From the NCBI GenBank assembly GCA_016203305.1, contig JACQMY010000036.1:1886-65885 (forward strand): a DNA stretch of 64,000 nucleotides, in the 5' to 3' direction. Of this stretch, positions 1-64,000 are shown piece by piece. A program made the translations under genes and the position numbers. Each line of letters begins with the position of its first letter. Positions within the stretch are counted from its first letter, which is position 1. Origin of the DNA: Candidatus Woesearchaeota archaeon (GTDB taxonomy: Archaea; Nanobdellota; Nanobdellia; Woesearchaeales; ARS49). The notes under the pieces were generated by a model that saw only the letters and a list, made by a program, of their open reading frames with translations, made no database searches and was not told the DNA's origin.

Positions 1-253
1 AGCGAAAAGAGCCGAGCCAAAAAATCAAAGAGCCGAGAACAGACAAGAAAAGAGCGGAAAAGGGTAGTCTTTGTGGCATCTGGAACGACAAGATAATGTA
101 ACAAAATTCAGCCAATCACTAAATACCTATGATTATCTGGGCAGAATGGCCGCCAAAAAAAGTGAACGGCCGGGGAGCTCTGCAAAACTGGCTGAAGAAA
201 AGCGTGGTGTGCAAACGGAGCATACCGAAACACAGGTTGCATAGGAGATCTCG

Positions 254-691
254 TTAACTTCGATCATACGTTTTTGCCTGAAACATACAGAAATCTTCGT
301 CCTTTTCAATCGCTTTTGATTTTAGCCCCAAATCTTTGCGTATAGCAATGATGAGATGTTTGATGTCTTGTGTATATGGTTGCTTGCCTTTTTTGATCTT
401 ATTGTTCAGTTTAACGAGTTCTTCAACAACATCTGGTGATGAGAAGAAGTACAATTCATTTAGTTTTTGGCAAGCATCTTTTAGATCGCGCTCTGATGGC
501 TGCCCTCCATATACCGTAGCAAGAGGTTTTGCGACGTCAAGGTATTTTTGCAATTTTAGTTCATATGCGCGCATTCGTTTTTCATGAAAAAACTTCAAAT
601 ACGCTGCAACTATCCCAAGGGAAACAAGTGAAGGTAATACAGTATTCTTAACAATCGGCCATGTTTCAATGGCAAAATTTATCCAACTCAT
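254..691 (-). CDS. hypothetical protein with an N-terminal hydrophobic segment
   Basis: ORF track; no recognisable motif; 4-nt overlap (688-691) with the upstream ORF suggests co-transcription. Confidence 0.35.
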   Translation of the reverse strand: MSWINFAIETWPIVKNTVLPSLVSLGIVAAYLKFFHEKRMRAYELKLQKYLDVAKPLATVYGGQPSERDLKDACQKLNELYFFSSPDVVEELVKLNNKIKKGKQPYTQDIKHLIIAIRKDLGLKSKAIEKDEDFCMFQAKTYDRS

Positions 692-1809
692 AGTTGCTCT
701 AATGCCTCTTGTTGAAGACCTTCATCTTTAGTACTCATGAAAAATACGGAGAAATCATTTTTCTCTGCCTCTTTGAAAAGAGCTAGAAGCATTGCGAAAT
801 CGCTTTTTCCTAATTGTTTCGTAAAATTCTTCAATTCTGTCGCATTTTTACAAAAACCATTGAAATGGTCTGTTGTTAAACCAAGAACTGGCTTTACGTC
901 ATACTGTTGTCCAGCTATTCTTGCTTCTGCAATATTGGTGTATAGAATCATTTTGATTAACCCATCTTGAATGTCTGCGAGACTTGGAATTGAGGTATGT
1001 GAATGTTTTTTCTCAATCAAAAATAGCTTTTTCTTGCTTATGACAATTTCGTCAACAGTGAAATAATACGCTCCGCCAAGATAATTTGTTATGGTGATGG
1101 TTCCTTTTTCATTCACTATTCTTTCTTTAGGCTGTGTTGTTAGTGATTCTCTTTTTTGTGCTTTTTTAGCAAGCTCGCGCGAGAATTCTTTAAATTTCTC
1201 GACATCTTGGGTGATTTGCTGTATTCGTTCTCGAAAACTCTCAATACCATGCAACTCAACACCGCATTTTTTGCTTATTTGTTTGTAATAGGCATTTTCG
1301 GATTTCTTTGATATTTTGTTGATTTCTGATAGTTGTTTTAGATTCCAATGTAACGCATCAGATTTGTAGTTAAGTAATTCTTGCAGTTTCTCTTTGAGAT
1401 ATTTGTAATCAAATTCCTGGTCTGTTATTTTATTTTCATATTCTTCTGACTTTTTGGCTTTCTTATAGTACGCAATGATTACGTATACGCCAAGAAGGCT
1501 CATAAGTGAAACGGTATCCCATTGCAAATAATCTCGATCGCCATCTTTTCCTTCATCTTTTACGAGAGGGATGATGGTGACTCTTGTTTTGTAAGTCATG
1601 GTGTCATAAACACGCGCAAATGGGTAACTTCGAGTTCTTTTGGCAGAAACCCAATGACTGACGGCAATTTTACCTTCTTTGAAGTCAATAACAAAAGAAG
1701 CATTAGCAAATGCTTTACCGTTTTCAAACTCTTTCAAAGAAACAATTGGAAGATCACGACAAAGTAACGGTTCATACTCTACGTTTTCAATTCTTGCAAG
1801 AACATTCAT
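688..1809 (-). CDS. candidate Type II restriction endonuclease, partner of the adjacent methyltransferase
   Basis: Its start codon overlaps the methyltransferase stop (1809/1811). No motif confirmed; D...ExK-like segments (TVDE...LIEKK) are only suggestive. Call rests on gene neighbourhood. Confidence 0.4.
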   Translation of the reverse strand: MNVLARIENVEYEPLLCRDLPIVSLKEFENGKAFANASFVIDFKEGKIAVSHWVSAKRTRSYPFARVYDTMTYKTRVTIIPLVKDEGKDGDRDYLQWDTVSLMSLLGVYVIIAYYKKAKKSEEYENKITDQEFDYKYLKEKLQELLNYKSDALHWNLKQLSEINKISKKSENAYYKQISKKCGVELHGIESFRERIQQITQDVEKFKEFSRELAKKAQKRESLTTQPKERIVNEKGTITITNYLGGAYYFTVDEIVISKKKLFLIEKKHSHTSIPSLADIQDGLIKMILYTNIAEARIAGQQYDVKPVLGLTTDHFNGFCKNATELKNFTKQLGKSDFAMLLALFKEAEKNDFSVFFMSTKDEGLQQEALEQL

Positions 1810-1810
1810 G

Positions 1811-2728
1811 TTAATCAGTAAGCTTCTGTTGCCCTTCTATATTCTTAATCTTTTCCAGGGCATAGTCAACGTACTCTTTTTGTGTGTCCATTCCTATAAA
1901 CTTTCTACCTTGCATTTCGGCCGCTAACAACGTTTGTCCACTTCCGGCAAAGATGTCTACCACTATGTCATCTTTGTATGAGTAAAATTTGATAACTCTT
2001 GAAGCAAGTTCAACAGGGAATGCACAGGGGTGAATGTTCTCTTGTGGCGCTACAGGACGGATTTTCCAAACATTCTTGCTCATTTCACCTTGATAATCCT
2101 TTAAGTCAATGCGATTTCTCTCCTTTTCTTCTTTTGATCGATGCCAATAAATATTCTCTTTATTTTCTTTTTCTGCAGCTTTCTGGAAGACAAAGACGTA
2201 TTCAGAAACAAGACTTGGATAATAGTAACCAGGGTAGGGGTGCTGCAGCAATACGCCCGATCTCCGGTCTTTTGCAATTGGTTTTTCCCAAATAATATCT
2301 TCGCAGAACTTCCAGCCTATGGACTCCATCCAACTGACAAAATGGAAAGGTAACGCAACCCGCGTACCATTCCAACCAACAGGAGCGATGTTGACAACAT
2401 TATACCCGCCTGGCTTGGTGATACGTAAAAGCTCTCTGAATCTATCAATTAAGAAATCCCTATATTCTGTATAAGAAACCTCTTTGCGCTCCCAGCGCGC
2501 CTTCTTTCCCTGCAATTTTTCGACATGCTCCTCATAGTTGATCGCATTATGATACGGAGGCGAAGTAAACGCCAAGGTGATACTATCATCAGCCAACTGC
2601 TGCATTGCTTTAAGGCAGTCACCCAAAAAGAACACACCGTTCTTACTTTTGAATGCTTTGACTTCAACAGCTTGAACTATCTGAATTGTTTCCTTCTTCT
2701 CAACACGTACTTGTGAAAGCGCAGGCAT
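1811..2728 (-). CDS. DNA methyltransferase, beta class (N4-cytosine or N6-adenine)
   Basis: Motif IV 'FTSPPY' lies upstream of motif I 'DIFAGSGQT' (FxGxG). This circular permutation is typical of the PF01555 N4/N6 methylase family. Confidence 0.85.
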   Translation of the reverse strand: MPALSQVRVEKKETIQIVQAVEVKAFKSKNGVFFLGDCLKAMQQLADDSITLAFTSPPYHNAINYEEHVEKLQGKKARWERKEVSYTEYRDFLIDRFRELLRITKPGGYNVVNIAPVGWNGTRVALPFHFVSWMESIGWKFCEDIIWEKPIAKDRRSGVLLQHPYPGYYYPSLVSEYVFVFQKAAEKENKENIYWHRSKEEKERNRIDLKDYQGEMSKNVWKIRPVAPQENIHPCAFPVELASRVIKFYSYKDDIVVDIFAGSGQTLLAAEMQGRKFIGMDTQKEYVDYALEKIKNIEGQQKLTD

Positions 2729-2897
2729 CTCTTTTACACCCCTTGTTGTTGTAGGGCGTGTTTATTAATAAGACTTTCGTTCGAAGATGTCCGGTGTCGA
2801 GTATATTTCCGTTCCATGATTATTTTTTATCATCTACAATCAAGACGATAGAACAGCGTAAGTAATATAAACTGGTTCTACAAAGCACGCTCGGAGG

Positions 2898-3386
2898 GTG
2901 ATAGAAATGAAGGAAAAAGTAATCGCGGCCGCAAAAGAAGCTGAGCAATGGATTAGCGAAGCCAATTTGTCTCCAGAATTCAAGCAAAAGGCATACGAAG
3001 TAATGTTTAACTTTCTGCTCGCACAGGGTGTTTCACCGAAGAAGATAAGCATCCCTGCGACCGTCAGCGAACCAATCACCGACGCACCACATAACACTTT
3101 TCCGGAGTTTTTTATGGGCCACAACTGTGAGACGAATGCCGAAATAATTACTGCGATGGCATACTTTCACGGCTTGAGAGAGCCAGATAAGCGAGTCAGC
3201 GTTAAAGATTTGGAAACGTACTTTGCCTTGATTAAACCAAAGTCGGCGAACGTTTCGCGAGATGCGAAAACAGCAGTGATGAATGCATGGTTGAAACCTG
3301 CAGAGAAAAAAGATAGCTCAAGCGCGTGGGAGCTTATTCCCTTAGGAAAGCAACATATTGAGAGCTTGAGGAAGAATGAAGACTGA
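2898..3386 (+). CDS. hypothetical protein, first gene of a two-gene cassette
   Basis: ORF track; overlaps the next ORF by 11 nt. Confidence 0.45.
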   Translation: MIEMKEKVIAAAKEAEQWISEANLSPEFKQKAYEVMFNFLLAQGVSPKKISIPATVSEPITDAPHNTFPEFFMGHNCETNAEIITAMAYFHGLREPDKRVSVKDLETYFALIKPKSANVSRDAKTAVMNAWLKPAEKKDSSSAWELIPLGKQHIESLRKNED

Positions 3387-4131
3387 AGTCCTTAATTCGG
3401 TAAAAAACATAGAGACATCACTATTTAAGGAGCTTGTAGACGAACAGGAAGAACTCACCAAAGCCTATTTTCGGAAAGATTATGAAAAAGTTCTGCTGAA
3501 AACAGGCAAGTTTACTGAAACTCTTTTTCAGATATTCGAATTTCTGCAGGAAGGAAGTTTTTCACAGCAACCAGTTATGAATGATATTGAGAATGCACTC
3601 GCGAAGTTGCCCGAAGGATCAATTCCCGAATCTATACGCATCATTCTCCCACGATTAGGCAAGGCAATATACTCTATTAGAAGTAAAAGAGGAGGAGGTC
3701 ATAAAACAGTAGTTCCGCCCCAGGAAGTTGATGCATATGTATGTCTTACCTCGTCTCAATACGTACTTGCAGAATTGCTTCGACTTTACTCTGATTTACC
3801 TGAAAAAAAGATTATTGATTATGTCAGGTCGTATATTCGGCCCAAGCTACCTTTTATTGAAGAATTTGAAAATGGTGACTTGATGCTTCTCGTTGAAACA
3901 AAATCCTGTAAAGATAAGATAATGTTGATACTATATCATTTGTACCCTCAAAGAGCATCCAACGACGTCCTTCGAAAGCATCTCAAGGGCGAAACATCTC
4001 AAAATATCATATCCTCCCTTGCCTTTGCAGAAGAAAAGAAACTGATCCATCGTTCAGATGAGGGTTCAAAATTAACAGAATTGGGTAAACGGTTTGTGGA
4101 AGATGAATATTCTGCAGAGCTTAAAGCGTAA
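3376..4131 (+). CDS. hypothetical protein; possible HEPN/Abi-like defence protein
   Basis: 'RSKRGGGH' fits the HEPN R-x4-6-H motif. C-terminal 'SKLTELGKRF' resembles an HTH. Sits next to the R-M genes. Inference only. Confidence 0.4.
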   Translation: MKTEVLNSVKNIETSLFKELVDEQEELTKAYFRKDYEKVLLKTGKFTETLFQIFEFLQEGSFSQQPVMNDIENALAKLPEGSIPESIRIILPRLGKAIYSIRSKRGGGHKTVVPPQEVDAYVCLTSSQYVLAELLRLYSDLPEKKIIDYVRSYIRPKLPFIEEFENGDLMLLVETKSCKDKIMLILYHLYPQRASNDVLRKHLKGETSQNIISSLAFAEEKKLIHRSDEGSKLTELGKRFVEDEYSAELKA

Positions 4132-4163
4132 TTCCTGCGCAAAACGGCTGTGGGACAGATTAA

Positions 4164-4322
4164 CTAGTCTTTGACTATGATGACGTATGCTCTCCAGTTG
4201 CGGTATTTCTTTGGAGCGTCGAGTTTAGCAGAATTACCGAACGCGGTAATTCTTTTTTCGTAGATGAGTTCTACGTTTTCTTTGAGGTTTAGTTCTCCTT
4301 TATGTGTTTTGATGTTTCTCAT
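4164..4322 (-). CDS. small ORF (52 aa) inside the IS; possible AbrB/SpoVT-like swapped-hairpin protein
   Basis: Hand-translated: MRNIKTHKGELNLKENVELIYEKRITAFGNSAKLDAPKKYRNWRAYVIIVKD. 'ITAFGNSAKLDAPKKY' resembles the VGNSxxVtIPK motif. Confidence 0.3.
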   Translation of the reverse strand: MRNIKTHKGELNLKENVELIYEKRITAFGNSAKLDAPKKYRNWRAYVIIVKD

Positions 4323-4378
4323 AATCTATGGATATCCATGGATATATTTAAATATTTGTATGTTCTACCCTATAAATC

Positions 4379-5380
4379 ATGACCCAACTCAGAAACAAAC
4401 AACTCAGAAAAATGTTGAAAGATATTGATGCTTTTGTCGAGGAGCAGTACAAGCCTGCGCACCCTGCGCAGGAACGTGACTGGCGCACGTATGAGCAGCA
4501 ATGGGAAGCGAGGATCAAGAATGCGGTTGCTCACTTAAGACCGTTAATAGACGAATCAACCGCGTCAATTATCAGTCCCGTAAAGACAGGACCTGAGCAC
4601 AAACTCTCGCTCTACCAGCGCGTCATGCTGTTGCTCGTTCAACGTTGGTGTAAACAGAGCAATAGGATTACGAGCTGTTTTCTCACTCTCTTTGGAGCAC
4701 TCAGCGGCTCAGATATTTCCTATAAAACAGTTGAGCGTCTCTATTCTGATCAAGACGTGATACTCGCGCTACACAACTTGCACGTTCTCATTCTCAAAAA
4801 ACAAGGCGTGACCATTATTCGCGCGGCCGGTGACGCCACCGGCTACGGGCTCACGGTCACCAAACATTATGCAACAGAAGCTCAAAAGCTCAAAGATGGT
4901 GCAAAGAGTCAGATGGGAGCACGTAAGTTCGTCTACGTGTTCCGCCTTCTCGATCTCAACTCGAGCATGTATGTCACACAAGGTACAAGTTTCACGAGCG
5001 AGAAGGATGCATTTGATCAAGCGATGCGCGTGCTGCGCACGCTTGACATTTCACTCGATAGCTTACGGCTTGATAAATATTACAGCGCACCGCATTATAT
5101 AGACCAATTCCCCGACACAACCATATACATCATCCCGAAAAAGAATGCCACTCTGAACGGAAGCTGGCATTGGAAACGAACCATCCTTCGAATGCATGAT
5201 AACCTCATGCATTATCTCGAAGAATACTACCAAAGAAATCACGCAGAAACCGAGATCAAAAACGACAAACAGCATTTCGGCTGGCAACTACCTCAAAGAC
5301 GCGACGATAGAATTGATACCGCAACACGAGCCACCATGAACTTGCACAATCTTCTCAAACTCACAACAGAACCGACCTAA
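4379..5380 (+). CDS. DDE transposase of the IS4/IS5 type
   Basis: C-terminal 'YYQRNHAETEIKNDK' matches the Y-x2-R-x3-E-x6-K signature. Candidate catalytic Asp residues at 'AGDATGYG' and 'LRLDKYY'. Lies within the TIR-bounded element. Confidence 0.65.
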   Translation: MTQLRNKQLRKMLKDIDAFVEEQYKPAHPAQERDWRTYEQQWEARIKNAVAHLRPLIDESTASIISPVKTGPEHKLSLYQRVMLLLVQRWCKQSNRITSCFLTLFGALSGSDISYKTVERLYSDQDVILALHNLHVLILKKQGVTIIRAAGDATGYGLTVTKHYATEAQKLKDGAKSQMGARKFVYVFRLLDLNSSMYVTQGTSFTSEKDAFDQAMRVLRTLDISLDSLRLDKYYSAPHYIDQFPDTTIYIIPKKNATLNGSWHWKRTILRMHDNLMHYLEEYYQRNHAETEIKNDKQHFGWQLPQRRDDRIDTATRATMNLHNLLKLTTEPT

Positions 5381-5506
5381 TATGTCCCACAGCCGCGCAA
5401 AACGAAACATTATTATTCTTGCTCGTCATTCCTACCATTCAGATTCTCGCACCTCCAAAGTAAGCTGTTTGTGCTTACGAAGAGGGTGCCGCCTCCCGTG
5501 TGAGGC

Positions 5507-6838
5507 TTACAACCCAATACTGGCAAGTAGTTTTTCCTTATCAAACGGTTGCAAGTCCTTGTACTCCTGACCCATGCCTAAGAACAAGATTGGCTTCTTG
5601 GTAACGTAACTCACGCTGATAGCAGCGCCGCCTTTTTCGTCAACATCCGCCTTTGCCAGAATTATGCCGTCAATGCCGATAGCTTCGTCAAACTTCTTAG
5701 CCTGCTCGATGCAGTCATTGCCTGTGATGCTCTCGCCAACAAAGATTTTGACATCTGGCTTTGCGATGCGCACTATCTTTTTCATCTCGTCAACAAGGTT
5801 CACGTTGCTATGCAGTCTTCCAGCAGTGTCAATAAGCACAACGTCTTTCTTTGAGGCTTCAGCGTGTTTTATCGCGTCAAAAGCAACAGCAGCAGGATCA
5901 GCACCATAATCATGACGCACCAATTTCACGCCCAAATTATCAGCATGCAATTGCAATTGGTCAATCGCAGCAGCCCTAAACGTATCAGCAGCAGCAAGCA
6001 CAACGCTCAAACCGTTTGACTGCAAATATTTCGTCAGCTTCGCAATAGAAGTTGTTTTACCGCTACCATTCACGCCAACAAAACAAATCACAAAAGGCTT
6101 CTTCTGCTTGGCACGCTCAAGCAAGTTAATAGACGGAACCTCAAACAAGCTTTCCAAACTATCATGCAAAGATTGAGCGATGGTTTCCTCAACCCTGCCT
6201 CTCGGCACTGGCTTGTCTATCAGGGCAGACTTAAGGTCTCCTTTTATTTTCTCAATTACTTCGACAGCGACGTTGTTTTCCAACAAGGCAAGCTCCAAGT
6301 CCCAGAACAACTCATCAAACTGTTCAACAGAAATCTTCTTCGTAGTAATCTTCTCAGTCAACCTTGAGAAGAAACCCTTTTCTGGCTTTTCTTTGGCAGG
6401 CTCGACCTTTGGCTCCTTTTCAACCTTAGTTTCAGGTTTAGCCATCTCAACTTTTGTCTCAACCTTTGGTCTTTCCGGTTCAACCTTAGGTGACTCAACC
6501 TCATCCTTGCCAACAATAGTCTCTTTCAACCTAGAGAAGAAACCTTTCTTTTCCGGCTCGGGAAGCTCAACCGGCTCTACTTGTGGTGCAGGCTTTGGCT
6601 CAACAGACTTTGGCTCTGGCTTAGTTTCAACCTTAAGTTTAGCTGGCTTTGGAGCTTTCTCAACTTTTGGCTTCTTTACACTCTCAAGCTTCTTCTCAAC
6701 CTTTTTCTCAATCTTCTCCTCAACAGGCTTCTTTTCTTCCGACTTTGGAACTTCAACGACTTCTTCAGGAGCTTCCTCTACCTTCTTCGTCAACTTCGCA
6801 AGCGCTCCTTTCAACTTGTCCTTAAGAAATCCGAACAT
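5507..6838 (-). CDS. ftsY: signal recognition particle receptor FtsY
   Basis: NG-domain motifs: 'GVNGSGKTTSIAKL' P-loop, 'DTAGR', 'ILAKAD'. Lys/Glu/Pro-rich repeat N-terminus. Confidence 0.9.
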   Translation of the reverse strand: MFGFLKDKLKGALAKLTKKVEEAPEEVVEVPKSEEKKPVEEKIEKKVEKKLESVKKPKVEKAPKPAKLKVETKPEPKSVEPKPAPQVEPVELPEPEKKGFFSRLKETIVGKDEVESPKVEPERPKVETKVEMAKPETKVEKEPKVEPAKEKPEKGFFSRLTEKITTKKISVEQFDELFWDLELALLENNVAVEVIEKIKGDLKSALIDKPVPRGRVEETIAQSLHDSLESLFEVPSINLLERAKQKKPFVICFVGVNGSGKTTSIAKLTKYLQSNGLSVVLAAADTFRAAAIDQLQLHADNLGVKLVRHDYGADPAAVAFDAIKHAEASKKDVVLIDTAGRLHSNVNLVDEMKKIVRIAKPDVKIFVGESITGNDCIEQAKKFDEAIGIDGIILAKADVDEKGGAAISVSYVTKKPILFLGMGQEYKDLQPFDKEKLLASIGL

Positions 6839-6839
6839 T

Positions 6840-7259
6840 TTACTTAACCAATGATTTCATCTCATCCTGCAAACCTTCCGCACGACCGGCAAGCTTTTGC
6901 AACTGCAACATCAAGTCTTCCTGCAATTTTCTCAACTCCAAACCTTGACCGTGCACAATCTTCTTGGCATCGCCAACAGATTTTTCAACAACAGCACCAC
7001 CGCCAACATTCAACAAAACCCGCTCTGTGTTCTCAACACGCGCCTTAACAAACAAGCCAGGAGTGAGTGTTACAAATGCATCGCCAGGCTTGGCACGAGT
7101 GAAATCATCCAATGCTTGCTCAACACTATCCATCTCGGAAGCTTGGGCTTCCAGCATTTGTGCTTGTTTTTGAACTTGCTGTACCTGTGTCTGGACCATC
7201 TGAAGCTCCATGTACTTCTGCTGTAACACCTTCATGTCCACCTGCTCTTTATCAGTCAT
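6840..7259 (-). CDS. pfdA: prefoldin alpha subunit
   Basis: 139-aa coiled-coil protein with a central beta-hairpin region. ftsY-pfdA adjacency is a conserved archaeal arrangement. Confidence 0.65.
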   Translation of the reverse strand: MTDKEQVDMKVLQQKYMELQMVQTQVQQVQKQAQMLEAQASEMDSVEQALDDFTRAKPGDAFVTLTPGLFVKARVENTERVLLNVGGGAVVEKSVGDAKKIVHGQGLELRKLQEDLMLQLQKLAGRAEGLQDEMKSLVK

Positions 7260-7403
7260 AACTTCTCCAACAACCTCTCCAAAAAGTGGCCATACTCATG
7301 CTCTGCCTTGAGGAACTTAAGCGATGAACTTGTCGCAACAGTCTTTTCCTCACGCTTAAAATGTTCCAACTCGCGCTTTACCAACTCCTGCAAAACCTTC
7401 ATT

Positions 7404-8156
7404 TCATCCTTGCTGAACATCCTTTCCCTCCACAAGCTTGATGCTGATAGGACCGAAAGCTTGTTCTTGCTCTAACTCAACCTTACGATGATTACTCAAG
7501 TGCAACAACGGAATAAACGTGTAAACCTTGTCCTGCTTTGTGTCGGCAGGCAACAAGTCGGTAAACAATAGTTTGCCCCTCGCGCCAAACAAAGAAGTAA
7601 TCCTGCGGAACAATCCAGTAATAGCGGCAGTAACGTCAAACCTCCGCTCAGGAAGAACAACAGGAGGAGGCATATGGTTAAGCACACGTCTCTGCTTAAC
7701 CTCCAAAGCTTTCTCCAACGCCCTCACCAGGTCGTACACGCTGACCTTACGACGACGAGCCTGCGGCATCCTAGGCAATAATTCCAGGTCCTCTTGCAGG
7801 GCAAGACGTTCTCCTTGTGCCAGTTCTTGTTCTAATGAGTCGTAGAATTCTTCTTGTGTGACATCGTTGCCAGCGAGCAATCGGTCAAACTCGTCCAAAT
7901 CATCGCCAACAAGCTTGTTGCTCTTAATCCGCAACAACATCGCAGCAGCCAAAAGAACCTTGCCACCAACCTTGAGGTCCTGCTCCTTCATCTGCCTCAA
8001 ACGCTCAACATATTTATCAGTAAGCAAAGAAATATCCACATCCCAAGGATTCATCTGCTCAGAACTAATAAGCTCCAAAATAATAGACTTCCAACTAATC
8101 TCGTTCTGCTCAACCAACAACGAAAATAACCGTTCTTGCATGAAGAAAAAAGGCAC
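7404..8156 (-). CDS. scpA: segregation and condensation protein A (kleisin ScpA)
   Basis: N-terminal 'ELISSEQMNPWDVDISLLTDKYVERL' and overall 250-aa layout are typical of ScpA. Confidence 0.7.
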   Translation of the reverse strand: MPFFFMQERLFSLLVEQNEISWKSIILELISSEQMNPWDVDISLLTDKYVERLRQMKEQDLKVGGKVLLAAAMLLRIKSNKLVGDDLDEFDRLLAGNDVTQEEFYDSLEQELAQGERLALQEDLELLPRMPQARRRKVSVYDLVRALEKALEVKQRRVLNHMPPPVVLPERRFDVTAAITGLFRRITSLFGARGKLLFTDLLPADTKQDKVYTFIPLLHLSNHRKVELEQEQAFGPISIKLVEGKDVQQG

Positions 8157-8178
8157 TCGAGGGTTTATAAATGTTTGT

Positions 8179-8334
8179 GGACGAGGATAAAGATTGAAGG
8201 TATAAGGTTGTAGGACGAAGGCAGAAGGTTGTGGGTATTAGGGTGAAAGCGGAAGGACGAAGGATGTAGGTATTATGCGATTGGCTATTGGGTATTAGGA
8301 TGTAGGGATTAGGACGGAGGAGGAAGGCACAAAG
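8179..8334 (+). repeat. tandem array of about 22 degenerate heptads (G-N-N-N-W-A-G)
   Basis: ggacgag gataaag attgaag gtataag gttgtag gacgaag gcagaag gttgtgg gtattag ... with strict 7-bp periodicity. Confidence 0.8.
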
Positions 8335-8366
8335 CTTAAAAACGCCCCATTCGCGGGAATACGTAC

Positions 8367-8439
8367 GGACCCGTAGTTTAGTGGCTATAACGCATCCCTT
8401 ACACGGATGAGGTCGGCAGTTCGAATCTGCCCGGGTCCA
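8367..8439 (+). tRNA. tRNA-Val (anticodon TAC), no intron
   Basis: Manual fold: acceptor GGACCCG/CGGGTCC, anticodon stem CATCC/GGATG, loop CTTACAC, T-arm GGCAG-TTCGAAT-CTGCC. CCA is not encoded. Confidence 0.8.
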
Positions 8440-8493
8440 TTATTCTTCTTCCCCACACAAAAACTTTTAAACGCCACTCAGTAAGACACCACT

Positions 8494-9522
8494 ATGGGAT
8501 GGTTATTTGGGAATGGGGTGAAGGGCAGCTGGCTCAACATACGCTTATCGCGAATATCAAATATTAGCGAAGCGCTCAAAAAACAACTACAAAACTATTG
8601 CATAATAGCAGACATAAAAGAACTTTCAAGCGTCAATCTTCTCAAGCTAGAAAAAGACTGGAACGTGCCAAGACAAGAACTCGCCAAACTCTTCCTACAC
8701 GCGACAAAAGAAAAAATATTCACCATGAACTATGTCATGCACTGCGAAAAATGCCCGGCACAAGGAACGCTGCCAAAACTCTCACAATTCAAAAGCAAAA
8801 TGGTATGCACAGGATGCCAAGCATCACTAACCCCAAAACTCGACCAGAGCGTAGAAGTAGCATTCAGCATACACGAAGACCTGGCAAAAAGCCAAAAAGT
8901 CCAACCAGGACACTATATCCCTGCAATAGAAATAGTAAACACAGAAGAATTCAGAACACTATTTGAAGCAGAAAAACCATTGCCAGGAGAACACCTAGTG
9001 ATAAACCAGCTCACCTTCTTCTTCACAGACCTATCAGGAAGCACGGCAACCTACGAAAAACTCGGAGACGGAAAAGCATACGGCATAGTCAAAGAACACT
9101 TTATACTGTTGTTTGAAATAATCAAAAAACACAACGGCGCCATTGTCAAAACAATAGGAGACGCAGTCATGGCAACATTTCTTTCAAGTGCTGATGCAGT
9201 AACAGCAGCACTAGAAGCCAAACAAGCATTTGTAAAATTCAACAAACGCAAAGACATCAAAGGAGCGGCAAACATCAAAATAGGAATACACACAGGCAAC
9301 TGCCTGGCAGTCACGCTAAACCAACGTTTAGACTACTTTGGAAACACAGTAAACAAAGCAGCACGCATACAAGGAGCAGCAGACAAAGACGAAATATGCA
9401 TCAGCAAAGACACACTACAAGAAGCACAAACAAGAGCTTTATTCAAGGACTTAAAACCAAGACCAAAAAGCATACAGCTAAAAGGAATACTTCAGCCGGT
9501 TGATATTCTAAGCATAAGATAG
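8494..9522 (+). CDS. class III adenylate/guanylate cyclase-domain protein with an N-terminal zinc ribbon
   Basis: 'FFFTDLSGSTATYEKLGD...IKTIGDAVMATF' cyclase-homology motifs. 'HCEKCPAQG...CTGCQ' Cys4 ribbon. Confidence 0.7.
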   Translation: MGWLFGNGVKGSWLNIRLSRISNISEALKKQLQNYCIIADIKELSSVNLLKLEKDWNVPRQELAKLFLHATKEKIFTMNYVMHCEKCPAQGTLPKLSQFKSKMVCTGCQASLTPKLDQSVEVAFSIHEDLAKSQKVQPGHYIPAIEIVNTEEFRTLFEAEKPLPGEHLVINQLTFFFTDLSGSTATYEKLGDGKAYGIVKEHFILLFEIIKKHNGAIVKTIGDAVMATFLSSADAVTAALEAKQAFVKFNKRKDIKGAANIKIGIHTGNCLAVTLNQRLDYFGNTVNKAARIQGAADKDEICISKDTLQEAQTRALFKDLKPRPKSIQLKGILQPVDILSIR

Positions 9523-9562
9523 GACGAAGGTTGTAGGTGTTAGGATGAAGGAAGGAGATAGT
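9521..9562 (+). repeat. heptad (GNNNWAG) tract beginning at the cyclase stop codon
   Basis: ta ggacgaag gttgtag gtgttag gatgaag gaaggag. Confidence 0.6.
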
Positions 9563-9570
9563 TAGTAGTG

Positions 9571-9660
9571 CATCGGAATTGTAATGTAATTCCGAGGTGA
9601 TCGGAAATTGAAAATTTCCGACATGTTGTTTGTAGTACTACGCACTACTGACTACAAACT
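9571..9660 (+). other. cluster of three hairpins
   Basis: cggaatt-gtaatgt-aattccg; cggaaatt-gaa-aatttccg; gtttgtagt-actacgcactactg-actacaaac (9-bp stem). Confidence 0.55.
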
Positions 9661-9734
9661 CGTTCTGTGGGATGAAGGCGGAAGAATGAGACCTACGCGC
9701 AGCATTTAAATAGTAATAATGCAGTTATTGGTTC

Positions 9735-11042
9735 ATGCAAAAGAGATTGCTGATATTACTCATCCTGGTTAGTTGCGCATATTCTGGCATTGACATTCCC
9801 ATCTCAGCCCAACAAGAAAGTTTACACACCACTCGACTCGACAATGGAATGGAAATAACCGTCAAAGAACTGCATTCACTTCCACTAGTAACAATACAAT
9901 TCTGGGTTCACGTCGGATCAAGGAACGAACCTGACGAATACCGCGGCATTGCACACATATTTGAGCACATGTGGTTCAAAGGCACACCAACACAGCCAAC
10001 TGGTAGTTTTGACAGAAAAGTCGAATCACTTGGAGGAGAGCTCAACGCGATGACATCAAACGATTGGACCACTTATTTCGTCACCCTTCCCTCAGACAAG
10101 TTTGATGAAATATTTCCATTAATGGTCGACCTGCTCTTAAACCCCCTTTTTGACAACACTGAAGTTGAAAAAGAAAAACAAGTCATCATAGAAGAGCAAC
10201 GATTCAGCTTTAATGAGCCAGAAAAATACACTGATGACCAGTTTGCGCAAATACTCATTGATGAGCACCCTTATAGGCACCCAGTCATAGGATACAAGAG
10301 CACCATATCCGCAACCACCAGAGAAGAAATCATCAAATTCTACCAAACATGGTATGTTCCAAACAACATGAACATCGTCATAGTAGGAGATGTCAAAAAA
10401 GAGCACGTAATCCCAAAAGTCAAGAGCGCATTCGAGAAACTGGCGCCAAAGGAATTGCCGCGCCTAGAGCTACCAATACAGAAACCAATAACCGTACCAC
10501 GATATAACAGCAGCTTCCGAACTCTTGGTTATACTTATGTTGAATTTGGATTCTTAGCACCAAGCTCGAAAGACAAAGACAGATACGCAATGGATGTTCT
10601 ACAAACAATCCTAGCAGTCGGAGATAGTTCACGACTCGAGCTCACCGTCAAAAAACAAAAAAACCTCATTGTAAGAGGCATAAGCTCGTTTGCCGCATTG
10701 AACGATTTTGGAGTACTCGCCATTCTGGCAGTTGTTGAGCCAGAAAAAGCAACTTCTGCAAAAGCAGAAGTACTATACCAGCTCAACCGTTTCAAAACAG
10801 AATACGTGACCGATGAAGAACTCGAACGAGCAAAAACAATCATCCTGGCAAATAAGTTAAAGTCCAGAGAAGAAATGTTCCAGGTCGCATTTGACATTGG
10901 ACAATCCTGGATTGATGGCGACGTTAACGAACATGAACAATTTGCAAACCGCATAAACTCGGTAACAAAAGAAGATATTAAGAAAGCGGCACAACAGTAC
11001 CTCGTCGCGTATACCATGTATGAATTGAAACCAACACCATGA
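9735..11042 (+). CDS. M16-family (insulinase-like) zinc peptidase, active subunit, secreted
   Basis: Inverted zinc motif 'HIFEHMWF' (HxxEH). Signal peptide. Overlaps the next gene by 4 nt. Confidence 0.8.
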   Translation: MQKRLLILLILVSCAYSGIDIPISAQQESLHTTRLDNGMEITVKELHSLPLVTIQFWVHVGSRNEPDEYRGIAHIFEHMWFKGTPTQPTGSFDRKVESLGGELNAMTSNDWTTYFVTLPSDKFDEIFPLMVDLLLNPLFDNTEVEKEKQVIIEEQRFSFNEPEKYTDDQFAQILIDEHPYRHPVIGYKSTISATTREEIIKFYQTWYVPNNMNIVIVGDVKKEHVIPKVKSAFEKLAPKELPRLELPIQKPITVPRYNSSFRTLGYTYVEFGFLAPSSKDKDRYAMDVLQTILAVGDSSRLELTVKKQKNLIVRGISSFAALNDFGVLAILAVVEPEKATSAKAEVLYQLNRFKTEYVTDEELERAKTIILANKLKSREEMFQVAFDIGQSWIDGDVNEHEQFANRINSVTKEDIKKAAQQYLVAYTMYELKPTP

Positions 11043-12349
11043 AAAAACTCGCGTTATTAATCATATTCCTTGCTGCCTGCAGTAGTGTAACGTTCGAAGA
11101 ACACAACGATGCAGGAAGCAAATATCTGTTAAACAACGGACTGGTCATTCTAATGAAAGAAAACCCTGACACTGGAATGGTCGCAATCGACTTCATGATC
11201 AAAAAAAGCATTGCGGCAGATAGAGAAAAACACGGACTTGGATACCTAACACACCGCTTATTGCTCGCAGGCACAACAACACGAAGCAGAGAGCAAATAC
11301 TCAACGATGTCGAAACAGTTGGAGGAAGTATCACAGCTAAAACATACGCTGAATACAGCGAAATTGTTGCAGAAGTTCCCAGTAACAAGTTCAGCATAGT
11401 ATTAGAAGTTTTACAGGACGTAATCCTCAATCCTGCATTCACACCTGAAGAAATAGAACGAGAAAAGATAGCAATCCTTGGCGAACTCAATGCAAAAAAA
11501 GACCAGCCTGGCCCGGTCACCGAAGACTTGTTTATGAAAACACTATATGAAAACCACCCATACCAACACCCAATTGAAGGGTATGAAGAAACAATAACTT
11601 CGCTCACCCGTGAAGACATAATAAACCATTATAATTCATGGTATGTTCCAAACGCAATAATAATATCAATAGTTGGAAACATCAAAGAAAAACCAACACT
11701 ACACGCAGTCCAACGCATCTTTGGAAAAATGAAGCCAAGCACTTTGCCACCTGAAGGGCTATTTGAACTTCCCCCACGCACTTCCTCCAAAAAAAGCACC
11801 CACAACATGCCAATAGAAAGTTTCTATATCCAATATGGACACCAACTAGTCCCGGCAACACACCCTGATTTCATAAAACTTCGCATGGCAAATGCAGTAC
11901 TAGGCTCAGGCGCTTCCAGCAGGCTATTCTACGAACTCCGCGAAAAAAGAGCACTCGCCTACCGCGTCTTCTCAATTGCACCAAGCGTAAGAACAATAGG
12001 CTTCCTAAAAGTAACCATGATTTCACGCCCCGCAGTACTAAACGAAAGCCTAGTAGGCATACAAGAACAACTAACTAGACTGCAAACAGAACCAGTAACA
12101 GAAGAAGAACTAAACATAGTCAAACAAAAAGTCAAAGGATTCTTCTTTTTAGACCACCAGAAAACAACAGACCAGGCAAACTATCTTGGCTTGTACGAAA
12201 TGCAAGGACTCGGATACCACTACGACAAAGAATACCCTGACAAGATTGGTGCGGTTAGTTCTGAAGAAGTCCAAACAGTCGCGAATCAATACTTTGTTAA
12301 TCCTGTGATTGCTGTTCTGGGACCGTTTGAAGGCGGCGGGATAGAATAG
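11039..12349 (+). CDS. M16-family peptidase-like protein, HxxEH-less partner subunit, lipoprotein
   Basis: Paralogous length and position. Lacks the HxxEH motif. 'LLIIFLAACSS' lipobox-like signal. Confidence 0.7.
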   Translation: MKKLALLIIFLAACSSVTFEEHNDAGSKYLLNNGLVILMKENPDTGMVAIDFMIKKSIAADREKHGLGYLTHRLLLAGTTTRSREQILNDVETVGGSITAKTYAEYSEIVAEVPSNKFSIVLEVLQDVILNPAFTPEEIEREKIAILGELNAKKDQPGPVTEDLFMKTLYENHPYQHPIEGYEETITSLTREDIINHYNSWYVPNAIIISIVGNIKEKPTLHAVQRIFGKMKPSTLPPEGLFELPPRTSSKKSTHNMPIESFYIQYGHQLVPATHPDFIKLRMANAVLGSGASSRLFYELREKRALAYRVFSIAPSVRTIGFLKVTMISRPAVLNESLVGIQEQLTRLQTEPVTEEELNIVKQKVKGFFFLDHQKTTDQANYLGLYEMQGLGYHYDKEYPDKIGAVSSEEVQTVANQYFVNPVIAVLGPFEGGGIE

Positions 12350-12467
12350 TTCTGATGCACCGTCCGCACGGGGCAAGAAAGGTGCAGTTCTTTATGTCAA
12401 AAACCGCAGGTCATCGCTCGCTCAAGACCAGTGGCTTGGATCATATCCAGTGGTTTTTGATCACACT

Positions 12468-12532
12468 CGGAAATCCACCCAATTGTGGTTTGCGAACGAG
12501 CAAACCACCAGTCTAAGACTGGTGGATTTCCG
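12468..12532. other. multi-hairpin structured element
   Basis: 12-bp perfect outer stem cggaaatccacc/ggtggatttccg enclosing tggtttgc-gaacga-gcaaacca and ccagtc-taa-gactgg. The alternative 9-bp pairing ccaccagtc/gactggtgg is mutually exclusive with it. Confidence 0.5.
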
Positions 12533-12556
12533 ATGTTTAAATGGTGATTTTGGTGG

Positions 12557-13192
12557 TTATCTGGTTAAAACTGCTTGTGCTTGCATATCCCAAAATAGCC
12601 AGAACCGTATTTCTTCTGCTTCAAGTGGAGCATTGCTGGCTGAAAACTTTTGCATTAGCTCCTTAAATTTTAATTGGGAGACGTTGTACGCATCCTCTGC
12701 GGTTTTTCCATTAAGAAGTGCAAGTGCGACTTGATTTGACGCTTCTTTAAACACATTGGCAAGTTCGTCATCTTTTGGTCTGCATTCTTTGTTCTTGTTT
12801 GTGAGAAATGAGAATGGTTCTGTGTAGCCTATATACGCTTTTGTTCCTTTTTTGATCGCGGAAGCTCCAAGTTTTGATGCAGAGTCGCAAGAAAGAGCAT
12901 AGACAACTTTGTCTTTTAGCACTTCTTCATTATCACCACATTTGACTAACGGTTCATCTTTGTGACCTTTAACTGTTTCAGCATCACCATGCCCATTGAG
13001 AAAAACGAATGAAGGATTTTGTTTTGTGAGGAACTTTTCAAATTCTGTTCGGTTTGCTTTATCCGCTGCCAAATCTTTCATTAAGATTCCTTTTTTCTTT
13101 GCTTCCGTAATAACCTCTTTGTTCCATTCAGATAGATATTTTGTTATCTTGTCGTGTTCCGGACGTGTGATTATTGCGTTTTGAGAAGTCAT
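12557..13192 (-). CDS. hypothetical protein; candidate clan-CD (caspase-like) His-Cys protease fold
   Basis: Hydrophobic strand + 'GHG' (H68) and hydrophobic strand + 'SCDS' (C102), spaced 34 residues apart as in caspase/gingipain pairs. Low-confidence inference. Confidence 0.4.
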   Translation of the reverse strand: MTSQNAIITRPEHDKITKYLSEWNKEVITEAKKKGILMKDLAADKANRTEFEKFLTKQNPSFVFLNGHGDAETVKGHKDEPLVKCGDNEEVLKDKVVYALSCDSASKLGASAIKKGTKAYIGYTEPFSFLTNKNKECRPKDDELANVFKEASNQVALALLNGKTAEDAYNVSQLKFKELMQKFSASNAPLEAEEIRFWLFWDMQAQAVLTR

Positions 13193-13194
13193 TT

Positions 13195-13398
13195 TTACAA
13201 TCCTTGTTTGAACGTCCTTAAGTATTTCATTTGTACTTCGATGAATTTCTTTCCAAAATCATCTCCTTTCTTAACGTGATTCATGAGTTCTTCTTTTCCT
13301 AAAGTGCCAAGATTTCCCAAGTTGATTTGAATGTACTCAGGCATGGTCTCCAAACGTGCAAGGATGAGTTTTTTGATGTCAGCTTCGTATTCGGTCAT
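13195..13398 (-). CDS. small hypothetical protein (67 aa)
   Basis: ORF track; overlaps the neighbouring ORFs by 4 nt, giving a three-gene operon. Confidence 0.4.
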   Translation of the reverse strand: MTEYEADIKKLILARLETMPEYIQINLGNLGTLGKEELMNHVKKGDDFGKKFIEVQMKYLRTFKQGL

Positions 13399-13586
13399 AT
13401 GAGCTCCATTTTTTCGAGTTTTTTTAATATGTCTTTGCCGAGAGGAGTGTCATTATGGATTTCGATGTATGCGCTGTCCCAAGTATACGGCTTGTCAATG
13501 TCGCCCACTTTGACAACTACAATAACTTCATTTCGTACATTTTCTGGAAGTTTGGCATAAACCTTTATAAAGCGGTCTTTTGACAT
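13395..13586 (-). CDS. small hypothetical protein (63 aa), first gene of the three-gene operon
   Basis: ORF track; TTTATAAA box about 25 nt upstream on its own strand. Confidence 0.4.
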   Translation of the reverse strand: MSKDRFIKVYAKLPENVRNEVIVVVKVGDIDKPYTWDSAYIEIHNDTPLGKDILKKLEKMELI

Positions 13587-13849
13587 CAGGTGTTGCCTTC
13601 CTTATGCGTGTTTATAAAGATGCCGTACGCTAAATATATACCTTTCTGTTGTCCAATTTGCATGCGTTCTCTGGTTGTGCTATATGCAGCAAAAAATGCG
13701 CATCAGTTATAAAAAATGTTGCGTGACTTGGACCAGAGTTGCTATGCGCCGTCCGGGCGGCTTATGTAAGGGACAAAAGAGGCGGTAGATTTATTTCAGA
13801 AACTATTATATGAGTTTGAATAGTGGTTTGAGTATTAATATTTTGTGCA

Positions 13850-15001
13850 CTATTTGAGTTTGATGAATCCATCTTTTTCTTCGTATTTCATGCCTGCATT
13901 TTTCATTTCCTTCTTTAAGAGCTTCAGATTTTGCGCCTGTACTGCTTTGCCTTTTTCTTCCCACATCGTGTGGTCTTTACCGAGTTTCTTGAGAACTTGC
14001 GCTTTCAAAGAGTAATAGTCAAAATGGGGAATGTTTCGTTTTTCTGCATATTTGATGCACTCATCAATGGTTTTGAGTGCGCTTTCGGGATTTCCTTCAT
14101 TCAGTTCAACTTGTGCTTTGTAAAGATGCGCGTGCGGATTCTCAGGGTTCTCCTGCAATAACCGGCGAATGAGCTGTTTCGCTTCCTCTGTTCTTTTCAG
14201 AACAAGAAGGCATTCTACTTTCATCCCTTTTACCATTTCTTTTATTTGTGGTTCGAGCGATTCCTCTTTGACGGCTCTGAGTAGGTAGAGTGCTTCTTCA
14301 AATCTCTCTTTGAGCATGAACTCATTGACTTTTTCCAATGTGTCATTTAATTGAGCCAAGGGATGGCAAGGAGGGATTTCTTCTATCCAGAATTTTTTCA
14401 TGAAATTGTCAGTCCGCTTTTTATCAATTCTTCTTGCGATGTCGATGAGCGATTGGTATTCCTTCCCCAACCAATAATGGAGTTGGGCTTTCATGATGAC
14501 CGGATCAAACCAATCAGGAGCCATTTTCAAGACCACGTCCACTTTTTTCAAAGCGGCATCATATTCTTCCTTGAGAATGTGCTGATGTACGATTGAGAGA
14601 AGGAACTCTGGATTTTCCGGATTGATATCCATTAATCTTGCGGAGTATTCTTGCGCCTCTTTGGACTGGCCAAGAGCAACATGCGCTTCAATGATGAGTG
14701 ATAACGCTTCTTCATCCTCAGGGATGATATTGAGGACTTTCTGCAATAACGGGATCGCTTTGGAGTACTTTCTTTTATCCATCAATGAGAGTGCATCTTC
14801 TATCAGATCGTCAGGTTCTGCGTAATCTTCCTCAAATTCAAACTCCCACGTTGTACTGTGTTTCTTATTATACCAACCATTGAATTCTTCTAATTGTTTT
14901 CTCTCTTCGGCATCATTTTGGGGCAGGGGTTTGTCTCTGAAGTACTCTTTCCATGCTTGTCTGAGCTGCCTTTGTTCCGCATTAAAATCTGATTTGGTCA
15001 T
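13850..15001 (-). CDS. TPR-repeat protein
   Basis: Multiple 34-aa helical repeats with the W-LG-Y/A-F-A-P tetratricopeptide pattern. Confidence 0.65.
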   Translation of the reverse strand: MTKSDFNAEQRQLRQAWKEYFRDKPLPQNDAEERKQLEEFNGWYNKKHSTTWEFEFEEDYAEPDDLIEDALSLMDKRKYSKAIPLLQKVLNIIPEDEEALSLIIEAHVALGQSKEAQEYSARLMDINPENPEFLLSIVHQHILKEEYDAALKKVDVVLKMAPDWFDPVIMKAQLHYWLGKEYQSLIDIARRIDKKRTDNFMKKFWIEEIPPCHPLAQLNDTLEKVNEFMLKERFEEALYLLRAVKEESLEPQIKEMVKGMKVECLLVLKRTEEAKQLIRRLLQENPENPHAHLYKAQVELNEGNPESALKTIDECIKYAEKRNIPHFDYYSLKAQVLKKLGKDHTMWEEKGKAVQAQNLKLLKKEMKNAGMKYEEKDGFIKLK

Positions 15002-15003
15002 TT

Positions 15004-15507
15004 TTATTCCTGTAGAACAGTTTTCGTTTTCTCAATAAAAGCCTTTGTTTGTTCGTATAATGCCCTAATTTTCCCTGCTTCAAAGCGAGTTTCTGTCCCG
15101 TACTGGAAGCGTTCCCGTAATTCAACAATATCGGCTGTTTCAAGCTTGTCTCGTTGGTCTGTTGCGAATATGCTATGCAGTTCTTCTTTGGTTAGACCAA
15201 TTTTACCTTGTTCAATGAGAACTTCTATTGTGGCGAACGTGCATTCTTGGTTCCTGCTCTCATAGCCAAATTTGCAGAGAATTGCGAGTAAACAATGATA
15301 CTGAGCGTAGAATGAAGCGTGAACGGCCCAATCAGTATATCCGCCTTTGATCAGGTGTTGCATTGCGGCAAGATTATGCTCTGCTTTCTTGACGTGGTCA
15401 CTCGCAGTATCTGTGTCTGGCTTTACTTCTCGAAGTCCGCGATGCTTTCTACCTTCTTTCTCAGCTTTCTTCAAGCACCAGTTGAGCTTGTTTTCCGCGT
15501 GCGTCAT
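15004..15507 (-). CDS. HEPN-domain protein (toxin-like)
   Basis: 'HASFYAQYHCLLAIL' resembles the HEPN conserved helix. Overlaps the upstream MNT gene by 4 nt. Confidence 0.65.
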   Translation of the reverse strand: MTHAENKLNWCLKKAEKEGRKHRGLREVKPDTDTASDHVKKAEHNLAAMQHLIKGGYTDWAVHASFYAQYHCLLAILCKFGYESRNQECTFATIEVLIEQGKIGLTKEELHSIFATDQRDKLETADIVELRERFQYGTETRFEAGKIRALYEQTKAFIEKTKTVLQE

Positions 15508-16091
15508 GCTGCCTCTTTCACCGCATTGATGATAATGTCATGTCCCCAGAGGACTTTGCCTGTTTTAAGGATTTCTAAAATGACTTTGTCAGGCTTCTTA
15601 AAGTTTTTGACGAGGTCATCGAACGTTTGCACGACGTCTTGAATCGGCTTGGTCTTTAATGCCCGCAATTCGTCAAGCGCTTTTTTATATGCCTCGTACT
15701 TTTTGTCTTCCAAGATGAACAAGACATCAATATCTCCTGCTTTCTCGCCTTTTTCAAGAACCGACCCAAAGAGCGCTGCTGCCTTTGCAAATGGGCGCAA
15801 TCTTTCCAAGTCTTTTGCTTGGGCTTTGGCATAGGGAAGCGCGATCTCTTCAACGAGCGCGAGGTTTGCAGCTATTCTTGCAACCTCTGAGTCGAAATTG
15901 AGCTGAAAGAAGACTGCATTTCCCAGTTTTTCGAATTTCAAAATGCCTTGTTTTTCCAATCGATTCAGAAGCTTATGCATCCCTTTTGGAGTGATTCCTA
16001 CCTTCTTTGCAAGCTGGTTTATGCTGTACTTTTCGTGAAAATGCCTCACAAGGAAGTTCAGCGTTTTCAATTCGTTTTGCGTCAAAGACAT
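15504..16091 (-). CDS. minimal nucleotidyltransferase (MNT) with an N-terminal wHTH
   Basis: 'LFGSVLEKGEKAGDIDVLFIL' (GS...DxD) nucleotidyltransferase motif. N-terminal HTH 'INQLAKKVGITPKGMHKLLNRLEKQG'. Confidence 0.7.
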   Translation of the reverse strand: MSLTQNELKTLNFLVRHFHEKYSINQLAKKVGITPKGMHKLLNRLEKQGILKFEKLGNAVFFQLNFDSEVARIAANLALVEEIALPYAKAQAKDLERLRPFAKAAALFGSVLEKGEKAGDIDVLFILEDKKYEAYKKALDELRALKTKPIQDVVQTFDDLVKNFKKPDKVILEILKTGKVLWGHDIIINAVKEAA

Positions 16092-16343
16092 ATGAACCCA
16101 AGGTATATGATTGAATACTTGAAGTATATAAAGCTTTCTAGGGGCAAATCATGTACCTTAAGTACATAAATATGTACTGGGCGTGAATAGCCTTCGTTCA
16201 CCCGAGCGAACAACTGTTCACCAAAGGACACTACAGACGGGACCAATCGATACTATTCGTAGCATAACGCAGCGCATAAGAACTCCCAGTTCCCATATGA
16301 GAACCAAAGGTTCCTGCCAAGCTCGCAAAGTGCGAGCAAGATT

Positions 16344-17201
16344 TTACTGAAAGATATACTTGTGTTTTCCTTCCAAGGAGAGTTTGAAGTTATACTTGTT
16401 CAACATCAAAATTAAATCGACTTCTTCAGAAAAAATATCGCGATTCTCTCTTTGCAGGAGATCGGCAAGAAAGCAGAACGTGAGATATGCGATAAAACGA
16501 TCTAACAATCGCGCATGCACCCTTGCTTTTTCCACACTCTCTATCGGCCGTCTGTAATAAAGTGTTCGCATCTTCTCAACAGATCTTTTGTCCTTCAAGT
16601 CAATCTTGATTAGGTGTTCAATTATGTCAAGATCTTCAGCTGCTCTCCGTCGATTTATGACCGAATGGAATGCCGTTCGGGATTGTTCGATAAGATGATA
16701 GATAAAACTGTACTGGTAGTAATTTGGAATTAATTCTTCGGATATTTGCAAGCTTTTGCTCAGAATCTTAGGCAGGTAATTGTGCAAAAGAACGCTAAAT
16801 GTTCTTGTTCTCATAAAATCTGTCAGCCGTCCATGTTTAAACGCTAAATTTGACAAACGAATGAATCCCGGCTCGTCATCTTTCAACTTCCAGGTATATG
16901 TATCAAGAAAGCCCTTCACAGTGAACACATCTTGGCGTTCTAAATAACCCAAATCAGCAAGCGCTTGTAAATGCTCACGAACCTCCTTTGTAGAACGAAT
17001 GTGAAACGCATCACGAACGTGAAAGTGAACATCCGCTGTTGGAACGTGCTTGAATGGATGCTCTCTAGCAAGATAAATCAAAATGTTCAACTTGGTTTCC
17101 CAAGGACCATAACCTTTGCCCCGCTCAAGCTTCTCAAACAACGGCTTTTTTGGCCTCTTCTTGCCGATTACTCTCTTACCTGCCCATTTGTGCTGTCGCA
17201 A
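16344..17201 (-). CDS. hypothetical protein with a probable wHTH
   Basis: ORF track; 'LQALADLGYLER' wHTH-like segment. Stem-loop gctcgca-aag-tgcgagc lies just downstream (16318-16334). Confidence 0.4.
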   Translation of the reverse strand: MRQHKWAGKRVIGKKRPKKPLFEKLERGKGYGPWETKLNILIYLAREHPFKHVPTADVHFHVRDAFHIRSTKEVREHLQALADLGYLERQDVFTVKGFLDTYTWKLKDDEPGFIRLSNLAFKHGRLTDFMRTRTFSVLLHNYLPKILSKSLQISEELIPNYYQYSFIYHLIEQSRTAFHSVINRRRAAEDLDIIEHLIKIDLKDKRSVEKMRTLYYRRPIESVEKARVHARLLDRFIAYLTFCFLADLLQRENRDIFSEEVDLILMLNKYNFKLSLEGKHKYIFQ

Positions 17202-17470
17202 ATTCCCGCCCCTTCCTAGTTCAAGAAAGACTGGTTCTTTTAAGCTTTCCCTTCATAAACACGAGGGGTTTCTCCACAAAACAAACCCCTTGTTCATTCT
17301 GTGAGAAAATAACAAAATACTCCGGACGCCACATAAGTATTATTGGATAAGGAATTAGAAAAACACCTGCCCGAATGGTACATTCTCCTACGCAGAGCTA
17401 TCTACGAACAACCCCAAAGCGAACAGGCACGTCCAGAAGCAGCAGCAGACAATCTTGACCAAACAAAACA

Positions 17471-17848
17471 GTGCGAGGTGGAAACATGACAAGCGGAAAA
17501 ACCATATGGGATTATGTGCCAGGAGAAATGGCAAAAAGGTTTGAGGCAGTTGCTAAGAAGGTGAGCTACAAAAAAAGCACTGATCTGGACGACAAGCCGG
17601 TTTTTCTCGCCAGCGTCGATTTGGAAAAAATCGACATGGACGACTTTGCGTATTATTGGGCGTTCACCCTGGGCAAAGACTTCGAGAACCCGCCACATAT
17701 GAACTTCTGGAGACACCAACTCACGCCAGAAGAGCTCAGAGCGTGGGATAAAGCATGGGAAAAAGCGGTTCTGCAAAGAAAACAGGAAATTGAGCGTATT
17801 CAGCATCTTTTGATGGAGTTCAACAAGAAGGCAACAGCTAAACAATGA
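17471..17848 (+). CDS. hypothetical protein
   Basis: ORF track; 4-nt overlap with the next gene. Confidence 0.4.
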   Translation: MRGGNMTSGKTIWDYVPGEMAKRFEAVAKKVSYKKSTDLDDKPVFLASVDLEKIDMDDFAYYWAFTLGKDFENPPHMNFWRHQLTPEELRAWDKAWEKAVLQRKQEIERIQHLLMEFNKKATAKQ

Positions 17849-18618
17849 CTGAACTTGCGCCTCCAGTCAAGGGCGAGGATCACAAGGAGTATTATCGGAA
17901 GCTTAAAGCGTGGCAGTTGCAAGACCGCGAAAGACGCTTCTACTTGCAATACTCCTTGCAAAACCCCCTAAGCTCAAAACGCCCTGAAGTAGCGAACGCA
18001 AAGGAGCGAGAGATTTGGCGAACTATGTTTTTCCAAAGATTCGGGAAAAACCGGCTGATGGAGCTCATCCAAGAATACGTTATTCCTTGCAGTGAGGTAG
18101 AACCAGAATTGCAGCACGTTCTCACCGATGACCTGCTCATCAGCTGCATCGGAAAATGGCTCAGAAGATACAACAAAGTACGCGCAACAGAACTCGGCGG
18201 CAACCAATTCAAGTATTATTTGGTTAAAGAGAATTGGAAACGAGAAAGCGCAAACCATTTGATATGGAAATTCGAACTTAAAAGACTTTTTAACTGCCAA
18301 ATCGAGCAACACGATAACGATACTCAAGGACGTTTCGACGCGGTTTTGAAGAAAAACGGCAAAACGATCATCATTGAGATTGTGTGCAAACGACAAAGCG
18401 TCAATCAGGCCTTGATCGATAAACTGCTCATCAAAGCGCCAGAAATAGAACGCAAAGGATATTTCGTTGTGCTCGCCCCGCAAAGAATCCACAAATACCT
18501 CAAAGGCGTTGAAGACGGACTACCTGGAACCATACACCTAACTGACTCAAAAAATATTTTATCACTACTCGATACCTTAGTTAACGGCCGGGAAGTTCAG
18601 AACGCCGAATCGGCGTGA
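17845..18618 (+). CDS. hypothetical protein with a candidate PD-(D/E)xK nuclease motif
   Basis: 'GRFDAVL...KTIIIEIVCK' gives a D ... E-x-K arrangement on beta strands. Confidence 0.4.
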   Translation: MTELAPPVKGEDHKEYYRKLKAWQLQDRERRFYLQYSLQNPLSSKRPEVANAKEREIWRTMFFQRFGKNRLMELIQEYVIPCSEVEPELQHVLTDDLLISCIGKWLRRYNKVRATELGGNQFKYYLVKENWKRESANHLIWKFELKRLFNCQIEQHDNDTQGRFDAVLKKNGKTIIIEIVCKRQSVNQALIDKLLIKAPEIERKGYFVVLAPQRIHKYLKGVEDGLPGTIHLTDSKNILSLLDTLVNGREVQNAESA

Positions 18619-18748
18619 CACCTGTTGAAACTCACTATTGCTTGGACGCTTGGAAAGAACAGCTAACCAAACCAGCCCACAAGGCGAATATTTTCTACAT
18701 ATCAACGTCGAATGCTAATCAAAACCAAGAAGTCAGGGGTCGTCGTTG

Positions 18749-20359
18749 CTAGATTTTCAAAGGTTTGTTTTCAGCATAGTTAATTCCAGATTCTCTGTAA
18801 AACTCTCTAGTAGTTTCGGGGTCGCCATTAAGTTTTTTGAATGATTCTCTTACATGGGCAATTTTTTCTCTTATATCTTTATCAGGAATTTCGCCGAAAC
18901 TATTTGGATTATCATTGTGTCCGTTAATAAGGGGTTCTTGGTAAGTGTGAACAACTACTCTTTTTCTTCCATTAAATTCTACTTTTGGAATGAAGTATGT
19001 TACTATTTGAGTTCGCGTATCAATTTCTTTATCGGCAGTAAAATGGGGGTAAGCAGTTAAGTACAGATTCCCCTGTTCGTGAAGAATGTTATAAGCCTGC
19101 CATCGTTCATGATCAGAATGATGCTCATGTTGATCTAAAAATCCGATTACTTTTGTAACCGTTTCAATCGGAACTGTTAAGTCTGAATGTGATGGAGAGT
19201 GCATATCAACAATCATTTTGTAAGGAATTACACCTAAACCATAAGCAAGTTTTGATATTCTTCTCAATTTTTCAATGCTCCATGCCATGTCATCTCTTTG
19301 AAAATTGATTCCTTCCTGTAAGGGCATTTGAAGATGGATTGTAATTCCGGCGCTTTCAAGTTTATCTACTGCCATTCTTGCTTCTGGTGCTGATAGTTGA
19401 TAGTCGTCTGTAACATGAGCATTGATGTAGACTTGCTTACCTGTTTCACTTTCAAAATCTTGTAACATTTGCACAAATTCATGATCTATTCTATACCACA
19501 TTCCCTGAAAGACAGAAGACGTGCACATCCTAACAACTTTTACGTGCTCTGCTTGTGTATATTGCTCAAGAATCTTTTTAAGAGCAGAATTTGAAAATAA
19601 GGTTGGCTCTCCGCCACTTATGACAATAGTGTCCACTTCTTGATTTTGATTGAGCCATTGCGTAAGGAGTTCTGCTTGTCTTTCTGCGCGTTCTTCTTGA
19701 AGATTAAGTTGTTTTTTAATTTGTGCATATTCAGGATAAACTTCAGCAAGGGCAGATAATGCGGTTCTTACCATTGAGCCCTTGTAACAACCATCACACC
19801 CAATATGGCAGGCCTCAGTAATATTTGCTAAAACTGCGTAGCTAAATTTTCTTGTCGCCAGATAAGTTTCATTTTCATTGCCATCAATAGCAACAACTCT
19901 ATCCATTCCTCTGAAAATTCCATAAGGATCCATACTGTGCCTCCAATTTCCAGAGAATTTGTCTGAGCGAGATGGAATGTATTTTTTTAAGGTGGTATCG
20001 CCCATTACTGCATTATACGGTAAAATACTCATTACTCTTCCAACTTTAACTGCCGCTTCTGCTGCTTCTACATATTGTTCTAAACCGAGAAGTCTTAGGT
20101 GCTCTGATTTTGTCGCTCTAAAGAGTAATTGAAATCTTTGCGAAGCCCAAAGTTGTTCGGGAGATAACCGTAGTTGTTGGCTAACAACATCAAGAATAGA
20201 GTCTAATGTTTGGTTTTCTTTGCTTGTTCCTAAGTATCTTTCTCTTGCTTGATTGAAGAAGTCTCTAGCAGAATGTCCTCCTAGTTCTTGCTCTAAGTTT
20301 CCTAAATTCAATTCTGATTCTACCATTTTCCATCGTGGAGTAGTGTTATGTTTATTCAT
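18749..20359 (-). CDS. radical SAM protein of the KamA family (lysine 2,3-aminomutase-like)
   Basis: 'CHIGCDGC' (CxxxCxxC). 'IVISGGEPTL' (KamA 'SGGDPL'-like). 'LESAGITIHLQMPLQEGINF' resembles the KamA AG(I/V)...NQ.VLL.GVND block. Has a long N-terminal extension. Confidence 0.6.
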   Translation of the reverse strand: MNKHNTTPRWKMVESELNLGNLEQELGGHSARDFFNQARERYLGTSKENQTLDSILDVVSQQLRLSPEQLWASQRFQLLFRATKSEHLRLLGLEQYVEAAEAAVKVGRVMSILPYNAVMGDTTLKKYIPSRSDKFSGNWRHSMDPYGIFRGMDRVVAIDGNENETYLATRKFSYAVLANITEACHIGCDGCYKGSMVRTALSALAEVYPEYAQIKKQLNLQEERAERQAELLTQWLNQNQEVDTIVISGGEPTLFSNSALKKILEQYTQAEHVKVVRMCTSSVFQGMWYRIDHEFVQMLQDFESETGKQVYINAHVTDDYQLSAPEARMAVDKLESAGITIHLQMPLQEGINFQRDDMAWSIEKLRRISKLAYGLGVIPYKMIVDMHSPSHSDLTVPIETVTKVIGFLDQHEHHSDHERWQAYNILHEQGNLYLTAYPHFTADKEIDTRTQIVTYFIPKVEFNGRKRVVVHTYQEPLINGHNDNPNSFGEIPDKDIREKIAHVRESFKKLNGDPETTREFYRESGINYAENKPLKI

Positions 20360-20433
20360 ATTTAAAGAGTTGTAGTCTTAATTGAGATGACAAAAGAGAA
20401 AAGTTTAAAAGGAATAGTTAATCCAATATTAGT

Positions 20434-21171
20434 ATGGCTGAACTTGAGGTGCTTGAGGAATTAGGGCTTTCCGAAGCAGAGGCAAAAGTCTATCTCGCTT
20501 TGTTAGAAACAGGATCCACGCTTGCAGGCACGATTATCAAAAAGACGGGCTTGCACCGAGGCACCACTTATCAAATCCTCCAAAGACTGAAAGAAAAGGG
20601 GCTTGTGTCATCGGTAATAAAAGGTAAAAAGCAATACTTTGAGCCAGTAAGTCCTGAAAGGCTCATGGACATCCTAAAGGAAAAACAGGAAAGACTGCAA
20701 GAATTCCTCCCAATTCTAAAAGCGCGCACAGAATTCAGTAAAGACAAACAAGACGTCACCGTGTATTCTGGGATCAGAGGTATTCGATCTGTGCTTGATA
20801 AAATGCTTGAAGAACTCGGTCCGCATGGGGAATATTATGATTTTGGAGTTTCTGGACTATTTCGCAACGTTATAGGTCCGTATTGGGATCTTTGGCAGAA
20901 ACGCAAAAGAAAAAACAACATAAAATCTCACGTTATTTTCAATGAAGAACTCAAAAGAACAAATCCAAAACTCTTGCAAGAGTACTATGGCAAAGCTCGC
21001 TTTCACCCAAAAGAATACGCAAGCATGACCGATACTATGATCTACAAAGATACGGTGATTATGTTCATTTGGACTGCTAAGCCTCCGATAGCAGTCATCA
21101 TTAAAAACAAAGAGAATGCGGAAAGCTACAAAAACCAATTCAGACTGATGTGGAGGTTTGCCAAACCCTAA
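20434..21171 (+). CDS. TrmB-family transcriptional regulator
   Basis: N-terminal 'LGLSEAEAKVYLALLETGSTLAGTI' wHTH typical of TrmB. Confidence 0.65.
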   Translation: MAELEVLEELGLSEAEAKVYLALLETGSTLAGTIIKKTGLHRGTTYQILQRLKEKGLVSSVIKGKKQYFEPVSPERLMDILKEKQERLQEFLPILKARTEFSKDKQDVTVYSGIRGIRSVLDKMLEELGPHGEYYDFGVSGLFRNVIGPYWDLWQKRKRKNNIKSHVIFNEELKRTNPKLLQEYYGKARFHPKEYASMTDTMIYKDTVIMFIWTAKPPIAVIIKNKENAESYKNQFRLMWRFAKP

Positions 21172-21280
21172 GACTCCCCCTGCTTAATTGCACAGTCTGA
21201 AAAGAGCCGTTTCTTGTGCGGTTTACGTGAGAGGATTAGGGTTCATTAATTATATAAACACGTATGTGTTATGGTAGAAT

Positions 21281-21637
21281 ATGGACAAGCTAACAATCGT
21301 AGGAAGAACAAATTGGGAGGGTGGTTTCTATGTCAAATTAAAATCTGAAGAAAAAGTTATGAAAATCATCAAGAAAATTGTTGAAGATCTCGACTCTGAC
21401 TATTTTGTGGATAATCAAGTAATACCAAAAGCATTTTCAAATTATTCTAAATGGAAAGACCAATGGATTCCAATAGTACAAAAGAATTTAAGAATTGATA
21501 TAATTTGTGGAGACAAAATGATCCACCTGATAGTGCACCGATATCCAAGCATTGAATTTGTGAACACTATTCTTGACAAGTACTGCAATTGGGCACAAGT
21601 AAGATACAAAAAGGGACTTGGTCAAGCAAGCAAATGA
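21281..21637 (+). CDS. hypothetical protein
   Basis: ORF track only. Confidence 0.35.
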   Translation: MDKLTIVGRTNWEGGFYVKLKSEEKVMKIIKKIVEDLDSDYFVDNQVIPKAFSNYSKWKDQWIPIVQKNLRIDIICGDKMIHLIVHRYPSIEFVNTILDKYCNWAQVRYKKGLGQASK

Positions 21638-21678
21638 TTTGAACATCCTTTTCGAACCGTCCGTTTGAGCAGAATTTG

Positions 21679-22473
21679 TTAGCGGGTTTCGGTTATTGCT
21701 TTGACTTTATTCACGAACTGCGTAAGCATTTCTGCGGAATCTGACATGCCGCATGCTTCGAGATCTTGGAAGAAATTTTCAGGGGCCAGGAATCTCTTGC
21801 CTTGAGCGGCTGCAACCACCTTAAAATCATCATATCCATATTTGTAAACCAACGGAATCCTGTTAATTGCAGCTATGGCTTTAGAGCAACACCAAAGCGC
21901 ATCAAATTTGAGTAGTGCGGCAGTGAACTTTGCCCGTCCTTTCGTTGCCTTTTGGCATTTATCAGCATTCCATAATGCAAGACCTATCGAATCTTGGATG
22001 AGCTTTTTGGTCGCCCAATCGGGAAACTCTTTCTTTTGAAGATCAGCGACTATTCCTGTTGGGTCGTACAGTACCTTTGCAACCTTCAGGAATTCGAGTT
22101 GTTGATCGATAACCGGATAATGGAGATTTTCCTTGAACGCATGAAGCAAAAATGCAACATTAACAAAACCCAACGTGACATCTATCCCTTCCGGTGTTTT
22201 GAATCCTTTGCCACCAAGAACGAAGTGGCGTTCAAGTTCAGGAAAAATTCTTGCTTCAGACACGGATTGTAATGGGAAATCTTTAGTCAATCGGTTAATG
22301 AGATCAGGAGTTGGGTCTTGTTCCAACTGAACTCCAAAATCATAATCGCTTGTTGAGACAGCAGTTCCTTTAGCACGACTGCCGCCTAAAATAACCGCGG
22401 TGATCTCTTTATGATCTCTTGCCCAATCTATAACTATTCCCGATATATCCATCAAGAGGTTAAATTTAGGCAT
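21679..22473 (-). CDS. Pol-beta superfamily nucleotidyltransferase with a C-terminal helical domain (ANT/LinB-like)
   Basis: 'LGGSRAKGTAVSTSDYDFGV' (GS-x9-DxD) followed by a helical domain of about 150 aa. Confidence 0.6.
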   Translation of the reverse strand: MPKFNLLMDISGIVIDWARDHKEITAVILGGSRAKGTAVSTSDYDFGVQLEQDPTPDLINRLTKDFPLQSVSEARIFPELERHFVLGGKGFKTPEGIDVTLGFVNVAFLLHAFKENLHYPVIDQQLEFLKVAKVLYDPTGIVADLQKKEFPDWATKKLIQDSIGLALWNADKCQKATKGRAKFTAALLKFDALWCCSKAIAAINRIPLVYKYGYDDFKVVAAAQGKRFLAPENFFQDLEACGMSDSAEMLTQFVNKVKAITETR

Positions 22474-22556
22474 GTTACTTAAACTTTTTGCTAGCTCTCG
22501 TGGATGAGAGTCTTTGAGTGAAAAGCTTAATAAGCAGCTTATTCTAAGGGCAAATT

Positions 22557-23420
22557 ATGGGGGATGTTGATATTAGAACTCTTCAAAGAGCAATCGAAGG
22601 TAGTCCGAATGATTTTATTGTGCATCAACAATTAGAAAATGCACTGCGACGTAAGTATGGTGGCTTAGTTGCAGAACAAGATGTTTTGGGTTTTGTCTCT
22701 GATTTCAATGCGCGTATGTTTTACATTGTTGAAACCGAGTCGAGTTACATTATTTTTAACGTTCTCAACATAAGGAATTCACAAGGACACGGACCTTCCA
22801 CTAATGTAACAGTGCAGTGGAGCAAAGGGCTACTTGAAAATGGACATCGCTACTCACAGGATGCTTGGCAAGCGCGTCTGAAAAAGATTGGTTGGGAACT
22901 GCCCGACTCACAATTATGGTTTCACACACTAAGCTCGCTTTACTTATTTCACCGTGGACAACAGGCAGCACTAATCAAAAACATTCGAGATATTTTTCAG
23001 ATATTCATGAAGGTGGGGGCGATGACAGGTTCGCGTGTAACTTCTCAAAGGCTTCCAAACTCCTTCACGCGTTTTAGAGACATCTTTCAGCATAGATATG
23101 ACACAGAATATGAATATTCAATCACCATAGAAGAGACTCATCCTGAAACTAGCGCGCAATTACAATCAGAACGCATTTGGCAAATCACCCGCGAGCAACT
23201 TGAGCTCGTAGCAGGTGCTCTTTTAGGAACAGATCTAAAAACGAAAGAAGAAGTAAAAAAATGGTTCGGCACCGATCTACTAGGGAGAGATCCATTTCCA
23301 TATGATAATCCATCTGAACTTACGACTCGCAATATCATAATAGACAATCTTAACGGTGCAAACTTTAAGAGCGATATAGCACTTGACAAACCCGCTTTTG
23401 GCATCCGATTCTTTCGTTGA
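22557..23420 (+). CDS. hypothetical protein
   Basis: ORF track only. Confidence 0.4.
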   Translation: MGDVDIRTLQRAIEGSPNDFIVHQQLENALRRKYGGLVAEQDVLGFVSDFNARMFYIVETESSYIIFNVLNIRNSQGHGPSTNVTVQWSKGLLENGHRYSQDAWQARLKKIGWELPDSQLWFHTLSSLYLFHRGQQAALIKNIRDIFQIFMKVGAMTGSRVTSQRLPNSFTRFRDIFQHRYDTEYEYSITIEETHPETSAQLQSERIWQITREQLELVAGALLGTDLKTKEEVKKWFGTDLLGRDPFPYDNPSELTTRNIIIDNLNGANFKSDIALDKPAFGIRFFR

Positions 23421-24135
23421 AGCCCCTACATAATTCTTCACCATTTAGGAGGGAGTTTGTCTTGCTCTTCTGTGTGCTCGTTTGAATGTTTTTTGGACTA
23501 TTGATTTTTGTCATGGCCTGTTTTAATTTAGGGCATACTGAATGAGCCGTAGGGTATACGGGTTTCGACTTCTCGTCGATATTTTTAGTATGGCCTACGG
23601 TTGTTGTATTAAGGGGAGGGTATCCGCCAGGGGGAGTGCTTTTTGAGGTGCCATTGGATGTGTTTGCATAGGATAGCTGGTATGCGTGGTTGAATGATGG
23701 CGTGGTATGAACGCTCACAGGCATTGATGGGTGAAGGGAGCGGGGTGCTTGCGTCAGGAGAGGAGAATGCGGGAGGGATATGGCGCAGGATTGTTTGCAG
23801 TGACTGTTGGATGTGAGGAAGACGCATCGGTGTTGGAGTTGGACGATCAAGAGGTATCTTTTGAAGGAGGTGGTCAAAGTGATAGTGGTAGACCAAAGCT
23901 GCTCAAATCGTGCACTTCGTAGTATGTCCTTGAAGAAGCAATAAAGAAAAAGATGAATAATACACGCGCACCGATACTACAAACCCATTCGCACATAAAC
24001 CATGTGCACCTCAAAACCTGTCCATGGTCGATAAACAGCCGCTTGCACACCAAGAATGATCGTGTCGAGGTATGTTGCCTCCCTATGGGAGGCACTCTTA
24101 CCCCCTTTCCCGCGCGCGCATGCGGGAGAGAGGCT

Positions 24136-25395
24136 TTACTTCTTGAGCAGTCGTTCAGCAAGTCCCTTCTTCATGACCTTCTCAACGAGCAGCTTCTGAA
24201 CCTCTGGGTCTTTGACAAGCTCGCTCATCAGGTCGTCTGCGTTCTTACGGTTCTCTTCAAGCTCGATAGCAGCTTTGGTATCAAGCGGCAAGCTGCAACC
24301 ACCGCAGAATTTGAAGTTTGGAGGGTTAATCTCTTTGCAGCGAGGGCATCGTTTGGCTTTAGAACTCTCATTATCTGGTTTTTCTTCCTGCAAGCCATGA
24401 AGTTTGAGTAAAGCATCATCGACGTCCCTGCCGCTCATATGGACGTATACGGCGGCCATGTCTGAGCTTTGCGTCCAGCCAAACATTTCTTTCAATTGTG
24501 CTTCTGTGAGTTTGCTTGCCAATATGGTGGCGCGGGAATGTCTGAAATTGTGCGGGTTCACTTTTTTCTTTATTCCTGCCTTGTCCGCTGCCCGTTGGAT
24601 GGCTTTCATTATAGTGTGGTGTTTGAGTTCGTATGACCATTTGAATTTGTAACCGTCTAATTTGCCGCTTTTTGCAACATTTTTGGTTGTGCCAATCACT
24701 ACCCATAATGCCGCGTTTGGATCGTCTTTGTCAGGATGCTCTGAAAGCCAACGGGATAGATACTGTGAGTACATAATCATGCGCACACGACGCATGCCAG
24801 TCTTGCCATTCACTAAAATAACTGCGCCGTATTTGTCAAAAGAAACGTGCTTCAAACGCAGAGACGCAAGTTCTCCCACGCGACAGCCAGTTTCGAAAAG
24901 GGTGGAGATGAGCGCTTTGTCGCGGATGTGGTCTGCTGAAGAAATCAGCTTTTCAACGTCTTCTTGGGAAAGTAAATCTTCAGGAAGGCGTTCCCTGTCG
25001 GACTTCATTGAGGTTTTGATCCATGCGACGTCTTCGGGGTAGCCCTCTTTTCCTTCCCAACCTTTGACATGTTTGTAGAACCTTTTGAACGAACCAAGAT
25101 AATCAATTCGAGTGTGTTCGGTGTATCCTTTTGCGTTCACTGCTTTGACAATTTGTTCAATATCTTTTCTTGTGAGTTGAGCAAAGTCGTTTTTTGTTAA
25201 TTGTGCGATTTGGTATAATCGTTCCAAGTAAAATAGAATGCGGGGTTTGGTCAAACCTTGAAGTTCTATGAATTCAATGAAGCTAAGAATTGCTTTTTTG
25301 TTTTTTGCGGGAATGTCGCTGTTGTTTAATCGCGTAATGGCTTGTGAGATTTGTTTGTCGTAGTTGTAGATGTCAATTTTCGCGCTTGCCATCAA
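24136..25395 (-). CDS. tyrosine recombinase/integrase with a C-terminal zinc ribbon
   Basis: Catalytic R...HxxR...Y signature ('HNFRHSRAT', 'AAVYVHMSGRD'). C-terminal 'RCPRCKEIN...CGGC'. Adjacent to tRNA-Gly. Confidence 0.85.
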   Translation of the reverse strand: MMASAKIDIYNYDKQISQAITRLNNSDIPAKNKKAILSFIEFIELQGLTKPRILFYLERLYQIAQLTKNDFAQLTRKDIEQIVKAVNAKGYTEHTRIDYLGSFKRFYKHVKGWEGKEGYPEDVAWIKTSMKSDRERLPEDLLSQEDVEKLISSADHIRDKALISTLFETGCRVGELASLRLKHVSFDKYGAVILVNGKTGMRRVRMIMYSQYLSRWLSEHPDKDDPNAALWVVIGTTKNVAKSGKLDGYKFKWSYELKHHTIMKAIQRAADKAGIKKKVNPHNFRHSRATILASKLTEAQLKEMFGWTQSSDMAAVYVHMSGRDVDDALLKLHGLQEEKPDNESSKAKRCPRCKEINPPNFKFCGGCSLPLDTKAAIELEENRKNADDLMSELVKDPEVQKLLVEKVMKKGLAERLLKK

Positions 25396-25454
25396 ATGTA
25401 GAGAAGTGCCCTTTACTTAAATACTTTTCGTTATATCTTAACCCTTAGGTTAAA

Positions 25455-25538
25455 TGCGCCGTCCGAGATTCGAACTCGGGCTACAGCCTCATTGCTTTGC
25501 AATGGCAAGGCAGCGTACTACCGCTATACTAACGGCGC
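25455..25538 (-). tRNA. tRNA-Gly (anticodon GCC) with a 13-nt intron at the canonical 37/38 position
   Basis: Manual fold: acceptor GCGCCGT/ACGGCGC, anticodon stem CTGCC/GGCTG (one U-U mismatch), loop TTGCCA|intron TTGCAAAGCAATG|A, T-arm CCGAG-TTCGAAT-CTCGG. Confidence 0.7.
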
Positions 25539-25822
25539 GAATACAGTGGCAAGAACGCAGTCTGTTTAAAAAGGTTACGAGCGCGAGTGCTCGTCAGCGG
25601 CAAACGCTGCACAACATGGAAACCGCCAACGTTACCTTTGGGCCAATAGCAGAACGCATCAACAATGGAAAAATAGTGCGTTCTGCTAATATAGCAAATC
25701 TCACAAAATCCCTTCCAAAATTAATGAGATTTGCTATAAGCTCGCGGTTAAGAGTATGCAAACTCGAGGTCGATGGTTTGACGTAGAAATGTTAATATAC
25801 TTATGCTGCAGTATTCAGGCAG

Positions 25823-26467
25823 ATGTCTGCGAAAACTGAGGTGATTCTCCCAGAAAAATTTCTGGACATATGTTCTCACGATTTCTTAAACGGCATCGTT
25901 CCTATGCTCGCAGCTACTGATATCCTGAAGAAACAAAAGCTCGGAAAACATCAAAAACGCATGATTAACCTAATTCGGGGCAGTGTTCAGACGCTTCACG
26001 AACTCATTAACATTTTTTTTGATGCTGAGCGCATGACCTATGGTTTGAAGACGTTAAAACTTTCGCGGGTGCAAGCAAATAAGGTGGCATCTGCCGCGAT
26101 TCACGATGCAAAGGCGTTTTCAAGCCAGAAAAAAGTACGTTTAAAAAAATCAGTCCCAAAACGGTTTTTTTTAATTGCTGATGAAACTTATCTTGCTAAA
26201 GCGCTCAGTTATGCTTTGAAAAGCGCCATTATGATTGCTCCGGAACGCGGAACAGTGCATATACGCGCACATCAATCAGGCAAGTATGTTGCGCTAAGCA
26301 TCAGCGGGGCGCGCATGGAAACTATAAAGTCATTGTTCAACATGGAGCCTGAAACGCTAAGGCGGTGCAAGGACGCCTCATTGTATGTGGCGAAAAACAT
26401 AATTAAGCTCCATGGGGGAAAGGTGAAAACTGCAAAGGACACTATAACGTTTTTCCTGCGCGCTTAG
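25823..26467 (+). CDS. minimal histidine kinase-like protein (H-box plus HATPase_c, no sensor domain)
   Basis: 'ICSHDFLNGIVPML' H-box. C-terminal 'LYVAKNIIKLHGGKV' G-box-like. Confidence 0.5.
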   Translation: MSAKTEVILPEKFLDICSHDFLNGIVPMLAATDILKKQKLGKHQKRMINLIRGSVQTLHELINIFFDAERMTYGLKTLKLSRVQANKVASAAIHDAKAFSSQKKVRLKKSVPKRFFLIADETYLAKALSYALKSAIMIAPERGTVHIRAHQSGKYVALSISGARMETIKSLFNMEPETLRRCKDASLYVAKNIIKLHGGKVKTAKDTITFFLRA

Positions 26468-26928
26468 TATTCCTTTGTCTCTCCATACACTTTACCAACG
26501 ACCACCCTGCCTGTTGAGACATCAAACCATATGCTTCGCCCCTGGCTACCGCCAACATCTTCCGCCACGATTCGTATGTTTTCAGCATGGAGCTTTTTTC
26601 TGACCGACTTGACATTGTCATTACCAATAGAGTTTTGAATGGTGGGAAACATAGAAGCGCCTCCAAATATTTTCGCAATTATGCTCTTGCAACCACGGGA
26701 TCGCATTTGTTTAACTATGGCATCGAGAGCAGCATAAACGAACCTGAGCGGGTTTTTCTCATGGCTGCTTTTTCGACCAGGGAGGAGTATGTGAGCCAGA
26801 CCCCCGATCTTTTTTCCGGCGTCATAGAGGCATACGACCACGCAGCTTCCCACACCGACGGATTCAAGGATGGCGTTGCCTCCAGCGACTCTGCATTCGG
26901 CGATGTTCACACTGATTTTTTCAGACAT
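26464..26928 (-). CDS. cheD: chemoreceptor glutamine deamidase CheD
   Basis: 'GVGSCVVVCLYD...GGLAHILLP' CheD signature. Start trimmed to the internal Met, giving a minimal overlap with cheC. Confidence 0.8.
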   Translation of the reverse strand: MSEKISVNIAECRVAGGNAILESVGVGSCVVVCLYDAGKKIGGLAHILLPGRKSSHEKNPLRFVYAALDAIVKQMRSRGCKSIIAKIFGGASMFPTIQNSIGNDNVKSVRKKLHAENIRIVAEDVGGSQGRSIWFDVSTGRVVVGKVYGETKEY

Positions 26929-27535
26929 GGGGCGTTCGAACCTTTTCGCGCAAGGAATAATAGAAAGAATCATCGAATAGAACGATCATGTGGAACCGCG
27001 TTTTTTCGTTCCCCATGGAAAAGTCAGTTTTGAAAACGAAAATTCCTTCTGCTCTTGTAGCAAGTTGGGCCAACAGCGTATCAAGAGTTGAACTCAAGCG
27101 ATCGATGCTGATGTCGGGAATGGATTCTATCAGGCGCAACCCGAGGGCCTGCGAAATGAAATCCAGACTCGAGCCGCTCAGGATATTGCCGGTCTCTTTC
27201 AACAGGTCTTTGCGCAGATCATCAAGGTCGTTTCTCTTCTCATGAAGAACTATGTTGGTGAAGGTTAACGCGTCGGCGATAGTTGAGATTAATAGGAAGC
27301 TTCCCACGCGTGCAGGTTTTTTCTTGATAAGCCTGTCAATCCCAAGATAAACCGTCGCCATGACAAGCTCTGGAGAAATATTCTTGGGCATATCTTCAAT
27401 GCGACACCAGCTGAACGACGTTTTAGTTATGACAATCTTTTTCTTAGCGAGTTCGGATAATGCTCTCGCTGCTTGTCGAGCGCTTCCAGATAAGACGCTC
27501 TTCAATGTATCACTCTCTTTTTTCGTCAGTTTCAT
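26921..27535 (-). CDS. cheC: CheY-P phosphatase CheC
   Basis: Two 'E.GN...S' motifs ('ETGNILSGSSL'). Confidence 0.8.
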   Translation of the reverse strand: MKLTKKESDTLKSVLSGSARQAARALSELAKKKIVITKTSFSWCRIEDMPKNISPELVMATVYLGIDRLIKKKPARVGSFLLISTIADALTFTNIVLHEKRNDLDDLRKDLLKETGNILSGSSLDFISQALGLRLIESIPDISIDRLSSTLDTLLAQLATRAEGIFVFKTDFSMGNEKTRFHMIVLFDDSFYYSLREKVRTPHV

Positions 27536-29097
27536 TTTGATGAGCAGCTCTCGAGGAGCGTTTGCATGTCGATAATCAGTGCGGTGCTGCCGTCTCCCAG
27601 GATGGTCGCGCCCGAGAGCCCGTTTATATCGCGCAATGACGGATCAAGCGGCTTGATCAAGACATCTTGCCGTCCAACTATCCGGTCAACAAGAAAACCG
27701 ACGCGTTCCCCTCTGACATCCACTACGATTGCAACACTCCTTTTCCTTGTCTCTGAAGGCTGTTCAAAGAGTCTCGCGAGGTGGAACAGCGCAATTTCCT
27801 GATCCTCGAAAATAATAATCTCCTGTTTCTCCATGGTTTTGATGTCATTCTCTTCTGTCTCAACGATTTTCACAATATTCGTCATTGGGATGGCGTACGA
27901 TGCTTGCCCGACAGCTACAAGAAAACATTGGACGATAGCAAGCGTGAGCGGCAGTTCAATTGTGATCTTTGTTCCCTCACCCTTCTTGGTGTCAAGGACA
28001 ACCTTGCCGCTCAGAGACTCCACAGTTCTTTTCACCGCATCCAAGCCAACCCCTCTGCCAGAAATCTCCGTTACTTTTTTGCTTGTGGAATATCTTTGAT
28101 TGAATGGAAGCTGGTACACTTTTTCATCAGGCAGTTTCCCCAGTTGCTCTTTCGTGATAATGCCTTTTTCCACGGCGACACGCTTAATTTCCTCGATGTC
28201 CAAACCCGCACCATCATCTTCGACACTGATGAGAACCTTGTTCCTGTCTCTTACCGCGCTGAGCGTGATTCTTCCTGCCTTCTTTTTCAGTCCTCCCCGT
28301 TCTTCATTCGCCTCAATCCCATGATCAACCGCGTTTCGCAAGAGATGCACGAGCGGTTCACCGAGCTTATCCAATATCGTCCTATCGAGTTCACTATCAA
28401 GACCGCTCATGGAAAAATTGACTGCTTTGTTTTCGCGTGCCGCTAAGTCTCGAACCATTCGGGGAAACTGCATGCATATGTGCTCCAGCGGAATCATCCG
28501 CATCCCCATCACCTGGAACTGCAGTTCCTGCATCAACCTATCAAGTTCAGTCAACGGCTGGTTCAACGCTTCACAGTCCTGTTTTAACCGGCTCAGTTTC
28601 AATTTGTTGACGAGAAACTCTCCTACCAGCTCAAGCAACGCATCAAGTCTTGAGCTTTCAATTCGTATAGAGGACGGAGTTCTGGCGAGTTCAGGCCTTT
28701 CGGCCAAATGAATGCCGGCCTGCTTAGTCTTCCGGTCTTGCTTCTCTCGCGAATCCAAAACATGCCCGTTTTGCGCACCTTTATTCATCAACTCCTCCAC
28801 CGCGTTCCCCAGAGCATCGATAGATGCGAACAAAGTGTCAACCACCTCTTTGGTCAGCTTCACTTCCTTATTTCTAAGCTTGACAAGGAGATCCTCCATT
28901 TGGTGAGCCCTATCCGCGAGTTCTGTGAATCCCATCATGGCCGAAGAACCCTTGAGTGTGTGGGCGCTTCGAAACAATTGATTTATGCTCTCCTGGTCTC
29001 CTGGATTTTTCTCCAAAGCAATCAGTGCGCGGTTGAGCTTTTCGATATGTTCTCTCGACTCTGCAAGAAACTCTTTGAGGAATTTGACCGTATTCAT
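27532..29097 (-). CDS. cheA: chemotaxis histidine kinase CheA
   Basis: P1 Hpt 'HTLKGSSAMMGF', P4 ATPase 'HLLRNAVDHGIE', 'GRGVGLD', C-terminal CheW-like P5. Confidence 0.9.
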   Translation of the reverse strand: MNTVKFLKEFLAESREHIEKLNRALIALEKNPGDQESINQLFRSAHTLKGSSAMMGFTELADRAHQMEDLLVKLRNKEVKLTKEVVDTLFASIDALGNAVEELMNKGAQNGHVLDSREKQDRKTKQAGIHLAERPELARTPSSIRIESSRLDALLELVGEFLVNKLKLSRLKQDCEALNQPLTELDRLMQELQFQVMGMRMIPLEHICMQFPRMVRDLAARENKAVNFSMSGLDSELDRTILDKLGEPLVHLLRNAVDHGIEANEERGGLKKKAGRITLSAVRDRNKVLISVEDDGAGLDIEEIKRVAVEKGIITKEQLGKLPDEKVYQLPFNQRYSTSKKVTEISGRGVGLDAVKRTVESLSGKVVLDTKKGEGTKITIELPLTLAIVQCFLVAVGQASYAIPMTNIVKIVETEENDIKTMEKQEIIIFEDQEIALFHLARLFEQPSETRKRSVAIVVDVRGERVGFLVDRIVGRQDVLIKPLDPSLRDINGLSGATILGDGSTALIIDMQTLLESCSSK

Positions 29098-29447
29098 TTC
29101 ACACGTTTTAAGTTGAGACTTTTACCATTCAATTCCGCGGCGACGGCCATTTTCAAGACTTTTATCAAGGCTTTAACTGCGATGAAAATGTCACGACTGC
29201 CGTCGAGATCCTTCTTTTGCAATGCGGCCACCAGATTTTTGATATTATCAGAGATCTCTTGGGCAATGATTGCAACGGAGTTGTAACCCATCTGCAAGGA
29301 ACTCCCTCGCAACATGTGATTTAACCGTCTCAATTCCAGAAGGACCTTTTCATCGTAGCTGTTCTTATCCAGCTTTTGCACCGATTTTTTAATGCCGGCG
29401 ATGCATTTTTTCGCTTCCTCTTTGTAGAGTTTTTTGAGGCAGTCCAT
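29094..29447 (-). CDS. free-standing Hpt (histidine phosphotransfer) protein
   Basis: 'NHMLRGSSLQMGY' Hpt motif in a 117-aa helical protein between cheB and cheA. Confidence 0.6.
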   Translation of the reverse strand: MDCLKKLYKEEAKKCIAGIKKSVQKLDKNSYDEKVLLELRRLNHMLRGSSLQMGYNSVAIIAQEISDNIKNLVAALQKKDLDGSRDIFIAVKALIKVLKMAVAAELNGKSLNLKRVK

Positions 29448-29448
29448 G

Positions 29449-30447
29449 TTATATCAACTCCATTATTTTTTTTGGAATCCTGTCTAGAGACAACACGTGG
29501 TCGGCATACCCGCGTTCGATAACGGCTTTCGGCATCCCAAAAACAACGCTGGTGCGCTCATCCTGCGCTATGACCACTCCGCGATATTTCTTGACCTCTT
29601 CTGCGCCACGAACGCCATCCTGCCCCATGCCGGTCAAGATGACAGCAATAACATTCTCCTTGAACACCTGCGCTATCGATTTCAACGCAGTATCAATGCA
29701 GGGCATGAGCTCCGCTCTCTCTCTTTTCAGCCTGACTTTCGCGCCATTGTCCTTCGCTACTATCTCAAGCGCGAACCCTCCTGGCGCCACCAGCGCTTTT
29801 CCCTGACTCGTCCTCTCTCCTTGCTCCGCTTCTTTCACGCCAATTTCGCATCGCTTGTTCAGGCGCTCAGCGAATGTCTTGGTAAAACCAGGGGGCATGT
29901 GCTGGACGACCAGAAGAAAAGCGGGAAATCCCGTGGGAATTGATTTCAGGATGAATTCTATGGCTCTTGGACCCCCGCTGCTTGCGCCCAAGACCACTAT
30001 TTTATTCGAGCGCCGCGGAAACCTTCCGATTTTCCCGCGCTGTTCAAGAGCTAGCTTTTTGATCTCGACGGACGCTGCCGTCTTGACAAGCGCAATGAGC
30101 TCTTCCTTCAGGTCCATCATTTTTGAGTTCCGTTTTGGCTTGGTGATGAAATCAAATGCGCCATATTCGAAGGCAGTGAGCACTTCATGGGAGGAAAGAT
30201 CGTTTGTCGAAGAGGTGATGATCACCGGCACTGGCTGCGTGCCCATGATGTTGTGCAAGATATCCAGGCATGAAATCCTCTTCATGTCGATGCTCAGAAT
30301 GATAACATCGGGATGGAGCTTCAATTTCTGCATGGCTTCCTCGTAATCCTTGGCCGTGAACGCCTTTATCAAGGGATCAGAATTGAGAAAGTTGGCCAGC
30401 GTGAATCTGAGAAAGTAAGCATCGTCGATAACGAGGACTTTGATCAT
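29449..30447 (-). CDS. cheB: chemotaxis methylesterase CheB (receiver plus esterase)
   Basis: Receiver 'IKVLVIDD'. Esterase 'VVLGASSGGP', 'VVQHMPPGFT'. Confidence 0.9.
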   Translation of the reverse strand: MIKVLVIDDAYFLRFTLANFLNSDPLIKAFTAKDYEEAMQKLKLHPDVIILSIDMKRISCLDILHNIMGTQPVPVIITSSTNDLSSHEVLTAFEYGAFDFITKPKRNSKMMDLKEELIALVKTAASVEIKKLALEQRGKIGRFPRRSNKIVVLGASSGGPRAIEFILKSIPTGFPAFLLVVQHMPPGFTKTFAERLNKRCEIGVKEAEQGERTSQGKALVAPGGFALEIVAKDNGAKVRLKRERAELMPCIDTALKSIAQVFKENVIAVILTGMGQDGVRGAEEVKKYRGVVIAQDERTSVVFGMPKAVIERGYADHVLSLDRIPKKIMELI

Positions 30448-30800
30448 TTAAGCACCTTTTTGATCGTTTCAATGACTTTTTTCGGTTCGAACGGCTTTCC
30501 AACATATTGTTTCGCCCCGGCACGCAACGCGTCATCAATGGTTTCTTTCTGGCCTGTCGCGCTGATCATGATGACCTTCGCCAGAGAATCAATTTTCATG
30601 ATTTTCTGAAGCGCGGCCAAACCGCTATCTTTCATGACTATATCCAAGAGCACGATGTCTGGCTTCTCCTTTTTGTAGAGTTTTATCGCATCTTCACCAC
30701 TCTCTCCTTCAACAATCTGCTTGTAGCCTCCTTTCATGAGGATGTCTTTTAGAACCGCGCGAATGAATGCGCTATCGTCAACAATAAGTATTTTCGTCAT
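30444..30800 (-). CDS. cheY: chemotaxis response regulator CheY
   Basis: 118-aa receiver: 'ILIVDDS', 'IVLLDIVM', 'KPF'. Confidence 0.85.
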   Translation of the reverse strand: MTKILIVDDSAFIRAVLKDILMKGGYKQIVEGESGEDAIKLYKKEKPDIVLLDIVMKDSGLAALQKIMKIDSLAKVIMISATGQKETIDDALRAGAKQYVGKPFEPKKVIETIKKVLK

Positions 30801-31165
30801 CAGCCAAGCACCTTTTTCACTTCCGTAACTAGTTTCTGTTCCGTGACTGGCTTTGTGATATACGCCTTTACTCCCAATCTCAGCGCTTCATCAACGGTTT
30901 CTTTGGCGCGCACGATGCTTACCACGATGCATTTCACGGCAGGATTTATCTTCTTGAGCGCCCGAAACACATCAAGGCCGGCAGGTTCGCCAGGAAGCCG
31001 CAAATCAAGAAGCACTAAATCAGGCTTTTCTTTCCTGTATTTTTCCACGCCTTCGGCACCATTCTCCGCTTCAATGACATCCGTATAGCCGCCCTTTCGC
31101 AGCAAGTTTATGATAGCTTTTCGTTCAAACATCGAATCCTCAATGGTAAGTATTCTTTTTTTCAT
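30800..31165 (-). CDS. second CheY-like single-domain response regulator
   Basis: Receiver 'RILTIEDS', 'LVLLDLRLPG', 'KP'. Start moved to the internal Met (MKKRIL). The longer ORF 30800..31219 overlaps cheW. Confidence 0.75.
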   Translation of the reverse strand: MKKRILTIEDSMFERKAIINLLRKGGYTDVIEAENGAEGVEKYRKEKPDLVLLDLRLPGEPAGLDVFRALKKINPAVKCIVVSIVRAKETVDEALRLGVKAYITKPVTEQKLVTEVKKVLG

Positions 31166-31742
31166 GGGAGATCCTCCTTTTCGTTCTTTGACGCACGACC
31201 TCTTTTTTCGCGTCGGCAACGCTTTTTTGGGGCAATTTTTCCCCTTTCACTCCTCTCGACTCCGCCTGAATCACGATTTCATGCACGTCTGAACTCTCTT
31301 GTTCTGAGAGAATCTTTTGCAAATTCAAGAGTATGACCATACGTTCACCAAGTATGATGACTCCTTGAAGATACTCTGAATGGATTTTCGTTGATAAGAT
31401 CGCAGGCGTCTTCTTGATGGCGTCTTTTTCCGCCCGGAGCACTTCCGAGACCTGTTCAACGATGATGCCAAAAAGATTGTCGCCAGCATTCACGATAAGA
31501 ATGTGCTGCGGTTTGGATTCAGCAGTGACGTGAAATTTCTTTAGAAGATCAATTGCTACTATGATCTTTCCCCGTACATTGATGATTCCCTCGACAAAAA
31601 CAGGAGCGTTTGGAACCTTTGTTATCCTTGTTGCTTTGAGTATTTCCTTGACATCAAGGATCGGCGCAGCATACTCTTCTCCCCCGATAGCAAAAACAAC
31701 GAACTGCAGCTCCTCTTTTGGTTTTTCAAGCTCTGCGTGCAT
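31140..31742 (-). CDS. cheW: chemotaxis coupling protein CheW
   Basis: 'QFVVFAIGGEEYAAPILDVKEI' CheW-domain start. Confidence 0.85.
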   Translation of the reverse strand: MHAELEKPKEELQFVVFAIGGEEYAAPILDVKEILKATRITKVPNAPVFVEGIINVRGKIIVAIDLLKKFHVTAESKPQHILIVNAGDNLFGIIVEQVSEVLRAEKDAIKKTPAILSTKIHSEYLQGVIILGERMVILLNLQKILSEQESSDVHEIVIQAESRGVKGEKLPQKSVADAKKEVVRQRTKRRISHEKKNTYH

Positions 31743-31743
31743 A

Positions 31744-33681
31744 TTACCTTTTCGTTTTTTTCTTTATCCTTGGATCTTCATGCTGAACAGTTTCACGCGC
31801 TTCCTCGCGGGGTTCTGGACTCGTTTGTCGTTTTTGCGGCTCTTTACCCATAAGCACCTGAAGCCTTACGGCGATTTCCGCGAGTTGCCGTGCAGACGCG
31901 CTGACCTGTTGAACCGCAGCGCTCGTTTGCTGCATGGATGCACTTACTTGCTGCGTGCCGGCGGCATTCTCTTCAGCAGTCGCGGCAAGCTCGGTCATAG
32001 CAGCGACTATTTGCTGTGTGCCTGCTTGTTGCTGCTGCGTCGCCGCAGAAATCTCCTGCAACTGGGACGAGATACTTTGGGCAGCCAATGAGATATCTTT
32101 CACCGCATTGAGCGATGCGCCGATTACCTCCGAACCCTGGACGACTTGTTCCGCCCCCTTCTCCATCGAGCTTACCGCAGCATTCGTACTCTGCTGCATG
32201 TCCATGATAAGCGCGGAAATCTGTTCGGCAGCCCTTCCTGATTCTTCAGCAAGTTTTCTGACTTCATCAGCGACCACTGCGAATCCCCTGCCTTGCTCTC
32301 CTGCACGGGCAGCTTCAATGGCCGCGTTCAACGCAAGCAGATTTGTCTGCTCGGCGACGTCGTTGATAGTTTTGATGATTGTGCTTATCTTCGCGCTTTT
32401 CTCACCGAGCGCTTTTATGCCCGCCGTCGAGTCTAGAACACTGGTTTTGATAGCATCCAAATTCTTAACGCCCCGTTCAGCCGCGGTTCCTGCATCAATC
32501 GCTTTTTTGCTCGCATCAGCCGCGCTCTTCGCTGATTTCTGGGCGTTGTCCGCAACCTGGGTGATGGCTGACGACATCTCAGTGATGATTTTCCCAACCT
32601 CTTCAACCTTCTCGGTCGCCTTCGTACTTGATGCTGCCATCTGCTGAGTCGTAGAAGCTATCTCTTGAGTGGCGGATGCGGTCGAAGTGCTGGTTTCAGA
32701 GAGCTGTTCTGACGCGGTAGCAGTGTTCAAAGCAGTATCTTCAATTGTTGCGAAAATCTTTCTTATTAGGAAAAAGCTTACGAATCCCGTGATAAGCATC
32801 GCAACGAGCCCTATCAAAGAGAGCATTGTTGCGAATTGTTCACTTCTTTCCATCTCCCGCATCGTGATTGGTTGGAGTTCCTCATCGAGAAGCACATCCA
32901 TCTCACGGCTTGTTTTTGTGAACAGGTCTATATCGTACGTTTGCCTGTCTTCGTCAGCAATAGTCTCCTTTGTCAACACGCTTATCTTTTGCAATTCCAT
33001 CTTTATTTCCGCAAAGAAATCACGTTCTGCCTGAGAAAGCTCCAAGGTCCGATACCCATCCAGCAACAGTCCAGCACCAGCGATAGCACTATCGACACTC
33101 GTTTTCAGCTTTTGATCGGGCTTTATGAGATACAATTGCAGCAAAGACGTGATTTCGTAAGTCTTGCTTTCCAGCTTGAGAATGAGTTCCTTTTTCTCTC
33201 CCGAACGCGAATCATCCACTCTCAGCGCGCGTACATTGCTCGCAAGAAGTTCGCGCACCTTTTCTTCCAGCCGCAGCCGTTCTTCTCTTTTTTGGATCTG
33301 CTGATCCTCGAGCGCAAAGATTTCCTTCGCTTGAGAGTTGAATTGTTTCATAAACTCTCCGAACCGCAGGAGTGCGTAGCGTTCTTCATCGGTGCGCACA
33401 AGGGCGAGATACGCAGCATACTCCCGGTTCAAATCGTCACTGTTATCGGCAAACTGCACCTTTTCCTCAGGATTCTTTGTCGCTAGATAATCAACTACGT
33501 CTTTTGCGAATTCTTTTTGATTGATTTCCAACTCCATCGCCGCTTGAACCTTGGGAGTTGCATGTCCAACAAGTTCAACGACAGTCGAGCGTATAAAGAG
33601 AAGACTGCCGCCTGCTACCATCAGCACAATGAGAAACAAAGTTATCAATTTGGATTGAGCACCAAACTTTAGTTGAACCAT
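31744..33681 (-). CDS. methyl-accepting chemotaxis protein (two transmembrane segments, HAMP, signalling domain)
   Basis: Highly conserved signalling hairpin '...[34 protein letters not shown]...'. Confidence 0.9.
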
Positions 33682-34010
33682 TCAATACCTCTTTTCTCTA
33701 ATACTCATTCAATAACCTACATTGATTTATAAATATTGCGACCTTGAGCATGCATGCCATAGTTTCATAAGAGTATTCTACAGACAGAACTCGTCATTAT
33801 TGGCTGTCCCAGCATGCCACTAAGCAGTATAGCACTATTCAAGCTCGGCACTTCTCGTTATATCAAATCACTTGCAATTGGAACGGAATTCCCTGCAAAA
33901 GTGATTGATTATTAGGAAATAACATTACACACATTTCATTTATCCTAAAATAAGGTTATTTCCTATAAATATATAAACACGCTAACAGATTGTAAAAATA
34001 AAAGAGCACC

Positions 34011-35237
34011 ATGAACATAGGAACAAAACTCGTCTTACTTTTAATAACGGCAACAGGCATAGTTGCAGCAGCAGAGTACTATGCGCTCAGAACCATCAAC
34101 CACCCAATAAGCTTTGAAGTCCTCGCACTCACCGTAGCGCCACTCCTTTCAGCACTAGGAATAGGCATGCTGATGAGCTACAACGTCAGCAAAAACATCA
34201 AAAAACTAACGCACACAATAGAAGATATCAGCAAAGGAAAACTAGACGTGCACGTAGCAGGAAAAAACAGACAAGACGAAATCGGCGAACTCGCAAGAGC
34301 GTTCGACAGAATACTTGTATCGCTCAAGCTGGCAGTGGAAAAAGTAGGCCTGAAAAAAGAAGAACTCAAACTAGGGGAAGCACTAGAAGCAAAAGAAATC
34401 GCAGAACACCTAAAAAGAGAAGCAGAAGAAAGATACAAAGTACTCGCACAAACAAGCCCAGACTGCATCACCCTACTAGACAAACAAGGCAAAGTAGTCT
34501 TTATGAATTCAAGCGGGCTAAAAGAACACGGCTTCAAACAGCTAAGCCAAGCAGTAGGGAAAGACTACTTGGCATCAGCAATGAAAGACGAGTACAGAGA
34601 ACAAGGCAAACACGCGCTAACAAACGCGCTCAAAGGAAAAACAACAACACTGGAAGTCCAACACCGCACAATAGGCGCGCCAGAATGGAGCCTGGATACA
34701 TATACTCCTGTGAAGAGCGAGAAAGAGGAAATTACCCACATCCTGGTGCTCAGCAGAAACATCACAAAACTCAAAAAAACAGAGTCACAACTAGTAACAC
34801 AACGCAACTTCGTACAAGAGATGATAACAGGAGCAGGAGTGCCGATAATAGCATTCGACAACCACGGAAAACTCTTGCTTACGAACAAGACTCTTACGAA
34901 ACTGACAGGATATGAGCACATCGCGACCAAGCAAAACTGGCTGGAGACTGCATTCCCGACTGAGGCCAGAGAAAAGGTTGCCAAAGCGATTAGCGATGTT
35001 CAACGAGGGCAAGCAGTCACTGACTTTGTGACACCCCTGCGCTGCAAAGACGGAAGAGACATAATAGTAGTAAGCAACATCAGCCCAATAAAAGACGAGA
35101 AAAACAACATAACAGGAACAGTCATGTTCATGAGAGACCTAAGCGAAATATTCACACTAGAACAACAAATCATGCACTGGGCAAGCCAAGACCTAAGAAA
35201 ACCAGCAAACATAGAAATAACCAACCATAAGAGTTAA
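34011..35237 (+). CDS. membrane-anchored HAMP/PAS sensor protein with no kinase domain
   Basis: N-terminal transmembrane segments, HAMP, two PAS-like segments ('DCITLLDKQGKVVFMN', 'PIIAFDNHGKLLLTN'). Confidence 0.6.
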   Translation: MNIGTKLVLLLITATGIVAAAEYYALRTINHPISFEVLALTVAPLLSALGIGMLMSYNVSKNIKKLTHTIEDISKGKLDVHVAGKNRQDEIGELARAFDRILVSLKLAVEKVGLKKEELKLGEALEAKEIAEHLKREAEERYKVLAQTSPDCITLLDKQGKVVFMNSSGLKEHGFKQLSQAVGKDYLASAMKDEYREQGKHALTNALKGKTTTLEVQHRTIGAPEWSLDTYTPVKSEKEEITHILVLSRNITKLKKTESQLVTQRNFVQEMITGAGVPIIAFDNHGKLLLTNKTLTKLTGYEHIATKQNWLETAFPTEAREKVAKAISDVQRGQAVTDFVTPLRCKDGRDIIVVSNISPIKDEKNNITGTVMFMRDLSEIFTLEQQIMHWASQDLRKPANIEITNHKS

Positions 35238-35251
35238 AAACAATGCTTGGT

Positions 35252-35283
35252 TTGTAGTGTGTAGTTAGTAGTTACAAACTGCA
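35252..35283 (+). other. hairpin gtttgta-(18 nt)-tacaaac
   Basis: Same GTTTGTAG...CTACAAAC arms as the hairpin at 9626-9660. Confidence 0.5.
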
Positions 35284-35296
35284 AAGAGGTAAAAAA

Positions 35297-36046
35297 ATGG
35301 TCAAACGCGTTCAAACAGGAATAAAAGGATTTGACAAACTAGTCCAAGGAGGACTCCCAGAAAACTCAGTAACACTCCTAATCGGCACGCCAGGAACAGG
35401 AAAAACACTATTCTCACTGCAATACTTGCATAATGGAGCCACTAATAAGGAAAAAAGCATGTATGTGACTCTTGAACAGAGCTTGGAAGACATCAGAAGC
35501 CAAGCCAAGGATTTGGGAATGGATCTTGCGAAGGCAGAAAAAACAGGCATGCTGACGCTCATGCACATCCCAATACACGATCTAACTTTGAACACAATAG
35601 AGCAAATCAAAAAAGAAGCAGAAAAACGCAAAATCAAACGATTAGTCATTGACAGCATCTCAACACTCGCAGTAAATGCGCCAGTCTACACTCCTTTGAA
35701 AGATCTTGCACTCAGGGATGTCATGAACTACAAAGCATTCTTCTCACCGCCAATACTGGGAGACTTTGTGGTGAAACGATTCATCTACGGATTTTTATCA
35801 GATTTAAAACAACTGGGATGCACAACCATTGTAACAGGAGAAGCGCCAGAAAAAGGAGAATTCCTGACAAGGGATACTGTGAGCGAGTTTATTGCAGATG
35901 GCATAGTGAGCATCACCTTTGAGAGCATGGGAGGACAATACAGCAGGAGCCTACTCGTGCGCAAGATGCGAGGCACGAAAGCAGACGAGGACATACATCC
36001 ACTAGAAATCACTGACAAAGGACTTGTCATTCACACAGTCAAGTAA
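35297..36046 (+). CDS. KaiC-like RecA-superfamily ATPase (single domain)
   Basis: 'GIKGFDKLVQGGLPENSVTLLIGTPGTGKTLFSLQY' Walker A. 'LVIDSIS' Walker B region. Confidence 0.75.
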   Translation: MVKRVQTGIKGFDKLVQGGLPENSVTLLIGTPGTGKTLFSLQYLHNGATNKEKSMYVTLEQSLEDIRSQAKDLGMDLAKAEKTGMLTLMHIPIHDLTLNTIEQIKKEAEKRKIKRLVIDSISTLAVNAPVYTPLKDLALRDVMNYKAFFSPPILGDFVVKRFIYGFLSDLKQLGCTTIVTGEAPEKGEFLTRDTVSEFIADGIVSITFESMGGQYSRSLLVRKMRGTKADEDIHPLEITDKGLVIHTVK

Positions 36047-36058
36047 ATTTGTCGAACG

Positions 36059-36688
36059 TCACAAACGGACTTTGCCCAAATCAGGCACGACTTCCTCAAA
36101 AACAAACTTATTCGCCTTTACCAACGGGTCCTTCTTATTCCACTTGTCCATCGGGCGAACAACAAACTCGCAATACGGCTGGCCCTTGGCAATACATGAA
36201 GTCTCTATACAAGCAGTCTTCTTTCCAAGAATGTATTCAAGCACTCCAGCCCATGCGCCAGCGTTCCAATAATCAACAGCCTCCTTGCTTAGCCCAAGCG
36301 TTGCCTTATAGACCTTCGCATACGAGCAATTCATATGCAAAATGAAGTGCTCATTTTGAAAATCCATACGCACCCACTCTGAAGAACCATACCCAAGCAA
36401 GTCTGATTGTCCAGAACTAAAAAGAAGCAAGTCCTTTTTGCTTTTGAACGTCTGCGAATAGCCAAACTTTTCGCCTGTTATGCGAACACCCATATACGCC
36501 TGGAACTTCTCTGAAAAATAGTCTATCTTCTTGCGCGTATCACCTTTAACCAGCTGATCAGTGAGCCGGTCACGAACGAGAACACCTATTATCGGGTTAA
36601 TAAGACATGAGTGACCCCACAACGTCACCTCTCCCTTCTCATGCTTAAGCGCATCAAAGCGCAGTGCCTTTTCAACAATACTCGGCAT
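36059..36688 (-). CDS. V4R-domain (4-vinyl reductase-like) protein
   Basis: C-terminal 'CIETSCIAKGQPYCEF' cysteine pattern typical of V4R domains. Confidence 0.45.
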   Translation of the reverse strand: MPSIVEKALRFDALKHEKGEVTLWGHSCLINPIIGVLVRDRLTDQLVKGDTRKKIDYFSEKFQAYMGVRITGEKFGYSQTFKSKKDLLLFSSGQSDLLGYGSSEWVRMDFQNEHFILHMNCSYAKVYKATLGLSKEAVDYWNAGAWAGVLEYILGKKTACIETSCIAKGQPYCEFVVRPMDKWNKKDPLVKANKFVFEEVVPDLGKVRL

Positions 36689-36696
36689 AAAAACCC

Positions 36697-37806
36697 CTAG
36701 CCTTGCCGAGTATAAATAGCTTGTGTCATCACTTTCAACTCAAGTCTGTCAAAATGCTCGCGAAAGGACGCTATCAGTTCTTCTGTTCCGTGCATCACGG
36801 GAGCCTCCCCATCCAATCTTGTCGTCAGCAACACACAATCGTAACGCCGCCCTTCTTCCTCGTACCACGCAGGAAGATAACCACTCATCCTAAAACGCTG
36901 GTTCGGAACCCCATTAAATTGGGCACATAACTGCGCGATGAGTTCAGCCTTATCCGCTAACACATACATCGAGACATGCCCGGCAACAGTTGATATTGGT
37001 TGGGCGGGCGTTGCTTGCGGTGCGATGAAATCCCAGATTAAACGCAACGCATCGGAAACATTATCCGCATTCACTCCTGTTATCGCGAGACACTTGCTTG
37101 GTTCAAAGTCAGCAAATGCCACTCGCCCATAACGCGATTCGTATGACCTCTCAGCCGCAGGGCCAACAATGAGCCTAGCAGGATACTGCCCGATATTTGT
37201 CTCAAGATCAAACTGTTCAACAAGCCTTGTTAGCTCCCTGCTCTTCCCATAAAGAGGATTTTGGGGAACAACGCGCGAAAGCGTCTTATGTGGATTATAG
37301 ACAAAACACATCAGATGCTCTTCACGAACCCCTGAGACTATATGCATCCCTCCATCGCTTCCGACAACTGCTATTGGCGGGGTGGTCTTCTCAAGCAGAC
37401 GTTTCATCAGGTCAGAACGTGGATACCCAAACACCATATCGCAATCGGGACGATGGAATGCTGTTTGCAACACCATCTCATAGAGAAACTTCCCTATATT
37501 GCGCCCATTGTACGACCCACGTGTCACACTCCTACAAGTCTCATAACTCTTATTCCATGATTCGGGCTTTGCAACAGCAGCACCCACGAGTTCACCTTTG
37601 TCAAATGCAACCATCCATATATGCTCATTTTTCTCAATTATATCATTGATCCGCACAGGATCAAGACAATCAACAATTGGATACCCTCCTTTGTAAACCT
37701 CATCATAGAGCTTTGCAAGCTTATGAGCATCGCTTGGAACCGCACTCCTATAATGAATCGTGCCCTGATCATCCGTACGTGAAAACCCTTTCTTGAATGG
37801 AACCAT
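36697..37806 (-). CDS. hypothetical protein with an N-terminal GNAT-like acetyltransferase region
   Basis: 'IHYRSAVPSDAHKLAKLY...GELVGAAV' GNAT-like. Weak call. Confidence 0.4.
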   Translation of the reverse strand: MVPFKKGFSRTDDQGTIHYRSAVPSDAHKLAKLYDEVYKGGYPIVDCLDPVRINDIIEKNEHIWMVAFDKGELVGAAVAKPESWNKSYETCRSVTRGSYNGRNIGKFLYEMVLQTAFHRPDCDMVFGYPRSDLMKRLLEKTTPPIAVVGSDGGMHIVSGVREEHLMCFVYNPHKTLSRVVPQNPLYGKSRELTRLVEQFDLETNIGQYPARLIVGPAAERSYESRYGRVAFADFEPSKCLAITGVNADNVSDALRLIWDFIAPQATPAQPISTVAGHVSMYVLADKAELIAQLCAQFNGVPNQRFRMSGYLPAWYEEEGRRYDCVLLTTRLDGEAPVMHGTEELIASFREHFDRLELKVMTQAIYTRQG

Positions 37807-37905
37807 AACCGCCTCTTTCTACCGACAAACTTTGCCAGCTACGCAAAAATTATACCAACCGCTACAAAAATATTCTCGCTATTTAAACATTTGGAACGAT
37901 TATCG

Positions 37906-39471
37906 TCACAATCGTACGGAATTTCGGTTTATACGCTCAACAGCATAACGCAGAAAGCCCACATCACCCTCCTGAATAGCAACCCTGCAACTCGCATTAA
38001 ACTCGTGGCACTGCGCTCTTCGCCCATCTTGCTCCAAGCTAAGCCGACCATGATACAAATCAGCCATCAAAACAATCTCATCAGATAACGAACGCATACC
38101 TTTTTGTGCGATCTGCTTGGCAAACCTGCCACTCACCTCAAATGGATTGTCAACGAATTCTCCATTCACCCTCAACTTCCATGGCGGCTTAGGCCACGAC
38201 CCGGAGGGCTGCAACAAATCAATCTCATATGCCATCAACCTGGCCACGTAGCCCTCCTCAAGCAAAATCCCCTGGGCAGGGTCAGCAGTCTTCATCAGCA
38301 CTGTGCCTGGCATAGGCCACATCGGCAAAACAGGAGTGAAATCAGGATTTGTCCTTAACAAGAAATCAAGCGTACGCGCCATACTCTCATCAGTCTCGTT
38401 GGGAGCAGGAACAATGCATGACGCAACCGAAGGAATTCCATGTTCCTTGAGAGAATGAATCAACACTTCGGCGTTGCGCACATACTCGATAGGATCATCC
38501 GCCTTTTTCATATCACGCAAAATAGCAGGATCAGCCGACTCAAGACCGATGAATACACCACCAACAAGCGTTTTTGACAGAAGATCAAAATCGTACCCTA
38601 CATGATCTGCCCGTCCAAACGCGCTGAACCTGGCGCCTTCTGGAAGCATTCTTGCTGTAGCGTTCACATATTCGACCTTCGGATCCGGACCACTCAGCCG
38701 AAAGATGTTGAACCCGTACGTCCTCTGATTAAACTCCACCTCCTTTATCAAGCCAGCAACACTCTTCTCTCTAAAACGCCCGCCGATACGCGGATGAATA
38801 CAGAATGTGCACTTTCTCCAATCACAATTCCTGCTATCCTCTATCGCATACACCTTAATCTTCTCATCTATACCCCGATAAACAGCAGGGTCATATGTTG
38901 GGTAAGGCAAGCCGTCTAATTCCACTTCTTGCTTTTTATTGCGAGCGGTATGCCCGCCTTGGCGATAAATCGCGCCAGGAATACGCGAGACCTCTGCATC
39001 CTGCGCAATTGCACGAATTGCAGCATCACCCTCACCTGCGACCAATGCATCAAACACATCACTCCCATAAGCAGACCGTGCATAGCCAAACACAGAATCA
39101 CCAAACCAACTCACCTGAGGTCCACCGCCAAAAACCCTGATGTCTGGGTTACGCTCCTTCAGCCTGGCAGCAATCAACACTGAGTCCTGAAAACCGTTTG
39201 CGTACAACTTGAAACCGATTTTTCGCACGCCGTGCTCCTTAATGAACGCATCCAACTCCGCGACCACTCCGTCCAGAAATCCCTGCTTGCCATCTCTTGC
39301 AATCTTTTCAATCGAACCAACCGTACTGTAATCAAATATCACCGGAACAAGACCTTCCTGCGCCACTTCTGCACCAAGCAAAGCAAGACCATTATCAAGC
39401 ATTAAGCCACTAAGCAAAGGCCCTTTGCTTTGTACTGCATAGCTAACCAGAGGGAAAACCTCTTTTACCAT
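37906..39471 (-). CDS. B12-binding radical SAM protein
   Basis: N-terminal Rossmann-like B12 domain. 'RNCDWRKCTFCIHP' cysteine cluster (C-x4-C-x2-C). Confidence 0.6.
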   Translation of the reverse strand: MVKEVFPLVSYAVQSKGPLLSGLMLDNGLALLGAEVAQEGLVPVIFDYSTVGSIEKIARDGKQGFLDGVVAELDAFIKEHGVRKIGFKLYANGFQDSVLIAARLKERNPDIRVFGGGPQVSWFGDSVFGYARSAYGSDVFDALVAGEGDAAIRAIAQDAEVSRIPGAIYRQGGHTARNKKQEVELDGLPYPTYDPAVYRGIDEKIKVYAIEDSRNCDWRKCTFCIHPRIGGRFREKSVAGLIKEVEFNQRTYGFNIFRLSGPDPKVEYVNATARMLPEGARFSAFGRADHVGYDFDLLSKTLVGGVFIGLESADPAILRDMKKADDPIEYVRNAEVLIHSLKEHGIPSVASCIVPAPNETDESMARTLDFLLRTNPDFTPVLPMWPMPGTVLMKTADPAQGILLEEGYVARLMAYEIDLLQPSGSWPKPPWKLRVNGEFVDNPFEVSGRFAKQIAQKGMRSLSDEIVLMADLYHGRLSLEQDGRRAQCHEFNASCRVAIQEGDVGFLRYAVERINRNSVRL

Positions 39472-39545
39472 GCACCCTGTAAGCCTGCGTTCCTATAAAA
39501 GCATTTGCCGAAAAAGCTATAAACACCCGTATCACTATAGGTTAC

Positions 39546-40295
39546 ATGCAAGCAGAGGATATTATCGGGCTTTTTTTGACTTACTCTGCCGAGCTCGATT
39601 CGGCAATACGAACACACAAACTTTTTGAACCCTTCTTCACTAAAAGGTTCAACGGAAGAACCATCGACCAGCTCAGAGCAGCCCACGCAGCATACCATCA
39701 TGTCAGCGCAGGATACACGCATTGGACTGTGCCGCTCCTTCGTGCGGGTGGAGAAGCGCTCGCAAATGGCGACGCAGAGGACAAGGCGTGCAGCAAAGCA
39801 TACGTAAAGAACGCAAATGACGAGATCGATCATAGAGGCCATTATGGACACGATCGCTGGGCGCTCAATGACATACAAGCAATCGGGTTCCCCGAACACC
39901 TTGCGCATTCACCTGCACCTGTAATCGTGAATGGAAAATATAAGCAATTCATGGTTGATAACGCAAACCTACACCCATATGGTGGATTGGGCGCAAAAGG
40001 AGTGCTTGAACATCTAGCAATTCACGTATCAGGCGATTTCTGCGAGGGCTTTCGCGCAAGCGGCATTCCAAACATAGAGAACGGCCTTGTTTTCCTTGCC
40101 CAACATGGCATCTTGGACCTTGACCACACAAAAAGCGGGAATGATGCCGTACGCAGCATAAGCTCTCCTGCCAAACTTGAGCAGATCGCCGAAGGATCAC
40201 GAATCACCCGAGAGCAATACCACCTGTTCCTTGGTGCAATGAATGAATCATACGAGTTCTTCCTTCGATCTCTACAAACCCAACGAAACACTTAA
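39546..40295 (+). CDS. hypothetical His-rich protein
   Basis: ORF track; 'HAAYHHVSAGYTHW', 'DHRGHYGHD'. Confidence 0.4.
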   Translation: MQAEDIIGLFLTYSAELDSAIRTHKLFEPFFTKRFNGRTIDQLRAAHAAYHHVSAGYTHWTVPLLRAGGEALANGDAEDKACSKAYVKNANDEIDHRGHYGHDRWALNDIQAIGFPEHLAHSPAPVIVNGKYKQFMVDNANLHPYGGLGAKGVLEHLAIHVSGDFCEGFRASGIPNIENGLVFLAQHGILDLDHTKSGNDAVRSISSPAKLEQIAEGSRITREQYHLFLGAMNESYEFFLRSLQTQRNT

Positions 40296-40332
40296 AAACA
40301 TAAAGGTCGCCTAAACACTAAAGAGGTGTCAA

Positions 40333-40710
40333 ATGGCAAAAAAAGCAAGTTCTGGGACAAAAACGATCATGATTGTTGATGATGAAGAAGACATACGCGA
40401 AACAGCCAAAACCATCTGTGAAAAAGCAGGATATGAAGTGATAACGGCGGCCAATGGAGACGACTGTCTTGAAAAGCTCAAAAAGGCCAAGCCAGACCTT
40501 ATACTAATGGACATTATGATGCCTGGCACTCCTGTCAAGGAAGTGGTCAAAAAAATCAAAGGCGTGCCGATCGCATATTGCAGCGTAGTTAGAACATCTG
40601 ATGCAGAGCGAGAACAACTCCTACAAGAAGGAAACGTCGTCGATTTCATACAAAAACCGTTTGACATCAACGACCTCCTCAGACGAGTGAAAAAACTGGT
40701 GGCTAAATGA
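40333..40710 (+). CDS. single-domain response regulator (receiver)
   Basis: 'IMIVDDEED', 'LILMDIMMPG', 'KPF'. Confidence 0.8.
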   Translation: MAKKASSGTKTIMIVDDEEDIRETAKTICEKAGYEVITAANGDDCLEKLKKAKPDLILMDIMMPGTPVKEVVKKIKGVPIAYCSVVRTSDAEREQLLQEGNVVDFIQKPFDINDLLRRVKKLVAK

Positions 40711-41219
40711 ACCTGCTGAAAGAGCTCCAGGACAACCAAACAGTCCTCATGCTCATGCCAGGAATGGATTACAAAAATACCATCCTGGAAACTGCCAAGG
40801 CTCTAAACGGCAAAAAAATCTGTTACATAACCCTCAACCGCACCTTTGACAGCCTAAAAGAACTCTTCAAAAAACACGGCATCAAAACGGAAAACACCAC
40901 CTTTATCGACTTGATAACAACACTTATCACAAAACCAGCCCAAACGCGAAATGTCCACTTCCTCAACCCACACCAGGCAGCGGAAACATTCGCATTCATC
41001 GCCAGCCAGCTAAAAAACAACTACGAATACATCATCTTTGACAGCATCACAAACCTGTTCAGCTACCGCGACATCGAAGACGTGGAACAATACATATTTA
41101 TAATCATAAACAAAATCAGGCAAACAAGAACTGTCATCTACGCGCTTGACGAGCAAGAAACACGCATCCCACGATGCTGCATGTATGTTGACAAAACAGT
41201 AAGGTGTACAAAAAAATGA
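40707..41219 (+). CDS. degenerate KaiC-like (RecA-fold) protein lacking Walker A
   Basis: 'YIIFDSITNL' aligns with the KaiC Walker-B region 'IVIDSLSAL'. No GxxxxGK[ST]. Paralog of the next gene. Confidence 0.45.
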   Translation: MNLLKELQDNQTVLMLMPGMDYKNTILETAKALNGKKICYITLNRTFDSLKELFKKHGIKTENTTFIDLITTLITKPAQTRNVHFLNPHQAAETFAFIASQLKNNYEYIIFDSITNLFSYRDIEDVEQYIFIIINKIRQTRTVIYALDEQETRIPRCCMYVDKTVRCTKK

Positions 41220-41734
41220 TACTTGACACTGCATTACAAGGCAACCAGGTAGTCCTTCTATTCATCCCTTCAGAAAAATACAACGAAGCAACGATCGACG
41301 TAGCCAAGAAGTTCTCCAGCAAAAAAGTATGCTACATTACCCTAAACAAAACTTATGAACACCTCAGCCAAACATTCACCAGCAAGAACATAAACATCAA
41401 GAACTTCTTCTTCATAGACGCAATAAGCAAAATATTCAAAGAACCAGCCACAACAGACCCCCGCTGCCAAGCAGTAACCCCTGGAAATCTGACAGAACTA
41501 GCATTAGTAATCTCTGAAGCGCTAACAATGAACTTCGACTACATAATCTTTGACAGCCTCACAAACCTCCTGGTATACCAAAAACATTCGGACATACTCA
41601 AATTCATAATGGACCTCTGCAGCAAGGTTAAAACATCCAAAACAAAATGCGTCCTCTACACAATGCAAGAACACCAGGAAATAATCCAACGCGCATGCGT
41701 AATGGTAGACTCGTGCGTCAACTGGGGCAAATAG
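41204..41734 (+). CDS. degenerate KaiC-like protein, tandem paralog
   Basis: 'YIIFDSLTNL'. Same architecture and length as the preceding gene. Confidence 0.45.
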   Translation: MYKKMILDTALQGNQVVLLFIPSEKYNEATIDVAKKFSSKKVCYITLNKTYEHLSQTFTSKNINIKNFFFIDAISKIFKEPATTDPRCQAVTPGNLTELALVISEALTMNFDYIIFDSLTNLLVYQKHSDILKFIMDLCSKVKTSKTKCVLYTMQEHQEIIQRACVMVDSCVNWGK

Positions 41735-41771
41735 GCTTAAATAATATATCATCTGAGTTCTATAAAAAAAG

Positions 41772-43379
41772 ATGAACCTGCAAAAAAAACTAACCATAAT
41801 AATCATAGGCATAGTTCTCATTCCAGGACTTGTAGCCTATTTCACAGTCCAGAAATCACTTGAACATGCCTCCAAGGAAGAAGCAACAAGCTACGGACTT
41901 CCAATAGCGCAACAAATCGCGAAAAATGCCGCCCCACTAGTAATACTCCAGCAAAGACAAGCCATCCATGAACTCATCACCCAAGCACGAGACCCACGAA
42001 TTTCTTACATAGTCATCACAAATCCACAACAAAGAATTCTGGCCAACACAGGAAAAATTCCTACAAAACTACCGCCTTTAACCGGACAGGCAACACTTGC
42101 AGAAGTAGATGGTGAAGAACTTTACGCCATAAGCTCCAAGCTCCCGCAAGAATTAGGAGAAGTCACAATAGGCATTAACACAAAAATGCCCACCAGCAAC
42201 ATCCTTCCACTAATCATACTGAGCACTATCCTCGCAGCAATAACTGCAATCTACACAACATCCAGAATAGTCAGCCCATTACGACAAATTTACAACTCAG
42301 CACACGAACTCAGCCAAGGAAATTTCAACACGAGAATAAACGTCAAAACAGGAGACGAACTGGAAGAATTAGGGAACACGTTTAACCAAGCAACAGAAGC
42401 ACTCGGCAGAATAGACCAAGAAAGAAAACAAATAGACCAAGCAAAGACAAGATTTCTCAGCATAACAAGCCACGAGCTAAGAAGCCCAATGACGCCCATG
42501 AAAGCACAATTGCAAATGCTCGGACAAGGATACTACGGCAAGCTTGGAACAAAGCAAAAACAAAGCGTGGAAATGGTGTTAAGAAACGCAGACCGATTGG
42601 ATTCAATCATTGGTGACTTCCTCGAAATCTCGCGCATAGAAGCAGCAAGACTAAGATTCACCTTCCAAAAAACAAACATTGCCGAAATTGTGCTTGATGT
42701 TGTAAAATACATGAACACATTTATGCCAGACAAAAAGGTAAGTCTGACCACAAAGCTAGGAAAACTGCCAGTTATCGAAGCAGACCCCAACCGCATAAGC
42801 CAAGTACTGCGCAACTTATTAAGCAATGCAATAAAGTTCTCACAGCCCAACAGCACAGTCACCATCGCGGCTGCCGTCAATGGAGAATTCATCGAGTTCA
42901 GCGTCCGCGACACAGGAATAGGCATTTCACAAAAAGACCAAGCAAAACTATTCGAGCCATTCTTCCAAGCAGAACAAACAATATACCGAGAAGGAAAAGG
43001 AGTGGGGCTAGGACTGGCAATCTGCAGAGGAATAGTACTAAGCCAAAACGGCAAAATCTGGGTTGAAAGCCAGCCAGGCAAAGGAAGCACATTCTTCTTC
43101 ACCCTGCCACTAACACCAGTAAAAGAAATAAGACCAATACGCGTACTATTCTCCAGCAAAGAAGCAATTGACCGCAAAATAAAAGAAGCCTTCAAAGAAA
43201 TGCTGGGACCCATCGGCAGCAGCGAATTTGACGACCTCAGACAAAACCTCACCCACGAAAGTCTCAGAAACTACGTAGACGAGCTCAGGAAAAGAAACAT
43301 AATAACACCAGAGCTTGCAGAACAATTCAAACACAGAGTAAACCACGCACTAATGGCAGATGTACATCATGTGAAGTAA
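41772..43379 (+). CDS. sensor histidine kinase (transmembrane, HAMP, HisKA, HATPase_c)
   Basis: 'ITSHELRSPMTPM' H-box. 'LRNLLSNAIKFS' N-box. 'DTGIGIS', 'GKGVGLGLAICRGIV' G-boxes. Confidence 0.85.
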   Translation: MNLQKKLTIIIIGIVLIPGLVAYFTVQKSLEHASKEEATSYGLPIAQQIAKNAAPLVILQQRQAIHELITQARDPRISYIVITNPQQRILANTGKIPTKLPPLTGQATLAEVDGEELYAISSKLPQELGEVTIGINTKMPTSNILPLIILSTILAAITAIYTTSRIVSPLRQIYNSAHELSQGNFNTRINVKTGDELEELGNTFNQATEALGRIDQERKQIDQAKTRFLSITSHELRSPMTPMKAQLQMLGQGYYGKLGTKQKQSVEMVLRNADRLDSIIGDFLEISRIEAARLRFTFQKTNIAEIVLDVVKYMNTFMPDKKVSLTTKLGKLPVIEADPNRISQVLRNLLSNAIKFSQPNSTVTIAAAVNGEFIEFSVRDTGIGISQKDQAKLFEPFFQAEQTIYREGKGVGLGLAICRGIVLSQNGKIWVESQPGKGSTFFFTLPLTPVKEIRPIRVLFSSKEAIDRKIKEAFKEMLGPIGSSEFDDLRQNLTHESLRNYVDELRKRNIITPELAEQFKHRVNHALMADVHHVK

Positions 43380-43385
43380 TAAATC

Positions 43386-43427
43386 AGGATGTAGGTTGTA
43401 GGAAGAAGAGTGGAGGATAATAAGATG
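43386..43427 (+). repeat. heptad (GNNNWAG) tract after the histidine-kinase stop
   Basis: ag gatgtag gttgtag gaagaag agtggag gataata. Confidence 0.5.
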
Positions 43428-43443
43428 GGCCCGAGGAGATTTG
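43427..43443 (+). repeat. 17-bp copy of the tRNA-Ile 3' end (att-like)
   Basis: GGGCCCGAGGAGATTTG is identical to 44641-44657 and 44745-44761. Confidence 0.65.
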
Positions 43444-43582
43444 GGTGTTTACCTTTTTCTTCAATTCTCTGGTAGTTAGATTATCTTGGATTAAGTATTG
43501 GTTGGGTATGTAGGTAGTTAATTTTTGCGCTCATTGTCCAGACCGATACATTTATATATCAGATGGCATATTTATATCTCAT

Positions 43583-44107
43583 ATGATACAAAAATATTCC
43601 AGATATAGAGTTTTGCAACAGTTTTTTGATTTTCCACGCAAAGCATTCTTGATTCGTGAGCTTTCGAGAAATACGAAGCTTTCAGTGCCTTCGGTTCGTC
43701 TCCACATTAAGGCTTTGCGCGCTGAAGGGCTTATCATAAAGGACAACACTGGCCTGTACCCTTCATTTAGAGCAGTGAGGGAAGACTCTTTGTTCAAACT
43801 TCTGAAAGCTCAGAACATGGTTTTAAGGCTCCATCAAACAGGCATTCTGAGCACCATCGAGAAAACTACGTACCCGTCTTGCATTGTGCTATTCGGTAGT
43901 GCTTCCCGAGGCGAAGACGCTGAGGAAAGTGATATTGATTTGTTCATGCAGGCAAAGCGAGTGAACCTTGATTTGAGAAAGTTCGAAAAGGCTTTGAACC
44001 GAAAGGTCAATCTTTTATTCGAACCCGATATGAAAACAATCAGTCCAGAGTTGCTCAATAATCTTGCAAACGGAACGGTAGTGTATGGGTATTTGAAGGT
44101 GATTTGA
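43583..44107 (+). CDS. minimal nucleotidyltransferase (MNT) with an N-terminal wHTH
   Basis: 'LFGSASRGEDAEESDIDLF' GS...DxD motif. Confidence 0.7.
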   Translation: MIQKYSRYRVLQQFFDFPRKAFLIRELSRNTKLSVPSVRLHIKALRAEGLIIKDNTGLYPSFRAVREDSLFKLLKAQNMVLRLHQTGILSTIEKTTYPSCIVLFGSASRGEDAEESDIDLFMQAKRVNLDLRKFEKALNRKVNLLFEPDMKTISPELLNNLANGTVVYGYLKVI

Positions 44108-44539
44108 TTGGAACCATGGACTGAACAATCTGATAAAGTAAGCAAACAACGACCTGACACTGAAAAAGCTCGCGCACTCCTCAAGATGATCGCCCTTCGA
44201 GAACAACGTGCCCAAATAACACCCCTTCCACAGTTTGCCACCTTGTTAGCAGAAGAACTATACGAAATCGTCAAGGAACTCATAACTGGAATAATGAGCG
44301 TTGACGGTTGGAAAACCGCCAGTCATGAACTGCTAATTGGATACCTCGCCAAATTCTATCCTGAATTTAGCACCGCAGAAGTCATGCTCTTGGATCAACT
44401 TCGGGAAATGCGAAACGATATCGCATACCGAGGCGTCATGATAAACCCAGAATATCTAGAGAGAAACCAACAAAATATCTCCAATGCCATTCAAAAACTC
44501 AAACAAATACTAAACGCAAGACTCAACAAAACAAGATAA
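44108..44539 (+). CDS. HEPN-like partner of the MNT
   Basis: Helical 143-aa protein directly abutting the MNT. 'LREMRNDIAYRG' occupies the position of the R-x4-6-H motif, but the His is not conserved. Confidence 0.45.
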   Translation: MEPWTEQSDKVSKQRPDTEKARALLKMIALREQRAQITPLPQFATLLAEELYEIVKELITGIMSVDGWKTASHELLIGYLAKFYPEFSTAEVMLLDQLREMRNDIAYRGVMINPEYLERNQQNISNAIQKLKQILNARLNKTR

Positions 44540-44632
44540 TCACGTTCAAACGTCGGAATTCCACCAGCCTGCTGGCTGGCGAAGTTCAAATCTCCTTGCA
44601 TGATGCGGATTAGCGCGAAGCGAATTAAAAAA

Positions 44633-44657
44633 GGTGGGCCCGAGGAGATTTGAACTC
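44633..44657 (+). repeat. 25-bp direct repeat of the tRNA-Ile 3' end (att-like scar)
   Basis: GGTGGGCCCGAGGAGATTTGAACTC is identical to 44737-44761 inside the tRNA. Followed by T-run on the minus strand. Confidence 0.75.
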
Positions 44658-44738
44658 AGTCCAACCCTTTTGGGCTTGGCCAAGTTCAAACTCCTCACTG
44701 CGCGGCCAGATGTTAGAGCTAACGCTGTGATCATTTGG

Positions 44739-44854
44739 TGGGCCCGAGGAGATTTGAACTCCCGACCACTGGTGGGCTTAGAACGTCCGGGTGTTGTTTT
44801 GTGCCAGACGCGGTCATATAAGACCAGTGCTCTACCAGGCTAAGCTACGGGCCC
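44739..44854 (-). tRNA. tRNA-Ile (anticodon UAU inferred) with a 42-nt intron; CCA encoded (44736-44738)
   Basis: Manual fold: acceptor GGGCCCG/CGGGCCC, D-arm GCTT-AGCCTGGTA-GAGC, anticodon stem CTGGT/ACCAG, loop CTTATA|intron|C, T-arm GGGAG-TTCAAAT-CTCCT, then ACCA. Anticodon depends on the canonical 37/38 intron placement. Confidence 0.6.
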
Positions 44855-44975
44855 AGTGTGCTCGAACTGTTACTGTATTAAAAACTCTTCGGCCATCACA
44901 ATCATTCATCTCAGAAAACCCAAACCAGTATACAAAAGAGTAACTTTTATATACTTGAGTTCTTGTGAAATACTT

Positions 44976-46046
44976 ATGCGTCACGTCGTCATCGCGCTAG
45001 CCGCATTGGTAATACTCCTCGGACTTGCAACAACCCTTGACAGAATTTCACTAGCACCTGCTGTTGTTGTAGAAACAATCATCCAATGCAACGATGGAAC
45101 GTTCGCACACTCACCAGAAGAATGCCCACTTCCACCAGTTCCAACACCAGTACAATTTGAAAGCACTGCATCAGCAGCAGTACAACCACAAATCACAATG
45201 CAGGAAGACCCGATCGGAAAAACATTCCTAAAAAAAATGCCACAAAATTACGTCTACAACAAAGGAGAACTTCCAATATACGCGTCAGGGCCAAGCAGAA
45301 GCACAGGAGAATGGCCGTTCGTCGCACCAGGAATACTCTACTGGAACGTTGAAGACAATAAAGCACTCTACGTCTACCCAGGAGATATCTCACCAGGATG
45401 GTGGGCAGAATACACAAACCAAACAAAACAGGTGATCACCACTGACCTGGTCGGCGCAAGCCTCTACCCCGCAGCACTAATAAGACTACAACTCACAGGA
45501 AACAAAGACCTTGACGAAAACCTGCTGCCAAAAGAATTCCTCAAATACTTCAACTTCCTCTTCAGAGGCACTTTACGCGAAGACAACATAATAAGAACCA
45601 TCGAACCATTCTACAGCAAAAGCCCAATAGAATGGTTTGCCAACTATGCAAGCGACCAGCCGGTCAAAGTCGATACCAAGGAACGAGTTCTCCCAACCAT
45701 TGGCGGAAGCATAATGAGCAAGCTCTCACTACACTATTCAAGCAAGGAAACGACCCAACGCATTCTACGAACACAAGAAGGAAGCGCCTACGAATACAAA
45801 CCAACCCAGTCAGCAGAAATAGTTTTCCGCTTTGATCCAAGAGGAATACCACTAGTTATCGACGAGCTTGACACAGAAGGAAACCTAATCGAAAGACACA
45901 CTTACACAGTCCAGACAACATACAACAGAGATGGCGTGATGAACACCCCAGTGGATCCAAGAATCGTAAACCTACCACCACACCTAATTGTAACAGTCCA
46001 AGACTGGGAAAAATGGACAAACAGCAAAGAAAACATAATGAGATGA
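44976..46046 (+). CDS. hypothetical secreted or membrane-anchored protein
   Basis: Start set at the internal Met (MRHVVIALAALVILLGL, signal/TM). The longer ORF from 44856 would overlap the tRNA. Confidence 0.45.
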   Translation: MRHVVIALAALVILLGLATTLDRISLAPAVVVETIIQCNDGTFAHSPEECPLPPVPTPVQFESTASAAVQPQITMQEDPIGKTFLKKMPQNYVYNKGELPIYASGPSRSTGEWPFVAPGILYWNVEDNKALYVYPGDISPGWWAEYTNQTKQVITTDLVGASLYPAALIRLQLTGNKDLDENLLPKEFLKYFNFLFRGTLREDNIIRTIEPFYSKSPIEWFANYASDQPVKVDTKERVLPTIGGSIMSKLSLHYSSKETTQRILRTQEGSAYEYKPTQSAEIVFRFDPRGIPLVIDELDTEGNLIERHTYTVQTTYNRDGVMNTPVDPRIVNLPPHLIVTVQDWEKWTNSKENIMR

Positions 46047-46999
46047 ACATGGACGCCCCTGAAAGTACACTAGAAGAACATAATCCAGAACAAGAAGCCA
46101 AAAACCTGCCAGAAGAACAGGCAACGCCTTCAGCCGGCCAACAGCGCAAGAAAAAACAGCCTGCGCAAAAACCAACCAATAAAAACTCAAACGAGCAAAT
46201 GGATTTCTCAAAACTCAAAGAAAAACTCCAACAAACCCAAAGCGCGCCTACCATCGCCATATCAGGCAAAACGCACGTAGGCACAGGAATCGACGGCATA
46301 GACCAACTGTTTGCCAAAGGAATCCCCCGCGGAAGCACAACACTGGTTGTCGGAGGACCAGGAAGCGGCAAAACAATCTTCTGCCTGCAAACCCTATACG
46401 AAGCAGCAAAAGCAGGAGAGAAAGTCCTCTACATGACACTAGAAGAAGACACTGAAAGACTAAGACAACACATGAAAGACTTCGGATGGGATATAACGCC
46501 ACTAGAAAAAAGAGGCTTCTTTGTAATAAAAAAATTCAACCCAATGGACATCACAAGACAAATGGACGCAATGCTTGAACAAGTAAGAGGAGAACTCCTC
46601 ATCGACCTAAAGCCGCTCTTAATCCCAAAAGATTTTGAACCAGACAGAGTGGCGCTCGACAGCCTGTCAGCAGTCGCGGCAGCACTATTTGAAAAAGAAG
46701 AAAGCTACCGCTTATACCTGGAACAACTATTCAAACTCTTCAACGACATTGGAAGCACAGCATTTTTGATATCAGAAACCCCAGACCCGACGCAAAAACT
46801 AAGCGCCACAGGAACAGAAGAATTCCTCGCAGACGGAGTATTCATCTTCTACAACGTGAGAACAGGGAACTCAAGAGAAAGCGCATTCGAAATCCTCAAA
46901 ATGAGAGGAGCAAGCTTCAAGAAACAAATAGTGGCAATGCAAATCAAAGAAAACGGCATAGTCGTCTATCCAGAACAAGAAGTGTTTACGACGATATAG
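46013..46999 (+). CDS. KaiC-like RecA-superfamily ATPase with a low-complexity N-terminal extension
   Basis: 'GIDGIDQLFAKGIPRGSTTLVVGGPGSGKTIFCLQ' Walker A. 'VALDSLSAV' Walker B region. Confidence 0.75.
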   Translation: MDKQQRKHNEMNMDAPESTLEEHNPEQEAKNLPEEQATPSAGQQRKKKQPAQKPTNKNSNEQMDFSKLKEKLQQTQSAPTIAISGKTHVGTGIDGIDQLFAKGIPRGSTTLVVGGPGSGKTIFCLQTLYEAAKAGEKVLYMTLEEDTERLRQHMKDFGWDITPLEKRGFFVIKKFNPMDITRQMDAMLEQVRGELLIDLKPLLIPKDFEPDRVALDSLSAVAAALFEKEESYRLYLEQLFKLFNDIGSTAFLISETPDPTQKLSATGTEEFLADGVFIFYNVRTGNSRESAFEILKMRGASFKKQIVAMQIKENGIVVYPEQEVFTTI

Positions 47000-47084
47000 G
47001 ACGAAGGCGGAAGGTATTAGGCGTTAGGTTGTAGGAGTTAGGACGAAGGAAGAAGCACGTAGGTATCAGGATGAAGGGCGAAGA
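46999..47084 (+). repeat. heptad (GNNNWAG) array, 12 units
   Basis: ta ggacgaag gcggaag gtattag gcgttag gttgtag gagttag gacgaag gaagaag cacgtag gtatcag gatgaag ggcgaag. Confidence 0.8.
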
Positions 47085-47085
47085 T

Positions 47086-47127
47086 AGACGTTCTTCGTCC
47101 TTCCACCTTATACCTTCATCCTCGTGC
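47086..47127 (-). repeat. heptad array in inverted orientation, 3' flank of the minus-strand gene
   Basis: Reverse complement reads g gatgaag gtataag gtggaag gacgaag. With 46999-47084 it forms a convergent pair between two convergent genes. Confidence 0.7.
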
Positions 47128-47134
47128 AAGTACT

Positions 47135-48055
47135 TCACCCCTTTCTAAACCGGTTCAGCAACGCATACCTCCGATACTTCTGAACACCAGACTTCCAAGC
47201 AGCAAGCTCTGCCTTAACTTTCCGTCCACGCTCACGCAACTGCTCCATACGCTGCCGATATGAAAACCTGCCCATCTTACCAGCAAAATACTCCTCCTGA
47301 ACATGTTGCAAAGTCTTATTCGTTGCATCAATCACCCTTGAAGCCTCACGCTCCTTCTGCAAAGCAAACATCACGCGAAACTCAAGCCAGCCCCAAACTC
47401 CCAAAATAGCCAGGATTGCCAGAACCACAATCACACCGATCGTATGCCTCTTGACAAACTCTGTTATGTTCTTCTTTGCAATATAAGCAAACGTGCGTTC
47501 ACGAACGGCAGCAGACTCTGCCTCTGCCAAATGCATCCTAGTGGCATGCACCAAGACAAAAACTTCATCGTACCGTTCTGACTCAAAAGCATCACGCGCC
47601 TTTTCAAACGTCCGGTCAACCAAAGACATATTTACCGAAACATTCACCTGAACCAACAACGCACCCAAATCCTCCAACGCATCACGAGCGTCAAAAGCAG
47701 AAACCTTTTTCTCAGCAATCCATCGCCCAAGCTCAACCACTCTGGTTAAATTCTGACCGGGCCTCAACCCAGCACTCCGCGCTTGTGCAATCATCCTGAA
47801 ATACTCCTCAGCAAGAGGCTTTCCCTCCACTGATTCGTTCAAGTGGACAGCAGTCTGCAACAACGCGAACTCATCACGGCCAACCAAAGAGTCGTTCATT
47901 CTCAATAACGTATCTTCCAAAGAAGCATATGGAAGACCTGCCTTTTTAACCTGAGCAACATCAACAGTAGCGTTCAAAAACACCTCTTTTGCCTGCTCAA
48001 CAGAAACTGCACAAGCCAAAGAAGACAAAACAATTAACAAAAGCAACCACTTCAT
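47135..48055 (-). CDS. signal-peptide protein with a C-terminal TM helix and basic coiled coil; paralog of the giant protein's C-terminal anchor
   Basis: Signal 'MKWLLLLIVLSSLACA'. TM 'IGVIVVLAILAILGVWGWL' followed by a 'QEEYF'-type coiled coil, mirroring the C-terminus of the 4872-aa protein ('WWALALLAALALYGAL...EAQEAYF'). 4-nt overlap with it. Confidence 0.6.
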   Translation of the reverse strand: MKWLLLLIVLSSLACAVSVEQAKEVFLNATVDVAQVKKAGLPYASLEDTLLRMNDSLVGRDEFALLQTAVHLNESVEGKPLAEEYFRMIAQARSAGLRPGQNLTRVVELGRWIAEKKVSAFDARDALEDLGALLVQVNVSVNMSLVDRTFEKARDAFESERYDEVFVLVHATRMHLAEAESAAVRERTFAYIAKKNITEFVKRHTIGVIVVLAILAILGVWGWLEFRVMFALQKEREASRVIDATNKTLQHVQEEYFAGKMGRFSYRQRMEQLRERGRKVKAELAAWKSGVQKYRRYALLNRFRKG

Positions 48056-51000
48056 TTTCCCACCTCTTTCCTCAACTCTGCAATATGCGCGTCCAGCTCA
48101 GTTACCAAACTCTTGAACACCTGCATTCGAAGCTCATATCTCCTCCTGGAAATAACGTGATGAGCAAAATATGCCAATTGAGCCTCGCGCAAGCCACGCA
48201 TTGCCTCCTGGCGTTCTGCGATGGCCACCTTCAAAGCCTGATCCTTTCGGTACAAACGAGAACGCAACAAGCGCAGCCCAACCATGTCGCCAGTAATTCT
48301 TTCCAAACGCAACTGCAACTGGCCACTTGCACGCTCGAACTCCCTGCCACCAAGCTCGCGCCTGACAAAATAAGCCTCCTGAGCCTCACGCAACAACCGC
48401 TGCGCCTCAACACGCTCGCGCAACAACGCATCCAACCTGTACTTTATGAACGCAAGACGCGCAAGAAGCACTGCTTTAAGAGCGCCATACAAGGCAAGCG
48501 CTGCCAGCAACGCCAAAGCCCACCAGTACCTGCGCGCAACACTCTGCCACGTCCAAGCACGCTCTACAACTCTCAACTGCACGGCGAGCGCTTCATCTGC
48601 CAACGAGATCGCACGATCAAAGTCCTCACGCTCGAATGCCTTAACAGCAAGAGAAAGCAACTTCTCAACAGCAAGAACGTCAAGCCCTTCGTCCTCTGCC
48701 TTGTTTATCTCTGTCCTTACCTTATCCAACAAAGCGCCTGCTTCCAACTCGCGCTCCAACAACAAACGCAACTTCTCAACAACATACGCAGACTCCTTGT
48801 AATCACGTTGAACAAGAGCGTTCCTTAACATTCCGCGCAACACATCAGCCCGAGTAACAGGATAATCCTTTGCCACAACTATTGCATACAAGCTCTCCAC
48901 ATCAGTATAAGCACGCTCAACCTCATCCGATGTAACTTCTCGAATAATCAAACGGACCCGTTTGTACTCAACAACAGTCTTCCTAATCTTGGTTGAAAAC
49001 GGCAAACCATTCCTGAACTCAACACCCTCTGCTTCCAACAGAGAAGTCATTATGAAGGTTATGTTTACTTCTGATTGCTGCTCATAAGCAGGAGCGGCAA
49101 GCTCGATATCGAAAATCCTACTCTGCCCATACGGAATGTTCTCCAATGCTTGCGGGGACCAGTGAATGTATCTTGAGAGGTAGCCGTCAACAGTTAAATC
49201 AACACGTTTCATCAAGGAATTATTGTAAACGTTCGTAACAATCAACGGAAATACTATTCTTGTACCACGCTTAACCTCGATAGTCTCATTTGTCACTAAG
49301 GCAGCTCGCTCAAAAAATGTCTTCTGGAACGTGCCGGGATCTATCCCTCCACCGCCACCGCCCGCACCTCCTGCGCCACCAGCACCACCACCGCTGCCTG
49401 AGCCGCCACCTCCTACAACAAATCCAGGACCGGCAACAACCAATACTTGAGCCGTTGTACCAAGCGTCAAGTTCTGAGAAGAAAGCAGGACGCCAGAATC
49501 ATTAAACCCGTCAGCTGCAGTGCTAACATCCCTGAACCCAAGAACTGCGCCTGATGGAATCTGCACAATAATCGGCAACTCCTCACTAGCATTCGGTTCG
49601 ATCGTTCCAAAGAACGTTGACAAACCACCACCAGTTAGCACCCAATCAACAGGCAAGGTTATATTCAAAGTCACATTAGACGCATTCTTCGTGCCTCTGT
49701 TAGTTACCCTTGCAATAATCGAAATTCCTGACTGGCCACGCTGCACTTGAGACGGAATTACTGAAAAGTCGGCAAACAAGAATGCATCATCCACAGTTGT
49801 AATTGTGAAACTTGTGTTCAACTGCGCAGGAGACGCGTTCAGCGAGCTGCCAACAGTGGTCGCGTTGATAGTGATATTATTAGAGAATACACCAACAGTC
49901 CCAGGAGCAGTCGCGTTAACACCCACCATTCTGACCCCGCCAGGAGAAAGAGTAAAGTTAGTCTCGCTGAAGAAGGTGGCATTAAGAGTAGAGTTCAACA
50001 CAAACGATAAGTTCACATCCCCTGTATTATTAATAGTTATATTGCCCATCGAGATATTGACCCCCATCGGACTTGAGAACACACCCAAATTGGCAGGAGA
50101 ACGCGTCCACGTAGCCTCGAATGAAACATTAAACACTACAATTCCAGACGTGCCATTATTTCCTGCGGTGTCATTCCCAGTCATAAACACGATATAACTC
50201 CCCTCGACTGCAAGGAACGAAGCATTAAACTCACCAGTCAAGACATTGAACGACATCGACACATTTGCAAAAGAAGAACCGTTCACCACTATATGCAACA
50301 CCACAGAGTTCAAGTCAACAGCGGTGAAATTATCAGTAATGTTCGCAGTGAAATTAATCAACACTCCTGGATCCAGCGCGTCAACCGTACTCGGAGAGAA
50401 TAACAAACTCAAGAAGTCAGGAGGAGTACGGTCAACAGCAAATACCCTCGTTTCAGACGTGCTTGTATCAGCCGAAGTATCAGTACATGCAACCGCCCAA
50501 GTATAGTTGCCCTCTGACAGGCCTGAGACAGTAAAGTTTACCACTGAGTTATTCAGAACCGAAGAATTTGTCTGATTAACTGAACCATTCAACAACAATG
50601 AACAATTCAAAGTTGCAGACTCCGCGTCAGTCACGTTGGCAAAAAACAACACTGTCAAGTTTGTCGTGTTCGTCCCATTAGCAGGAGCAATGGAAACAAC
50701 AACAGGGGAGAGACCTGAAATAACCGTTGTCGACTCCGTAGCATTCACCTGCACAAACTCGCCTGACACGCTTACCGCTGACACGTTCACAGAGTTATTC
50801 AAAACAGTGCCGTTTGCAATACCATTGCTAACGTTCACCAAAATAGACAAGTTCACAGACGCGCCAGGAGAAAGATTGCCTAGCGAGAACGTACTATTGC
50901 CCGAAGCAGGGGCAGGAGAAGAACTCACAAACAACACGCCAGACGGATAGGTTTCATTCACCGTCACGTTATATGCAATCTCGCCGTCCAGATTCTGCAC

Positions 51001-54000
51001 TGTGATCGTGTAATTCAATTGCGACCCTTGCAAAACAGGATCAACAGAGTCAGATTTTGAAACAGCCAACGCAACAATACCTGCGATTGTTGTCGTCGTA
51101 CTATTCGTTACCGTAAAGTTCTGCCCTGTTGCGTTGGCAAACGAAACGTTATACGAATTATTCAACAATGAACCGTTGAAGGCAGCAAAGCTCACGTTAA
51201 CAGTAATGTTAATCGTTGTTGAACCTCCAGGCAAAATATTGCCAACGCTAAACGTGCCATTTCCTGAGCTTGGAAGAGGCTGACTGCCATTGAACGTCAC
51301 ATTAACAGGATAACCCTCAACAACAGTAACGTTGTACGCAATGTCATCACCAACATTGTTCACCATAATCTGGTACCGCAATGTTGAATTCACCGGAACA
51401 GGATCAGGACTATCAGACTTTGAAGTAAACACAACAGCGAATCCTGTAACAGTTGTGACCTCTGTATCGCTCGACGACCTATTACCGCCAGACGTGTTCT
51501 GGAATGAAACATTCACAAAATTTGAAAGCAACGTTCCATTTGCCAAGCCATTGCTCACATTAACAGTAATGTTCACAGTTGTAGACGCATTCGGAGACAA
51601 GTTACCTAGAGAAAACGTATTGTTTCCAACAGTTGGAACAGGACTACTGTTGTGGAACACAACACCAGACGGATAAGTTTCTGTCAAAGTAACATTAAAC
51701 GCAACATCATCACCAGTATTGTTAACCAAAATACTATAATTCACCTGCTGGCCTTTTATGACCGGATCGGGTGAATCAACTTTTACAACCGAGATCGTTG
51801 CAGCACCCAAAACAGTAGTCGTTGTGCTATTGCGCACAGTCGTGTTCACCCCAGAAACGTTTGCAAACGTAACGTTATAACTATTATTCAAAACCGAACC
51901 ATTCGCTGCAGCAGCGCTTACGTTCAGGGTAATATTCACTGTAGCGCTCTGACCAGGAGACAAGTTACCAAGCGAGAACGTATTGTTCCCAACGCTTGGA
52001 GCAGGACTGCTGTTGTGGAACGTAACATTCTCAGGATAATTCTCAACAACAGTCACATTATATGCTATCTCATCACCAAGGTTGCTTACCACAATGGAAT
52101 ACTGCAACTGCTCGCCTCTTGCGACCGGATCAGGAGCATCAGACTTGCTCGTAAATACAACAGGGAAACCAACAACAGTAGTCTGTTCAGTATCACTCGC
52201 GCTCTGATTTAGCCCAAACGTATTCTGGAAAGAGGCATTTGCAGTATTGTTCAACAACGTTCCATTTGCCAAGCCATTGCTCACATTAACAGTAATGTTG
52301 ACCGTTGTTGAAGCATTCGGAGACAAGTTACCTAGCGAAAACGTATTGTTTCCAACAGTTGGAACAGGACTACTGTTGTGGAACACAACACCCGACGGGT
52401 ATGAATCCAAAAACGTCAAGTTGAACGCAGTATCATCACCAGTATTGTTGATTAAGATACTATAATTCAACTGCTGACCCTTAACAACAGGATCAGGACT
52501 ATCGGTCTTAATCGTAACAACAACCGGCGCGCCCAGCACACTCGTAAGAGTGCTATTCGTAACCGTAGCGTTCTGACCAGAAGCATTCGCAAAAGTCACA
52601 TTATAACTATTGTTCAACACCGTACCATTCACCAATCCAAGGCTCACGTTCACAGTAATATTCACCGTTGTTGACATGTTTGGCGAAAGATTGCCTACTG
52701 AGAACGTGCCGTTTCCTGAGCTTGCAACAGGACTACTACTATGGAACAAGACACCAGAAGGATAACTCTCAACAACAGTCACGTTGAACGCAGTGGAGTT
52801 GCCAGTGTTGTTGATTAAGATGCTATAGTTCAACTGCTGACCTTTCACAACAGGATCAGGACTATCGGTCTTTGAAGTCGAGATAGAAGGCGTAACAAAT
52901 AGTGCAGTGAAGTTCGTAACCTCAGAGCTATTGACTCTGCCACTAGTATCATTCGCTATAATTGTCACATTGTACAAACCAGTGAGCGGGATGAAGAAAG
53001 ATGCATTATACTTACTTGTGCCAGGAACAATCACCAACACAACCTGCTGTATTGTTCCATTAGGCAAGGTCACGTTGGCAAGCACGGTATCAATAACGCC
53101 ATCATCAGTCACGTTGGCAGCAAGCTCAATTGTCTCACCAATGTTAAACGTGCTATTCACAACAGGCCTCAAGTCAAACACCAATGGAGTCACCAAGTCA
53201 CAAGTCCCATCCCACGAACTGCCATCAGTGAAGAAGCCTTTAAACACGCCCTGGCCAGAACTATTCGTGTATGCAACCACAAACCTGCCAGGACAGATAG
53301 AGTTATTTGTAACTGAAACACGACCTGCAACATCCAACAATCTGAACGTACTATTAGGCTGAGACTCGACTGTTATCTCGTTGCTTATGTTGGAACCACT
53401 CGCATTAAAAGTAGCTGCCTTGATCGCACCAGCATTCTCATCCCACCACGCGACAACAGCCACATCCTCAGAGCTTGTCTCATTCATCTTCACAGTACCC
53501 GCCGAAATTCGCGAAATGACTCCTGCATTCCCATCGATAGATGCCGGAGCGAACAGCACCACGTTATCGCTCGTCCTGCCAGCAATGTAAACGTTCTGAT
53601 CAACAGAATCGTAGAATGCCATGAAGAAAGAATTGTTCACTAATGAGCTATTCCCAAGCGAGGTCATCGCAACCTGCCCAGTTTCGCCGACATCAGCATC
53701 TATGTCAACCTGGCCTGTCAACAATGCCCCCGTCTCACTTTGAATGCTGAAAGTAGCATCGTTTGACAAGTCATCAAACCAGAAGTACGCCCACCGTGTA
53801 CTATTCGCACCAGCGCATCCAACCAAATTCTCATTAGGAGCAGCAGGAGCCATGTTGCCATCAACCGCTAACTCCCCAACAGACTGAGTTCCATTATTGA
53901 AGAACGTCAAGAATGACGCGTCTGCGTTCCCATCATTCGCATAACACGTCACAGACTGGTTAACGATAGAGGCAAGCTTCACATCAGTATTCAAACCAAT

Positions 54001-57000
54001 CCCTGCACGCACAACAGTCGGAGAAGTTGTGTTCGTTCCATTTATCAGGAACAGCCCCTGGGTCAAGTCATCAGATGGCCCATCAACCCACGAAATCAAA
54101 AAGTGCGTGCTATTGACCAAAGCAACATCAACCCGCGAAACATTATCCGCAGAAGTATCAACATCAGTCGTGTTCACAATCACGGTTCCATTCGTGTTCA
54201 TAATTCTAAATGAGACATCAGATTCATTGTTGTCAACAAACGCTATCACAAATGCGGTATTGTTAACAGGCGCAATAGCGACATCAACAGCAGAGCTTGT
54301 TTCAAGGAAGCCAGGGTCGTTCGGCGTGATAGTTATTGTATAATTCTGTCCAGGAGAGATGTTCATTATTTCAGACCAGTTACCCAAACACTCCTGACCT
54401 GAGAAGTTATAATTCTTACACGTGTACAAAAGATAGTCTCCAATCGCAGTAACCACTACGCTTGCATTGGTGAAATTAATCCCAGTCGGATCGATAGCGT
54501 ACTCGACAAAGGAGCCATTCGGCGTCTGGCTCTCTGAGAACGGATCATCAATGCGCAAAATACTCAAAATGCTGCTTGAATTGTGCAACAGCATGCTGAT
54601 AGATTTCACACGCGACCCGCTAATATTCGCAGAAAGGTTCAACATGCCAGAAACATTACTCGTCACGGACAAAGTGTAGTTAACAAATCCACCCGTACGG
54701 TTGACTATGTCGATCACATTCAAGCTCTGCCTTATGAACGTCAGCGTGAAAGAGTTGTTCACATTATTCAAAGTATCATTCGCAAATATTCTGATCGTAT
54801 AATTACCACGCTGCGTCAAGTTTGAGAATGACAAATTATACAAAGAGCCAGTAACGTTTGTCGAAAAGTTCTGCAAAGTGCCATCTGGATAGGTAATCTG
54901 CACCATAACCGTGCCAACACCCAGCCAATCAGTCACGTTCGCCGTGATGTTAATAGTATCGTTCAACAAGAACGAACCGCCAGCAACAGGACTCAACACT
55001 GAAACATTCGGAGGATTAACCTTAACGACAACTTGCCGCGTCTCAGTATTGTTGATATTGCCAGCCAAGTCAAACACTGTTGCATTAAAGAAGTACAAAC
55101 CGTCCGCAAGACCTGTGAAGTTCACAAAGTTAGGAGAACTGGAAGTATTACTGCTGTTAATCTCTCCGCCAGTCGAGTTGAACAAGCGAATTGTGGTGTT
55201 CGCAAAGTTCACGTCTGTTCCGGTCAAATTAACCAGGATATTCCGCCTCGCAATTGTGGAACCATTCGCATCAGTCGGAGAAACAAATTCAGCAGCCGGC
55301 CTCAAAGTATCAATCGTAATCGTCCTGTTCCCAGTCTGATTCGAATTACTACCTATATCGCTCACACTGCCAAAGTACTGGTACACGCCATCCGCAAGAC
55401 CTGTGAAGTTATTGAAGAACGACATGTTCAAAGGAGTGTAAGTAATATTTGACTGGTCAATAGTTGCAGTAACTGCAATCACCGGAGCATACTCGATGGT
55501 ATTCGATCCTATAAGCAAGAAGTTTGAAGCATTCTCAAACGTCTTCGGAGAAACATCAGAAGTTCCAATTGTCCCAACATTGTTCCCGTTAACAAGCACG
55601 TTCAAAGTACCGGAAATTACGGAAAAAGTGGCTGTCAAATTAGCCCTTGAAGCATTATCGGCAATAGTAATGACATGGCTCTGTGAGGTAAGACTTGCGA
55701 CAAAAGTTATGTCAGTGCCATTCGCTTCTGACCTGAGAGGAGTTGTAAAGTTCACACGAGAGCCATTAAGCTCGATAAGCGCAACACTCATGTTCGCTTC
55801 GTCAACAGAAATGTTCACGGGCACAAACGTATTGCCTGTAAACGTGTTGTCAGCAGGAGTTGGACCTACAAATCTAATCTGTGGAACAATGGTATCTAGC
55901 CCTACATTGAATGACGTCACCACTGTATTATTGATGTTGCCTTCAGTATCGTTCGCCCTGAAAGTAATATTATACTGCCCGTTCAAGTTCGGCGTTATGA
56001 AAGACCCATTATATTTATCCGTACCTGGAACTCTGGTCAAGTTAACCAAGAACGTCGTACCATTAGGGAAAGTAATGTTCGCAGTCACGTTATCAACAGC
56101 AATATTATCTGTAACGTTTGCAGAGATCTCGATCACGATGCCTGGAGCGAATGCCGTTCCTTCAAACGGACGCACATCAAACACCAAAGGCTGAATAGTG
56201 TCTGCAATAACTGTTGTGTTCTGAGAAGCATTCTGAGTAAAGTTAACACCAGACAGGTTGGCAAAAGTCACGTTAACAGTGTTATTGATGACCGTGCCAT
56301 TCGCCAGACCACGGCCAATATTCAATGTGATGTTAATTGTCGTGAAAGTTCCATTCGTCAGGTTTCCAAGCAAGAACGTATTGTTGCCCGAGCTTGGAAC
56401 AGGTTGGGAGCCATTGAATACTACGCTCACAGGATAATCCTCAAAAACAGTAATGTTATACGCGATCTCATCACCAGTATTGTTCACAACAATCTGATAC
56501 CGCAACGTAGCACCACGCACAACAGGATCAGGACTATCAGACTTATTTACAGAAACTTGAGCAAAGCCAAGAACTGTTGTTAGCTCTGAATCAGACACTG
56601 TGACATTCTGACCAGAAGCATTAGCAAAAGTAGCAGAAACACTATTGTTCAAAACAGAGCCGTTTGTCAAGCCATTACTCACATTAACAGTAATGTTAAT
56701 CGTGGTTGACTGGCCAGGCAACAAAGTGCTAAAGCCAAACGTGTTATTGCCGCTACTTGGAGCAGGCGTACTTGAATGAAACACAACACCAGATGGATAG
56801 CTCTCAACAACAGTCACATTATAAGCGATCTCACCACCCGTATTATTCACAAATATCGAATAGTTCAACTGCTGACCCTTTATGACGGGGTCAGGATTAT
56901 CATTCTTAATCGTGATAACAATAGGAGTACCCTGCACATTCGTAGTAGTACTGTTAGTCACGGTCGTGTTAACACCTGAAACGTTTGCGAACGTCGCATT

Positions 57001-60000
57001 AAACGAATTATTCAAAACAGAACCATTAGCCAAAGCACCACTAACATTAACAGTAATGTTAACAGTCGCACTCTGACCAGCAGACAAGTTGCCCAATGAG
57101 AACGTGTTGTTGCCAGAAGATGGTGAAGGTTGGCTTCCATTAAATACGACGTTTGAAGGATAACTATCAACAACAGTCACGTTATACGCAAATTCATCAC
57201 CCAAGTTTATCACAGTAATCTGATACGACAAAACAGAACCATTCAACACAGGATCAGGACTATCACTCTTAGAAGCGAACACAACAGGGAAACCAAGCAC
57301 AGTAGTAAGCTCAGAATCAACAACAGAACTATTCTGACCAGAACTATTCGCAAACGTAGCATTAACAACATTAGTCAAAACAGTACCATTTGCCAAACCA
57401 TTGCTAACGTTCACAGTGATGTTAATCGTCGTGGAAGAACCATTTGAGATATTGCCAAGCAAGAACGTGCCATTTCCTGAGCTTGCAACAGGACTGCTAT
57501 TATGGAACACCACGCCAGCAGGATAAGTTTCTACTACAGTAACGTTAAACGCAGTATCGTCACCAGTATTGTTGATTAAGATACTATAATTCAACTGCTG
57601 ACCTTTAACAACAGGATCAGGACTATCGCTCTTAATGTTCACAATAACAGGACTACCCAAAACAGCAGTTGTAGTACTATTGGTCACGGTCGTGTTAACA
57701 CCAGACAAGTTCGCAAAAGTAGCATTAAACGAGTTATTCAACACAGTACTATTTGTAAGAGCAGAACTCACATTAACAGTAATGTTCACGGTTGTTGATT
57801 GACCAGGAGACAAGTTGCCAAGACTAAACGTGTTATTGCCACTTGTTGGAACAGGTTGGGAGCCATTGAATACTACGCTCACAGGATAACCATCAACAAC
57901 ACTCACATTATATGCAAACTCATCACCCAAGTTCACCACAGTAATCTGATACCGCAAAGTTGTGCCCTTAGGCACAGGATCAGGACTATCACTCTTAGAA
58001 GCGAACACAACAGGGAAACCAAGCACAGTAGTAAGCTCAGAATCAGAAGCAGAACCATTCTGACCAGAACTATTCGCAAATGTAGCATTAACCGTGTTCG
58101 TCAAAACAGTACCATTAGACAGACCATTACTCACGTTCACAGTAATATTAACAGTTGTAGATGCGTTCGGAGACAAATTACCCAAACTAAACGTGCCGTT
58201 TCCTGAAATTGGAACAGGGCCACTACTATGGAAAACAACACCAGCAGGATAAGTTTCCACCAAGGTAACGTTAAACGCAGTATCGTCACCAGTATTGTTG
58301 ATTAAGATACTATAATTCAACTGCTGACCCTTAACAACAGGATCAGGACTATCGCTCTTCACAGACACCACCACAGGAGAACCAAGCACAGTAGTCAAAG
58401 TACTATTAGAAACTGTTGAGTTCTGACCGGCCAGACTTGCAAAAGTAACATTATAACTATTGTTCAACACGCTATTGTTAGTCAACCCAGCACTCACGTT
58501 CACAGTAATATTAACGGTTGTAGAAACGCCAGGCAACAAATTGCCAAGACTAAACGTGCCATTGCCTGAAGAAGGCGAAGGTTGTGAGCCATTAAATATA
58601 ACGTTTGCAGGATAGCCGTCAACAACAGTCACATTATACGCAATCTCTGTTCCAACGTTATTCACAACAATCTGGTACCGCAAAGTTGTACCCTTAGGCA
58701 CAGGATCAGGACTATCAGACTTGCTCGTGAACACCAAAGCAGCACCCTGCACAGTCGTAATAGTACTATTAGGCACGGTCGTGTTAACACCTGAAATGTT
58801 GGCAAAAGTCGCATTAAACGAATTATTCAAAACAGAACCATTCGCCAAAGCGGCACTCACGTTCACTGTGATATTGATCGTTGTAGATTGGCCAGGCAAC
58901 AAATTGCCAAGACTAAACGTGCCATTGCCAGAAGCAGGCGAAGGTTGTGAGCCATTAAATATAACGTTTGCAGGATAGCCGTCAACAACAGTCACATTAT
59001 ACGCAATCTCATCACCAGTGTTGAATACTGTGATCTGATAACGCAACGTCGACCCATTCAACACAGGATCAGGAGTATCCGCCTTGTCCGCAAACACAAC
59101 AGGGAAACCAAGCACAGTAGTCAAGATGCTTGTGTTAACAGACTGGTTGCCAGTCGAGTTCGAATAGTTCACAACAGCAGTATTGTTCAACAACGAGCCG
59201 TTTGACGCGCTCACGTTCACAGTAATGTTAACAAGGAAAGATCGACCAGCAGAAAGATTACCAATCGTGAACGTGTTATTACCCGAACTTGGAGCAGGCT
59301 GTGAACCGTTAAATACAACGTTTGTCGGATAAGTTTCGCGCACAGTAACATTCTCCGCAACTATCGTACCAGCATTTGACACGTTAATCTGATACCGCAG
59401 CGTTTGGCCTCTCACAACAGGATCAGGACTGTCAGACTTGGCAACAGTCACATTAGTAAACAACGCACCACTAATTGTAAAGGACCCTGAAACAGAGCTT
59501 GACGCACCAGACGAGTCAAGCGCGAACACTGTAAAGTTATACTGACCATTCTGAGTCGTATTAGTGAAGTTCAACTCGTACAACCCACTTGTTGTTGTGC
59601 CGCTCACTAAAGTCAAGTTGAACGACACAATACTACCGTTCGGCAAAGTCACGCTCACGTTAACCCTGCTGATGTTAATGTTATCCGTCGCGTTCACGGT
59701 AAAGTTCACAGTTCCATTTGTCGTGAAAATCGAACCATTTGCTGGAGAAACAACCAGGATGCTCGGAGCGGGATCAAAGCTGCCCCAGGCAAACATTGCA
59801 CACTGAGTCTGACCGTTCAAGCAATCGAGAGCTGTTTCAATAGTGGAAACATTCGTCCAGTTTGAACCATTCCACCTCGCGCTCGCCAAATTCTCTACAA
59901 AGCTAAAACCAAGCATCATAATCTCATTCGTAACAGGATGCGGGTAGAACTCAAGCGTTTCCACGCTATTCCCGCCACCAATCAACGAGCCAGTGAGCGG

Positions 60001-62670
60001 ACAGTTTATCATGCTCGAATGCGACCATGACGAGCTATTGTAACTGCATACCCGGGCATCATTATCAGCACCAGGCAAACCAGGTATATACCCGAATAAT
60101 CCATTGTTACTCTGGCTTTCGAACGCACAATCCAAACTCACCGCGCCCGCACCATTTGCCTCAATCGCAGCATCCTCGGCAGGAGGAACAGGAGAAGTCT
60201 CAACAGCACTGCCATTCCACATCCTGAAGTTGCCATCACCCGTAGTATCCTGGCTCACGAAACCAATACGATCAGATTTTTTATCGCCACAAAGACGCAT
60301 CCCATTCGGAGCACCGCTGTCCAAAGTGAAGAACACCTGATCAGCACTCCAAGACTTTGCAGAATAGTTAAACGTCCTGAACGCATAAGTCGTTGTAGAG
60401 TTTGCGTACACTACCAAGCCATCCTTGCTTGAACCCTCCCAAATAAAGTCAAACAATTGCTCGGCAATATCGTTAACGCTACCAGTAATGTTCATCTGAG
60501 TAGCATTATCAAACCCTGTACCGTTCCACATCACAGCAAAAATGTCAAGGTTCGCATCCTCCAATAAAACCATGACATCATCACTACCATTGCGGCCCAC
60601 AGTCTTAACCCAATGAACAGCAGCAGTAACATTCGTATTCAAAGCAAACTCAGAACTCCAACCAGTGCCATTATACAACCTATACTTAACCTGTCCATTC
60701 GCAACAATTGAATCTTCATAAACAATTAAGGCGTCTCCTGATATTTGCTCGAAATCAAGATCAAACCCTCTGCGCCCAGTATTCGGGTTGTCAAACGCCA
60801 ACGCCTGAAAGTCAGACCAGTTAGACTCGTACACCTGAACAGACGTGTTTGTATTAATGTCAAGAGTCCCCATCACAAACTTGTCAAACCTAGGTCCCGG
60901 ACGCAAAACCAGCCATTCAATATCCGCACCAACCGAGTTCGCATCAGTTTGTTCCTGCATAAATGACTGGTTTGACAAATTCCAGAACCGGTAACGCGGA
61001 GCAGGAACTGAAGCTTCAGCATAAGCAGCCAAGCCATCAGAACCAGCAGCAGTAACTGCAGCATCATGAATGAAGTCAAACTCAATAAATCCAGACAGTG
61101 CGTTCTCTGCAAACGTATTAGCATTACAATCAGGCTCTGTTGCATCACAATTATCATTCGTAATATTGCGCACAAGCTTGACCACTTTGAGGTCGAAAAC
61201 ATCTGTGCCAAATGGAACACCACCTAGTTTCACATATTGAACTTCAGCAATACCAGCAATACCAGAACGGCCAACTATCACAGAAGTATTCGCCACGTAA
61301 ATTTCAACATAGCTAACTGTTCCATTATCCCTTGCCAAAAAGTCGATCACGCTGCCATTCGTCAAGTTACGCTCGAAAGTTACTCTAACTTTATGGCCTG
61401 CTGGAATCGGCTCAGACCACACACCATCAATAGCGTTCACCTGTGAGAAGACATCGCTCACGAACGAACCGTTCTTGTCAAGATGAATGGCAGCAGTAGC
61501 ATTAATCTCGCCAAAGCCAGGGTCTTCCGGAGTAAGCTCAAACGAATACTCTCTACCCGGAATCAACCCAGACTTGAAAACAGACCAGCTACCAGCGCAA
61601 GATCTTGAATCAAAGTCCCACTGCTTACACTTCAACAAAGCAGTACCCTGAGCAACAACAGTAACAGTGGCTGTTGAGAAGTTCACCCCAACAGGATCAA
61701 TCGCGTACATCTGCACGAACCTGCCGGACTCAGGAGTATCATCAACACGCAAAACCTCACTTCCAGAAAGGTTAACATCCTCGAACTCAATCGAACTTAC
61801 AGGACCTGAATCCAAGTCAACCAAGACGTCAACACTTCTTGGAACCTCAACAGCAGAGCTTGTTCCCACACCCATTGCCTTCTGCGCCAATAACCTGCCA
61901 GTGCCACGCTCAAGGAATTTCACACTGCCCGAAACACCCCTGCCAGAAGCATCACGCACAACAAACACTGCAGAGACATTGGCTAATGCATTGACCTGTG
62001 CAGACCCATTCAAAACCAATTCTACAGACTCATTAACCAGGATCGAGTCGTTAATCGCCACCAGCTCTCCGCGCAATGAATTGTTCACAGTATTGTTAAC
62101 AGGCGGCTCAACTGGTACAACAGGCGAAGCGTTCTGCAACTGGTCAACCATTGCATCCAATGCATCCTCAACATACGGGGCAACAGCAGGAACATCCACA
62201 GTTTCGACAACCTCGACAGTAGGCGGTAGGTTGTAGATAGTAGGTAGTAGGTAGTAGGTGGTTGGCGGAACTGAATAGTTTGTAGTGGGCAGCGTGTAGT
62301 TTGTGGTTTGTGGCACGTCATCTGGTTGTTCAGACTCATTGACCGCATCAAGCGGTTCAACAGAATAGTTTGTAACAGGCACTGCATCAGAATCGTTCAA
62401 TAGCCCGACAGGCTGTTCAACTATGCCTGTGTTTTCTGTCGTGAATTCCACAACTAACTCTGACAAATTGTCTGGAGTTTGCACGACTTCCAAGACACGG
62501 CCAGGCACGTCAGGAACTGAAGCGTTCGACAAAGCAGAACCTAGCACGCTCAGTGCGTCGTCTACAAGAGGAGCAGAAGCTGGAACGTCAACAGTCTCTA
62601 TCACAGTCACGTTCTCTGCAGCAGCAGAAAGAACAAGTGCAAGTACCAACAAGAGAGTGAAGCGTTTCAT
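48052..62670 (-). CDS. giant (4872 aa) secreted surface protein with about 30 DUF11-type repeat domains, Gly-rich linker and C-terminal TM/coiled-coil anchor
   Basis: Signal peptide 'MKRFTLLLVLALVLSAAA'. Recurring '(K/S)SDSPDPV..G..L.Y.I.V.N.G' DUF11/TIGR01451-type repeats, N-glycosylation-sequon rich. 'GGGGSGSGGGAGGAGGAGGGGGG' linker. Uninterrupted 14.6-kb ORF. Confidence 0.85.
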   Translation of the reverse strand: MKRFTLLLVLALVLSAAAENVTVIETVDVPASAPLVDDALSVLGSALSNASVPDVPGRVLEVVQTPDNLSELVVEFTTENTGIVEQPVGLLNDSDAVPVTNYSVEPLDAVNESEQPDDVPQTTNYTLPTTNYSVPPTTYYLLPTIYNLPPTVEVVETVDVPAVAPYVEDALDAMVDQLQNASPVVPVEPPVNNTVNNSLRGELVAINDSILVNESVELVLNGSAQVNALANVSAVFVVRDASGRGVSGSVKFLERGTGRLLAQKAMGVGTSSAVEVPRSVDVLVDLDSGPVSSIEFEDVNLSGSEVLRVDDTPESGRFVQMYAIDPVGVNFSTATVTVVAQGTALLKCKQWDFDSRSCAGSWSVFKSGLIPGREYSFELTPEDPGFGEINATAAIHLDKNGSFVSDVFSQVNAIDGVWSEPIPAGHKVRVTFERNLTNGSVIDFLARDNGTVSYVEIYVANTSVIVGRSGIAGIAEVQYVKLGGVPFGTDVFDLKVVKLVRNITNDNCDATEPDCNANTFAENALSGFIEFDFIHDAAVTAAGSDGLAAYAEASVPAPRYRFWNLSNQSFMQEQTDANSVGADIEWLVLRPGPRFDKFVMGTLDINTNTSVQVYESNWSDFQALAFDNPNTGRRGFDLDFEQISGDALIVYEDSIVANGQVKYRLYNGTGWSSEFALNTNVTAAVHWVKTVGRNGSDDVMVLLEDANLDIFAVMWNGTGFDNATQMNITGSVNDIAEQLFDFIWEGSSKDGLVVYANSTTTYAFRTFNYSAKSWSADQVFFTLDSGAPNGMRLCGDKKSDRIGFVSQDTTGDGNFRMWNGSAVETSPVPPAEDAAIEANGAGAVSLDCAFESQSNNGLFGYIPGLPGADNDARVCSYNSSSWSHSSMINCPLTGSLIGGGNSVETLEFYPHPVTNEIMMLGFSFVENLASARWNGSNWTNVSTIETALDCLNGQTQCAMFAWGSFDPAPSILVVSPANGSIFTTNGTVNFTVNATDNINISRVNVSVTLPNGSIVSFNLTLVSGTTTSGLYELNFTNTTQNGQYNFTVFALDSSGASSSVSGSFTISGALFTNVTVAKSDSPDPVVRGQTLRYQINVSNAGTIVAENVTVRETYPTNVVFNGSQPAPSSGNNTFTIGNLSAGRSFLVNITVNVSASNGSLLNNTAVVNYSNSTGNQSVNTSILTTVLGFPVVFADKADTPDPVLNGSTLRYQITVFNTGDEIAYNVTVVDGYPANVIFNGSQPSPASGNGTFSLGNLLPGQSTTINITVNVSAALANGSVLNNSFNATFANISGVNTTVPNSTITTVQGAALVFTSKSDSPDPVPKGTTLRYQIVVNNVGTEIAYNVTVVDGYPANVIFNGSQPSPSSGNGTFSLGNLLPGVSTTVNITVNVSAGLTNNSVLNNSYNVTFASLAGQNSTVSNSTLTTVLGSPVVVSVKSDSPDPVVKGQQLNYSILINNTGDDTAFNVTLVETYPAGVVFHSSGPVPISGNGTFSLGNLSPNASTTVNITVNVSNGLSNGTVLTNTVNATFANSSGQNGSASDSELTTVLGFPVVFASKSDSPDPVPKGTTLRYQITVVNLGDEFAYNVSVVDGYPVSVVFNGSQPVPTSGNNTFSLGNLSPGQSTTVNITVNVSSALTNSTVLNNSFNATFANLSGVNTTVTNSTTTAVLGSPVIVNIKSDSPDPVVKGQQLNYSILINNTGDDTAFNVTVVETYPAGVVFHNSSPVASSGNGTFLLGNISNGSSTTINITVNVSNGLANGTVLTNVVNATFANSSGQNSSVVDSELTTVLGFPVVFASKSDSPDPVLNGSVLSYQITVINLGDEFAYNVTVVDSYPSNVVFNGSQPSPSSGNNTFSLGNLSAGQSATVNITVNVSGALANGSVLNNSFNATFANVSGVNTTVTNSTTTNVQGTPIVITIKNDNPDPVIKGQQLNYSIFVNNTGGEIAYNVTVVESYPSGVVFHSSTPAPSSGNNTFGFSTLLPGQSTTINITVNVSNGLTNGSVLNNSVSATFANASGQNVTVSDSELTTVLGFAQVSVNKSDSPDPVVRGATLRYQIVVNNTGDEIAYNITVFEDYPVSVVFNGSQPVPSSGNNTFLLGNLTNGTFTTINITLNIGRGLANGTVINNTVNVTFANLSGVNFTQNASQNTTVIADTIQPLVFDVRPFEGTAFAPGIVIEISANVTDNIAVDNVTANITFPNGTTFLVNLTRVPGTDKYNGSFITPNLNGQYNITFRANDTEGNINNTVVTSFNVGLDTIVPQIRFVGPTPADNTFTGNTFVPVNISVDEANMSVALIELNGSRVNFTTPLRSEANGTDITFVASLTSQSHVITIADNASRANLTATFSVISGTLNVLVNGNNVGTIGTSDVSPKTFENASNFLLIGSNTIEYAPVIAVTATIDQSNITYTPLNMSFFNNFTGLADGVYQYFGSVSDIGSNSNQTGNRTITIDTLRPAAEFVSPTDANGSTIARRNILVNLTGTDVNFANTTIRLFNSTGGEINSSNTSSSPNFVNFTGLADGLYFFNATVFDLAGNINNTETRQVVVKVNPPNVSVLSPVAGGSFLLNDTINITANVTDWLGVGTVMVQITYPDGTLQNFSTNVTGSLYNLSFSNLTQRGNYTIRIFANDTLNNVNNSFTLTFIRQSLNVIDIVNRTGGFVNYTLSVTSNVSGMLNLSANISGSRVKSISMLLHNSSSILSILRIDDPFSESQTPNGSFVEYAIDPTGINFTNASVVVTAIGDYLLYTCKNYNFSGQECLGNWSEIMNISPGQNYTITITPNDPGFLETSSAVDVAIAPVNNTAFVIAFVDNNESDVSFRIMNTNGTVIVNTTDVDTSADNVSRVDVALVNSTHFLISWVDGPSDDLTQGLFLINGTNTTSPTVVRAGIGLNTDVKLASIVNQSVTCYANDGNADASFLTFFNNGTQSVGELAVDGNMAPAAPNENLVGCAGANSTRWAYFWFDDLSNDATFSIQSETGALLTGQVDIDADVGETGQVAMTSLGNSSLVNNSFFMAFYDSVDQNVYIAGRTSDNVVLFAPASIDGNAGVISRISAGTVKMNETSSEDVAVVAWWDENAGAIKAATFNASGSNISNEITVESQPNSTFRLLDVAGRVSVTNNSICPGRFVVAYTNSSGQGVFKGFFTDGSSWDGTCDLVTPLVFDLRPVVNSTFNIGETIELAANVTDDGVIDTVLANVTLPNGTIQQVVLVIVPGTSKYNASFFIPLTGLYNVTIIANDTSGRVNSSEVTNFTALFVTPSISTSKTDSPDPVVKGQQLNYSILINNTGNSTAFNVTVVESYPSGVLFHSSSPVASSGNGTFSVGNLSPNMSTTVNITVNVSLGLVNGTVLNNSYNVTFANASGQNATVTNSTLTSVLGAPVVVTIKTDSPDPVVKGQQLNYSILINNTGDDTAFNLTFLDSYPSGVVFHNSSPVPTVGNNTFSLGNLSPNASTTVNITVNVSNGLANGTLLNNTANASFQNTFGLNQSASDTEQTTVVGFPVVFTSKSDAPDPVARGEQLQYSIVVSNLGDEIAYNVTVVENYPENVTFHNSSPAPSVGNNTFSLGNLSPGQSATVNITLNVSAAAANGSVLNNSYNVTFANVSGVNTTVRNSTTTTVLGAATISVVKVDSPDPVIKGQQVNYSILVNNTGDDVAFNVTLTETYPSGVVFHNSSPVPTVGNNTFSLGNLSPNASTTVNITVNVSNGLANGTLLSNFVNVSFQNTSGGNRSSSDTEVTTVTGFAVVFTSKSDSPDPVPVNSTLRYQIMVNNVGDDIAYNVTVVEGYPVNVTFNGSQPLPSSGNGTFSVGNILPGGSTTINITVNVSFAAFNGSLLNNSYNVSFANATGQNFTVTNSTTTTIAGIVALAVSKSDSVDPVLQGSQLNYTITVQNLDGEIAYNVTVNETYPSGVLFVSSSPAPASGNSTFSLGNLSPGASVNLSILVNVSNGIANGTVLNNSVNVSAVSVSGEFVQVNATESTTVISGLSPVVVSIAPANGTNTTNLTVLFFANVTDAESATLNCSLLLNGSVNQTNSSVLNNSVVNFTVSGLSEGNYTWAVACTDTSADTSTSETRVFAVDRTPPDFLSLLFSPSTVDALDPGVLINFTANITDNFTAVDLNSVVLHIVVNGSSFANVSMSFNVLTGEFNASFLAVEGSYIVFMTGNDTAGNNGTSGIVVFNVSFEATWTRSPANLGVFSSPMGVNISMGNITINNTGDVNLSFVLNSTLNATFFSETNFTLSPGGVRMVGVNATAPGTVGVFSNNITINATTVGSSLNASPAQLNTSFTITTVDDAFLFADFSVIPSQVQRGQSGISIIARVTNRGTKNASNVTLNITLPVDWVLTGGGLSTFFGTIEPNASEELPIIVQIPSGAVLGFRDVSTAADGFNDSGVLLSSQNLTLGTTAQVLVVAGPGFVVGGGGSGSGGGAGGAGGAGGGGGGIDPGTFQKTFFERAALVTNETIEVKRGTRIVFPLIVTNVYNNSLMKRVDLTVDGYLSRYIHWSPQALENIPYGQSRIFDIELAAPAYEQQSEVNITFIMTSLLEAEGVEFRNGLPFSTKIRKTVVEYKRVRLIIREVTSDEVERAYTDVESLYAIVVAKDYPVTRADVLRGMLRNALVQRDYKESAYVVEKLRLLLERELEAGALLDKVRTEINKAEDEGLDVLAVEKLLSLAVKAFEREDFDRAISLADEALAVQLRVVERAWTWQSVARRYWWALALLAALALYGALKAVLLARLAFIKYRLDALLRERVEAQRLLREAQEAYFVRRELGGREFERASGQLQLRLERITGDMVGLRLLRSRLYRKDQALKVAIAERQEAMRGLREAQLAYFAHHVISRRRYELRMQVFKSLVTELDAHIAELRKEVGK

Positions 62671-62831
62671 TTTTTCTTCACCCTCTTCAGCGTCAACTTG
62701 CCACTCTCAAAACCAAAATCGATCTCATCCTTATCGTTCCACTCGAGAATTTTCACTAAAGTCTTAGGAATCGTTAGAATATACTGATCTTTAGGAGTCC
62801 TCTGTAATTTGCGTGTGATTCCCTTCGTCAC
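62667..62831 (-). CDS. small AbrB/SpoVT-family (swapped-hairpin) DNA-binding protein, GTG start, stop overlapping the giant-gene start
   Basis: Hand-translated: (V/M)TKGITRKLQRTPKDQYILTIPKTLVKILEWNDKDEIDFGFESGKLTLKRVKKK. 'ILTIPKTLVKIL' resembles the AbrB/MazE 'vtIPkei' motif. ATGA overlap with the giant ORF. Confidence 0.4.
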   Translation of the reverse strand: MTKGITRKLQRTPKDQYILTIPKTLVKILEWNDKDEIDFGFESGKLTLKRVKKK

Positions 62832-62956
62832 TTATTACTTCCTCTTTTCCTTTGAAATTCATATGAAAATGGAGCGCCTATTTAAAAGCTTTGTGGTGTG
62901 GTAAAAGGTATACTGGTACAATTGAGGAGTACATTCTTGACATATGATAAGTAGTA

Positions 62957-63001
62957 TGATGAATAATATGATGAATAATATGAAGATTCATATGAATCTA
63001 A
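62957..63001 (+). promoter_or_regulatory. tandem 12-mer plus palindrome upstream of the AbrB-like/giant-protein operon (candidate operator)
   Basis: TATGATGAATAA x2 (62957-62980) followed by the palindrome AGATTCATATGAATCT (62986-63001). TTTTAAATA box about 55 nt upstream of the GTG on the minus strand. Confidence 0.4.
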
Positions 63002-63099
63002 GAGCTGAAAATACTTCACAAGTGCCAGCAGGCATCAGAAAAAAACAACCACACAGCCAACGATATCTTTTTAAACGACTCGCCTTCCTCACAGACAAC

Positions 63100-63203
63100 G
63101 CCGCGGTAGTATAGTCCGGTCAAGTATTCGGCCCTTTCGAGGCAGCCAGCAAGTGCTGGTCCAAAGCTAGGCTGAGACACGGGTTCAAATCCCGTCCGCG
63201 GCA
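63100..63203 (+). tRNA. tRNA-Glu (anticodon UUC) with an intron of about 29 nt
   Basis: Manual fold: acceptor GCCGCGG/CCGCGGC, anticodon stem CGGCC/GGCTG, loop CTTTCG|intron with ccagca-ag-tgctgg hairpin|A, T-arm ACGGG-TTCAAAT-CCCGT. T-run follows. Confidence 0.65.
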
Positions 63204-63353
63204 CTTTTTTTAGTGCGTAGCACTTGCTGGTTAAGTTAAAAGGGGATTTGAACAAGCCTCCTCGCGATGCTATGCTCGCATCGGAGGTTCTCCAAATGCT
63301 TGCCTACGCTCGCATTTGCAGAAACTTTCCGTCCGCTACGCTCCCGGAAAGTA

Positions 63354-63372
63354 ATCCCGTCCGCGGCACTTT
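63354..63372 (+). repeat. second copy of the tRNA-Glu 3' end (19-bp exact repeat)
   Basis: ATCCCGTCCGCGGCACTTT is identical to 63189-63207 and 63467-63485. Followed by a T-run. Confidence 0.75.
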
Positions 63373-63466
63373 CTTTTTTTTGCAATGACGAACCTAATTT
63401 CTACCCCAAAAACGCACACCCTGGGGATCTCCAAAGCCGCCGCTCCCCTGGAACCCCTGCGGCATC

Positions 63467-63485
63467 ATCCCGTCCGCGGCACTTT
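63467..63485 (+). repeat. third copy of the tRNA-Glu 3' end (19-bp exact repeat)
   Basis: ATCCCGTCCGCGGCACTTT followed by a T-run. Confidence 0.75.
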
Positions 63486-63489
63486 TTTC

Positions 63490-63729
63490 TTAATGCGCAC
63501 GCTTAACCGCGAAATAATAAACGCTTGCGCCGATAAAGCCCAAGAAAACAAGCACGAGAATCCACGCGATGCGCTCGCTGTCAGCCAGCTGTTTTCTTTT
63601 TGCACAATCAATAATCATCAAAATCCAGAAAACTGTAAGTGCTATTACTGCGGCAAACATCAAAAACATGAAGAGTATCATGCCAACAACAAACAAGCCG
63701 TCTCCACCATTCATCATTGCTTGAAACAT
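63490..63729 (-). CDS. small two-TM membrane protein (PLD-nuclease N-terminal-like)
   Basis: 'IAWILVLVFLGFIGASVYYFAVKR' resembles the PLDc_N small-membrane-protein family. Confidence 0.35.
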   Translation of the reverse strand: MFQAMMNGGDGLFVVGMILFMFLMFAAVIALTVFWILMIIDCAKRKQLADSERIAWILVLVFLGFIGASVYYFAVKRAH

Positions 63730-63808
63730 GGTATGCTGAATATGTTTAAAGTTTATAAAATCTCTGCAAACAAAACTTAAATACTTGGCGTGGATAAGAG
63801 TATACTAG

Positions 63809-64000
63809 ATGGCTTACCAAAGAGGAAGTCTCCAGCGCCACGAACAGCTCAAACACCAAATTCTATCCAACCCGGAGATCGTCGGCATAGCAAAAAAGGA
63901 CATCATCAGCGTGGAAACAGAGTATCCACTAACAAAACGAAGACGAACAGTATTTGCACGACCAGACATCCACATAACATACCGTTGCAAACAAGGAATC
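63809..64000 (+). CDS. hypothetical protein, N-terminal fragment (runs off the window)
   Basis: ATG at 63809 with a TTTATAAAA box about 45 nt upstream; open to the window end. Confidence 0.3.
   Translation, partial: MAYQRGSLQRHEQLKHQILSNPEIVGIAKKDIISVETEYPLTKRRRTVFARPDIHITYRCKQGI

Follow-up and report, generated by a model that had tools for sequence, protein, structure and literature searches.

In animals, regulated cell death and immunity depend centrally on proteases of the caspase type, and recent work on CHAT/Craspase, SAVED-CHAT and gasdermin-activating proteases has shown the same to hold for bacteria. The biology of DPANN archaea and CPR bacteria is inferred almost wholly from genomes. 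Among the described enzymes of clan CD, the CHAT proteases, which include SAVED-CHAT of type III CRISPR systems (PDB 8tl0; bioRxiv 10.1101/2023.06.23.546230) and TPR-CHAT or Craspase (PDB 7y84), are cytoplasmic proteins of 470–650 residues that combine a dyad of His-Gly and Cys, placed where two successive strands end, with SAVED or TPR domains fused as sensors. They reside in CRISPR loci, and their operons also encode proteins that are acted on by the protease or control it. Gingipain R (family C25, RgpB) and the clostripain-like proteins of family C11 are secreted, contain prodomains and encompass 350–430 residues or more, whereas the caspases, metacaspases and orthocaspases constitute family C14 of the MEROPS classification. 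With respect to genome organization, the closest described process is the accretion of integrative elements in tandem at tRNA genes, together with decayed cis-mobilizable elements (CIMEs), a concept derived from bacterial ICEs and IMEs, where CIME-element tandems are documented to be transferred as a whole (PMC5704250).

We have analysed a stretch of 64,000 nucleotides from a Candidatus Woesearchaeota archaeon (contig JACQMY010000036.1, hereafter termed the window), which contains three copies of a 12-bp sequence in identical orientation that correspond to the 3′ end of a tRNA gene. This gene, coding for tRNA-Gly(GCC) with a 13-nt intron, is located on the minus strand (25454–25538, with the tRNA itself at 25455–25538), and its final 11 nucleotides plus one flanking base form the proximal att copy ATGCGCCGTCCG (25454–25465). 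The same sequence recurs at 12 of 12 positions in the middle copy (13744–13755), which marks the boundary between a block of 1.4 kb and an element of 11.7 kb, while the distal att-like copy ATGCACCGTCCG (12355–12366) differs from it by a single base and thus matches the reverse complement of the tRNA-Gly 3′ end plus one nucleotide at 11 of 12 positions. Since the flanks fail to align, the repeat length is exactly 12 bp. With up to one mismatch, the 12-mer is found three times in the window compared to 0.09 expected occurrences, a number that is reached in none of 100 shuffles; with up to two mismatches, there are six matches compared to 2.4 expected and the signal fades into background. The distal copy also forms the 5′ side of a hairpin (12356–12386) that is weak and not significant (z –1.8). 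As an alternative origin, we considered whether this copy descends from the 5′ end of an ancestral tRNA on the plus strand, which was judged less likely as it accounts for 7–8 of 12 positions compared to 11 of 12 for the 3′ end.

A preliminary description of this DNA had noted the match and orientation of the distal copy, had proposed that it brackets a second block (12355–13755) in tandem with the larger element and had assigned to this block an operon of three genes coding for proteins of 63, 67 and 211 residues, referred to here as A, B and C. The repeat and its coordinates were confirmed, the three open reading frames are indeed found on the minus strand, and the tandem arrangement is supported by repeats of the tRNA 3′ end that bound the 1.4-kb block on both sides in direct orientation (11/12 and 12/12) and by the adjacency of the M16 peptidase gene and tRNA-Gly in relatives. 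The two units differ in their content of recombination genes. The larger element encodes a tyrosine recombinase of the XerA/XerD-like type on the minus strand (24136–25395; PF00589, E 6e-21), whose gene is located 59 nt from the tRNA-Gly 3′ end, whereas neither the open reading frames nor a Pfam search revealed a recombinase within 12367–13743. The GC content is alike in both.

The comparison with relatives defines the likely state of the site before insertion. In two related genomes (L024 and L025), tRNA-Gly(GCC) is found 45 bp after the stop codon of the orthologous M16 peptidase gene, with collinear genes upstream and the gene order tRNA-Val, M16, M16, tRNA-Gly. Neither the trio nor an integrase is present at this site, and the trio is absent within 10 kb; the site is hence unoccupied in both, although the tRNA-Gly gene resides there on the other strand. 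In the window, the distal copy starts 5 bp after the stop codon of the M16 gene (12349), and about 13.1 kb, composed of the 11.7 kb with the integrase and the 1.4 kb of the block, separate this gene from tRNA-Gly. The tRNA promoter (TTTTTAAA or TTTTTATA) is found at equal distance from the tRNA in the window and the relatives, and it is therefore the same tRNA gene that appears in inverted orientation, which requires at least one additional rearrangement. Searches for an empty site in another assembly of the same population and for an excision product of the 1.4-kb block gave no result, and no database entry is identical to the M16 protein of the window.

In light of these features, we propose that the region between 12355 and 25465 consists of units inserted in tandem at the 3′ end of tRNA-Gly(GCC). 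Before the insertions, the tRNA gene would have adjoined the M16 gene, an arrangement still found in relatives, and in this lineage the gene together with its promoter would also have been inverted. The unit proximal to the tRNA (13756–25453) would be an integrative element of 11.7 kb with its own integrase and exact 12-bp repeats, and the distal unit (12367–13743) a decayed, CIME-like remnant of an earlier integration, with a mismatch in its outer repeat. It is on balance probable that the 1.4-kb block is such an integrase-less remnant, carrying a new minimal clan-CD protease and two small partners, and the locus would in this case illustrate cleanly how elements accrete in tandem at a tRNA gene of an archaeon. 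It shares with the bacterial prototype (PMC5704250) the direct repetition of the tRNA 3′ end in three copies, the integrase-containing unit beside the tRNA and an integrase-less distal unit with a degenerate outer site, and it differs by its occurrence in a DPANN archaeon, its core of only 12 bp and the inversion of the tRNA relative to relatives. The order of integration events is conditional on this model: that the distal copy is the older one is suggested by its single mismatch and the absent integrase but unproven, as a repeat of only 12 bp whose outer copy is one base off gives no proof of relative age. Mobility of the block is equally unproven, the absence of an integrase being what defines a CIME-like remnant.

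Two other histories would account for the same arrangement. The entire 13.1 kb (12355–25465) might have arrived as one composite element that was accreted in another host, or the copy at 13744 might be a secondary site that was used later, so that the block would not reflect a separate older integration at this place. We consider this unlikely, even though an outer copy that is only one base off carries little information on age, the transfer of complete CIME-element tandems is known from bacteria (PMC5704250) and the GC content does not distinguish block from element. The exact 12-mer at 13744 is far too improbable to have occurred by chance, and two att-bounded units thus exist however they were acquired, with an integrase unit flanked by perfect repeats beside the tRNA being the usual outcome of a later integration into a regenerated site. 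Far less probable still is a coincidental match at 12355, or one that is merely the stem of a terminator hairpin of the M16 gene, with the trio being resident in the chromosome and the integrase element having landed beside it. The short repeat, the position of the distal copy in a hairpin arm followed by a T-rich run (12356–12395) and the chromosomal location of the trio without att sites in all other genomes examined would be compatible with such a scenario, but it conflicts with the low expectation for matches in the window, the insignificant hairpin and the absence of the trio from the M16/tRNA-Gly locus of relatives. Moreover, the copy is found within a few bases of the tRNA-Gly site in relatives, and the chance of a match with up to one mismatch in the interval of about 50 nt after the M16 stop codon, calculated from the expectation for the window, is about 7e-5. 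A tandem array with a distal remnant remains our preferred explanation.

The genes of the presumed remnant are tightly coupled on the minus strand, with the stop codon of A (63 residues, 13395–13586) overlapping the start of B (67 residues, 13195–13398) by 4 nt and a gap of 2 nt between B and C (211 residues, 12557–13192). Protein C, predicted to be cytoplasmic, has drawn our attention as candidate protease. Its AlphaFold (AF2) model is of high confidence (pLDDT 96.3, pTM 0.92) and displays the strand-helix order of caspases, with the GHG motif following strand 3 and SC following strand 4. In detail, a strand at 62–66 leads into G67-H68-G69 and a strand at 96–100 into S101-C102, with the codon of H68 at 12989–12991 (motif NGHG) and that of C102 at 12887–12889 (motif YALSC), whereas the C-terminal part (143–205) contains three helices in a unique arrangement. 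A Foldseek search against the PDB identified SAVED-CHAT (8tl0, E 3e-5), caspase-4, caspase-11, gingipain RgpB, TPR-CHAT of Craspase and C11 proteases, with a probability of 1.00 for CHAT, both caspases, RgpB and TPR-CHAT and of 0.96–0.99 for two C11 proteases. TM-scores normalised to the query range from 0.38 to 0.63, with the highest value obtained for RgpB, and the best viral matches in BFVD are caspase and clostripain proteins. Across 34 homologs of 36–83% identity, N66, G67, H68, G69, G76, Y98 and C102 are invariant. D142 is invariant as well, R10 behind strand 1 is nearly so, and both are candidate residues of an S1 site. The preliminary description had assigned GHG (H68) and SCDS (C102) motifs that follow hydrophobic strands, had suspected a caspase-like protein and had named the predicted fold and the conservation of both residues as tests. 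The motifs are as described, and neither test refuted the idea: the best PDB matches of the predicted fold are clan-CD proteases, and neither residue varies in the 34 homologs.

These relationships are not reflected in sequence models. For the window protein, Pfam contains no match at E≤0.1, including CHAT (PF12770) and the peptidase families C14, C25, C11 and C13, and in a scan of 34 members of the family, PF12770 was not detected at E≤1, with a single trace to Peptidase_C25 (E 0.14) being noise. A sequence-profile search of the PDB found no peptidase, an alignment to caspase-3 by hhalign places H68 on the catalytic His121 at a level that is not significant (E 0.17, probability <1%), and neither NCBIfam nor PADLOC models match A, B or C. 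In PHROG, there is nothing usable for the three proteins, the sole trace being a weak relation of B to primase (E 0.034).

The model and the conservation support the assignment of C as a small caspase-like protein of predicted clan-CD fold. We propose that C is a putative cysteine protease of the cytoplasm, minimal in size and of the caspase/gingipain/CHAT fold, whose catalytic dyad would be His68-Cys102. With CHAT proteases, which include its best structural match, C shares the cytoplasmic location and, in its predicted fold, a candidate dyad of His-Gly and Cys behind successive strands, but it contains no extra domain, is not surrounded by CRISPR or signalling genes and is accompanied by two partners of about 60 residues. 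Its resemblance to C14 enzymes concerns the fold, the order of strands and helices and the environment of the catalytic histidine, where the SHG-x4-I-x-G of caspases resembles the GHG-x4-V-x-G of C. It differs from them by the lack of a match to PF00656, the lack of an evident p20/p10 linker or processing site, its unique helical C-terminal half and a His-Cys spacing of 34 residues compared to 42 in caspase-3. The C11 enzymes also match in structure, but C contains neither a signal peptide nor a prodomain, and its sequence identity to gingipain R and C11 proteins is about 10%. Whereas the clan-CD enzymes that were matched or named here bear large fused sensor domains or prodomains, this family offers a bare predicted catalytic core of 211 residues with two obligate small partners.

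Considerably less can be deduced for these partners. Neither A nor B contains a Pfam or NCBIfam domain, and PDB sequence-profile searches with both returned noise only. The model of B (pLDDT 84) displays a helix, a β-hairpin and two further helices and is without significant structural neighbour. A relation of B to prefoldin beta was rejected as evidence (E 0.44). As possible paralogues of each other, A and B give an hhalign probability of 12% and have only a D-x-L-G-K helix-cap motif in common. Since no prodomain, fused sensor or repeat domain is found in C, we infer that A and B, both small and translationally coupled, form a complex with it, where they may exert in trans a control for which other enzymes of clan CD rely on fused domains or zymogen cleavage. 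That they would restrain the protease or guide it to its targets is slightly less than an even chance in our judgement, while a role as its substrates appears doubtful.

The trio is a widespread unannotated family that has so far been seen only in DPANN archaea and CPR bacteria. Protein C is represented by 2,552 clusters at 50% identity (E≤1e-3), and the approximately 1,400 clusters in which the family is conserved (1,396 at E≤1e-10) are devoid of any annotation. Among the 150 matches listed, C is mostly a standalone protein of 205–220 residues, with few fragments of 166–200 residues and few extending up to 246. Protein A is found in 1,491 clusters at 90% identity, mostly with 59–63 and in few cases up to 92 residues. 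In the 22 distinct loci examined, from Woesearchaeota, Iainarchaeota, Aenigmarchaeota, Falkowbacteria, Berkelbacteria and other Patescibacteria, the order A-B-C is maintained with tight coupling in 21, with genes that overlap or are 1–5 nt apart. Decayed versions were found, with C split by a stop codon (L031) or A orphaned (L032), A being present without B or C in one Parcubacteria locus. Flanking genes differ in every locus examined, even between trios of 83–88% identity. The neighbours are often housekeeping genes coding for ribosomal proteins, DnaK/DnaJ, DnaX and HisRS, and toxin-antitoxin or defence genes (PIN, DUF3368/UPF0175, Fic, BrnT/CopG, AbiEii) are frequent in the vicinity. The preliminary description had named the occurrence of the trio in other mobile elements as a check; the trio was not found in IMG/VR or in phage and plasmid collections. 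In other genomes the att 12-mer is not found beside the trio, nor was a tRNA gene scored within 1 kb of it; the nearest is a tRNA-Gln that precedes gene A by about 590 bp in L006. A neighbour-joining tree of C proteins separates archaeal from bacterial sequences, a pattern more readily explained by long vertical retention than by frequent transfer; a recent transfer of the trio between domains, which we had considered, is unsupported by this topology. Literature searches yielded no account of a comparable CPR or DPANN family, and a paper that mentions both CPR and caspase proved unrelated.

C might have the caspase fold without being an endopeptidase, and instead act as transpeptidase or ligase, hydrolyse a bond other than a peptide bond or be a binding protein whose dyad serves another chemistry. 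Legumain and GPI8 are examples of enzymes that can act as transpeptidase or ligase. The absence of a matching clan-CD sequence model, a length far below that of the matched PDB chains (230–650 residues), the unique C-terminal helices and the moderate TM-scores of 0.45–0.63 would permit such a function, which we nevertheless find rather improbable in view of an invariant His-Gly and Cys at the canonical strand ends and of significant structural matches that are all peptidases. The trio could also constitute a housekeeping or physiological module of DPANN and CPR cells, engaged for example in maturing or degrading a particular protein of the cell instead of being selfish, addiction or defence cargo, with its position in the tRNA-Gly array being incidental. 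This possibility deserves appreciable weight, though clearly less than even, as the family is very extensive, well conserved and strict in its gene order in both domains, whose clades separate cleanly, and as housekeeping neighbours are frequent and matches to known anti-phage defence or toxin-antitoxin systems (PADLOC, PHROG and TA domains in Pfam and NCBIfam) as well as viral or plasmid copies are absent. A housekeeping function is less easily reconciled with a location that changes between genomes even for closely similar trios, the absence at the syntenic locus of relatives, the existence of decayed versions, the placement of the window trio between att copies and the frequency of toxin-antitoxin or defence genes among the neighbours. 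On a more speculative level, the trio might be an unrecognised proteolytic system specific to ultra-small host-dependent DPANN and CPR organisms, in which the smallest known caspase-type protease is controlled in trans by two proteins of about 60 residues as a switch in cell fate, defence or addiction, and which could be close to an ancestral domain-free form of caspases and CHAT proteases. We regard this proposal with reservation. Within our preferred description of C as a minimal protease with two partners, the trio is small enough for direct testing and could reveal the regulation of a minimal caspase fold.

At the nucleotide level, similarity to the closest relatives is restricted to 12558–13650 and comprises the three genes and a conserved region upstream of A (13587–13650, minus strand), which is the last stretch that can be aligned with the closest relative (L008), where homology ends at 13650. 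This region contains a TATA-like sequence TTTATAAA at 13611–13618, 24 nt ahead of the A start codon, and would act as promoter of the trio. On the opposite side, nested inverted repeats in the gap between gene C and the convergent M16 gene (12467–12533) consist of a 13-bp outer stem around hairpins of 9 and 5 bp. They occur once in the window, which is without Rfam match between 12000 and 14000, and form a very stable structure (MFE –52.8 kcal/mol; z –4.5 on the plus and –4.3 on the minus strand), possibly serving as a terminator or a small RNA.

The window contains three copies of an att-like 12-mer, which are distributed between two genes encoding M16 peptidases (9735-12349, plus strand), located downstream of a tRNA-Val (8367-8439, plus strand), and a tRNA-Gly(GCC) gene on the minus strand (25455-25538). 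The sequence ATGCGCCGTCCG is found without mismatch at 13744-13755 and at 25454-25465, where it comprises the 3' terminal 11 nucleotides of the tRNA-Gly and one flanking base, and ATGCACCGTCCG, differing from it in a single base, is located at 12355-12366, with all three copies sharing the same orientation. The match of the latter to the tRNA-Gly end at 11 of 12 positions, as reported in the preliminary description, is thus confirmed, with three sites of up to one mismatch in the window compared to 0.09 expected, a number that was reached by no shuffle. At up to two mismatches, six sites are found for 2.4 expected and the pattern merges with background. Alignment of the copies fails beyond these positions, so that the repeat is restricted to 12 bp. 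When considered as relic of a tRNA 5' end, only 7-8 of the 12 positions of the sequence at 12355 fit, and we thus prefer its assignment as direct repeat.

As an independent test of the att assignment, we used the second M16 protein to search contigs from metagenomes and identified two relatives (L024 and L025, with 68% and 64% identity), both of which are collinear with the window upstream (5507-12349). In both, a tRNA-Gly(GCC) is found on the plus strand, 45 bp past the stop codon of the M16 gene, with no integrase-like protein among the ORFs listed downstream of it and no homologue of the three genes described below within 10 kb. In the window, the 11/12 copy begins 5 bp past the same stop codon, and the chance of a match with up to one mismatch in this interval of about 50 nucleotides is approximately 7e-5, as scaled from the window expectation. 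The presence of tRNA-Gly beside the M16 gene in relatives and of the 11/12 copy at the equivalent place together identify the copy at 12355 as the old junction between the two genes, which are now separated by 13.1 kb. The tRNA-Gly of the window resides on the opposite strand compared to L024 and L025, and its 5' flank contains a TTTTTAAA box whose spacing to the gene is that seen in both relatives. It hence represents the orthologue, which has been inverted along with its TATA-box promoter. This comparison is based on 12350-25600 of the window and on 11309-11424 and 11312-11427 of L024 and L025, respectively.

The tRNA-Gly of the window is 84 nucleotides long owing to a 13-nucleotide insert (TTGCAAAGCAATG) directly after position 37, which is the canonical site of archaeal introns, while its orthologues in L024 and L025 contain 71 nucleotides and no intron. 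Downstream of the tRNA-Gly of L024, a region (11577-11695) with a long insert between ends that resemble those of a tRNA (GGGCCCGTAGCTTAG...TTCAAATCTCCTCGGGCCCACC), for which ARAGORN made no tRNA call, may constitute an intron-containing tRNA. L025 is also collinear with the window further downstream, where its 1,035-aa Thr/Pro-rich surface protein matches the many internal repeats of one giant ORF with approximately 4,870 codons (48052-62670, minus strand), and the gene after this protein in L025 matches 63385-63780. The approximately 22 kb separating the tRNA-Gly from this giant gene (25.8-48 kb), with ORFs that by eye resemble CheA, CheC and CheD, are absent from L025.

The inner exact copy splits the inserted 13.1 kb into an element of 11.7 kb, with perfect repeats and an integrase beside the tRNA, and a unit of 1.4 kb with a degenerate outer repeat and no recombinase. 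The larger element encodes a tyrosine integrase (24136-25395, minus strand) and, on both strands of 13850-23420, a TPR protein, a HEPN and wHTH-nucleotidyltransferase pair (15004-16091), another nucleotidyltransferase (21679-22473), a protein of the radical-SAM type (18749-20359), a TrmB-like regulator and several unknown ORFs that show no match in Pfam. In bacterial tandem arrays, a decayed cis-mobilizable element is found beyond a newer element (PMC5704250), and the array in the window would follow the same pattern of a decayed distal and a newer unit. The proposal of a second att-bounded block in tandem with the larger element is supported by the location of tRNA-Gly beside the M16 gene in relatives. 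The greater age attributed to its outer copy in the preliminary description is inferred from the single mismatch and the missing integrase. The inversion would either have preceded the integrations, by a flip of the tRNA gene, or followed them, by a flip of the whole array.

Beyond the preliminary description, our comparison adds the orthologous tRNA-Gly beside the M16 gene in relatives, its inversion in this lineage and the identity of the cargo of the islet, which is a fixed, widespread and unannotated trio of genes found in DPANN and CPR. The proposed three-gene operon is confirmed on the minus strand (12557-13586), where A (63 aa, 13395-13586) and B (67 aa, 13195-13398) overlap by 4 nucleotides and B is separated by 2 nucleotides from C (211 aa, 12557-13192), with a TATA-like TTTATAAA located 24 nucleotides before the start codon of A. 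Between gene C and the convergent M16 gene, an inverted repeat of 13 bp without mismatch surrounds two more hairpins of 9 and 5 bp (12467-12533) in a three-way-junction fold with a folding z of about -4.5 on either strand, for which we found no match in Rfam and no second copy within the window.

DNA similarity to the closest relatives (79% in L008, 77% in L009) is limited to 12558-13650, encompassing the putative promoter and the three genes, with unrelated flanks. In a screen of every fetched locus with HMMs built from a few members, the order A-B-C was found in 21 of 22 distinct loci, which include Woesearchaeota, Iainarchaeota, Aenigmarchaeota and unclassified archaea and, on the bacterial side, Falkowbacteria, Berkelbacteria and other Patescibacteria, with equally tight junctions (overlaps or gaps of 1-5 nucleotides). 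Neighbouring genes change each time and include ribosomal proteins, GrpE-DnaK-DnaJ, DnaX, HisRS, ScpB, toxin-antitoxin (TA) genes and an IS200-type transposase. Within 1 kb of the trio, we found neither the 12-mer nor a tRNA in these loci, apart from the nearest case, a tRNA-Gln situated some 590 bp before A in L006. In an Aenigmarchaeota locus among the 21 (L031, 3350-4024), A and B are intact and an in-frame stop splits C into 155 and 57 aa, which could reflect a pseudogene, a sequencing error or read-through. In two Falkowbacteria contigs (L027, 3022-5339; L028, 1-2318), the trio is followed by the IS200-type Y1 transposase gene, and both are 99% identical until 53 nucleotides beyond this gene and diverge completely thereafter.

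Protein C is 100% identical to the hypothetical protein HY489_05660, encoded on a 67-kb contig of a Candidatus Woesearchaeota MAG, which assigns the window to a DPANN archaeon. Neither C nor 34 homologues matched models in Pfam, NCBIfam, PADLOC or PHROG, and a profile search of the PDB with C gave no match. An AlphaFold model predicted from a 34-sequence alignment with high confidence (pLDDT 96.3, pTM 0.92) displays the order strand, helix, strand, helix, strand (62-66)-GHG, β-hairpin, strand (96-100)-SC, helix, strand, three helices and terminal strand, which corresponds to the caspase layout. In a Foldseek search of the PDB, this model retrieved SAVED-CHAT (8tl0, E 3e-5), caspase-4 (1.3e-4), caspase-11 (2.7e-4), the gingipain RgpB (2.4e-3, TM 0.63), TPR-CHAT (7y84, 2.7e-3) and two C11 proteases (3.6e-3 and 7.0e-3), interspersed by unrelated chains of the transaminase PhnW and a glutamate receptor (E ~3e-3, TM 0.32-0.35), with receiver domains ranking lower and covering about half of C. 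Among viral models, the named matches are a caspase-domain protein and clostripains. The residues N66, G67, H68, G69, G76, Y98 and C102 are invariant in the alignment, and T9, R10 and P11 nearly so. In the best local profile alignment, which is not significant, H68 is placed on the catalytic His121 of caspase-3. The suggested caspase-like nature of C, with H68 and C102 each following a hydrophobic strand, is hence supported by the predicted fold, the position of both motifs in the model and the conservation of both residues. We conclude that C defines a new family of minimal size within the clan-CD fold, whose predicted dyad is intact and presumably catalytic.

For B, a model of moderate confidence (pLDDT 84) consists of a helix, a β-hairpin and two helices and has no significant structural match; a hit to prefoldin beta (E 0.44) does not qualify as evidence. 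The sequence pattern of A suggests a similar layout, and both proteins contain a D-x-L-G-K motif, with a weak profile comparison between them (probability 12%) and no profile match for either in searches. Other clan-CD enzymes are restrained by fused domains or zymogen processing. C is found without either, and by inspection its sequence lacks a signal peptide and a membrane segment as well as any prodomain or sensor domain. As C has no built-in control and is always encoded together with A and B, a stable A-B-C complex would be the most economical model for a translationally coupled unit conserved across both domains. Within such a complex, the small proteins may gate or direct the protease, to which we give somewhat less than even odds, or, with lower probability, be its substrates.

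The trio could have an accessory role as a switch in addiction, defence or stress, as suggested by its variable location, its occasional decay and its position between att sites in the window. Alternatively, it could serve as a lineage-specific physiological protease, a role that is consistent with the conservation of the trio and with the large size of the family, since an exhaustive profile search with C yielded 2,552, 1,396 and 422 clusters at 50% identity (E<=1e-3, 1e-10 and 1e-30), with proteins of mostly 205-220 aa and few shorter fragments or sequences of up to 246 aa among 150 listed. For A, we found 1,491 clusters at 90% identity, mostly of 59-63 aa with few up to 92 aa, whose named members are nearly throughout from DPANN or CPR, with one labelled only 'Euryarchaeota archaeon'. 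A physiological role would also agree with the division by domain in a neighbour-joining tree of 24 C proteins, where an archaeal clade is set apart from CPR-containing sequences, and with the mobile-element collections IMG/VR, INPHARED (phages) and PLSDB (plasmids), in which no copy of the trio was detected. The sole exception among the 22 loci is from Parcubacteria and contains A without B or C. In this population (L032, 1950-3186; L033, 995-2231), the gene of a 341-aa serine protease (PF01972, SDH_protease) precedes the lone A, a clear homologue, by 26 nucleotides, and a hairpin and unrelated genes lie beyond A, an arrangement hinting that A might by itself constitute a module associated with proteases.

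Follow-up and report, generated by a model that had tools for sequence, protein, structure and literature searches.

Is the DNA that separates two copies of a tRNA-Gly end in a Woesearchaeota-type DPANN archaeon a mobile element, and, if so, where does the foreign DNA begin and end? The window, that is the whole 64-kb stretch analysed here, carries the 12-mer ATGCGCCGTCCG twice, exact and on the plus strand, at 13744-13755 and 25454-25465, and a sequence-only reading had proposed an integrated element of 11.7 kb between these copies. We find that 13744-25465 is very probably a site-specifically integrated mobile element and that one tRNA end served as target twice. Three mutually independent tests support integration, as that reading had it: the corresponding locus of relatives lacks the block, the two ends can be joined into an attP site, and related integrases lie beside tRNA genes. 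The features are collected in Table 1.

Table 1. Coordinates of the att sites, genes and other features of the integrated region.
Feature	Position	Strand	Description
Outermost att copy CGGACGGTGCAT	12355..12366	-	11/12; 5 nt after M16 peptidase stop codon
Integrase-less unit, 1.4 kb	12367..13743	-	Remnant or satellite; three minus-strand ORFs
ORF, 211 aa	12557-13192	-	In 1.4-kb unit
ORF, 67 aa	13195-13398	-	In 1.4-kb unit
ORF, 63 aa	13395-13586	-	In 1.4-kb unit
attR core, 11.7-kb element	13744..13755	-	12/12 identity to attL
P arm	13756..13865		Half-site ATGTAAGGG at 13764-13772, 8 nt from core
MNT-HEPN-TPR operon	13850..16091	-	Three genes; Pfam; PADLOC PDC-M05A E 4e-17 for MNT protein
TPR protein	13850-15001	-	Confirmed by domain match
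HEPN, 167 aa	15004-15507	-	PF05168
wHTH-MNT, 195 aa	15504-16091	-	PF18765, PF01909
285-aa protein	16344..17201	-	Weak wHTH match, PF01726 E 0.002
Conserved backbone module	17337..18618	+	Convergent with integrase gene; small ORF 17337-17486, 125-aa ORF 17471-17848, 257-aa protein 17845-18618
Radical SAM protein, 536 aa	18749..20359	-	TIGR00238 E 8e-21, 74 bits vs cutoff 199; PF04055 below cutoff
TrmB-type wHTH regulator, 245 aa	20434..21171	+	PF01978 E 5e-17
118-aa protein	21281..21637	+	No family match
Nucleotidyltransferase, 264 aa	21679..22473	-	Pol-beta superfamily; GS-X10-DxD motif; PF18765, PF01909
287-aa protein	22557..23420	+	No family match
715-bp stretch	23421..24135		No convincing ORF; hairpins directly after integrase stop codon
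Tyrosine integrase, 418 aa	24136..25392	-	ATG start; PF00589 E 6e-21; intact; C-terminal four-cysteine zinc ribbon
P' arm palindrome TTAACCTAAGGGTTAA	25438..25453		Between tRNA and integrase gene
attL core CGGACGGCGCAT (tRNA strand)	25454..25465	-	
tRNA-Gly(GCC)	25455..25538	-	84 nt, short intron; integration target, attB side of attL; ARAGORN, Rfam RF00005 53 bits
tRNA-Gly BRE/TATA promoter	25565..25578	-	gtaacc-TTTTTAAA on minus strand; relatives' spacing

The right-hand copy of the 12-mer comprises the final 11 nt of the tRNA-Gly gene plus one base. On the tRNA strand it begins with CGG, the last bases of the T stem, continues with ACGGCGC, the 3' strand of the acceptor, and the discriminator A, and ends with T, the first base beyond the tRNA. 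Flanking direct repeats are present, one of them overlapping the 3' end of an intact tRNA-Gly, and the repeat claimed by the sequence-only reading is borne out, being exact at both coordinates and the tRNA being confirmed by ARAGORN and Rfam. The chance expectation is about 24135/4^12 = 0.0014 if the 12-mer is tied to the tRNA 3' end and must recur, on the same strand, in the 24 kb towards the integrase; for a 12-mer drawn without such anchoring from a query of 70 nt it is about 0.09, and matches of 10-11 nt are at noise level. The repeat measures just 12 bp, and the region elsewhere contains exact pairs as long as 14 bp that are due to chance (family D3); lengths of 8-13 bp have been described for archaeal att sites (PMC8371274). 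Moreover, a search allowing up to one mismatch found a third copy, ATGCACCGTCCG, at 12355-12366 (11/12), which makes three sites against 0.09 expected, a number reached in none of 100 shuffles. The same search found the 12-mer nowhere in the 64 kb beyond this three-copy array, and not at the many unrelated sites that had been named as evidence against an element.

The integrase ORF corresponds to NCBI protein P0001 (418 aa) and is not truncated compared with its homologues. Across 20 of these, R171, K197, H281, R284, W306, Y316 and the cysteines C349/C352/C363/C366 do not vary, and the R-K-H-R-W-Y catalytic set of tyrosine recombinases is complete. The gene starts 62 nt from the tRNA-Gly 3' end; its adjacency to the tRNA copy had been recognized, with the distance given as 60. 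The closest solved structure is that of XerA from P. abyssi (4a8e). An identification as a XerA chromosome-dimer resolvase was rejected, since the protein scores 107 bits against the NCBIfam XerA cutoff of 220, has 418 aa and a zinc ribbon against the ~280 aa expected, and has homologues that adjoin many different tRNAs where a fixed chromosomal context would be expected. A "suicidal" integrase of the SSV/pTN3 type was rejected as well, because the ORF runs without interruption, 62 nt downstream of the att core.

In a scan of 60 related integrase loci, 24 had a tRNA gene on the same strand within 600 nt upstream, and at 20 of these 24 the distance to the integrase match was 47-92 nt; the tRNAs are of many different kinds. 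For example, L001 has a 75%-identical integrase 62 nt after a tRNA-Leu(CAA) and L016 a 38%-identical one 59 nt after a tRNA-Glu; in both, the integrase gene and a homologue of the 257-aa gene run convergently. At L034 the 3' end of tRNA-Glu is repeated as 16 nt at a distance of 5.7 kb; at most of the related integrase loci no repeat turns up within 10 kb, and for the closest related elements (L001, L016, L135) the contigs stop short of the far ends. An apparent 11-nt repeat at L083 is probably due to chance, since host-type ABC transporter genes lie between its copies.

Five relatives, all Woesearchaeota-type MAGs (L008, L009, L010, L016 and L018), share the order tRNA-Val, M16, M16, tRNA-Gly, with 45-170 bp between the peptidase stop codon and tRNA-Gly. 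A comparison with uninterrupted tRNA-Gly loci had been suggested, and all five lack the block, no homologue of any part of 12355-25453 being found at that locus; their M16 peptidases are just 64-68% identical. Because the collections contain no genome closer than ~68% peptidase identity, this "empty site" does not come from a near-isogenic strain. On the right, synteny breaks at 25578|25579, and the tRNA-Gly gene together with its promoter has the orientation opposite to that of all five relatives. When 12354 is joined to the reverse complement of 25578, the junction reads TAG-ttctggtaacc-TTTTTAAA, with the 11-12-nt spacing from stop codon to TATA found in four relatives. The compositional shift that had been anticipated is absent: neither GC nor tetranucleotide content changes across the element. 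As a separate observation, tRNA gene units are flipped in place between related genomes at tRNA-Gly and at the tRNAs at 44.7 kb and 63.1 kb.

On the left, the synteny of the relatives stops exactly at 12354/12355 and not at 13744. Because the 11/12 copy at 12355-12366 abuts the peptidase stop codon, the foreign DNA is 12355-25453. It is composed of the 11.7-kb element and an integrase-less unit of 1.4 kb, the same tRNA end having been used twice; an island ending at 13744, as first drawn, is too short, since the outermost copy bounds this further unit, which reaches the conserved peptidase gene. The ORFs of the unit gave no family hits, and the unit is absent from the relatives. The sequence AAGAAAGGT (12375-12383) lies 8 nt inside the outermost att copy, the spacing that the main element has in its P arm.

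The inner flanks of the two proposed ends of the 11.7-kb element, once joined, read CCTTACAT-N20-(TT)AACCTAAGGGTT, that is, an attP of three parts: the half-site CCTTACAT, a 20-bp core and the palindrome AACCTAAGGGTT. An uninterrupted site of this layout precedes the integrase gene in L139, L006/L007 (L007 is the same element as L006), L140 and L023, and the integrases behind these sites, related to that of the element, are 50-57% identical to it. The search pattern CCT[AT]A[CG][AG]T-N20-24-AACCT[AT]A was confined to those loci in the 3.4 Mb searched, with 0.25 chance matches expected, and half-site and AACC are spaced by 22 nt in the reconstruction, L139, L006 and L140. The palindrome is kept as (G)AACCTTAAGGTT(C) upstream of the integrases of L001, L006, L139, L140 and L023. 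On the tRNA strand the P-arm half-site ATGTAAGGG reads CCCTTACAT; the same arm holds two 15-nt repeats, TATATGAGTTTGAAT (13807-13821) and TATTTGAGTTTGATG (13851-13865), which are putative arm-type binding sites.

The element's integrase would recombine an attP ordered as half-site CCTTACAT, 8 nt, core CGGACGGCGCAT and palindrome TTAACCTAAGGGTTAA with the 3' end of tRNA-Gly(GCC), acting as attB; the roles of half-site and palindrome are presumptive. The 12 bp common to both sites (the acceptor 3' strand with the discriminator, preceded by 3 nt of T stem and followed by one more base) would span the tRNA end, which would therefore be restored, leaving a 12-bp direct repeat. Strand exchange would most likely take place in or beside CGGAC, which in the reconstructed attP is flanked by the short inverted arms CGCC and GGCG. 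Reuse of the same tRNA end would then account for the second, integrase-less unit. The element may be mobile at present; exact-protein and junction look-ups returned neither an attB junction nor an excised or circular form beyond the source contig.

Judged from its sequence, the cargo would be toxin-antitoxin-like and regulatory, with an MNT-HEPN-TPR operon, two regulators of the wHTH type, another nucleotidyltransferase, a radical SAM enzyme distantly like KamA and a protein with a putative nuclease fold; the functions, including a toxin-antitoxin or defence-like role of the operon, are predicted ones. Domain matches uphold the labels MNT (here a wHTH-MNT protein), HEPN, TPR and TrmB given by the sequence-only reading, and leave KamA and ANT/LinB as distant, sub-threshold resemblances. 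A KamA-family aminomutase was rejected for the radical SAM protein, which is only a distant relative by its score against the family cutoff, and the 264-aa nucleotidyltransferase matches the MntA model below cutoff (E 6e-6) and the ANT model marginally (E 0.009). The MNT and HEPN genes are adjacent with a 4-nt overlap; the MNT protein has the motif GS-X10-DID, and no canonical Rx4-6H motif is evident, by eye only, in the HEPN translation. The 257-aa protein is lineage-specific, has a predicted PD-(D/E)xK-like fold, and accompanies the integrase in related elements; the TrmB-type regulator has homologues in L001 and L074. The 715-bp stretch gave no Rfam match, and its sole conserved part is 24053-24135, in L016 and L135. 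Genes for virions, conjugation, replication or transfer are not recognisable in the element, which fits the class of "cryptic integrated elements", made of an integrase and cargo.

Several other explanations have to be weighed. The whole of 12355-25465 (13.1 kb) could be a single composite insertion with an internal att-like site, not an 11.7-kb element beside a separate remnant, and both the left-hand limit of synteny and the half-site-like AAGAAAGGT at matching spacing from the 11/12 copy agree with this. We nevertheless consider it unlikely: the copy at 13744 is 12/12, its inner flank provides an exact CCTTACAT and a full attP when joined to the integrase side, the inward side of the 1.4-kb unit has a degenerate palindrome (8/17) and no integrase, and tandem arrays formed by reuse of one att site are the documented norm (PMC6563490). 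The shortness of the repeat, the uniform composition and the inverted tRNA unit, which shows that DNA was rearranged here, would also suit a chance 12-bp match and a lineage-specific block beside a resident non-mobile recombinase, e.g. one that came with the local inversion. This has hardly any probability in our view, given the anchored expectation, the third copy, an attP reconstruction that reproduces a family-specific pattern, homologous integrases adjoining many different tRNAs, and a XerA score well below the model's cutoff.

An integrase whose nearest relatives in the phage collection belong to integrating archaeal pleomorphic viruses (36% identity, to ThalV2 and Geoglobus pleomorphic virus 1), and several ORFs without annotation, might instead indicate a provirus, e.g. 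a pleolipovirus-like one. However, the only PHROG match is weak and of the generic radical SAM kind, VP3/VP4-like, capsid, terminase and Rep genes, which ThalV2 has, were not found, and the 257-aa family and the attP junction are absent from IMG/VR. A pleolipovirus-like provirus was rejected for lack of any virion family hit in PHROGs or Pfam, a sequence-level test that remote folds could escape, and we regard a provirus as very improbable.

The integrated element with its neighbouring 1.4-kb unit is of interest because DPANN mobile elements are barely catalogued, and here att sites, ends and a backbone of integrase and nuclease-fold gene are given at base resolution. The locus can serve as a template for finding further DPANN elements, and offers a candidate pair of integrase and attP for genetic tools in lineages that now have none; the repeated use of one tRNA end and the local inversion of the tRNA unit bear on the rearrangement of small genomes. 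More tentatively, the element might represent an undescribed, DPANN-specific integrative family, with a zinc-ribbon integrase, an attP made of half-site, ~20-bp core mimicking a tRNA end and palindrome, and a lineage-restricted nuclease-fold partner, which might act in directionality or maintenance; the flipping of tRNA units may likewise be the work of this integrase family. We hold this proposal to be possible, with the odds somewhat against it.

Among known systems, the archaeal cryptic integrated elements with non-suicidal integrases of the XerA/pNOB8 super-group (Krupovic et al. 2019, PMC6563490; Badel et al. 2021, PMC8371274) share with this one an integrase left intact after integration, a tRNA 3' end as target, direct repeats, a size below 20 kb, the kinds of cargo (toxin-antitoxin, nucleases, regulators), the integrase as only signature gene and tandem arrays at one att site. 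They differ from it in that here the host is a DPANN archaeon (Woesearchaeota), the core is only 12 bp, and the integrase carries a zinc ribbon after the catalytic tyrosine and has a conserved, lineage-restricted nuclease-fold gene as its companion. ThalV2 and Geoglobus acetivorans pleomorphic virus 1 (Archaeoglobi; PMC10919331) have integrases 36% identical over ~90% of the length, encoded at the element edge as here, but they have, in addition, VP3/VP4 virion genes and a Rep of the rolling-circle type, all missing from the element in the window; the related pleomorphic virus AvPV1 integrates into tRNA-Gly with 27-nt repeats (PMC10919331). SNJ2-type and other short-att (8-13 bp) archaeal elements likewise have a very short att identity in a tRNA gene (PMC8371274), and we set the SNJ2 integrases apart, by description, as a family of halobacteria that depends on accessory ORFs co-transcribed with it. 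Type VII MNT-HEPN toxin-antitoxin pairs have the same adjacent minimal nucleotidyltransferase and HEPN genes, but not the N-terminal wHTH of the MNT protein or the co-oriented TPR protein downstream. The layout, with tRNA, integrase, cargo, repeat and then an integrase-less repeat-bounded unit, is one that we take to be like that of bacterial tRNA islands and of tandem accretion at the ICESt1 locus (cis-mobilisable element), from which it presumably differs in the host domain, an unrelated integrase family and the lack of a conjugation module. The element is, in kind, a standard tRNA-targeting island, of a known kind and in a poorly studied lineage.

The 11.7-kb element that the sequence-only reading had placed at 13744-25465, bounded by a 12-bp repeat of the 3' end of tRNA-Gly, is real and was rightly interpreted, with four amendments: there is an additional outer unit, the tRNA is inverted, composition gives no signal, and the cargo labels have to be softened. 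Both copies of the repeat are exact and one covers the 3' end of the tRNA gene. Read on the tRNA strand it is CGG-ACGGCGC-A-T, where CGG ends the T stem, ACGGCGC is the acceptor 3' strand, A is the discriminator and T is the base that follows. When one mismatch is allowed a third copy appears at 12355; three sites compare with 0.09 expected, and no shuffle reached three. A consistent dyad around the core was sought in both att copies and gave short hairpins in different registers, for which no claim is made. Searched against Rfam at a permissive threshold, the element gave the tRNA and one sub-threshold snoRNA-like match, nothing more. Introns are present in three of the four tRNAs of the window, which is consistent with an archaeal genome.

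Coordinates (window positions unless a locus is named) of the repeat copies, genes and other features
Feature	Position	Strand	Description
Outermost att copy	12355-12366		ATGCACCGTCCG; 11/12
211-aa ORF of the outer unit	12557-13192	minus	
attR core	13744-13755		ATGCGCCGTCCG; exact
15-nt arm repeats	13807-13821; 13851-13865		
257-aa protein gene	17845-18618	plus	
Stretch without convincing ORF	23421-24135		715 bp
Tyrosine integrase	24136-25392	minus	418 aa; start 62 nt from tRNA end
attL core	25454-25465		ATGCGCCGTCCG; exact
tRNA-Gly(GCC)	25455-25538	minus	84 nt, short intron; ARAGORN and Rfam
Hairpin 1	25648-25687		perfect 11-bp stem, AGCAGAACGCA/TGCGTTCTGCT
Hairpin 2	25693-25736		perfect 11-bp stem, AGCAAATCTCA/TGAGATTTGCT
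Chemotaxis cluster	25823-33681		HisKA-like protein, CheD, CheC, CheA, CheB, CheY, CheW, MCP
25/26-nt direct repeat	44632-44657; 44736-44761	minus	
Intron-containing tRNA	44739-44854		116 nt; Rfam, missed by default ARAGORN
Intron-containing tRNA	63100-63203		104 nt; Rfam, missed by default ARAGORN
4872-aa ORF	48052-62670	minus	internal repeats
Polymerase-linked locus L139	L139 7921-11269		contiguous site agAACCTTACAT-acggcgcaccccatgcgcat-CGAACCTTAAGTTCG
Polymerase-linked locus L006	L006 1221-4526		contiguous site ttGAACCTAACAT-cggcgtcccttcggaggct-TTGAACCTAAGGTTCAA
Related element in host relative L016	L016 13214-18091		integrase and 257-aa homologue

The integrase adjoins the tRNA as had been claimed, the distance being slightly more than the 60 bp first given. 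It carries PF00589 and, at the C terminus, a zinc ribbon with four cysteines, and an alignment of 20 homologues shows no variation at R171, K197, H281, R284, W306 and Y316. Among solved structures P. abyssi XerA is the closest, and the protein scores far under the XerA equivalog cutoff. With an ATG start the protein is identical to an NCBI protein of 'Candidatus Woesearchaeota archaeon', present in NCBI only and coming from the source contig; exact-protein look-ups of the TTG-start form and of the peptidase gave no match. Homologues number more than 1500. A same-strand tRNA is found at most 600 nt upstream in 24 of the 60 related loci scanned, at 47-92 nt from the integrase match in 20 of those 24, and these tRNAs are varied, with Glu, Val, Leu, Thr and Ala among them. 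A 75%-identical integrase lies 62 nt past tRNA-Leu(CAA) in locus L001, a 38%-identical one 59 nt past an intron-bearing tRNA-Glu in L016, and another adjoins tRNA-Glu(CTC) in locus L135. In the phage collection the nearest integrases are those of Archaeoglobi pleomorphic viruses that integrate (36% identity). Across the loci compared, the family is distributed as expected for a mobile-element integrase and not for a housekeeping recombinase. In the related locus L034 the last 16 nt of a tRNA-Glu occur again 5.7 kb downstream, and a partial copy follows about 70 bp further on; most other related loci have no tRNA 3'-end repeat in the 10 kb that could be searched. A repeat of 11 nt in L083 was dropped as a family example, being probably a chance match; its copies enclose genes for a branched-chain amino acid ABC transporter.

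The attP was rebuilt from the inner flanks of the 13744 and 25454 copies, which when joined give ttgtCCCTTACAT-aagccgccCGGACGGCGCAT-TTAACCTAAGGGTTAAg, a proposed site made of a half-site (CCTTACAT), a core and a palindrome. Related integrases without a neighbouring tRNA have this architecture uninterrupted in their upstream DNA, as in L139 and L006, with similar sites in L140 and L023; the half-site stands 22 nt from AACC (hand count) in L139, L006, L140 and the reconstruction alike. A regular expression for this layout matched, in 3.4 Mb, only these integrase-proximal sites and the reconstruction (0.25 matches expected by chance), and it found no match in the unrearranged window. This test, which is independent of the 12-mer, shows that 13744 is a true element end. 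L001, too, has the palindrome, following its tRNA. Upstream of the half-site, the arm holds iterated TATAAAGTCT-like motifs in L006 and L139 and the two 15-nt repeats in the window, and these repeats may be arm-type sites. The excised element would carry the junction ...CCCTTACATAAGCCGCCCGGACGGCGCATTTAACCTAAGGGTTAAG..., with CGGAC as the predicted overlap in recombination; attB would read tRNA ...GAATCTCGGACGGCGCAT followed by agcaactctgg after loss of the 11.7-kb unit, and by cagaactattc after loss of both units.

The integrases of L139 and L006 are 56-57% identical to that of the window and lie directly 3' of a family-A DNA polymerase gene, the attP-like site being between the two genes. L139 is flanked by bacterial-looking genes (ZapA, ZapB, RNase Y, RF-1); the family of this integrase may therefore extend across domains, or mis-binning of the contig may be the cause.

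The comparison with related genomes that the sequence-only reading proposed revealed an uninterrupted tRNA-Gly locus in five of five relatives (L008, L009, L010, L016, L018), although in these, the closest available genomes, the M16 peptidases are just 64-68% identical to those of the window. In all five the order tRNA-Val, M16, M16, tRNA-Gly(GCC) is kept, tRNA-Gly lies 45-170 bp past the peptidase stop codon, and no homologue of anything in 12355-25453 is found at the locus. Collinearity with the window extends to the peptidase stop plus 'ttct(g)' and ends exactly at the 12355 copy, which adjoins conserved host DNA and has AAGAAAGGT, matching the half-site at 7/9, 8 nt from the core as in the main element. 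Between this copy and the 13744 copy are three small minus-strand ORFs with no family match and no integrase; from this arrangement we read the 1.4-kb stretch as a decayed or satellite unit left, presumably, by earlier use of the same site. As the outer unit is bounded by the 12355 copy, the foreign DNA is 12355-25453; the ends first proposed hold for its integrase-bearing unit. The 211-aa ORF of the outer unit has no family match at E 0.01; its ...NGHGD... and ...LSCDS... motifs recall a putative caspase-like His/Cys dyad. The related element of L016 has inserted behind tRNA-Glu(TTC), just 2 kb away from the peptidase/tRNA-Gly locus, whose tRNA-Gly is unoccupied.

Among the cargo labels, wHTH-MNT, HEPN, TPR, TrmB-type wHTH and a second nucleotidyltransferase, of Pol-beta type (a softer label than ANT/LinB-like), were confirmed; the radical SAM protein has just a distant likeness to KamA. 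Besides the integrase, the 257-aa protein is the sole gene that the element has in common with L001, L016 and L135 (58-63% identical), always convergent with the integrase gene there and in the window. Its model (pLDDT 86) resembles PD-(D/E)xK nucleases with modest Z, and the family it belongs to is very small, with 15 clusters at 90% identity and two at 50%. No virion, replication or transfer genes were recognised in the element; a provirus reading was rejected, as PHROGs yielded one weak, generic radical SAM match and no more, and neither the 257-aa family nor the attP junction had a match in IMG/VR. The shift in composition suggested as a check is absent, GC and tetranucleotide profiles across the element being those of the flanks. 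The 715-bp stretch beside the integrase has positive GC skew, and its conservation in related elements is limited to the 80 bp that adjoin the stop codon of the integrase.

The tRNA-Gly is on the strand of the peptidase genes in all five relatives and on the opposite one in the window, 13 kb from them and with its own BRE/TATA. When 12354 is joined to the reverse complement of 25578 the result is TAG-ttctggtaacc-TTTTTAAA, with a stop-to-TATA spacing of 11-12 nt, as in L008, L009, L016 and L018. Either the promoter-plus-tRNA unit was flipped and integration followed, or integration was followed by a flip of the whole 13.2-kb unit; both orders fit, and the final sequence does not discriminate between them. 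A further model, in which the integrase inverted the DNA between the distal att copy and the 5' acceptor strand of the tRNA itself (the reverse complement of the core), was rejected because it predicts that the promoter stays by the peptidase and that AT, not TC, precedes the tRNA, whereas the TATA box in fact moved with the tRNA. No inverted 12-mer copy or any inverted repeat occurs at the right breakpoint (25579 onward), nor are there inverted repeats at the inversion breakpoints. Compared with L016 and L018 the 44.7-kb tRNA, too, is reversed, and compared with L018 so is the one at 63.1 kb. Three tRNAs at conserved positions are opposite in orientation to at least one related genome (L016/L018 comparison), the neighbouring protein genes keeping theirs, and this takes no fewer than two independent local inversions.

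Just outside the right breakpoint, two consecutive hairpins occupy a non-coding stretch and have no Rfam match. The complete chemotaxis cluster that follows, in a Woesearchaeota-type genome, lies between two tRNAs only 150-650 bp apart in relatives. The region 25579-44738, which contains this cluster and no integrase, was considered as an island bounded by a 3'-end copy of the 44.7-kb tRNA and dropped, the only copy being the local 25/26-nt repeat of that intron-bearing tRNA's 3' end, 104 bp downstream. With tRNA-like T-arm fragments between and beyond its copies, this repeat has the look of a scar, left where a second tRNA went through another integration and deletion. The 4872-aa ORF is similar to a 1035-aa protein encoded at the syntenic position of L018.

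Overall, the element belongs to a well-known kind, the cryptic integrated elements, and its lineage is under-sampled. Recorded archaeal att sites include ones of 8, 11 and 13 bp (PMC8371274), and arrays formed at one att site are known (PMC6563490).

Follow-up and report, generated by a model that had tools for sequence, protein, structure and literature searches.

A receiver-linked family of degenerate KaiC-like proteins in two-component operons of Woesearchaeota and other archaea

Archaeal two-component systems, with their receiver-only regulators, mostly work without DNA-binding outputs. In cyanobacteria, the KaiC-SasA/CikA-RpaA system provides an example of a KaiC-fold protein that is wired to a histidine kinase (HK) and a response regulator (RR); KaiC is an active ATPase/autokinase timer there, and the kinase docks via a KaiB-like domain. 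Archaeal RRs of the REC-iKaiC, REC-DUF835, and MEDS-REC types have been catalogued by Galperin et al. 2018 (PMC5847659), and iKaiC, the inactivated KaiC, is a subject of Makarova et al. 2017 (mBio), as cited in PMC5847659 and PMC10983859. The archaellum protein ArlH (FlaH), encoded in arl operons, is able to bind ATP and phosphorylates itself (PMC10983859).

The proteins described here, referred to as dK, are a new stand-alone member of the already catalogued association of REC with inactivated KaiC. Similarly to the iKaiC outputs of the 2018 catalogue, they represent a KaiC-superfamily domain with disrupted ATPase motifs that is physically tied to REC, and some of their close relatives are literal REC-dK fusions, as in the iKaiC RRs. 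In contrast to those outputs, dK is a stand-alone protein of ∼175 amino acids (aa) that is encoded behind its own REC, falls short of the Pfam cutoffs of DUF835, MEDS, and KaiC, carries its own invariant NKT/FIDA/FDS signature, and is accompanied by a kinase with a private C-terminal domain. Its distribution centers on DPANN archaea, a group that the 2018 census (PMC5847659) barely covered.

Gene structure and history of the operon

Analysis of the open reading frames (ORFs) in the window, i.e., the whole stretch of 64,000 nucleotides under study, revealed four plus-strand ORFs at positions 40333 to 43379 that code for a REC, the paralogs dK-A and dK-B, and an HK (Table 1). An earlier inspection made without database searches (the sequence-only reading) had described a receiver-only regulator followed, with overlapping stops and starts, by two tandem paralogs. 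This description was borne out: ATGA start/stop overlaps join the REC to dK-A (40707 to 40710) and dK-A to dK-B (41216 to 41219), and the two dK proteins share 35% identity over their full length (E = 7e-36), which marks them, as judged by sequence comparison, as true paralogs. Of the lengths given in that reading, 170 to 176 aa, the lower one is that of dK-A. The upper one is obtained for dK-B when it is read from GTG 41204, a codon that sits within an AGGTG Shine-Dalgarno-like motif; the start of dK-B is most likely the ATG at 41216, in agreement with the NCBI protein P0001 and the alignment of homologs. The dK-B sequence is identical to the NCBI protein HY489_05840 from a “Candidatus Woesearchaeota” metagenome-assembled genome.

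Table 1. Positions in the window of the operon genes and of the neighboring genes discussed in the text
Feature	Position	Strand	Size and evidence
REC (RR), receiver-only CheY-like regulator	40333..40710	+	125 aa; Pfam PF00072 Response_reg, E = 1e-21
dK-A (paralog A), predicted degenerate KaiC-like RecA-core protein	40707..41219	+	170 aa
dK-B (paralog B), predicted degenerate KaiC-like RecA-core protein	41216..41734	+	172 aa
HK, membrane sensor histidine kinase	41772..43379	+	535 aa; HAMP + HisKA + HATPase_c
HK C-terminal domain, candidate docking module	43116..43340	+	∼75 aa; HK residues 449-523; phmmer/HMM
Context: HAMP-PAS-PAS sensor without output domain	34011..35237	+	Pfam
Context: intact single-domain KaiC ATPase	35297..36046	+	Pfam PF06745
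Context: second intact KaiC ATPase	46013..46999	+	PF06745, E = 3e-54

No DNA-binding domain is encoded in the REC-dK-HK operon. A TATA-like box lies ∼25 nucleotides upstream of the HK start codon, and a complete che operon is found 7 kb upstream, within the window. A heme-oxygenase-like gene lies 37 nucleotides upstream of the operon; it was rejected as a conserved operon member, as in the two closest related loci (L010 and L011) an opposite-strand gene separates it from the REC.

The two intact KaiC-like ATPases noted nearby in the sequence-only reading were both recovered with their P-loops. The upstream one (PF06745, E = 1e-52) has the P-loop GTPGTGKT, and the downstream one has GGPGSGKT and an N-terminal low-complexity extension of ∼85 aa. 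In L010 and L011, orthologs of the HAMP-PAS-PAS sensor and the adjacent KaiC (34011 to 36046) are found at the corresponding place, as is a KaiC gene downstream of the HK, so that the entire island PAS-KaiC ... REC-dK-(REC)-dK-HK ... KaiC is syntenic in these two loci. Intact KaiC genes were found within 6 kb in only 15 of 61 dK loci, a frequency for which there is no background rate for comparison. A link of dK to the intact KaiC ATPases, or to the KaiC hub, is accordingly plausible but weak.

In L010 and L011, the genes are arranged as REC-dK-REC-dK-HK, and in a neighbor-joining tree dK-A groups with the first and dK-B with the second dK of these loci. The gene order and the tree indicate that the ancestral unit was REC-dK and that two tandem dK genes behind a single REC are a derived state; because the closest relatives have two REC genes, the second one has been lost in this genome.

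Fold and active-site motifs of the dK proteins

The sequence-only reading held that both paralogs keep a KaiC Walker B-like block, 'IIFDS(I/L)TNL', and have lost the P-loop, and profile comparison upheld both points. In an hhalign comparison with 21 intact KaiC sequences (probability 91.7%, E = 8e-7), the block (IIFDSITNL in dK-A, IIFDSLTNL in dK-B) aligned with the Walker B block LVIDSISTL of KaiC. The position of the Walker A motif GTPGTGKT is taken by IPSEKYNE in dK-B and MPGMDYKN in dK-A, and none of the 46 aligned family members has Gly-Lys-Thr. Where KaiC has its catalytic Glu (YVTLEQS/TLEE), dK-B has YITLNKT and dK-A has TLNRT, and an invariant N-K/R-T replaces the catalytic Glu pair.

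The residues N44, D68, I70, D113, and S114 are invariant in the dK alignment, and Y22, K45, and T46 are nearly so. By the alignment with KaiC, the former nucleotide pocket comprises Y22 at the P-loop position, N44, K45, and T46 at the catalytic Glu position, and D113 and S114 of Walker B; D68 and I70 fall outside the reliably aligned region and were not placed. This conservation pattern indicates that the former nucleotide site of dK is still under selection.

A RecA fold without a nucleotide site, set in advance as a check on the sequence-only reading, was recovered as well. The AF2 model of dK-B (pLDDT 94, pTM 0.90) had as its top Foldseek matches FlaH (4yds, E = 6e-8), PH0284 (2dr3, TM 0.76), many KaiC chains, and RadA, with a Foldseek probability of 1.00 for FlaH, PH0284, KaiC, and RadA alike. 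The paralogs can be assigned with high confidence to the RecA/KaiC/FlaH alpha/beta core fold. Similarly to the PF06745 proteins PH0284 (2dr3) and PH0186 (2zts), dK combines a RecA-like core with the Walker B pattern 'hhhhDS(L/I)(T/S)', and the 'hhhDA(S)' strand motif of single-domain KaiC proteins can also be read in its sequence. Unlike them, it has neither Walker A nor the catalytic Glu pair, and it is ∼60 to 70 residues shorter, with the C-terminal portion of the KaiC domain absent; the TM score normalized to the target is only 0.57, and the hhalign alignment stops at residue 150. ArlH (4yds) is, like dK, a small single-domain KaiC-like regulator, one that works by protein-protein contacts, but dK has neither its P-loop nor its arl context.

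Existing domain models recognize these proteins poorly. Neither dK-A nor dK-B matched PF06745 at E ≤ 1 (gathering threshold, 26.6 bits), with weak matches in 23 of 46 relatives. The NCBIfam FlaH match of dK-B (E = 2e-7) is far under the cutoff (30.8 versus 194 bits, and 20.1 versus 215), and DUF835 reached 22.1 bits, under its cutoff of 33.1, in dK-B only. The Pfam search gave no MEDS match for the dK proteins. The commonest weak matches were to the archaeal KaiC-like Pfam families DUF7504 (PF24336) and DUF7090 (32 and 30 of 46 members, respectively), whose entries carry no functional annotation. With a cutoff of 27, DUF7504 scored 15.9 bits in dK-A and 13.6 bits in dK-B, and a few relatives passed it (for example, 38.3 for the dK of L071 and 36.9 for P0210). 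A Pfam NMT1 match of dK-A (E = 0.003), seen in 1 of 46 members, was judged spurious. Family size, invariant motifs, and the confident fold speak against decaying pseudogenes, a reading that was rejected, and the dK proteins are most likely catalytically dead, minimal RecA-core relatives of KaiC and ArlH.

The receiver, the kinase, and the dK family

The dK family comprises 3,029 representative clusters (50% identity, E ≤ 1e-3), mostly from DPANN archaea and Thermoplasmatota, so that the observation is far beyond chance; dK-A itself is matched by the family HMM at E = 1e-54. A REC is encoded directly upstream of dK, or is fused to it, in 52 of 59 species-representative loci (88%), and an HK follows within 2.5 kb downstream in 28 of 43 (65%). 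These loci were found by scanning with the motif [VI][CG]Y[IV]TLNKT, and the sample is therefore biased toward close relatives. The two-component context recurred in all 6 of 6 independent metagenomic loci. Thus, the co-occurrence with two-component genes in other genomes, also set as a check beforehand, was found, and with the fold results it confirms the pairing of ATP-binding-deficient KaiC-like modules with a two-component system. Not every member of the wider family is partnered with a REC: none is encoded upstream in a membrane-anchored subclass of ∼290 aa and in a few further cases.

Full-length REC-dK fusions form 12 clusters, with a junction of ∼5 aa and a REC half that is 43% identical to the REC in the window; the model of such a fusion had a pTM of 0.76. 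Among the top 150 family representatives, no dK-kinase fusion was found. The tightest partner of dK is the receiver, rather than the kinase or the intact KaiCs; in this, and in being most likely dead, dK differs from the KaiC of the cyanobacterial pathway. One locus, which contains four REC genes, has dK directly after a gene for the CheC phosphatase and also encodes a fusion of CheC with dK. This fusion was discarded as a strong mechanistic clue after a dedicated search returned a single cluster. A general link to chemotaxis was rejected, since che genes are missing from nearly all other dK loci.

The phospho-acceptor site of the REC consists of D16, D17, D60, S83, F105, and K108, of which S83 and F105 were read from the sequence by analogy with T87 and Y106 of CheY. 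The residues D16, D17, D60, and K108 are kept in 59 to 60 of 61 dK-adjacent RECs, which share the signatures D-x-M-M-P-G-T and V-V-R-x-S (n = 61). The REC in the window is 57 to 72% identical to the other dK-adjacent RECs and only 31 to 38% identical to the other RECs of the same loci. By these comparisons, the dK-adjacent RECs form a distinct, highly conserved receiver subfamily whose phospho-acceptor site is intact.

The assignment of the downstream gene to HAMP-containing histidine kinases was sustained by Pfam matches to HAMP (8e-13, 42258 to 42404), HisKA (4e-16, 42441 to 42644), and HATPase_c (6e-31, 42783 to 43115), along with a weak match to sCache_3_2. Two predicted transmembrane segments (residues ∼7 to 25 and ∼132 to 157) flank an outside loop of ∼105 aa, and the H-box reads SHELRSP. 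The genes flanking dK have the classical two-component features, an H-box His and HATPase_c kinase and a D-D-D-S/T-K receiver. A separate dCache/PAS sensor protein often comes after the dK-linked kinase.

Beyond HATPase_c, the HK carries a C-terminal extension with a domain of ∼75 aa (consensus PVkEikPIklLFS..LGPxGxxEF..Yi..L.k..Ii). In phmmer and HMM searches, this domain was found, sometimes in two copies, in 31 to 35 HKs of related loci, all of them downstream of dK, and was not found in the other HKs of the same loci. It had no Pfam or PDB match. It is a previously undescribed domain that is private to the dK-linked kinases.

Possible outputs of the dK operons

The function of dK is most likely that of a phosphorylation-controlled protein-protein output or adaptor. 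The full model, in which dK is a dedicated nonenzymatic protein partner of the REC, is one that we slightly favor. The membrane HK would sense an outside cue, autophosphorylate, and hand the phosphoryl group to Asp60 of the REC. Translational coupling would keep the REC and dK in a fixed ratio, and in some lineages the two are held together covalently by fusion. Phosphorylation of the REC would then alter its complex with dK or the assembly of dK. Because of this effect, and with no DNA-binding domain in the operon, the output can be expected to be a protein-protein switch, probably acting via assembly of a KaiC-like ring or via contact with the genuine KaiC ATPases nearby. Since an old (REC-dK) duplication has lost its second REC gene here, the single REC probably serves a dK-A/dK-B hetero-oligomer. 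Either dK or the REC may dock on the conserved C-terminal domain of the HK. The sequence-only reading had suggested an adaptor or scaffold role in the KaiC signaling hub; dK may play such a role.

Alternatively, dK could serve as a scaffold, bringing the kinase and the REC together and tuning the specificity or kinetics of phosphotransfer without being the output, in the manner of CheW or of KaiC as a platform for SasA and RpaA. Cyanobacterial KaiC docks the kinase SasA, the gene order REC-dK-HK is conserved, and the private C-terminal domain of the dK-linked kinases could dock on dK. The tighter linkage to REC (88%) than to HK (65%), the fusions with REC and with none of the kinases among the top 150 representatives, and an operon that would be left without any identifiable output make this role unlikely.

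The position of the most conserved dK residues at the former nucleotide pocket would also fit a ligand site, through which dK would feed an intracellular small-molecule signal into the two-component pathway, as MEDS does; MEDS has been treated as an iKaiC-type domain of archaeal kinases and RRs (PMC5847659). The lack of a Pfam MEDS match, the typical fusion of MEDS to kinases and of dK to REC, the kinase's own extracytoplasmic sensor, and the frequent presence of a separate sensor protein next to it render a sensor role quite improbable.

The same pocket residues (Asn-Lys-Thr, Asp, Asp-Ser) might instead have been repurposed to handle phosphoryl groups, with dK as a phosphatase, sink, or relay for the phosphorylated REC. 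Judging by the fold topology, the invariant acidic residues, Thr, and Lys would be located where beta-strands end on their C-terminal side, similarly to the phospho-sites of REC and HAD proteins, and the neighborhood of CheC noted above points the same way. A RecA-fold protein that dephosphorylates receivers has, to our knowledge, no precedent in biochemistry, which counts against this reading, as does the restriction of the CheC-dK fusion to one cluster; phosphoryl handling by dK is highly improbable. In its boldest form, equally doubtful as the sensor role, Asn44-Lys45-Thr46, Asp113-Ser114, and possibly Asp68 would form the phosphoryl site, dK would be a new RecA-fold class of sinks, phosphatases, or relays, and dK, REC, and the kinase with its private docking domain would make up a DPANN-wide 'three-component' system; if this holds, bacterial-type phosphorelays would be connected by it to the KaiC network of archaea.

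A divergent ArlH/FlaH working with the archaellum or a type IV pilus motor is hardly credible: 4yds is the best PDB match in sequence and fold, the NCBIfam FlaH hit has a low E value, and the window contains the che operon, but identity with ArlH is contradicted by score (30.8 bits against 194), motif (ArlH binds ATP via the Walker A that dK lacks), and context (no arlI or arlJ among the genes of the window and of the related loci with Pfam annotation, and che genes in hardly any other dK locus).

The locus shows, in clean and compact form, a very widespread module that combines a dedicated receiver, a KaiC-like protein that is most likely dead, and a kinase with a C-terminal domain of its own. 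Both the 'NKT' iKaiC family and the kinase's C-terminal domain can be defined as domains for Pfam-type resources. The ∼3,000 dK clusters come mainly from small-genome DPANN archaea. For the output step that is missing in archaeal two-component systems, the module is a candidate that is concrete and open to testing, and it is also a candidate bridge from bacterial-type phosphorelays to the proposed KaiC signaling hub.

Operon organization and surroundings

The operon spanning positions 40333 to 43379 consists of four closely packed forward-strand ORFs, with ATGA start/stop overlaps at both the RR/dK-A and the dK-A/dK-B junctions. RR is the receiver-only regulator; dK-A and dK-B are tandem members of a family of degenerate KaiC-like proteins (dK). 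They are paralogs, with 35% identity over the full length (E = 7e-36), and the KaiC ATPases at 35297 and 46013 are intact, with canonical P-loops. The sequence-only reading, which had described a receiver, two tandem paralogs and a HAMP histidine kinase (HK) with overlapping stops and starts, as well as two intact KaiC-like ATPases nearby, was therefore correct. The NCBI protein and all homologs of dK-B begin at the ATG at 41216; the GTG at 41204 sits within an AGGTG ribosome-binding-like motif. Positions 41735 to 41771 contain a TATA-like sequence, TAAATAATATAT, ∼25 nt before the kinase start codon (ATG), and lack a Shine-Dalgarno motif, so that the kinase could be transcribed from a promoter of its own, as a leaderless mRNA.

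Coordinates of the operon and of neighboring features
Feature	Positions	Strand	Size	Content
Mini-kinase	25823-26467	+	214 aa	HisKA
Complete chemotaxis operon	26464-33681	-		MCP (31744-33681), CheW, two CheY-like RECs, CheB, small Hpt protein, CheA, CheC, CheD (26464-26973); no CheR seen
Sensor and KaiC pair	34011-36046	+		HAMP-PAS-PAS sensor without output domain, 59 nt, intact single-domain KaiC
Four-gene cluster	36059-40295	-, -, -, +		V4R-domain protein, GNAT-like 369-aa protein, B12-binding radical SAM enzyme, heme-oxygenase-like "iron-containing redox enzyme" (ends 37 nt before RR)
RR	40333-40710	+	125 aa	PF00072, E = 1e-21
dK-A		+	170 aa	
dK-B		+	172 aa (176 aa with GTG at 41204 as start)	
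Kinase	41772-43379	+	535 aa	HAMP, HisKA, HATPase_c
Kinase C-terminal domain	43116-43340	+	∼75 aa	Kinase residues 449-523
HTH-nucleotidyltransferase (MNT-like) and abutting partner	43583-44539	+	Partner 143 aa	Partner start codon right after MNT stop codon
Membrane protein next after the surface protein	47135-48055		306 aa	
Giant predicted surface protein	48052-62670	-	4872 aa	Numerous repeats of ∼100 aa, rich in N-x-S/T sequons; membrane/coiled-coil region at C-terminal end

The closest relatives of this locus, L010 (Woesearchaeota SURF_65) and L011, have the whole island in common with it, with PAS-sensor, KaiC, V4R, heme-oxygenase-like, GNAT-like, REC, dK, REC, dK, HK, x, and KaiC genes. In a neighbor-joining tree, dK-A clusters with the first dK of these loci and dK-B with the second, and RR shows 69% identity to their first REC and 54 to 56% to the second. 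From this grouping and these identities it follows that a (REC-dK)x2 arrangement was ancestral and that the second REC was lost from the window genome. Every family motif is still present in dK-B, which is presumably served by the remaining receiver or forms a hetero-oligomer with dK-A.

Among the neighbors, the 34011-36046 pair is syntenic in L010 and L011 and fits a sensor-plus-KaiC module. Both relatives also have the V4R, GNAT-like, and heme-oxygenase-like genes of the adjacent cluster, which may represent a small-molecule pathway between two signaling modules. Compared with L010/L011, the MNT-like gene and its partner are an insertion between the kinase and the genes that follow it, and they resemble a toxin-antitoxin pair.

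The dK family and its dedicated receivers

In curated libraries, dK-A and dK-B had only subthreshold matches (DUF7504, DUF835, FlaH/ArlH, and KaiC). A homolog search with dK-B (itself HY489_05840 of a "Candidatus Woesearchaeota" MAG) returned 102 proteins of ∼175 aa each, the majority from Woesearchaeota or Pacearchaeota MAGs, and an exhaustive profile search found 3,029 representative clusters at E ≤ 1e-3, including 424 at E ≤ 1e-30. In a 46-sequence alignment, Asn44, Asp68, Ile70, Asp113, and Ser114 are invariant, and the motifs are YITLNKT, FIDAIS, SSPG, DYIIFDSLTNLLVY, and FVDKV. The AlphaFold2 model (pLDDT 94, pTM 0.90) matches, in Foldseek searches of PDB, FlaH (4yds, E = 6e-8), PH0284 (2dr3, TM 0.76), dozens of KaiC chains, and RadA, which bears out the suggested RecA/KaiC fold. 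In an hhalign comparison with 21 intact KaiC proteins from the same set of loci (91.7% probability, E = 8e-7, three aligned blocks), IPSEKYNE stands opposite the Walker A motif GTPGTGKT, YITLNKT opposite the catalytic-Glu strand YVTLEQS/TLEE, and IIFDSLTNL opposite the Walker B motif LVIDSISTL. Taken with the fold, this shows that dK is a minimal RecA core, shorter than the KaiC domain by about 60 to 70 residues, in which the P-loop and the catalytic glutamates are gone and Walker B is retained; the missing P-loop and the Walker B-like block had already been read from the sequence. Based on the KaiC alignment and knowledge of the fold, the former nucleotide pocket would house Asn44/Lys45/Thr46 and Asp113/Ser114; Asp68 and Ile70 lie beyond the reliably aligned region.

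The 61 dK-adjacent receivers retain Asp16, Asp17, Asp60, and Lys108 in 59 to 60 cases and have in common two signatures, D-x-M-M-P-G-T and V-V-R-x-S, that are missing from the 58 other RECs of the same loci; their identity to RR is 57 to 72%, compared with 31 to 38% for the others. These features mark a separate, strongly constrained subfamily, predicted to be phosphorylatable and here called REC*. Fusions of REC* with dK are represented by P0186 and 11 other full-length clusters and occur in two GTDB loci, both from Thermoplasmatota, with a ∼5-residue junction and a REC half 43% identical to RR. The AlphaFold2 model of the fusion (pTM 0.76) faintly hints at a fixed domain arrangement.

Some dK proteins have other architectures, including a ∼100-aa N-terminal extension or long low-complexity N termini. 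Members of a ∼290-aa class (e.g., P0129, L024 3469-4356, L060, and L064) have a C-terminal membrane anchor, usually lack an upstream REC, sometimes adjoin a REC-dK-HK operon, and may hold assemblies of dK at the membrane.

Genomic context and the kinase C-terminal domain

Exact-protein lookup gave six independent loci from metagenomes or MAGs, all with a REC-only gene immediately 5' of dK and four with a HAMP/dCache-HisKA-HATPase_c kinase 3' of it. When GTDB species, each represented by a single genome, were scanned with the pattern [VI][CG]Y[IV]TLNKT, which overrepresents close relatives, 61 loci were obtained, labeled as Woesearchaeota (16), Nanoarchaeota/Nanoarchaeia (13), Iainarchaeum (3), Micrarchaeota (2), Undinarchaeota (1), Thermoplasmatota-type (7), "uncultured Methanosarcinales" (7), Thaumarchaeota (1), unspecified archaea (8), and bacteria (3, probably misbinned). 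After ORF calling and searches with HMMs built iteratively for REC, for dK, for the catalytic core of HK, and for KaiC, a REC was found directly upstream of dK (-60 to +170 nt) or fused to it in 52 of the 59 loci with enough upstream sequence, a same-strand HK started within 2.5 kb downstream in 28 of 43, and an intact KaiC lay within 6 kb in 15 of 61. Association with two-component genes thus recurs well beyond the window, most frequently in the order REC-REC*-dK-HK with a dCache/PAS sensor protein encoded next.

In the kinases encoded 3' of dK, 80 to 230 residues follow HATPase_c, compared with 2 to 31 in the other kinases of the same loci (one exception has 73, with no match to the domain model). 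In 31 to 35 of the dK-downstream kinases, this extra part consists of a conserved domain of ∼75 aa, in some cases duplicated, with the consensus PVkEikPIklLFS...LGPxGxxEF...Yi..L.k..Ii. Among the HKs of the window and of loci L001 to L061, it is restricted to those encoded 3' of dK. It has no match in Pfam or PDB, appears new to description, and is a candidate for the module on which dK or REC* docks.

Possible roles of dK

On the available evidence, dK is best seen as a putative nonenzymatic partner of REC*, serving as output or adaptor in a system of kinase, REC*, and dK, given the translational coupling, near-universal adjacency, recurrent fusion, lack of a DNA-binding output, and precedent of REC domains combined with inactivated KaiC (iKaiC) (PMC5847659). 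The signal would exit by way of protein-protein contacts: dK may assemble into KaiC-like rings or interact with genuine KaiC ATPases. Of the interpretation made from the sequence, the fold and the genomic context are upheld, and the adaptor or scaffold role is a putative one. A scaffold holding kinase and receiver together agrees with the conservation of gene order and with the private domain of the HKs, yet it would leave the system without an output and is unlikely. A MEDS-like ligand sensor, which would agree with the conserved pocket, is more doubtful, as dK is fused to REC and not to kinases.

A genuine CheC-dK fusion, P0210 (CheC 1xkr, E = 3.5e-10; NCBIfam CheC, E = 2e-18), is encoded in a metagenomic locus (L071 1-6191) ordered CheX/CheC-CheC-CheD-RECx4-CheX-like-CheC-dK-[CheC-dK], the lone example tying dK to CheY-P phosphatases. 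A dedicated search found a single cluster of such fusions, which is accordingly an anecdote. Together with the residue pattern, it agrees with a repurposed phosphoryl-handling site, a role without precedent and quite improbable. That dK is a divergent ArlH, its top PDB match, is highly improbable, as score, motif, and context all speak against it.

Previously cataloged response regulators include iKaiC-REC in Methanosarcinaceae, REC-DUF835 in Methanomicrobia and Thermoplasmata, and MEDS-REC in Thaumarchaeota (Galperin et al. 2018, PMC5847659), in a census covering four complete DPANN genomes; that paper credits inactivated KaiC domains and the KaiC-hub proposal to Makarova et al. 2017. Full-text literature searches for DUF835, for iKaiC/DUF7504, and for KaiC with DPANN and response regulator returned nothing beyond PMC5847659. 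Hence, the general REC-iKaiC association is already published, and dK is an addition to the known iKaiC group: compared with the cataloged regulators, it is a stand-alone relative, large and DPANN-centered, whose NKT signature appears new to description. The dK module is widespread and bears on signaling by receiver-only archaeal regulators.
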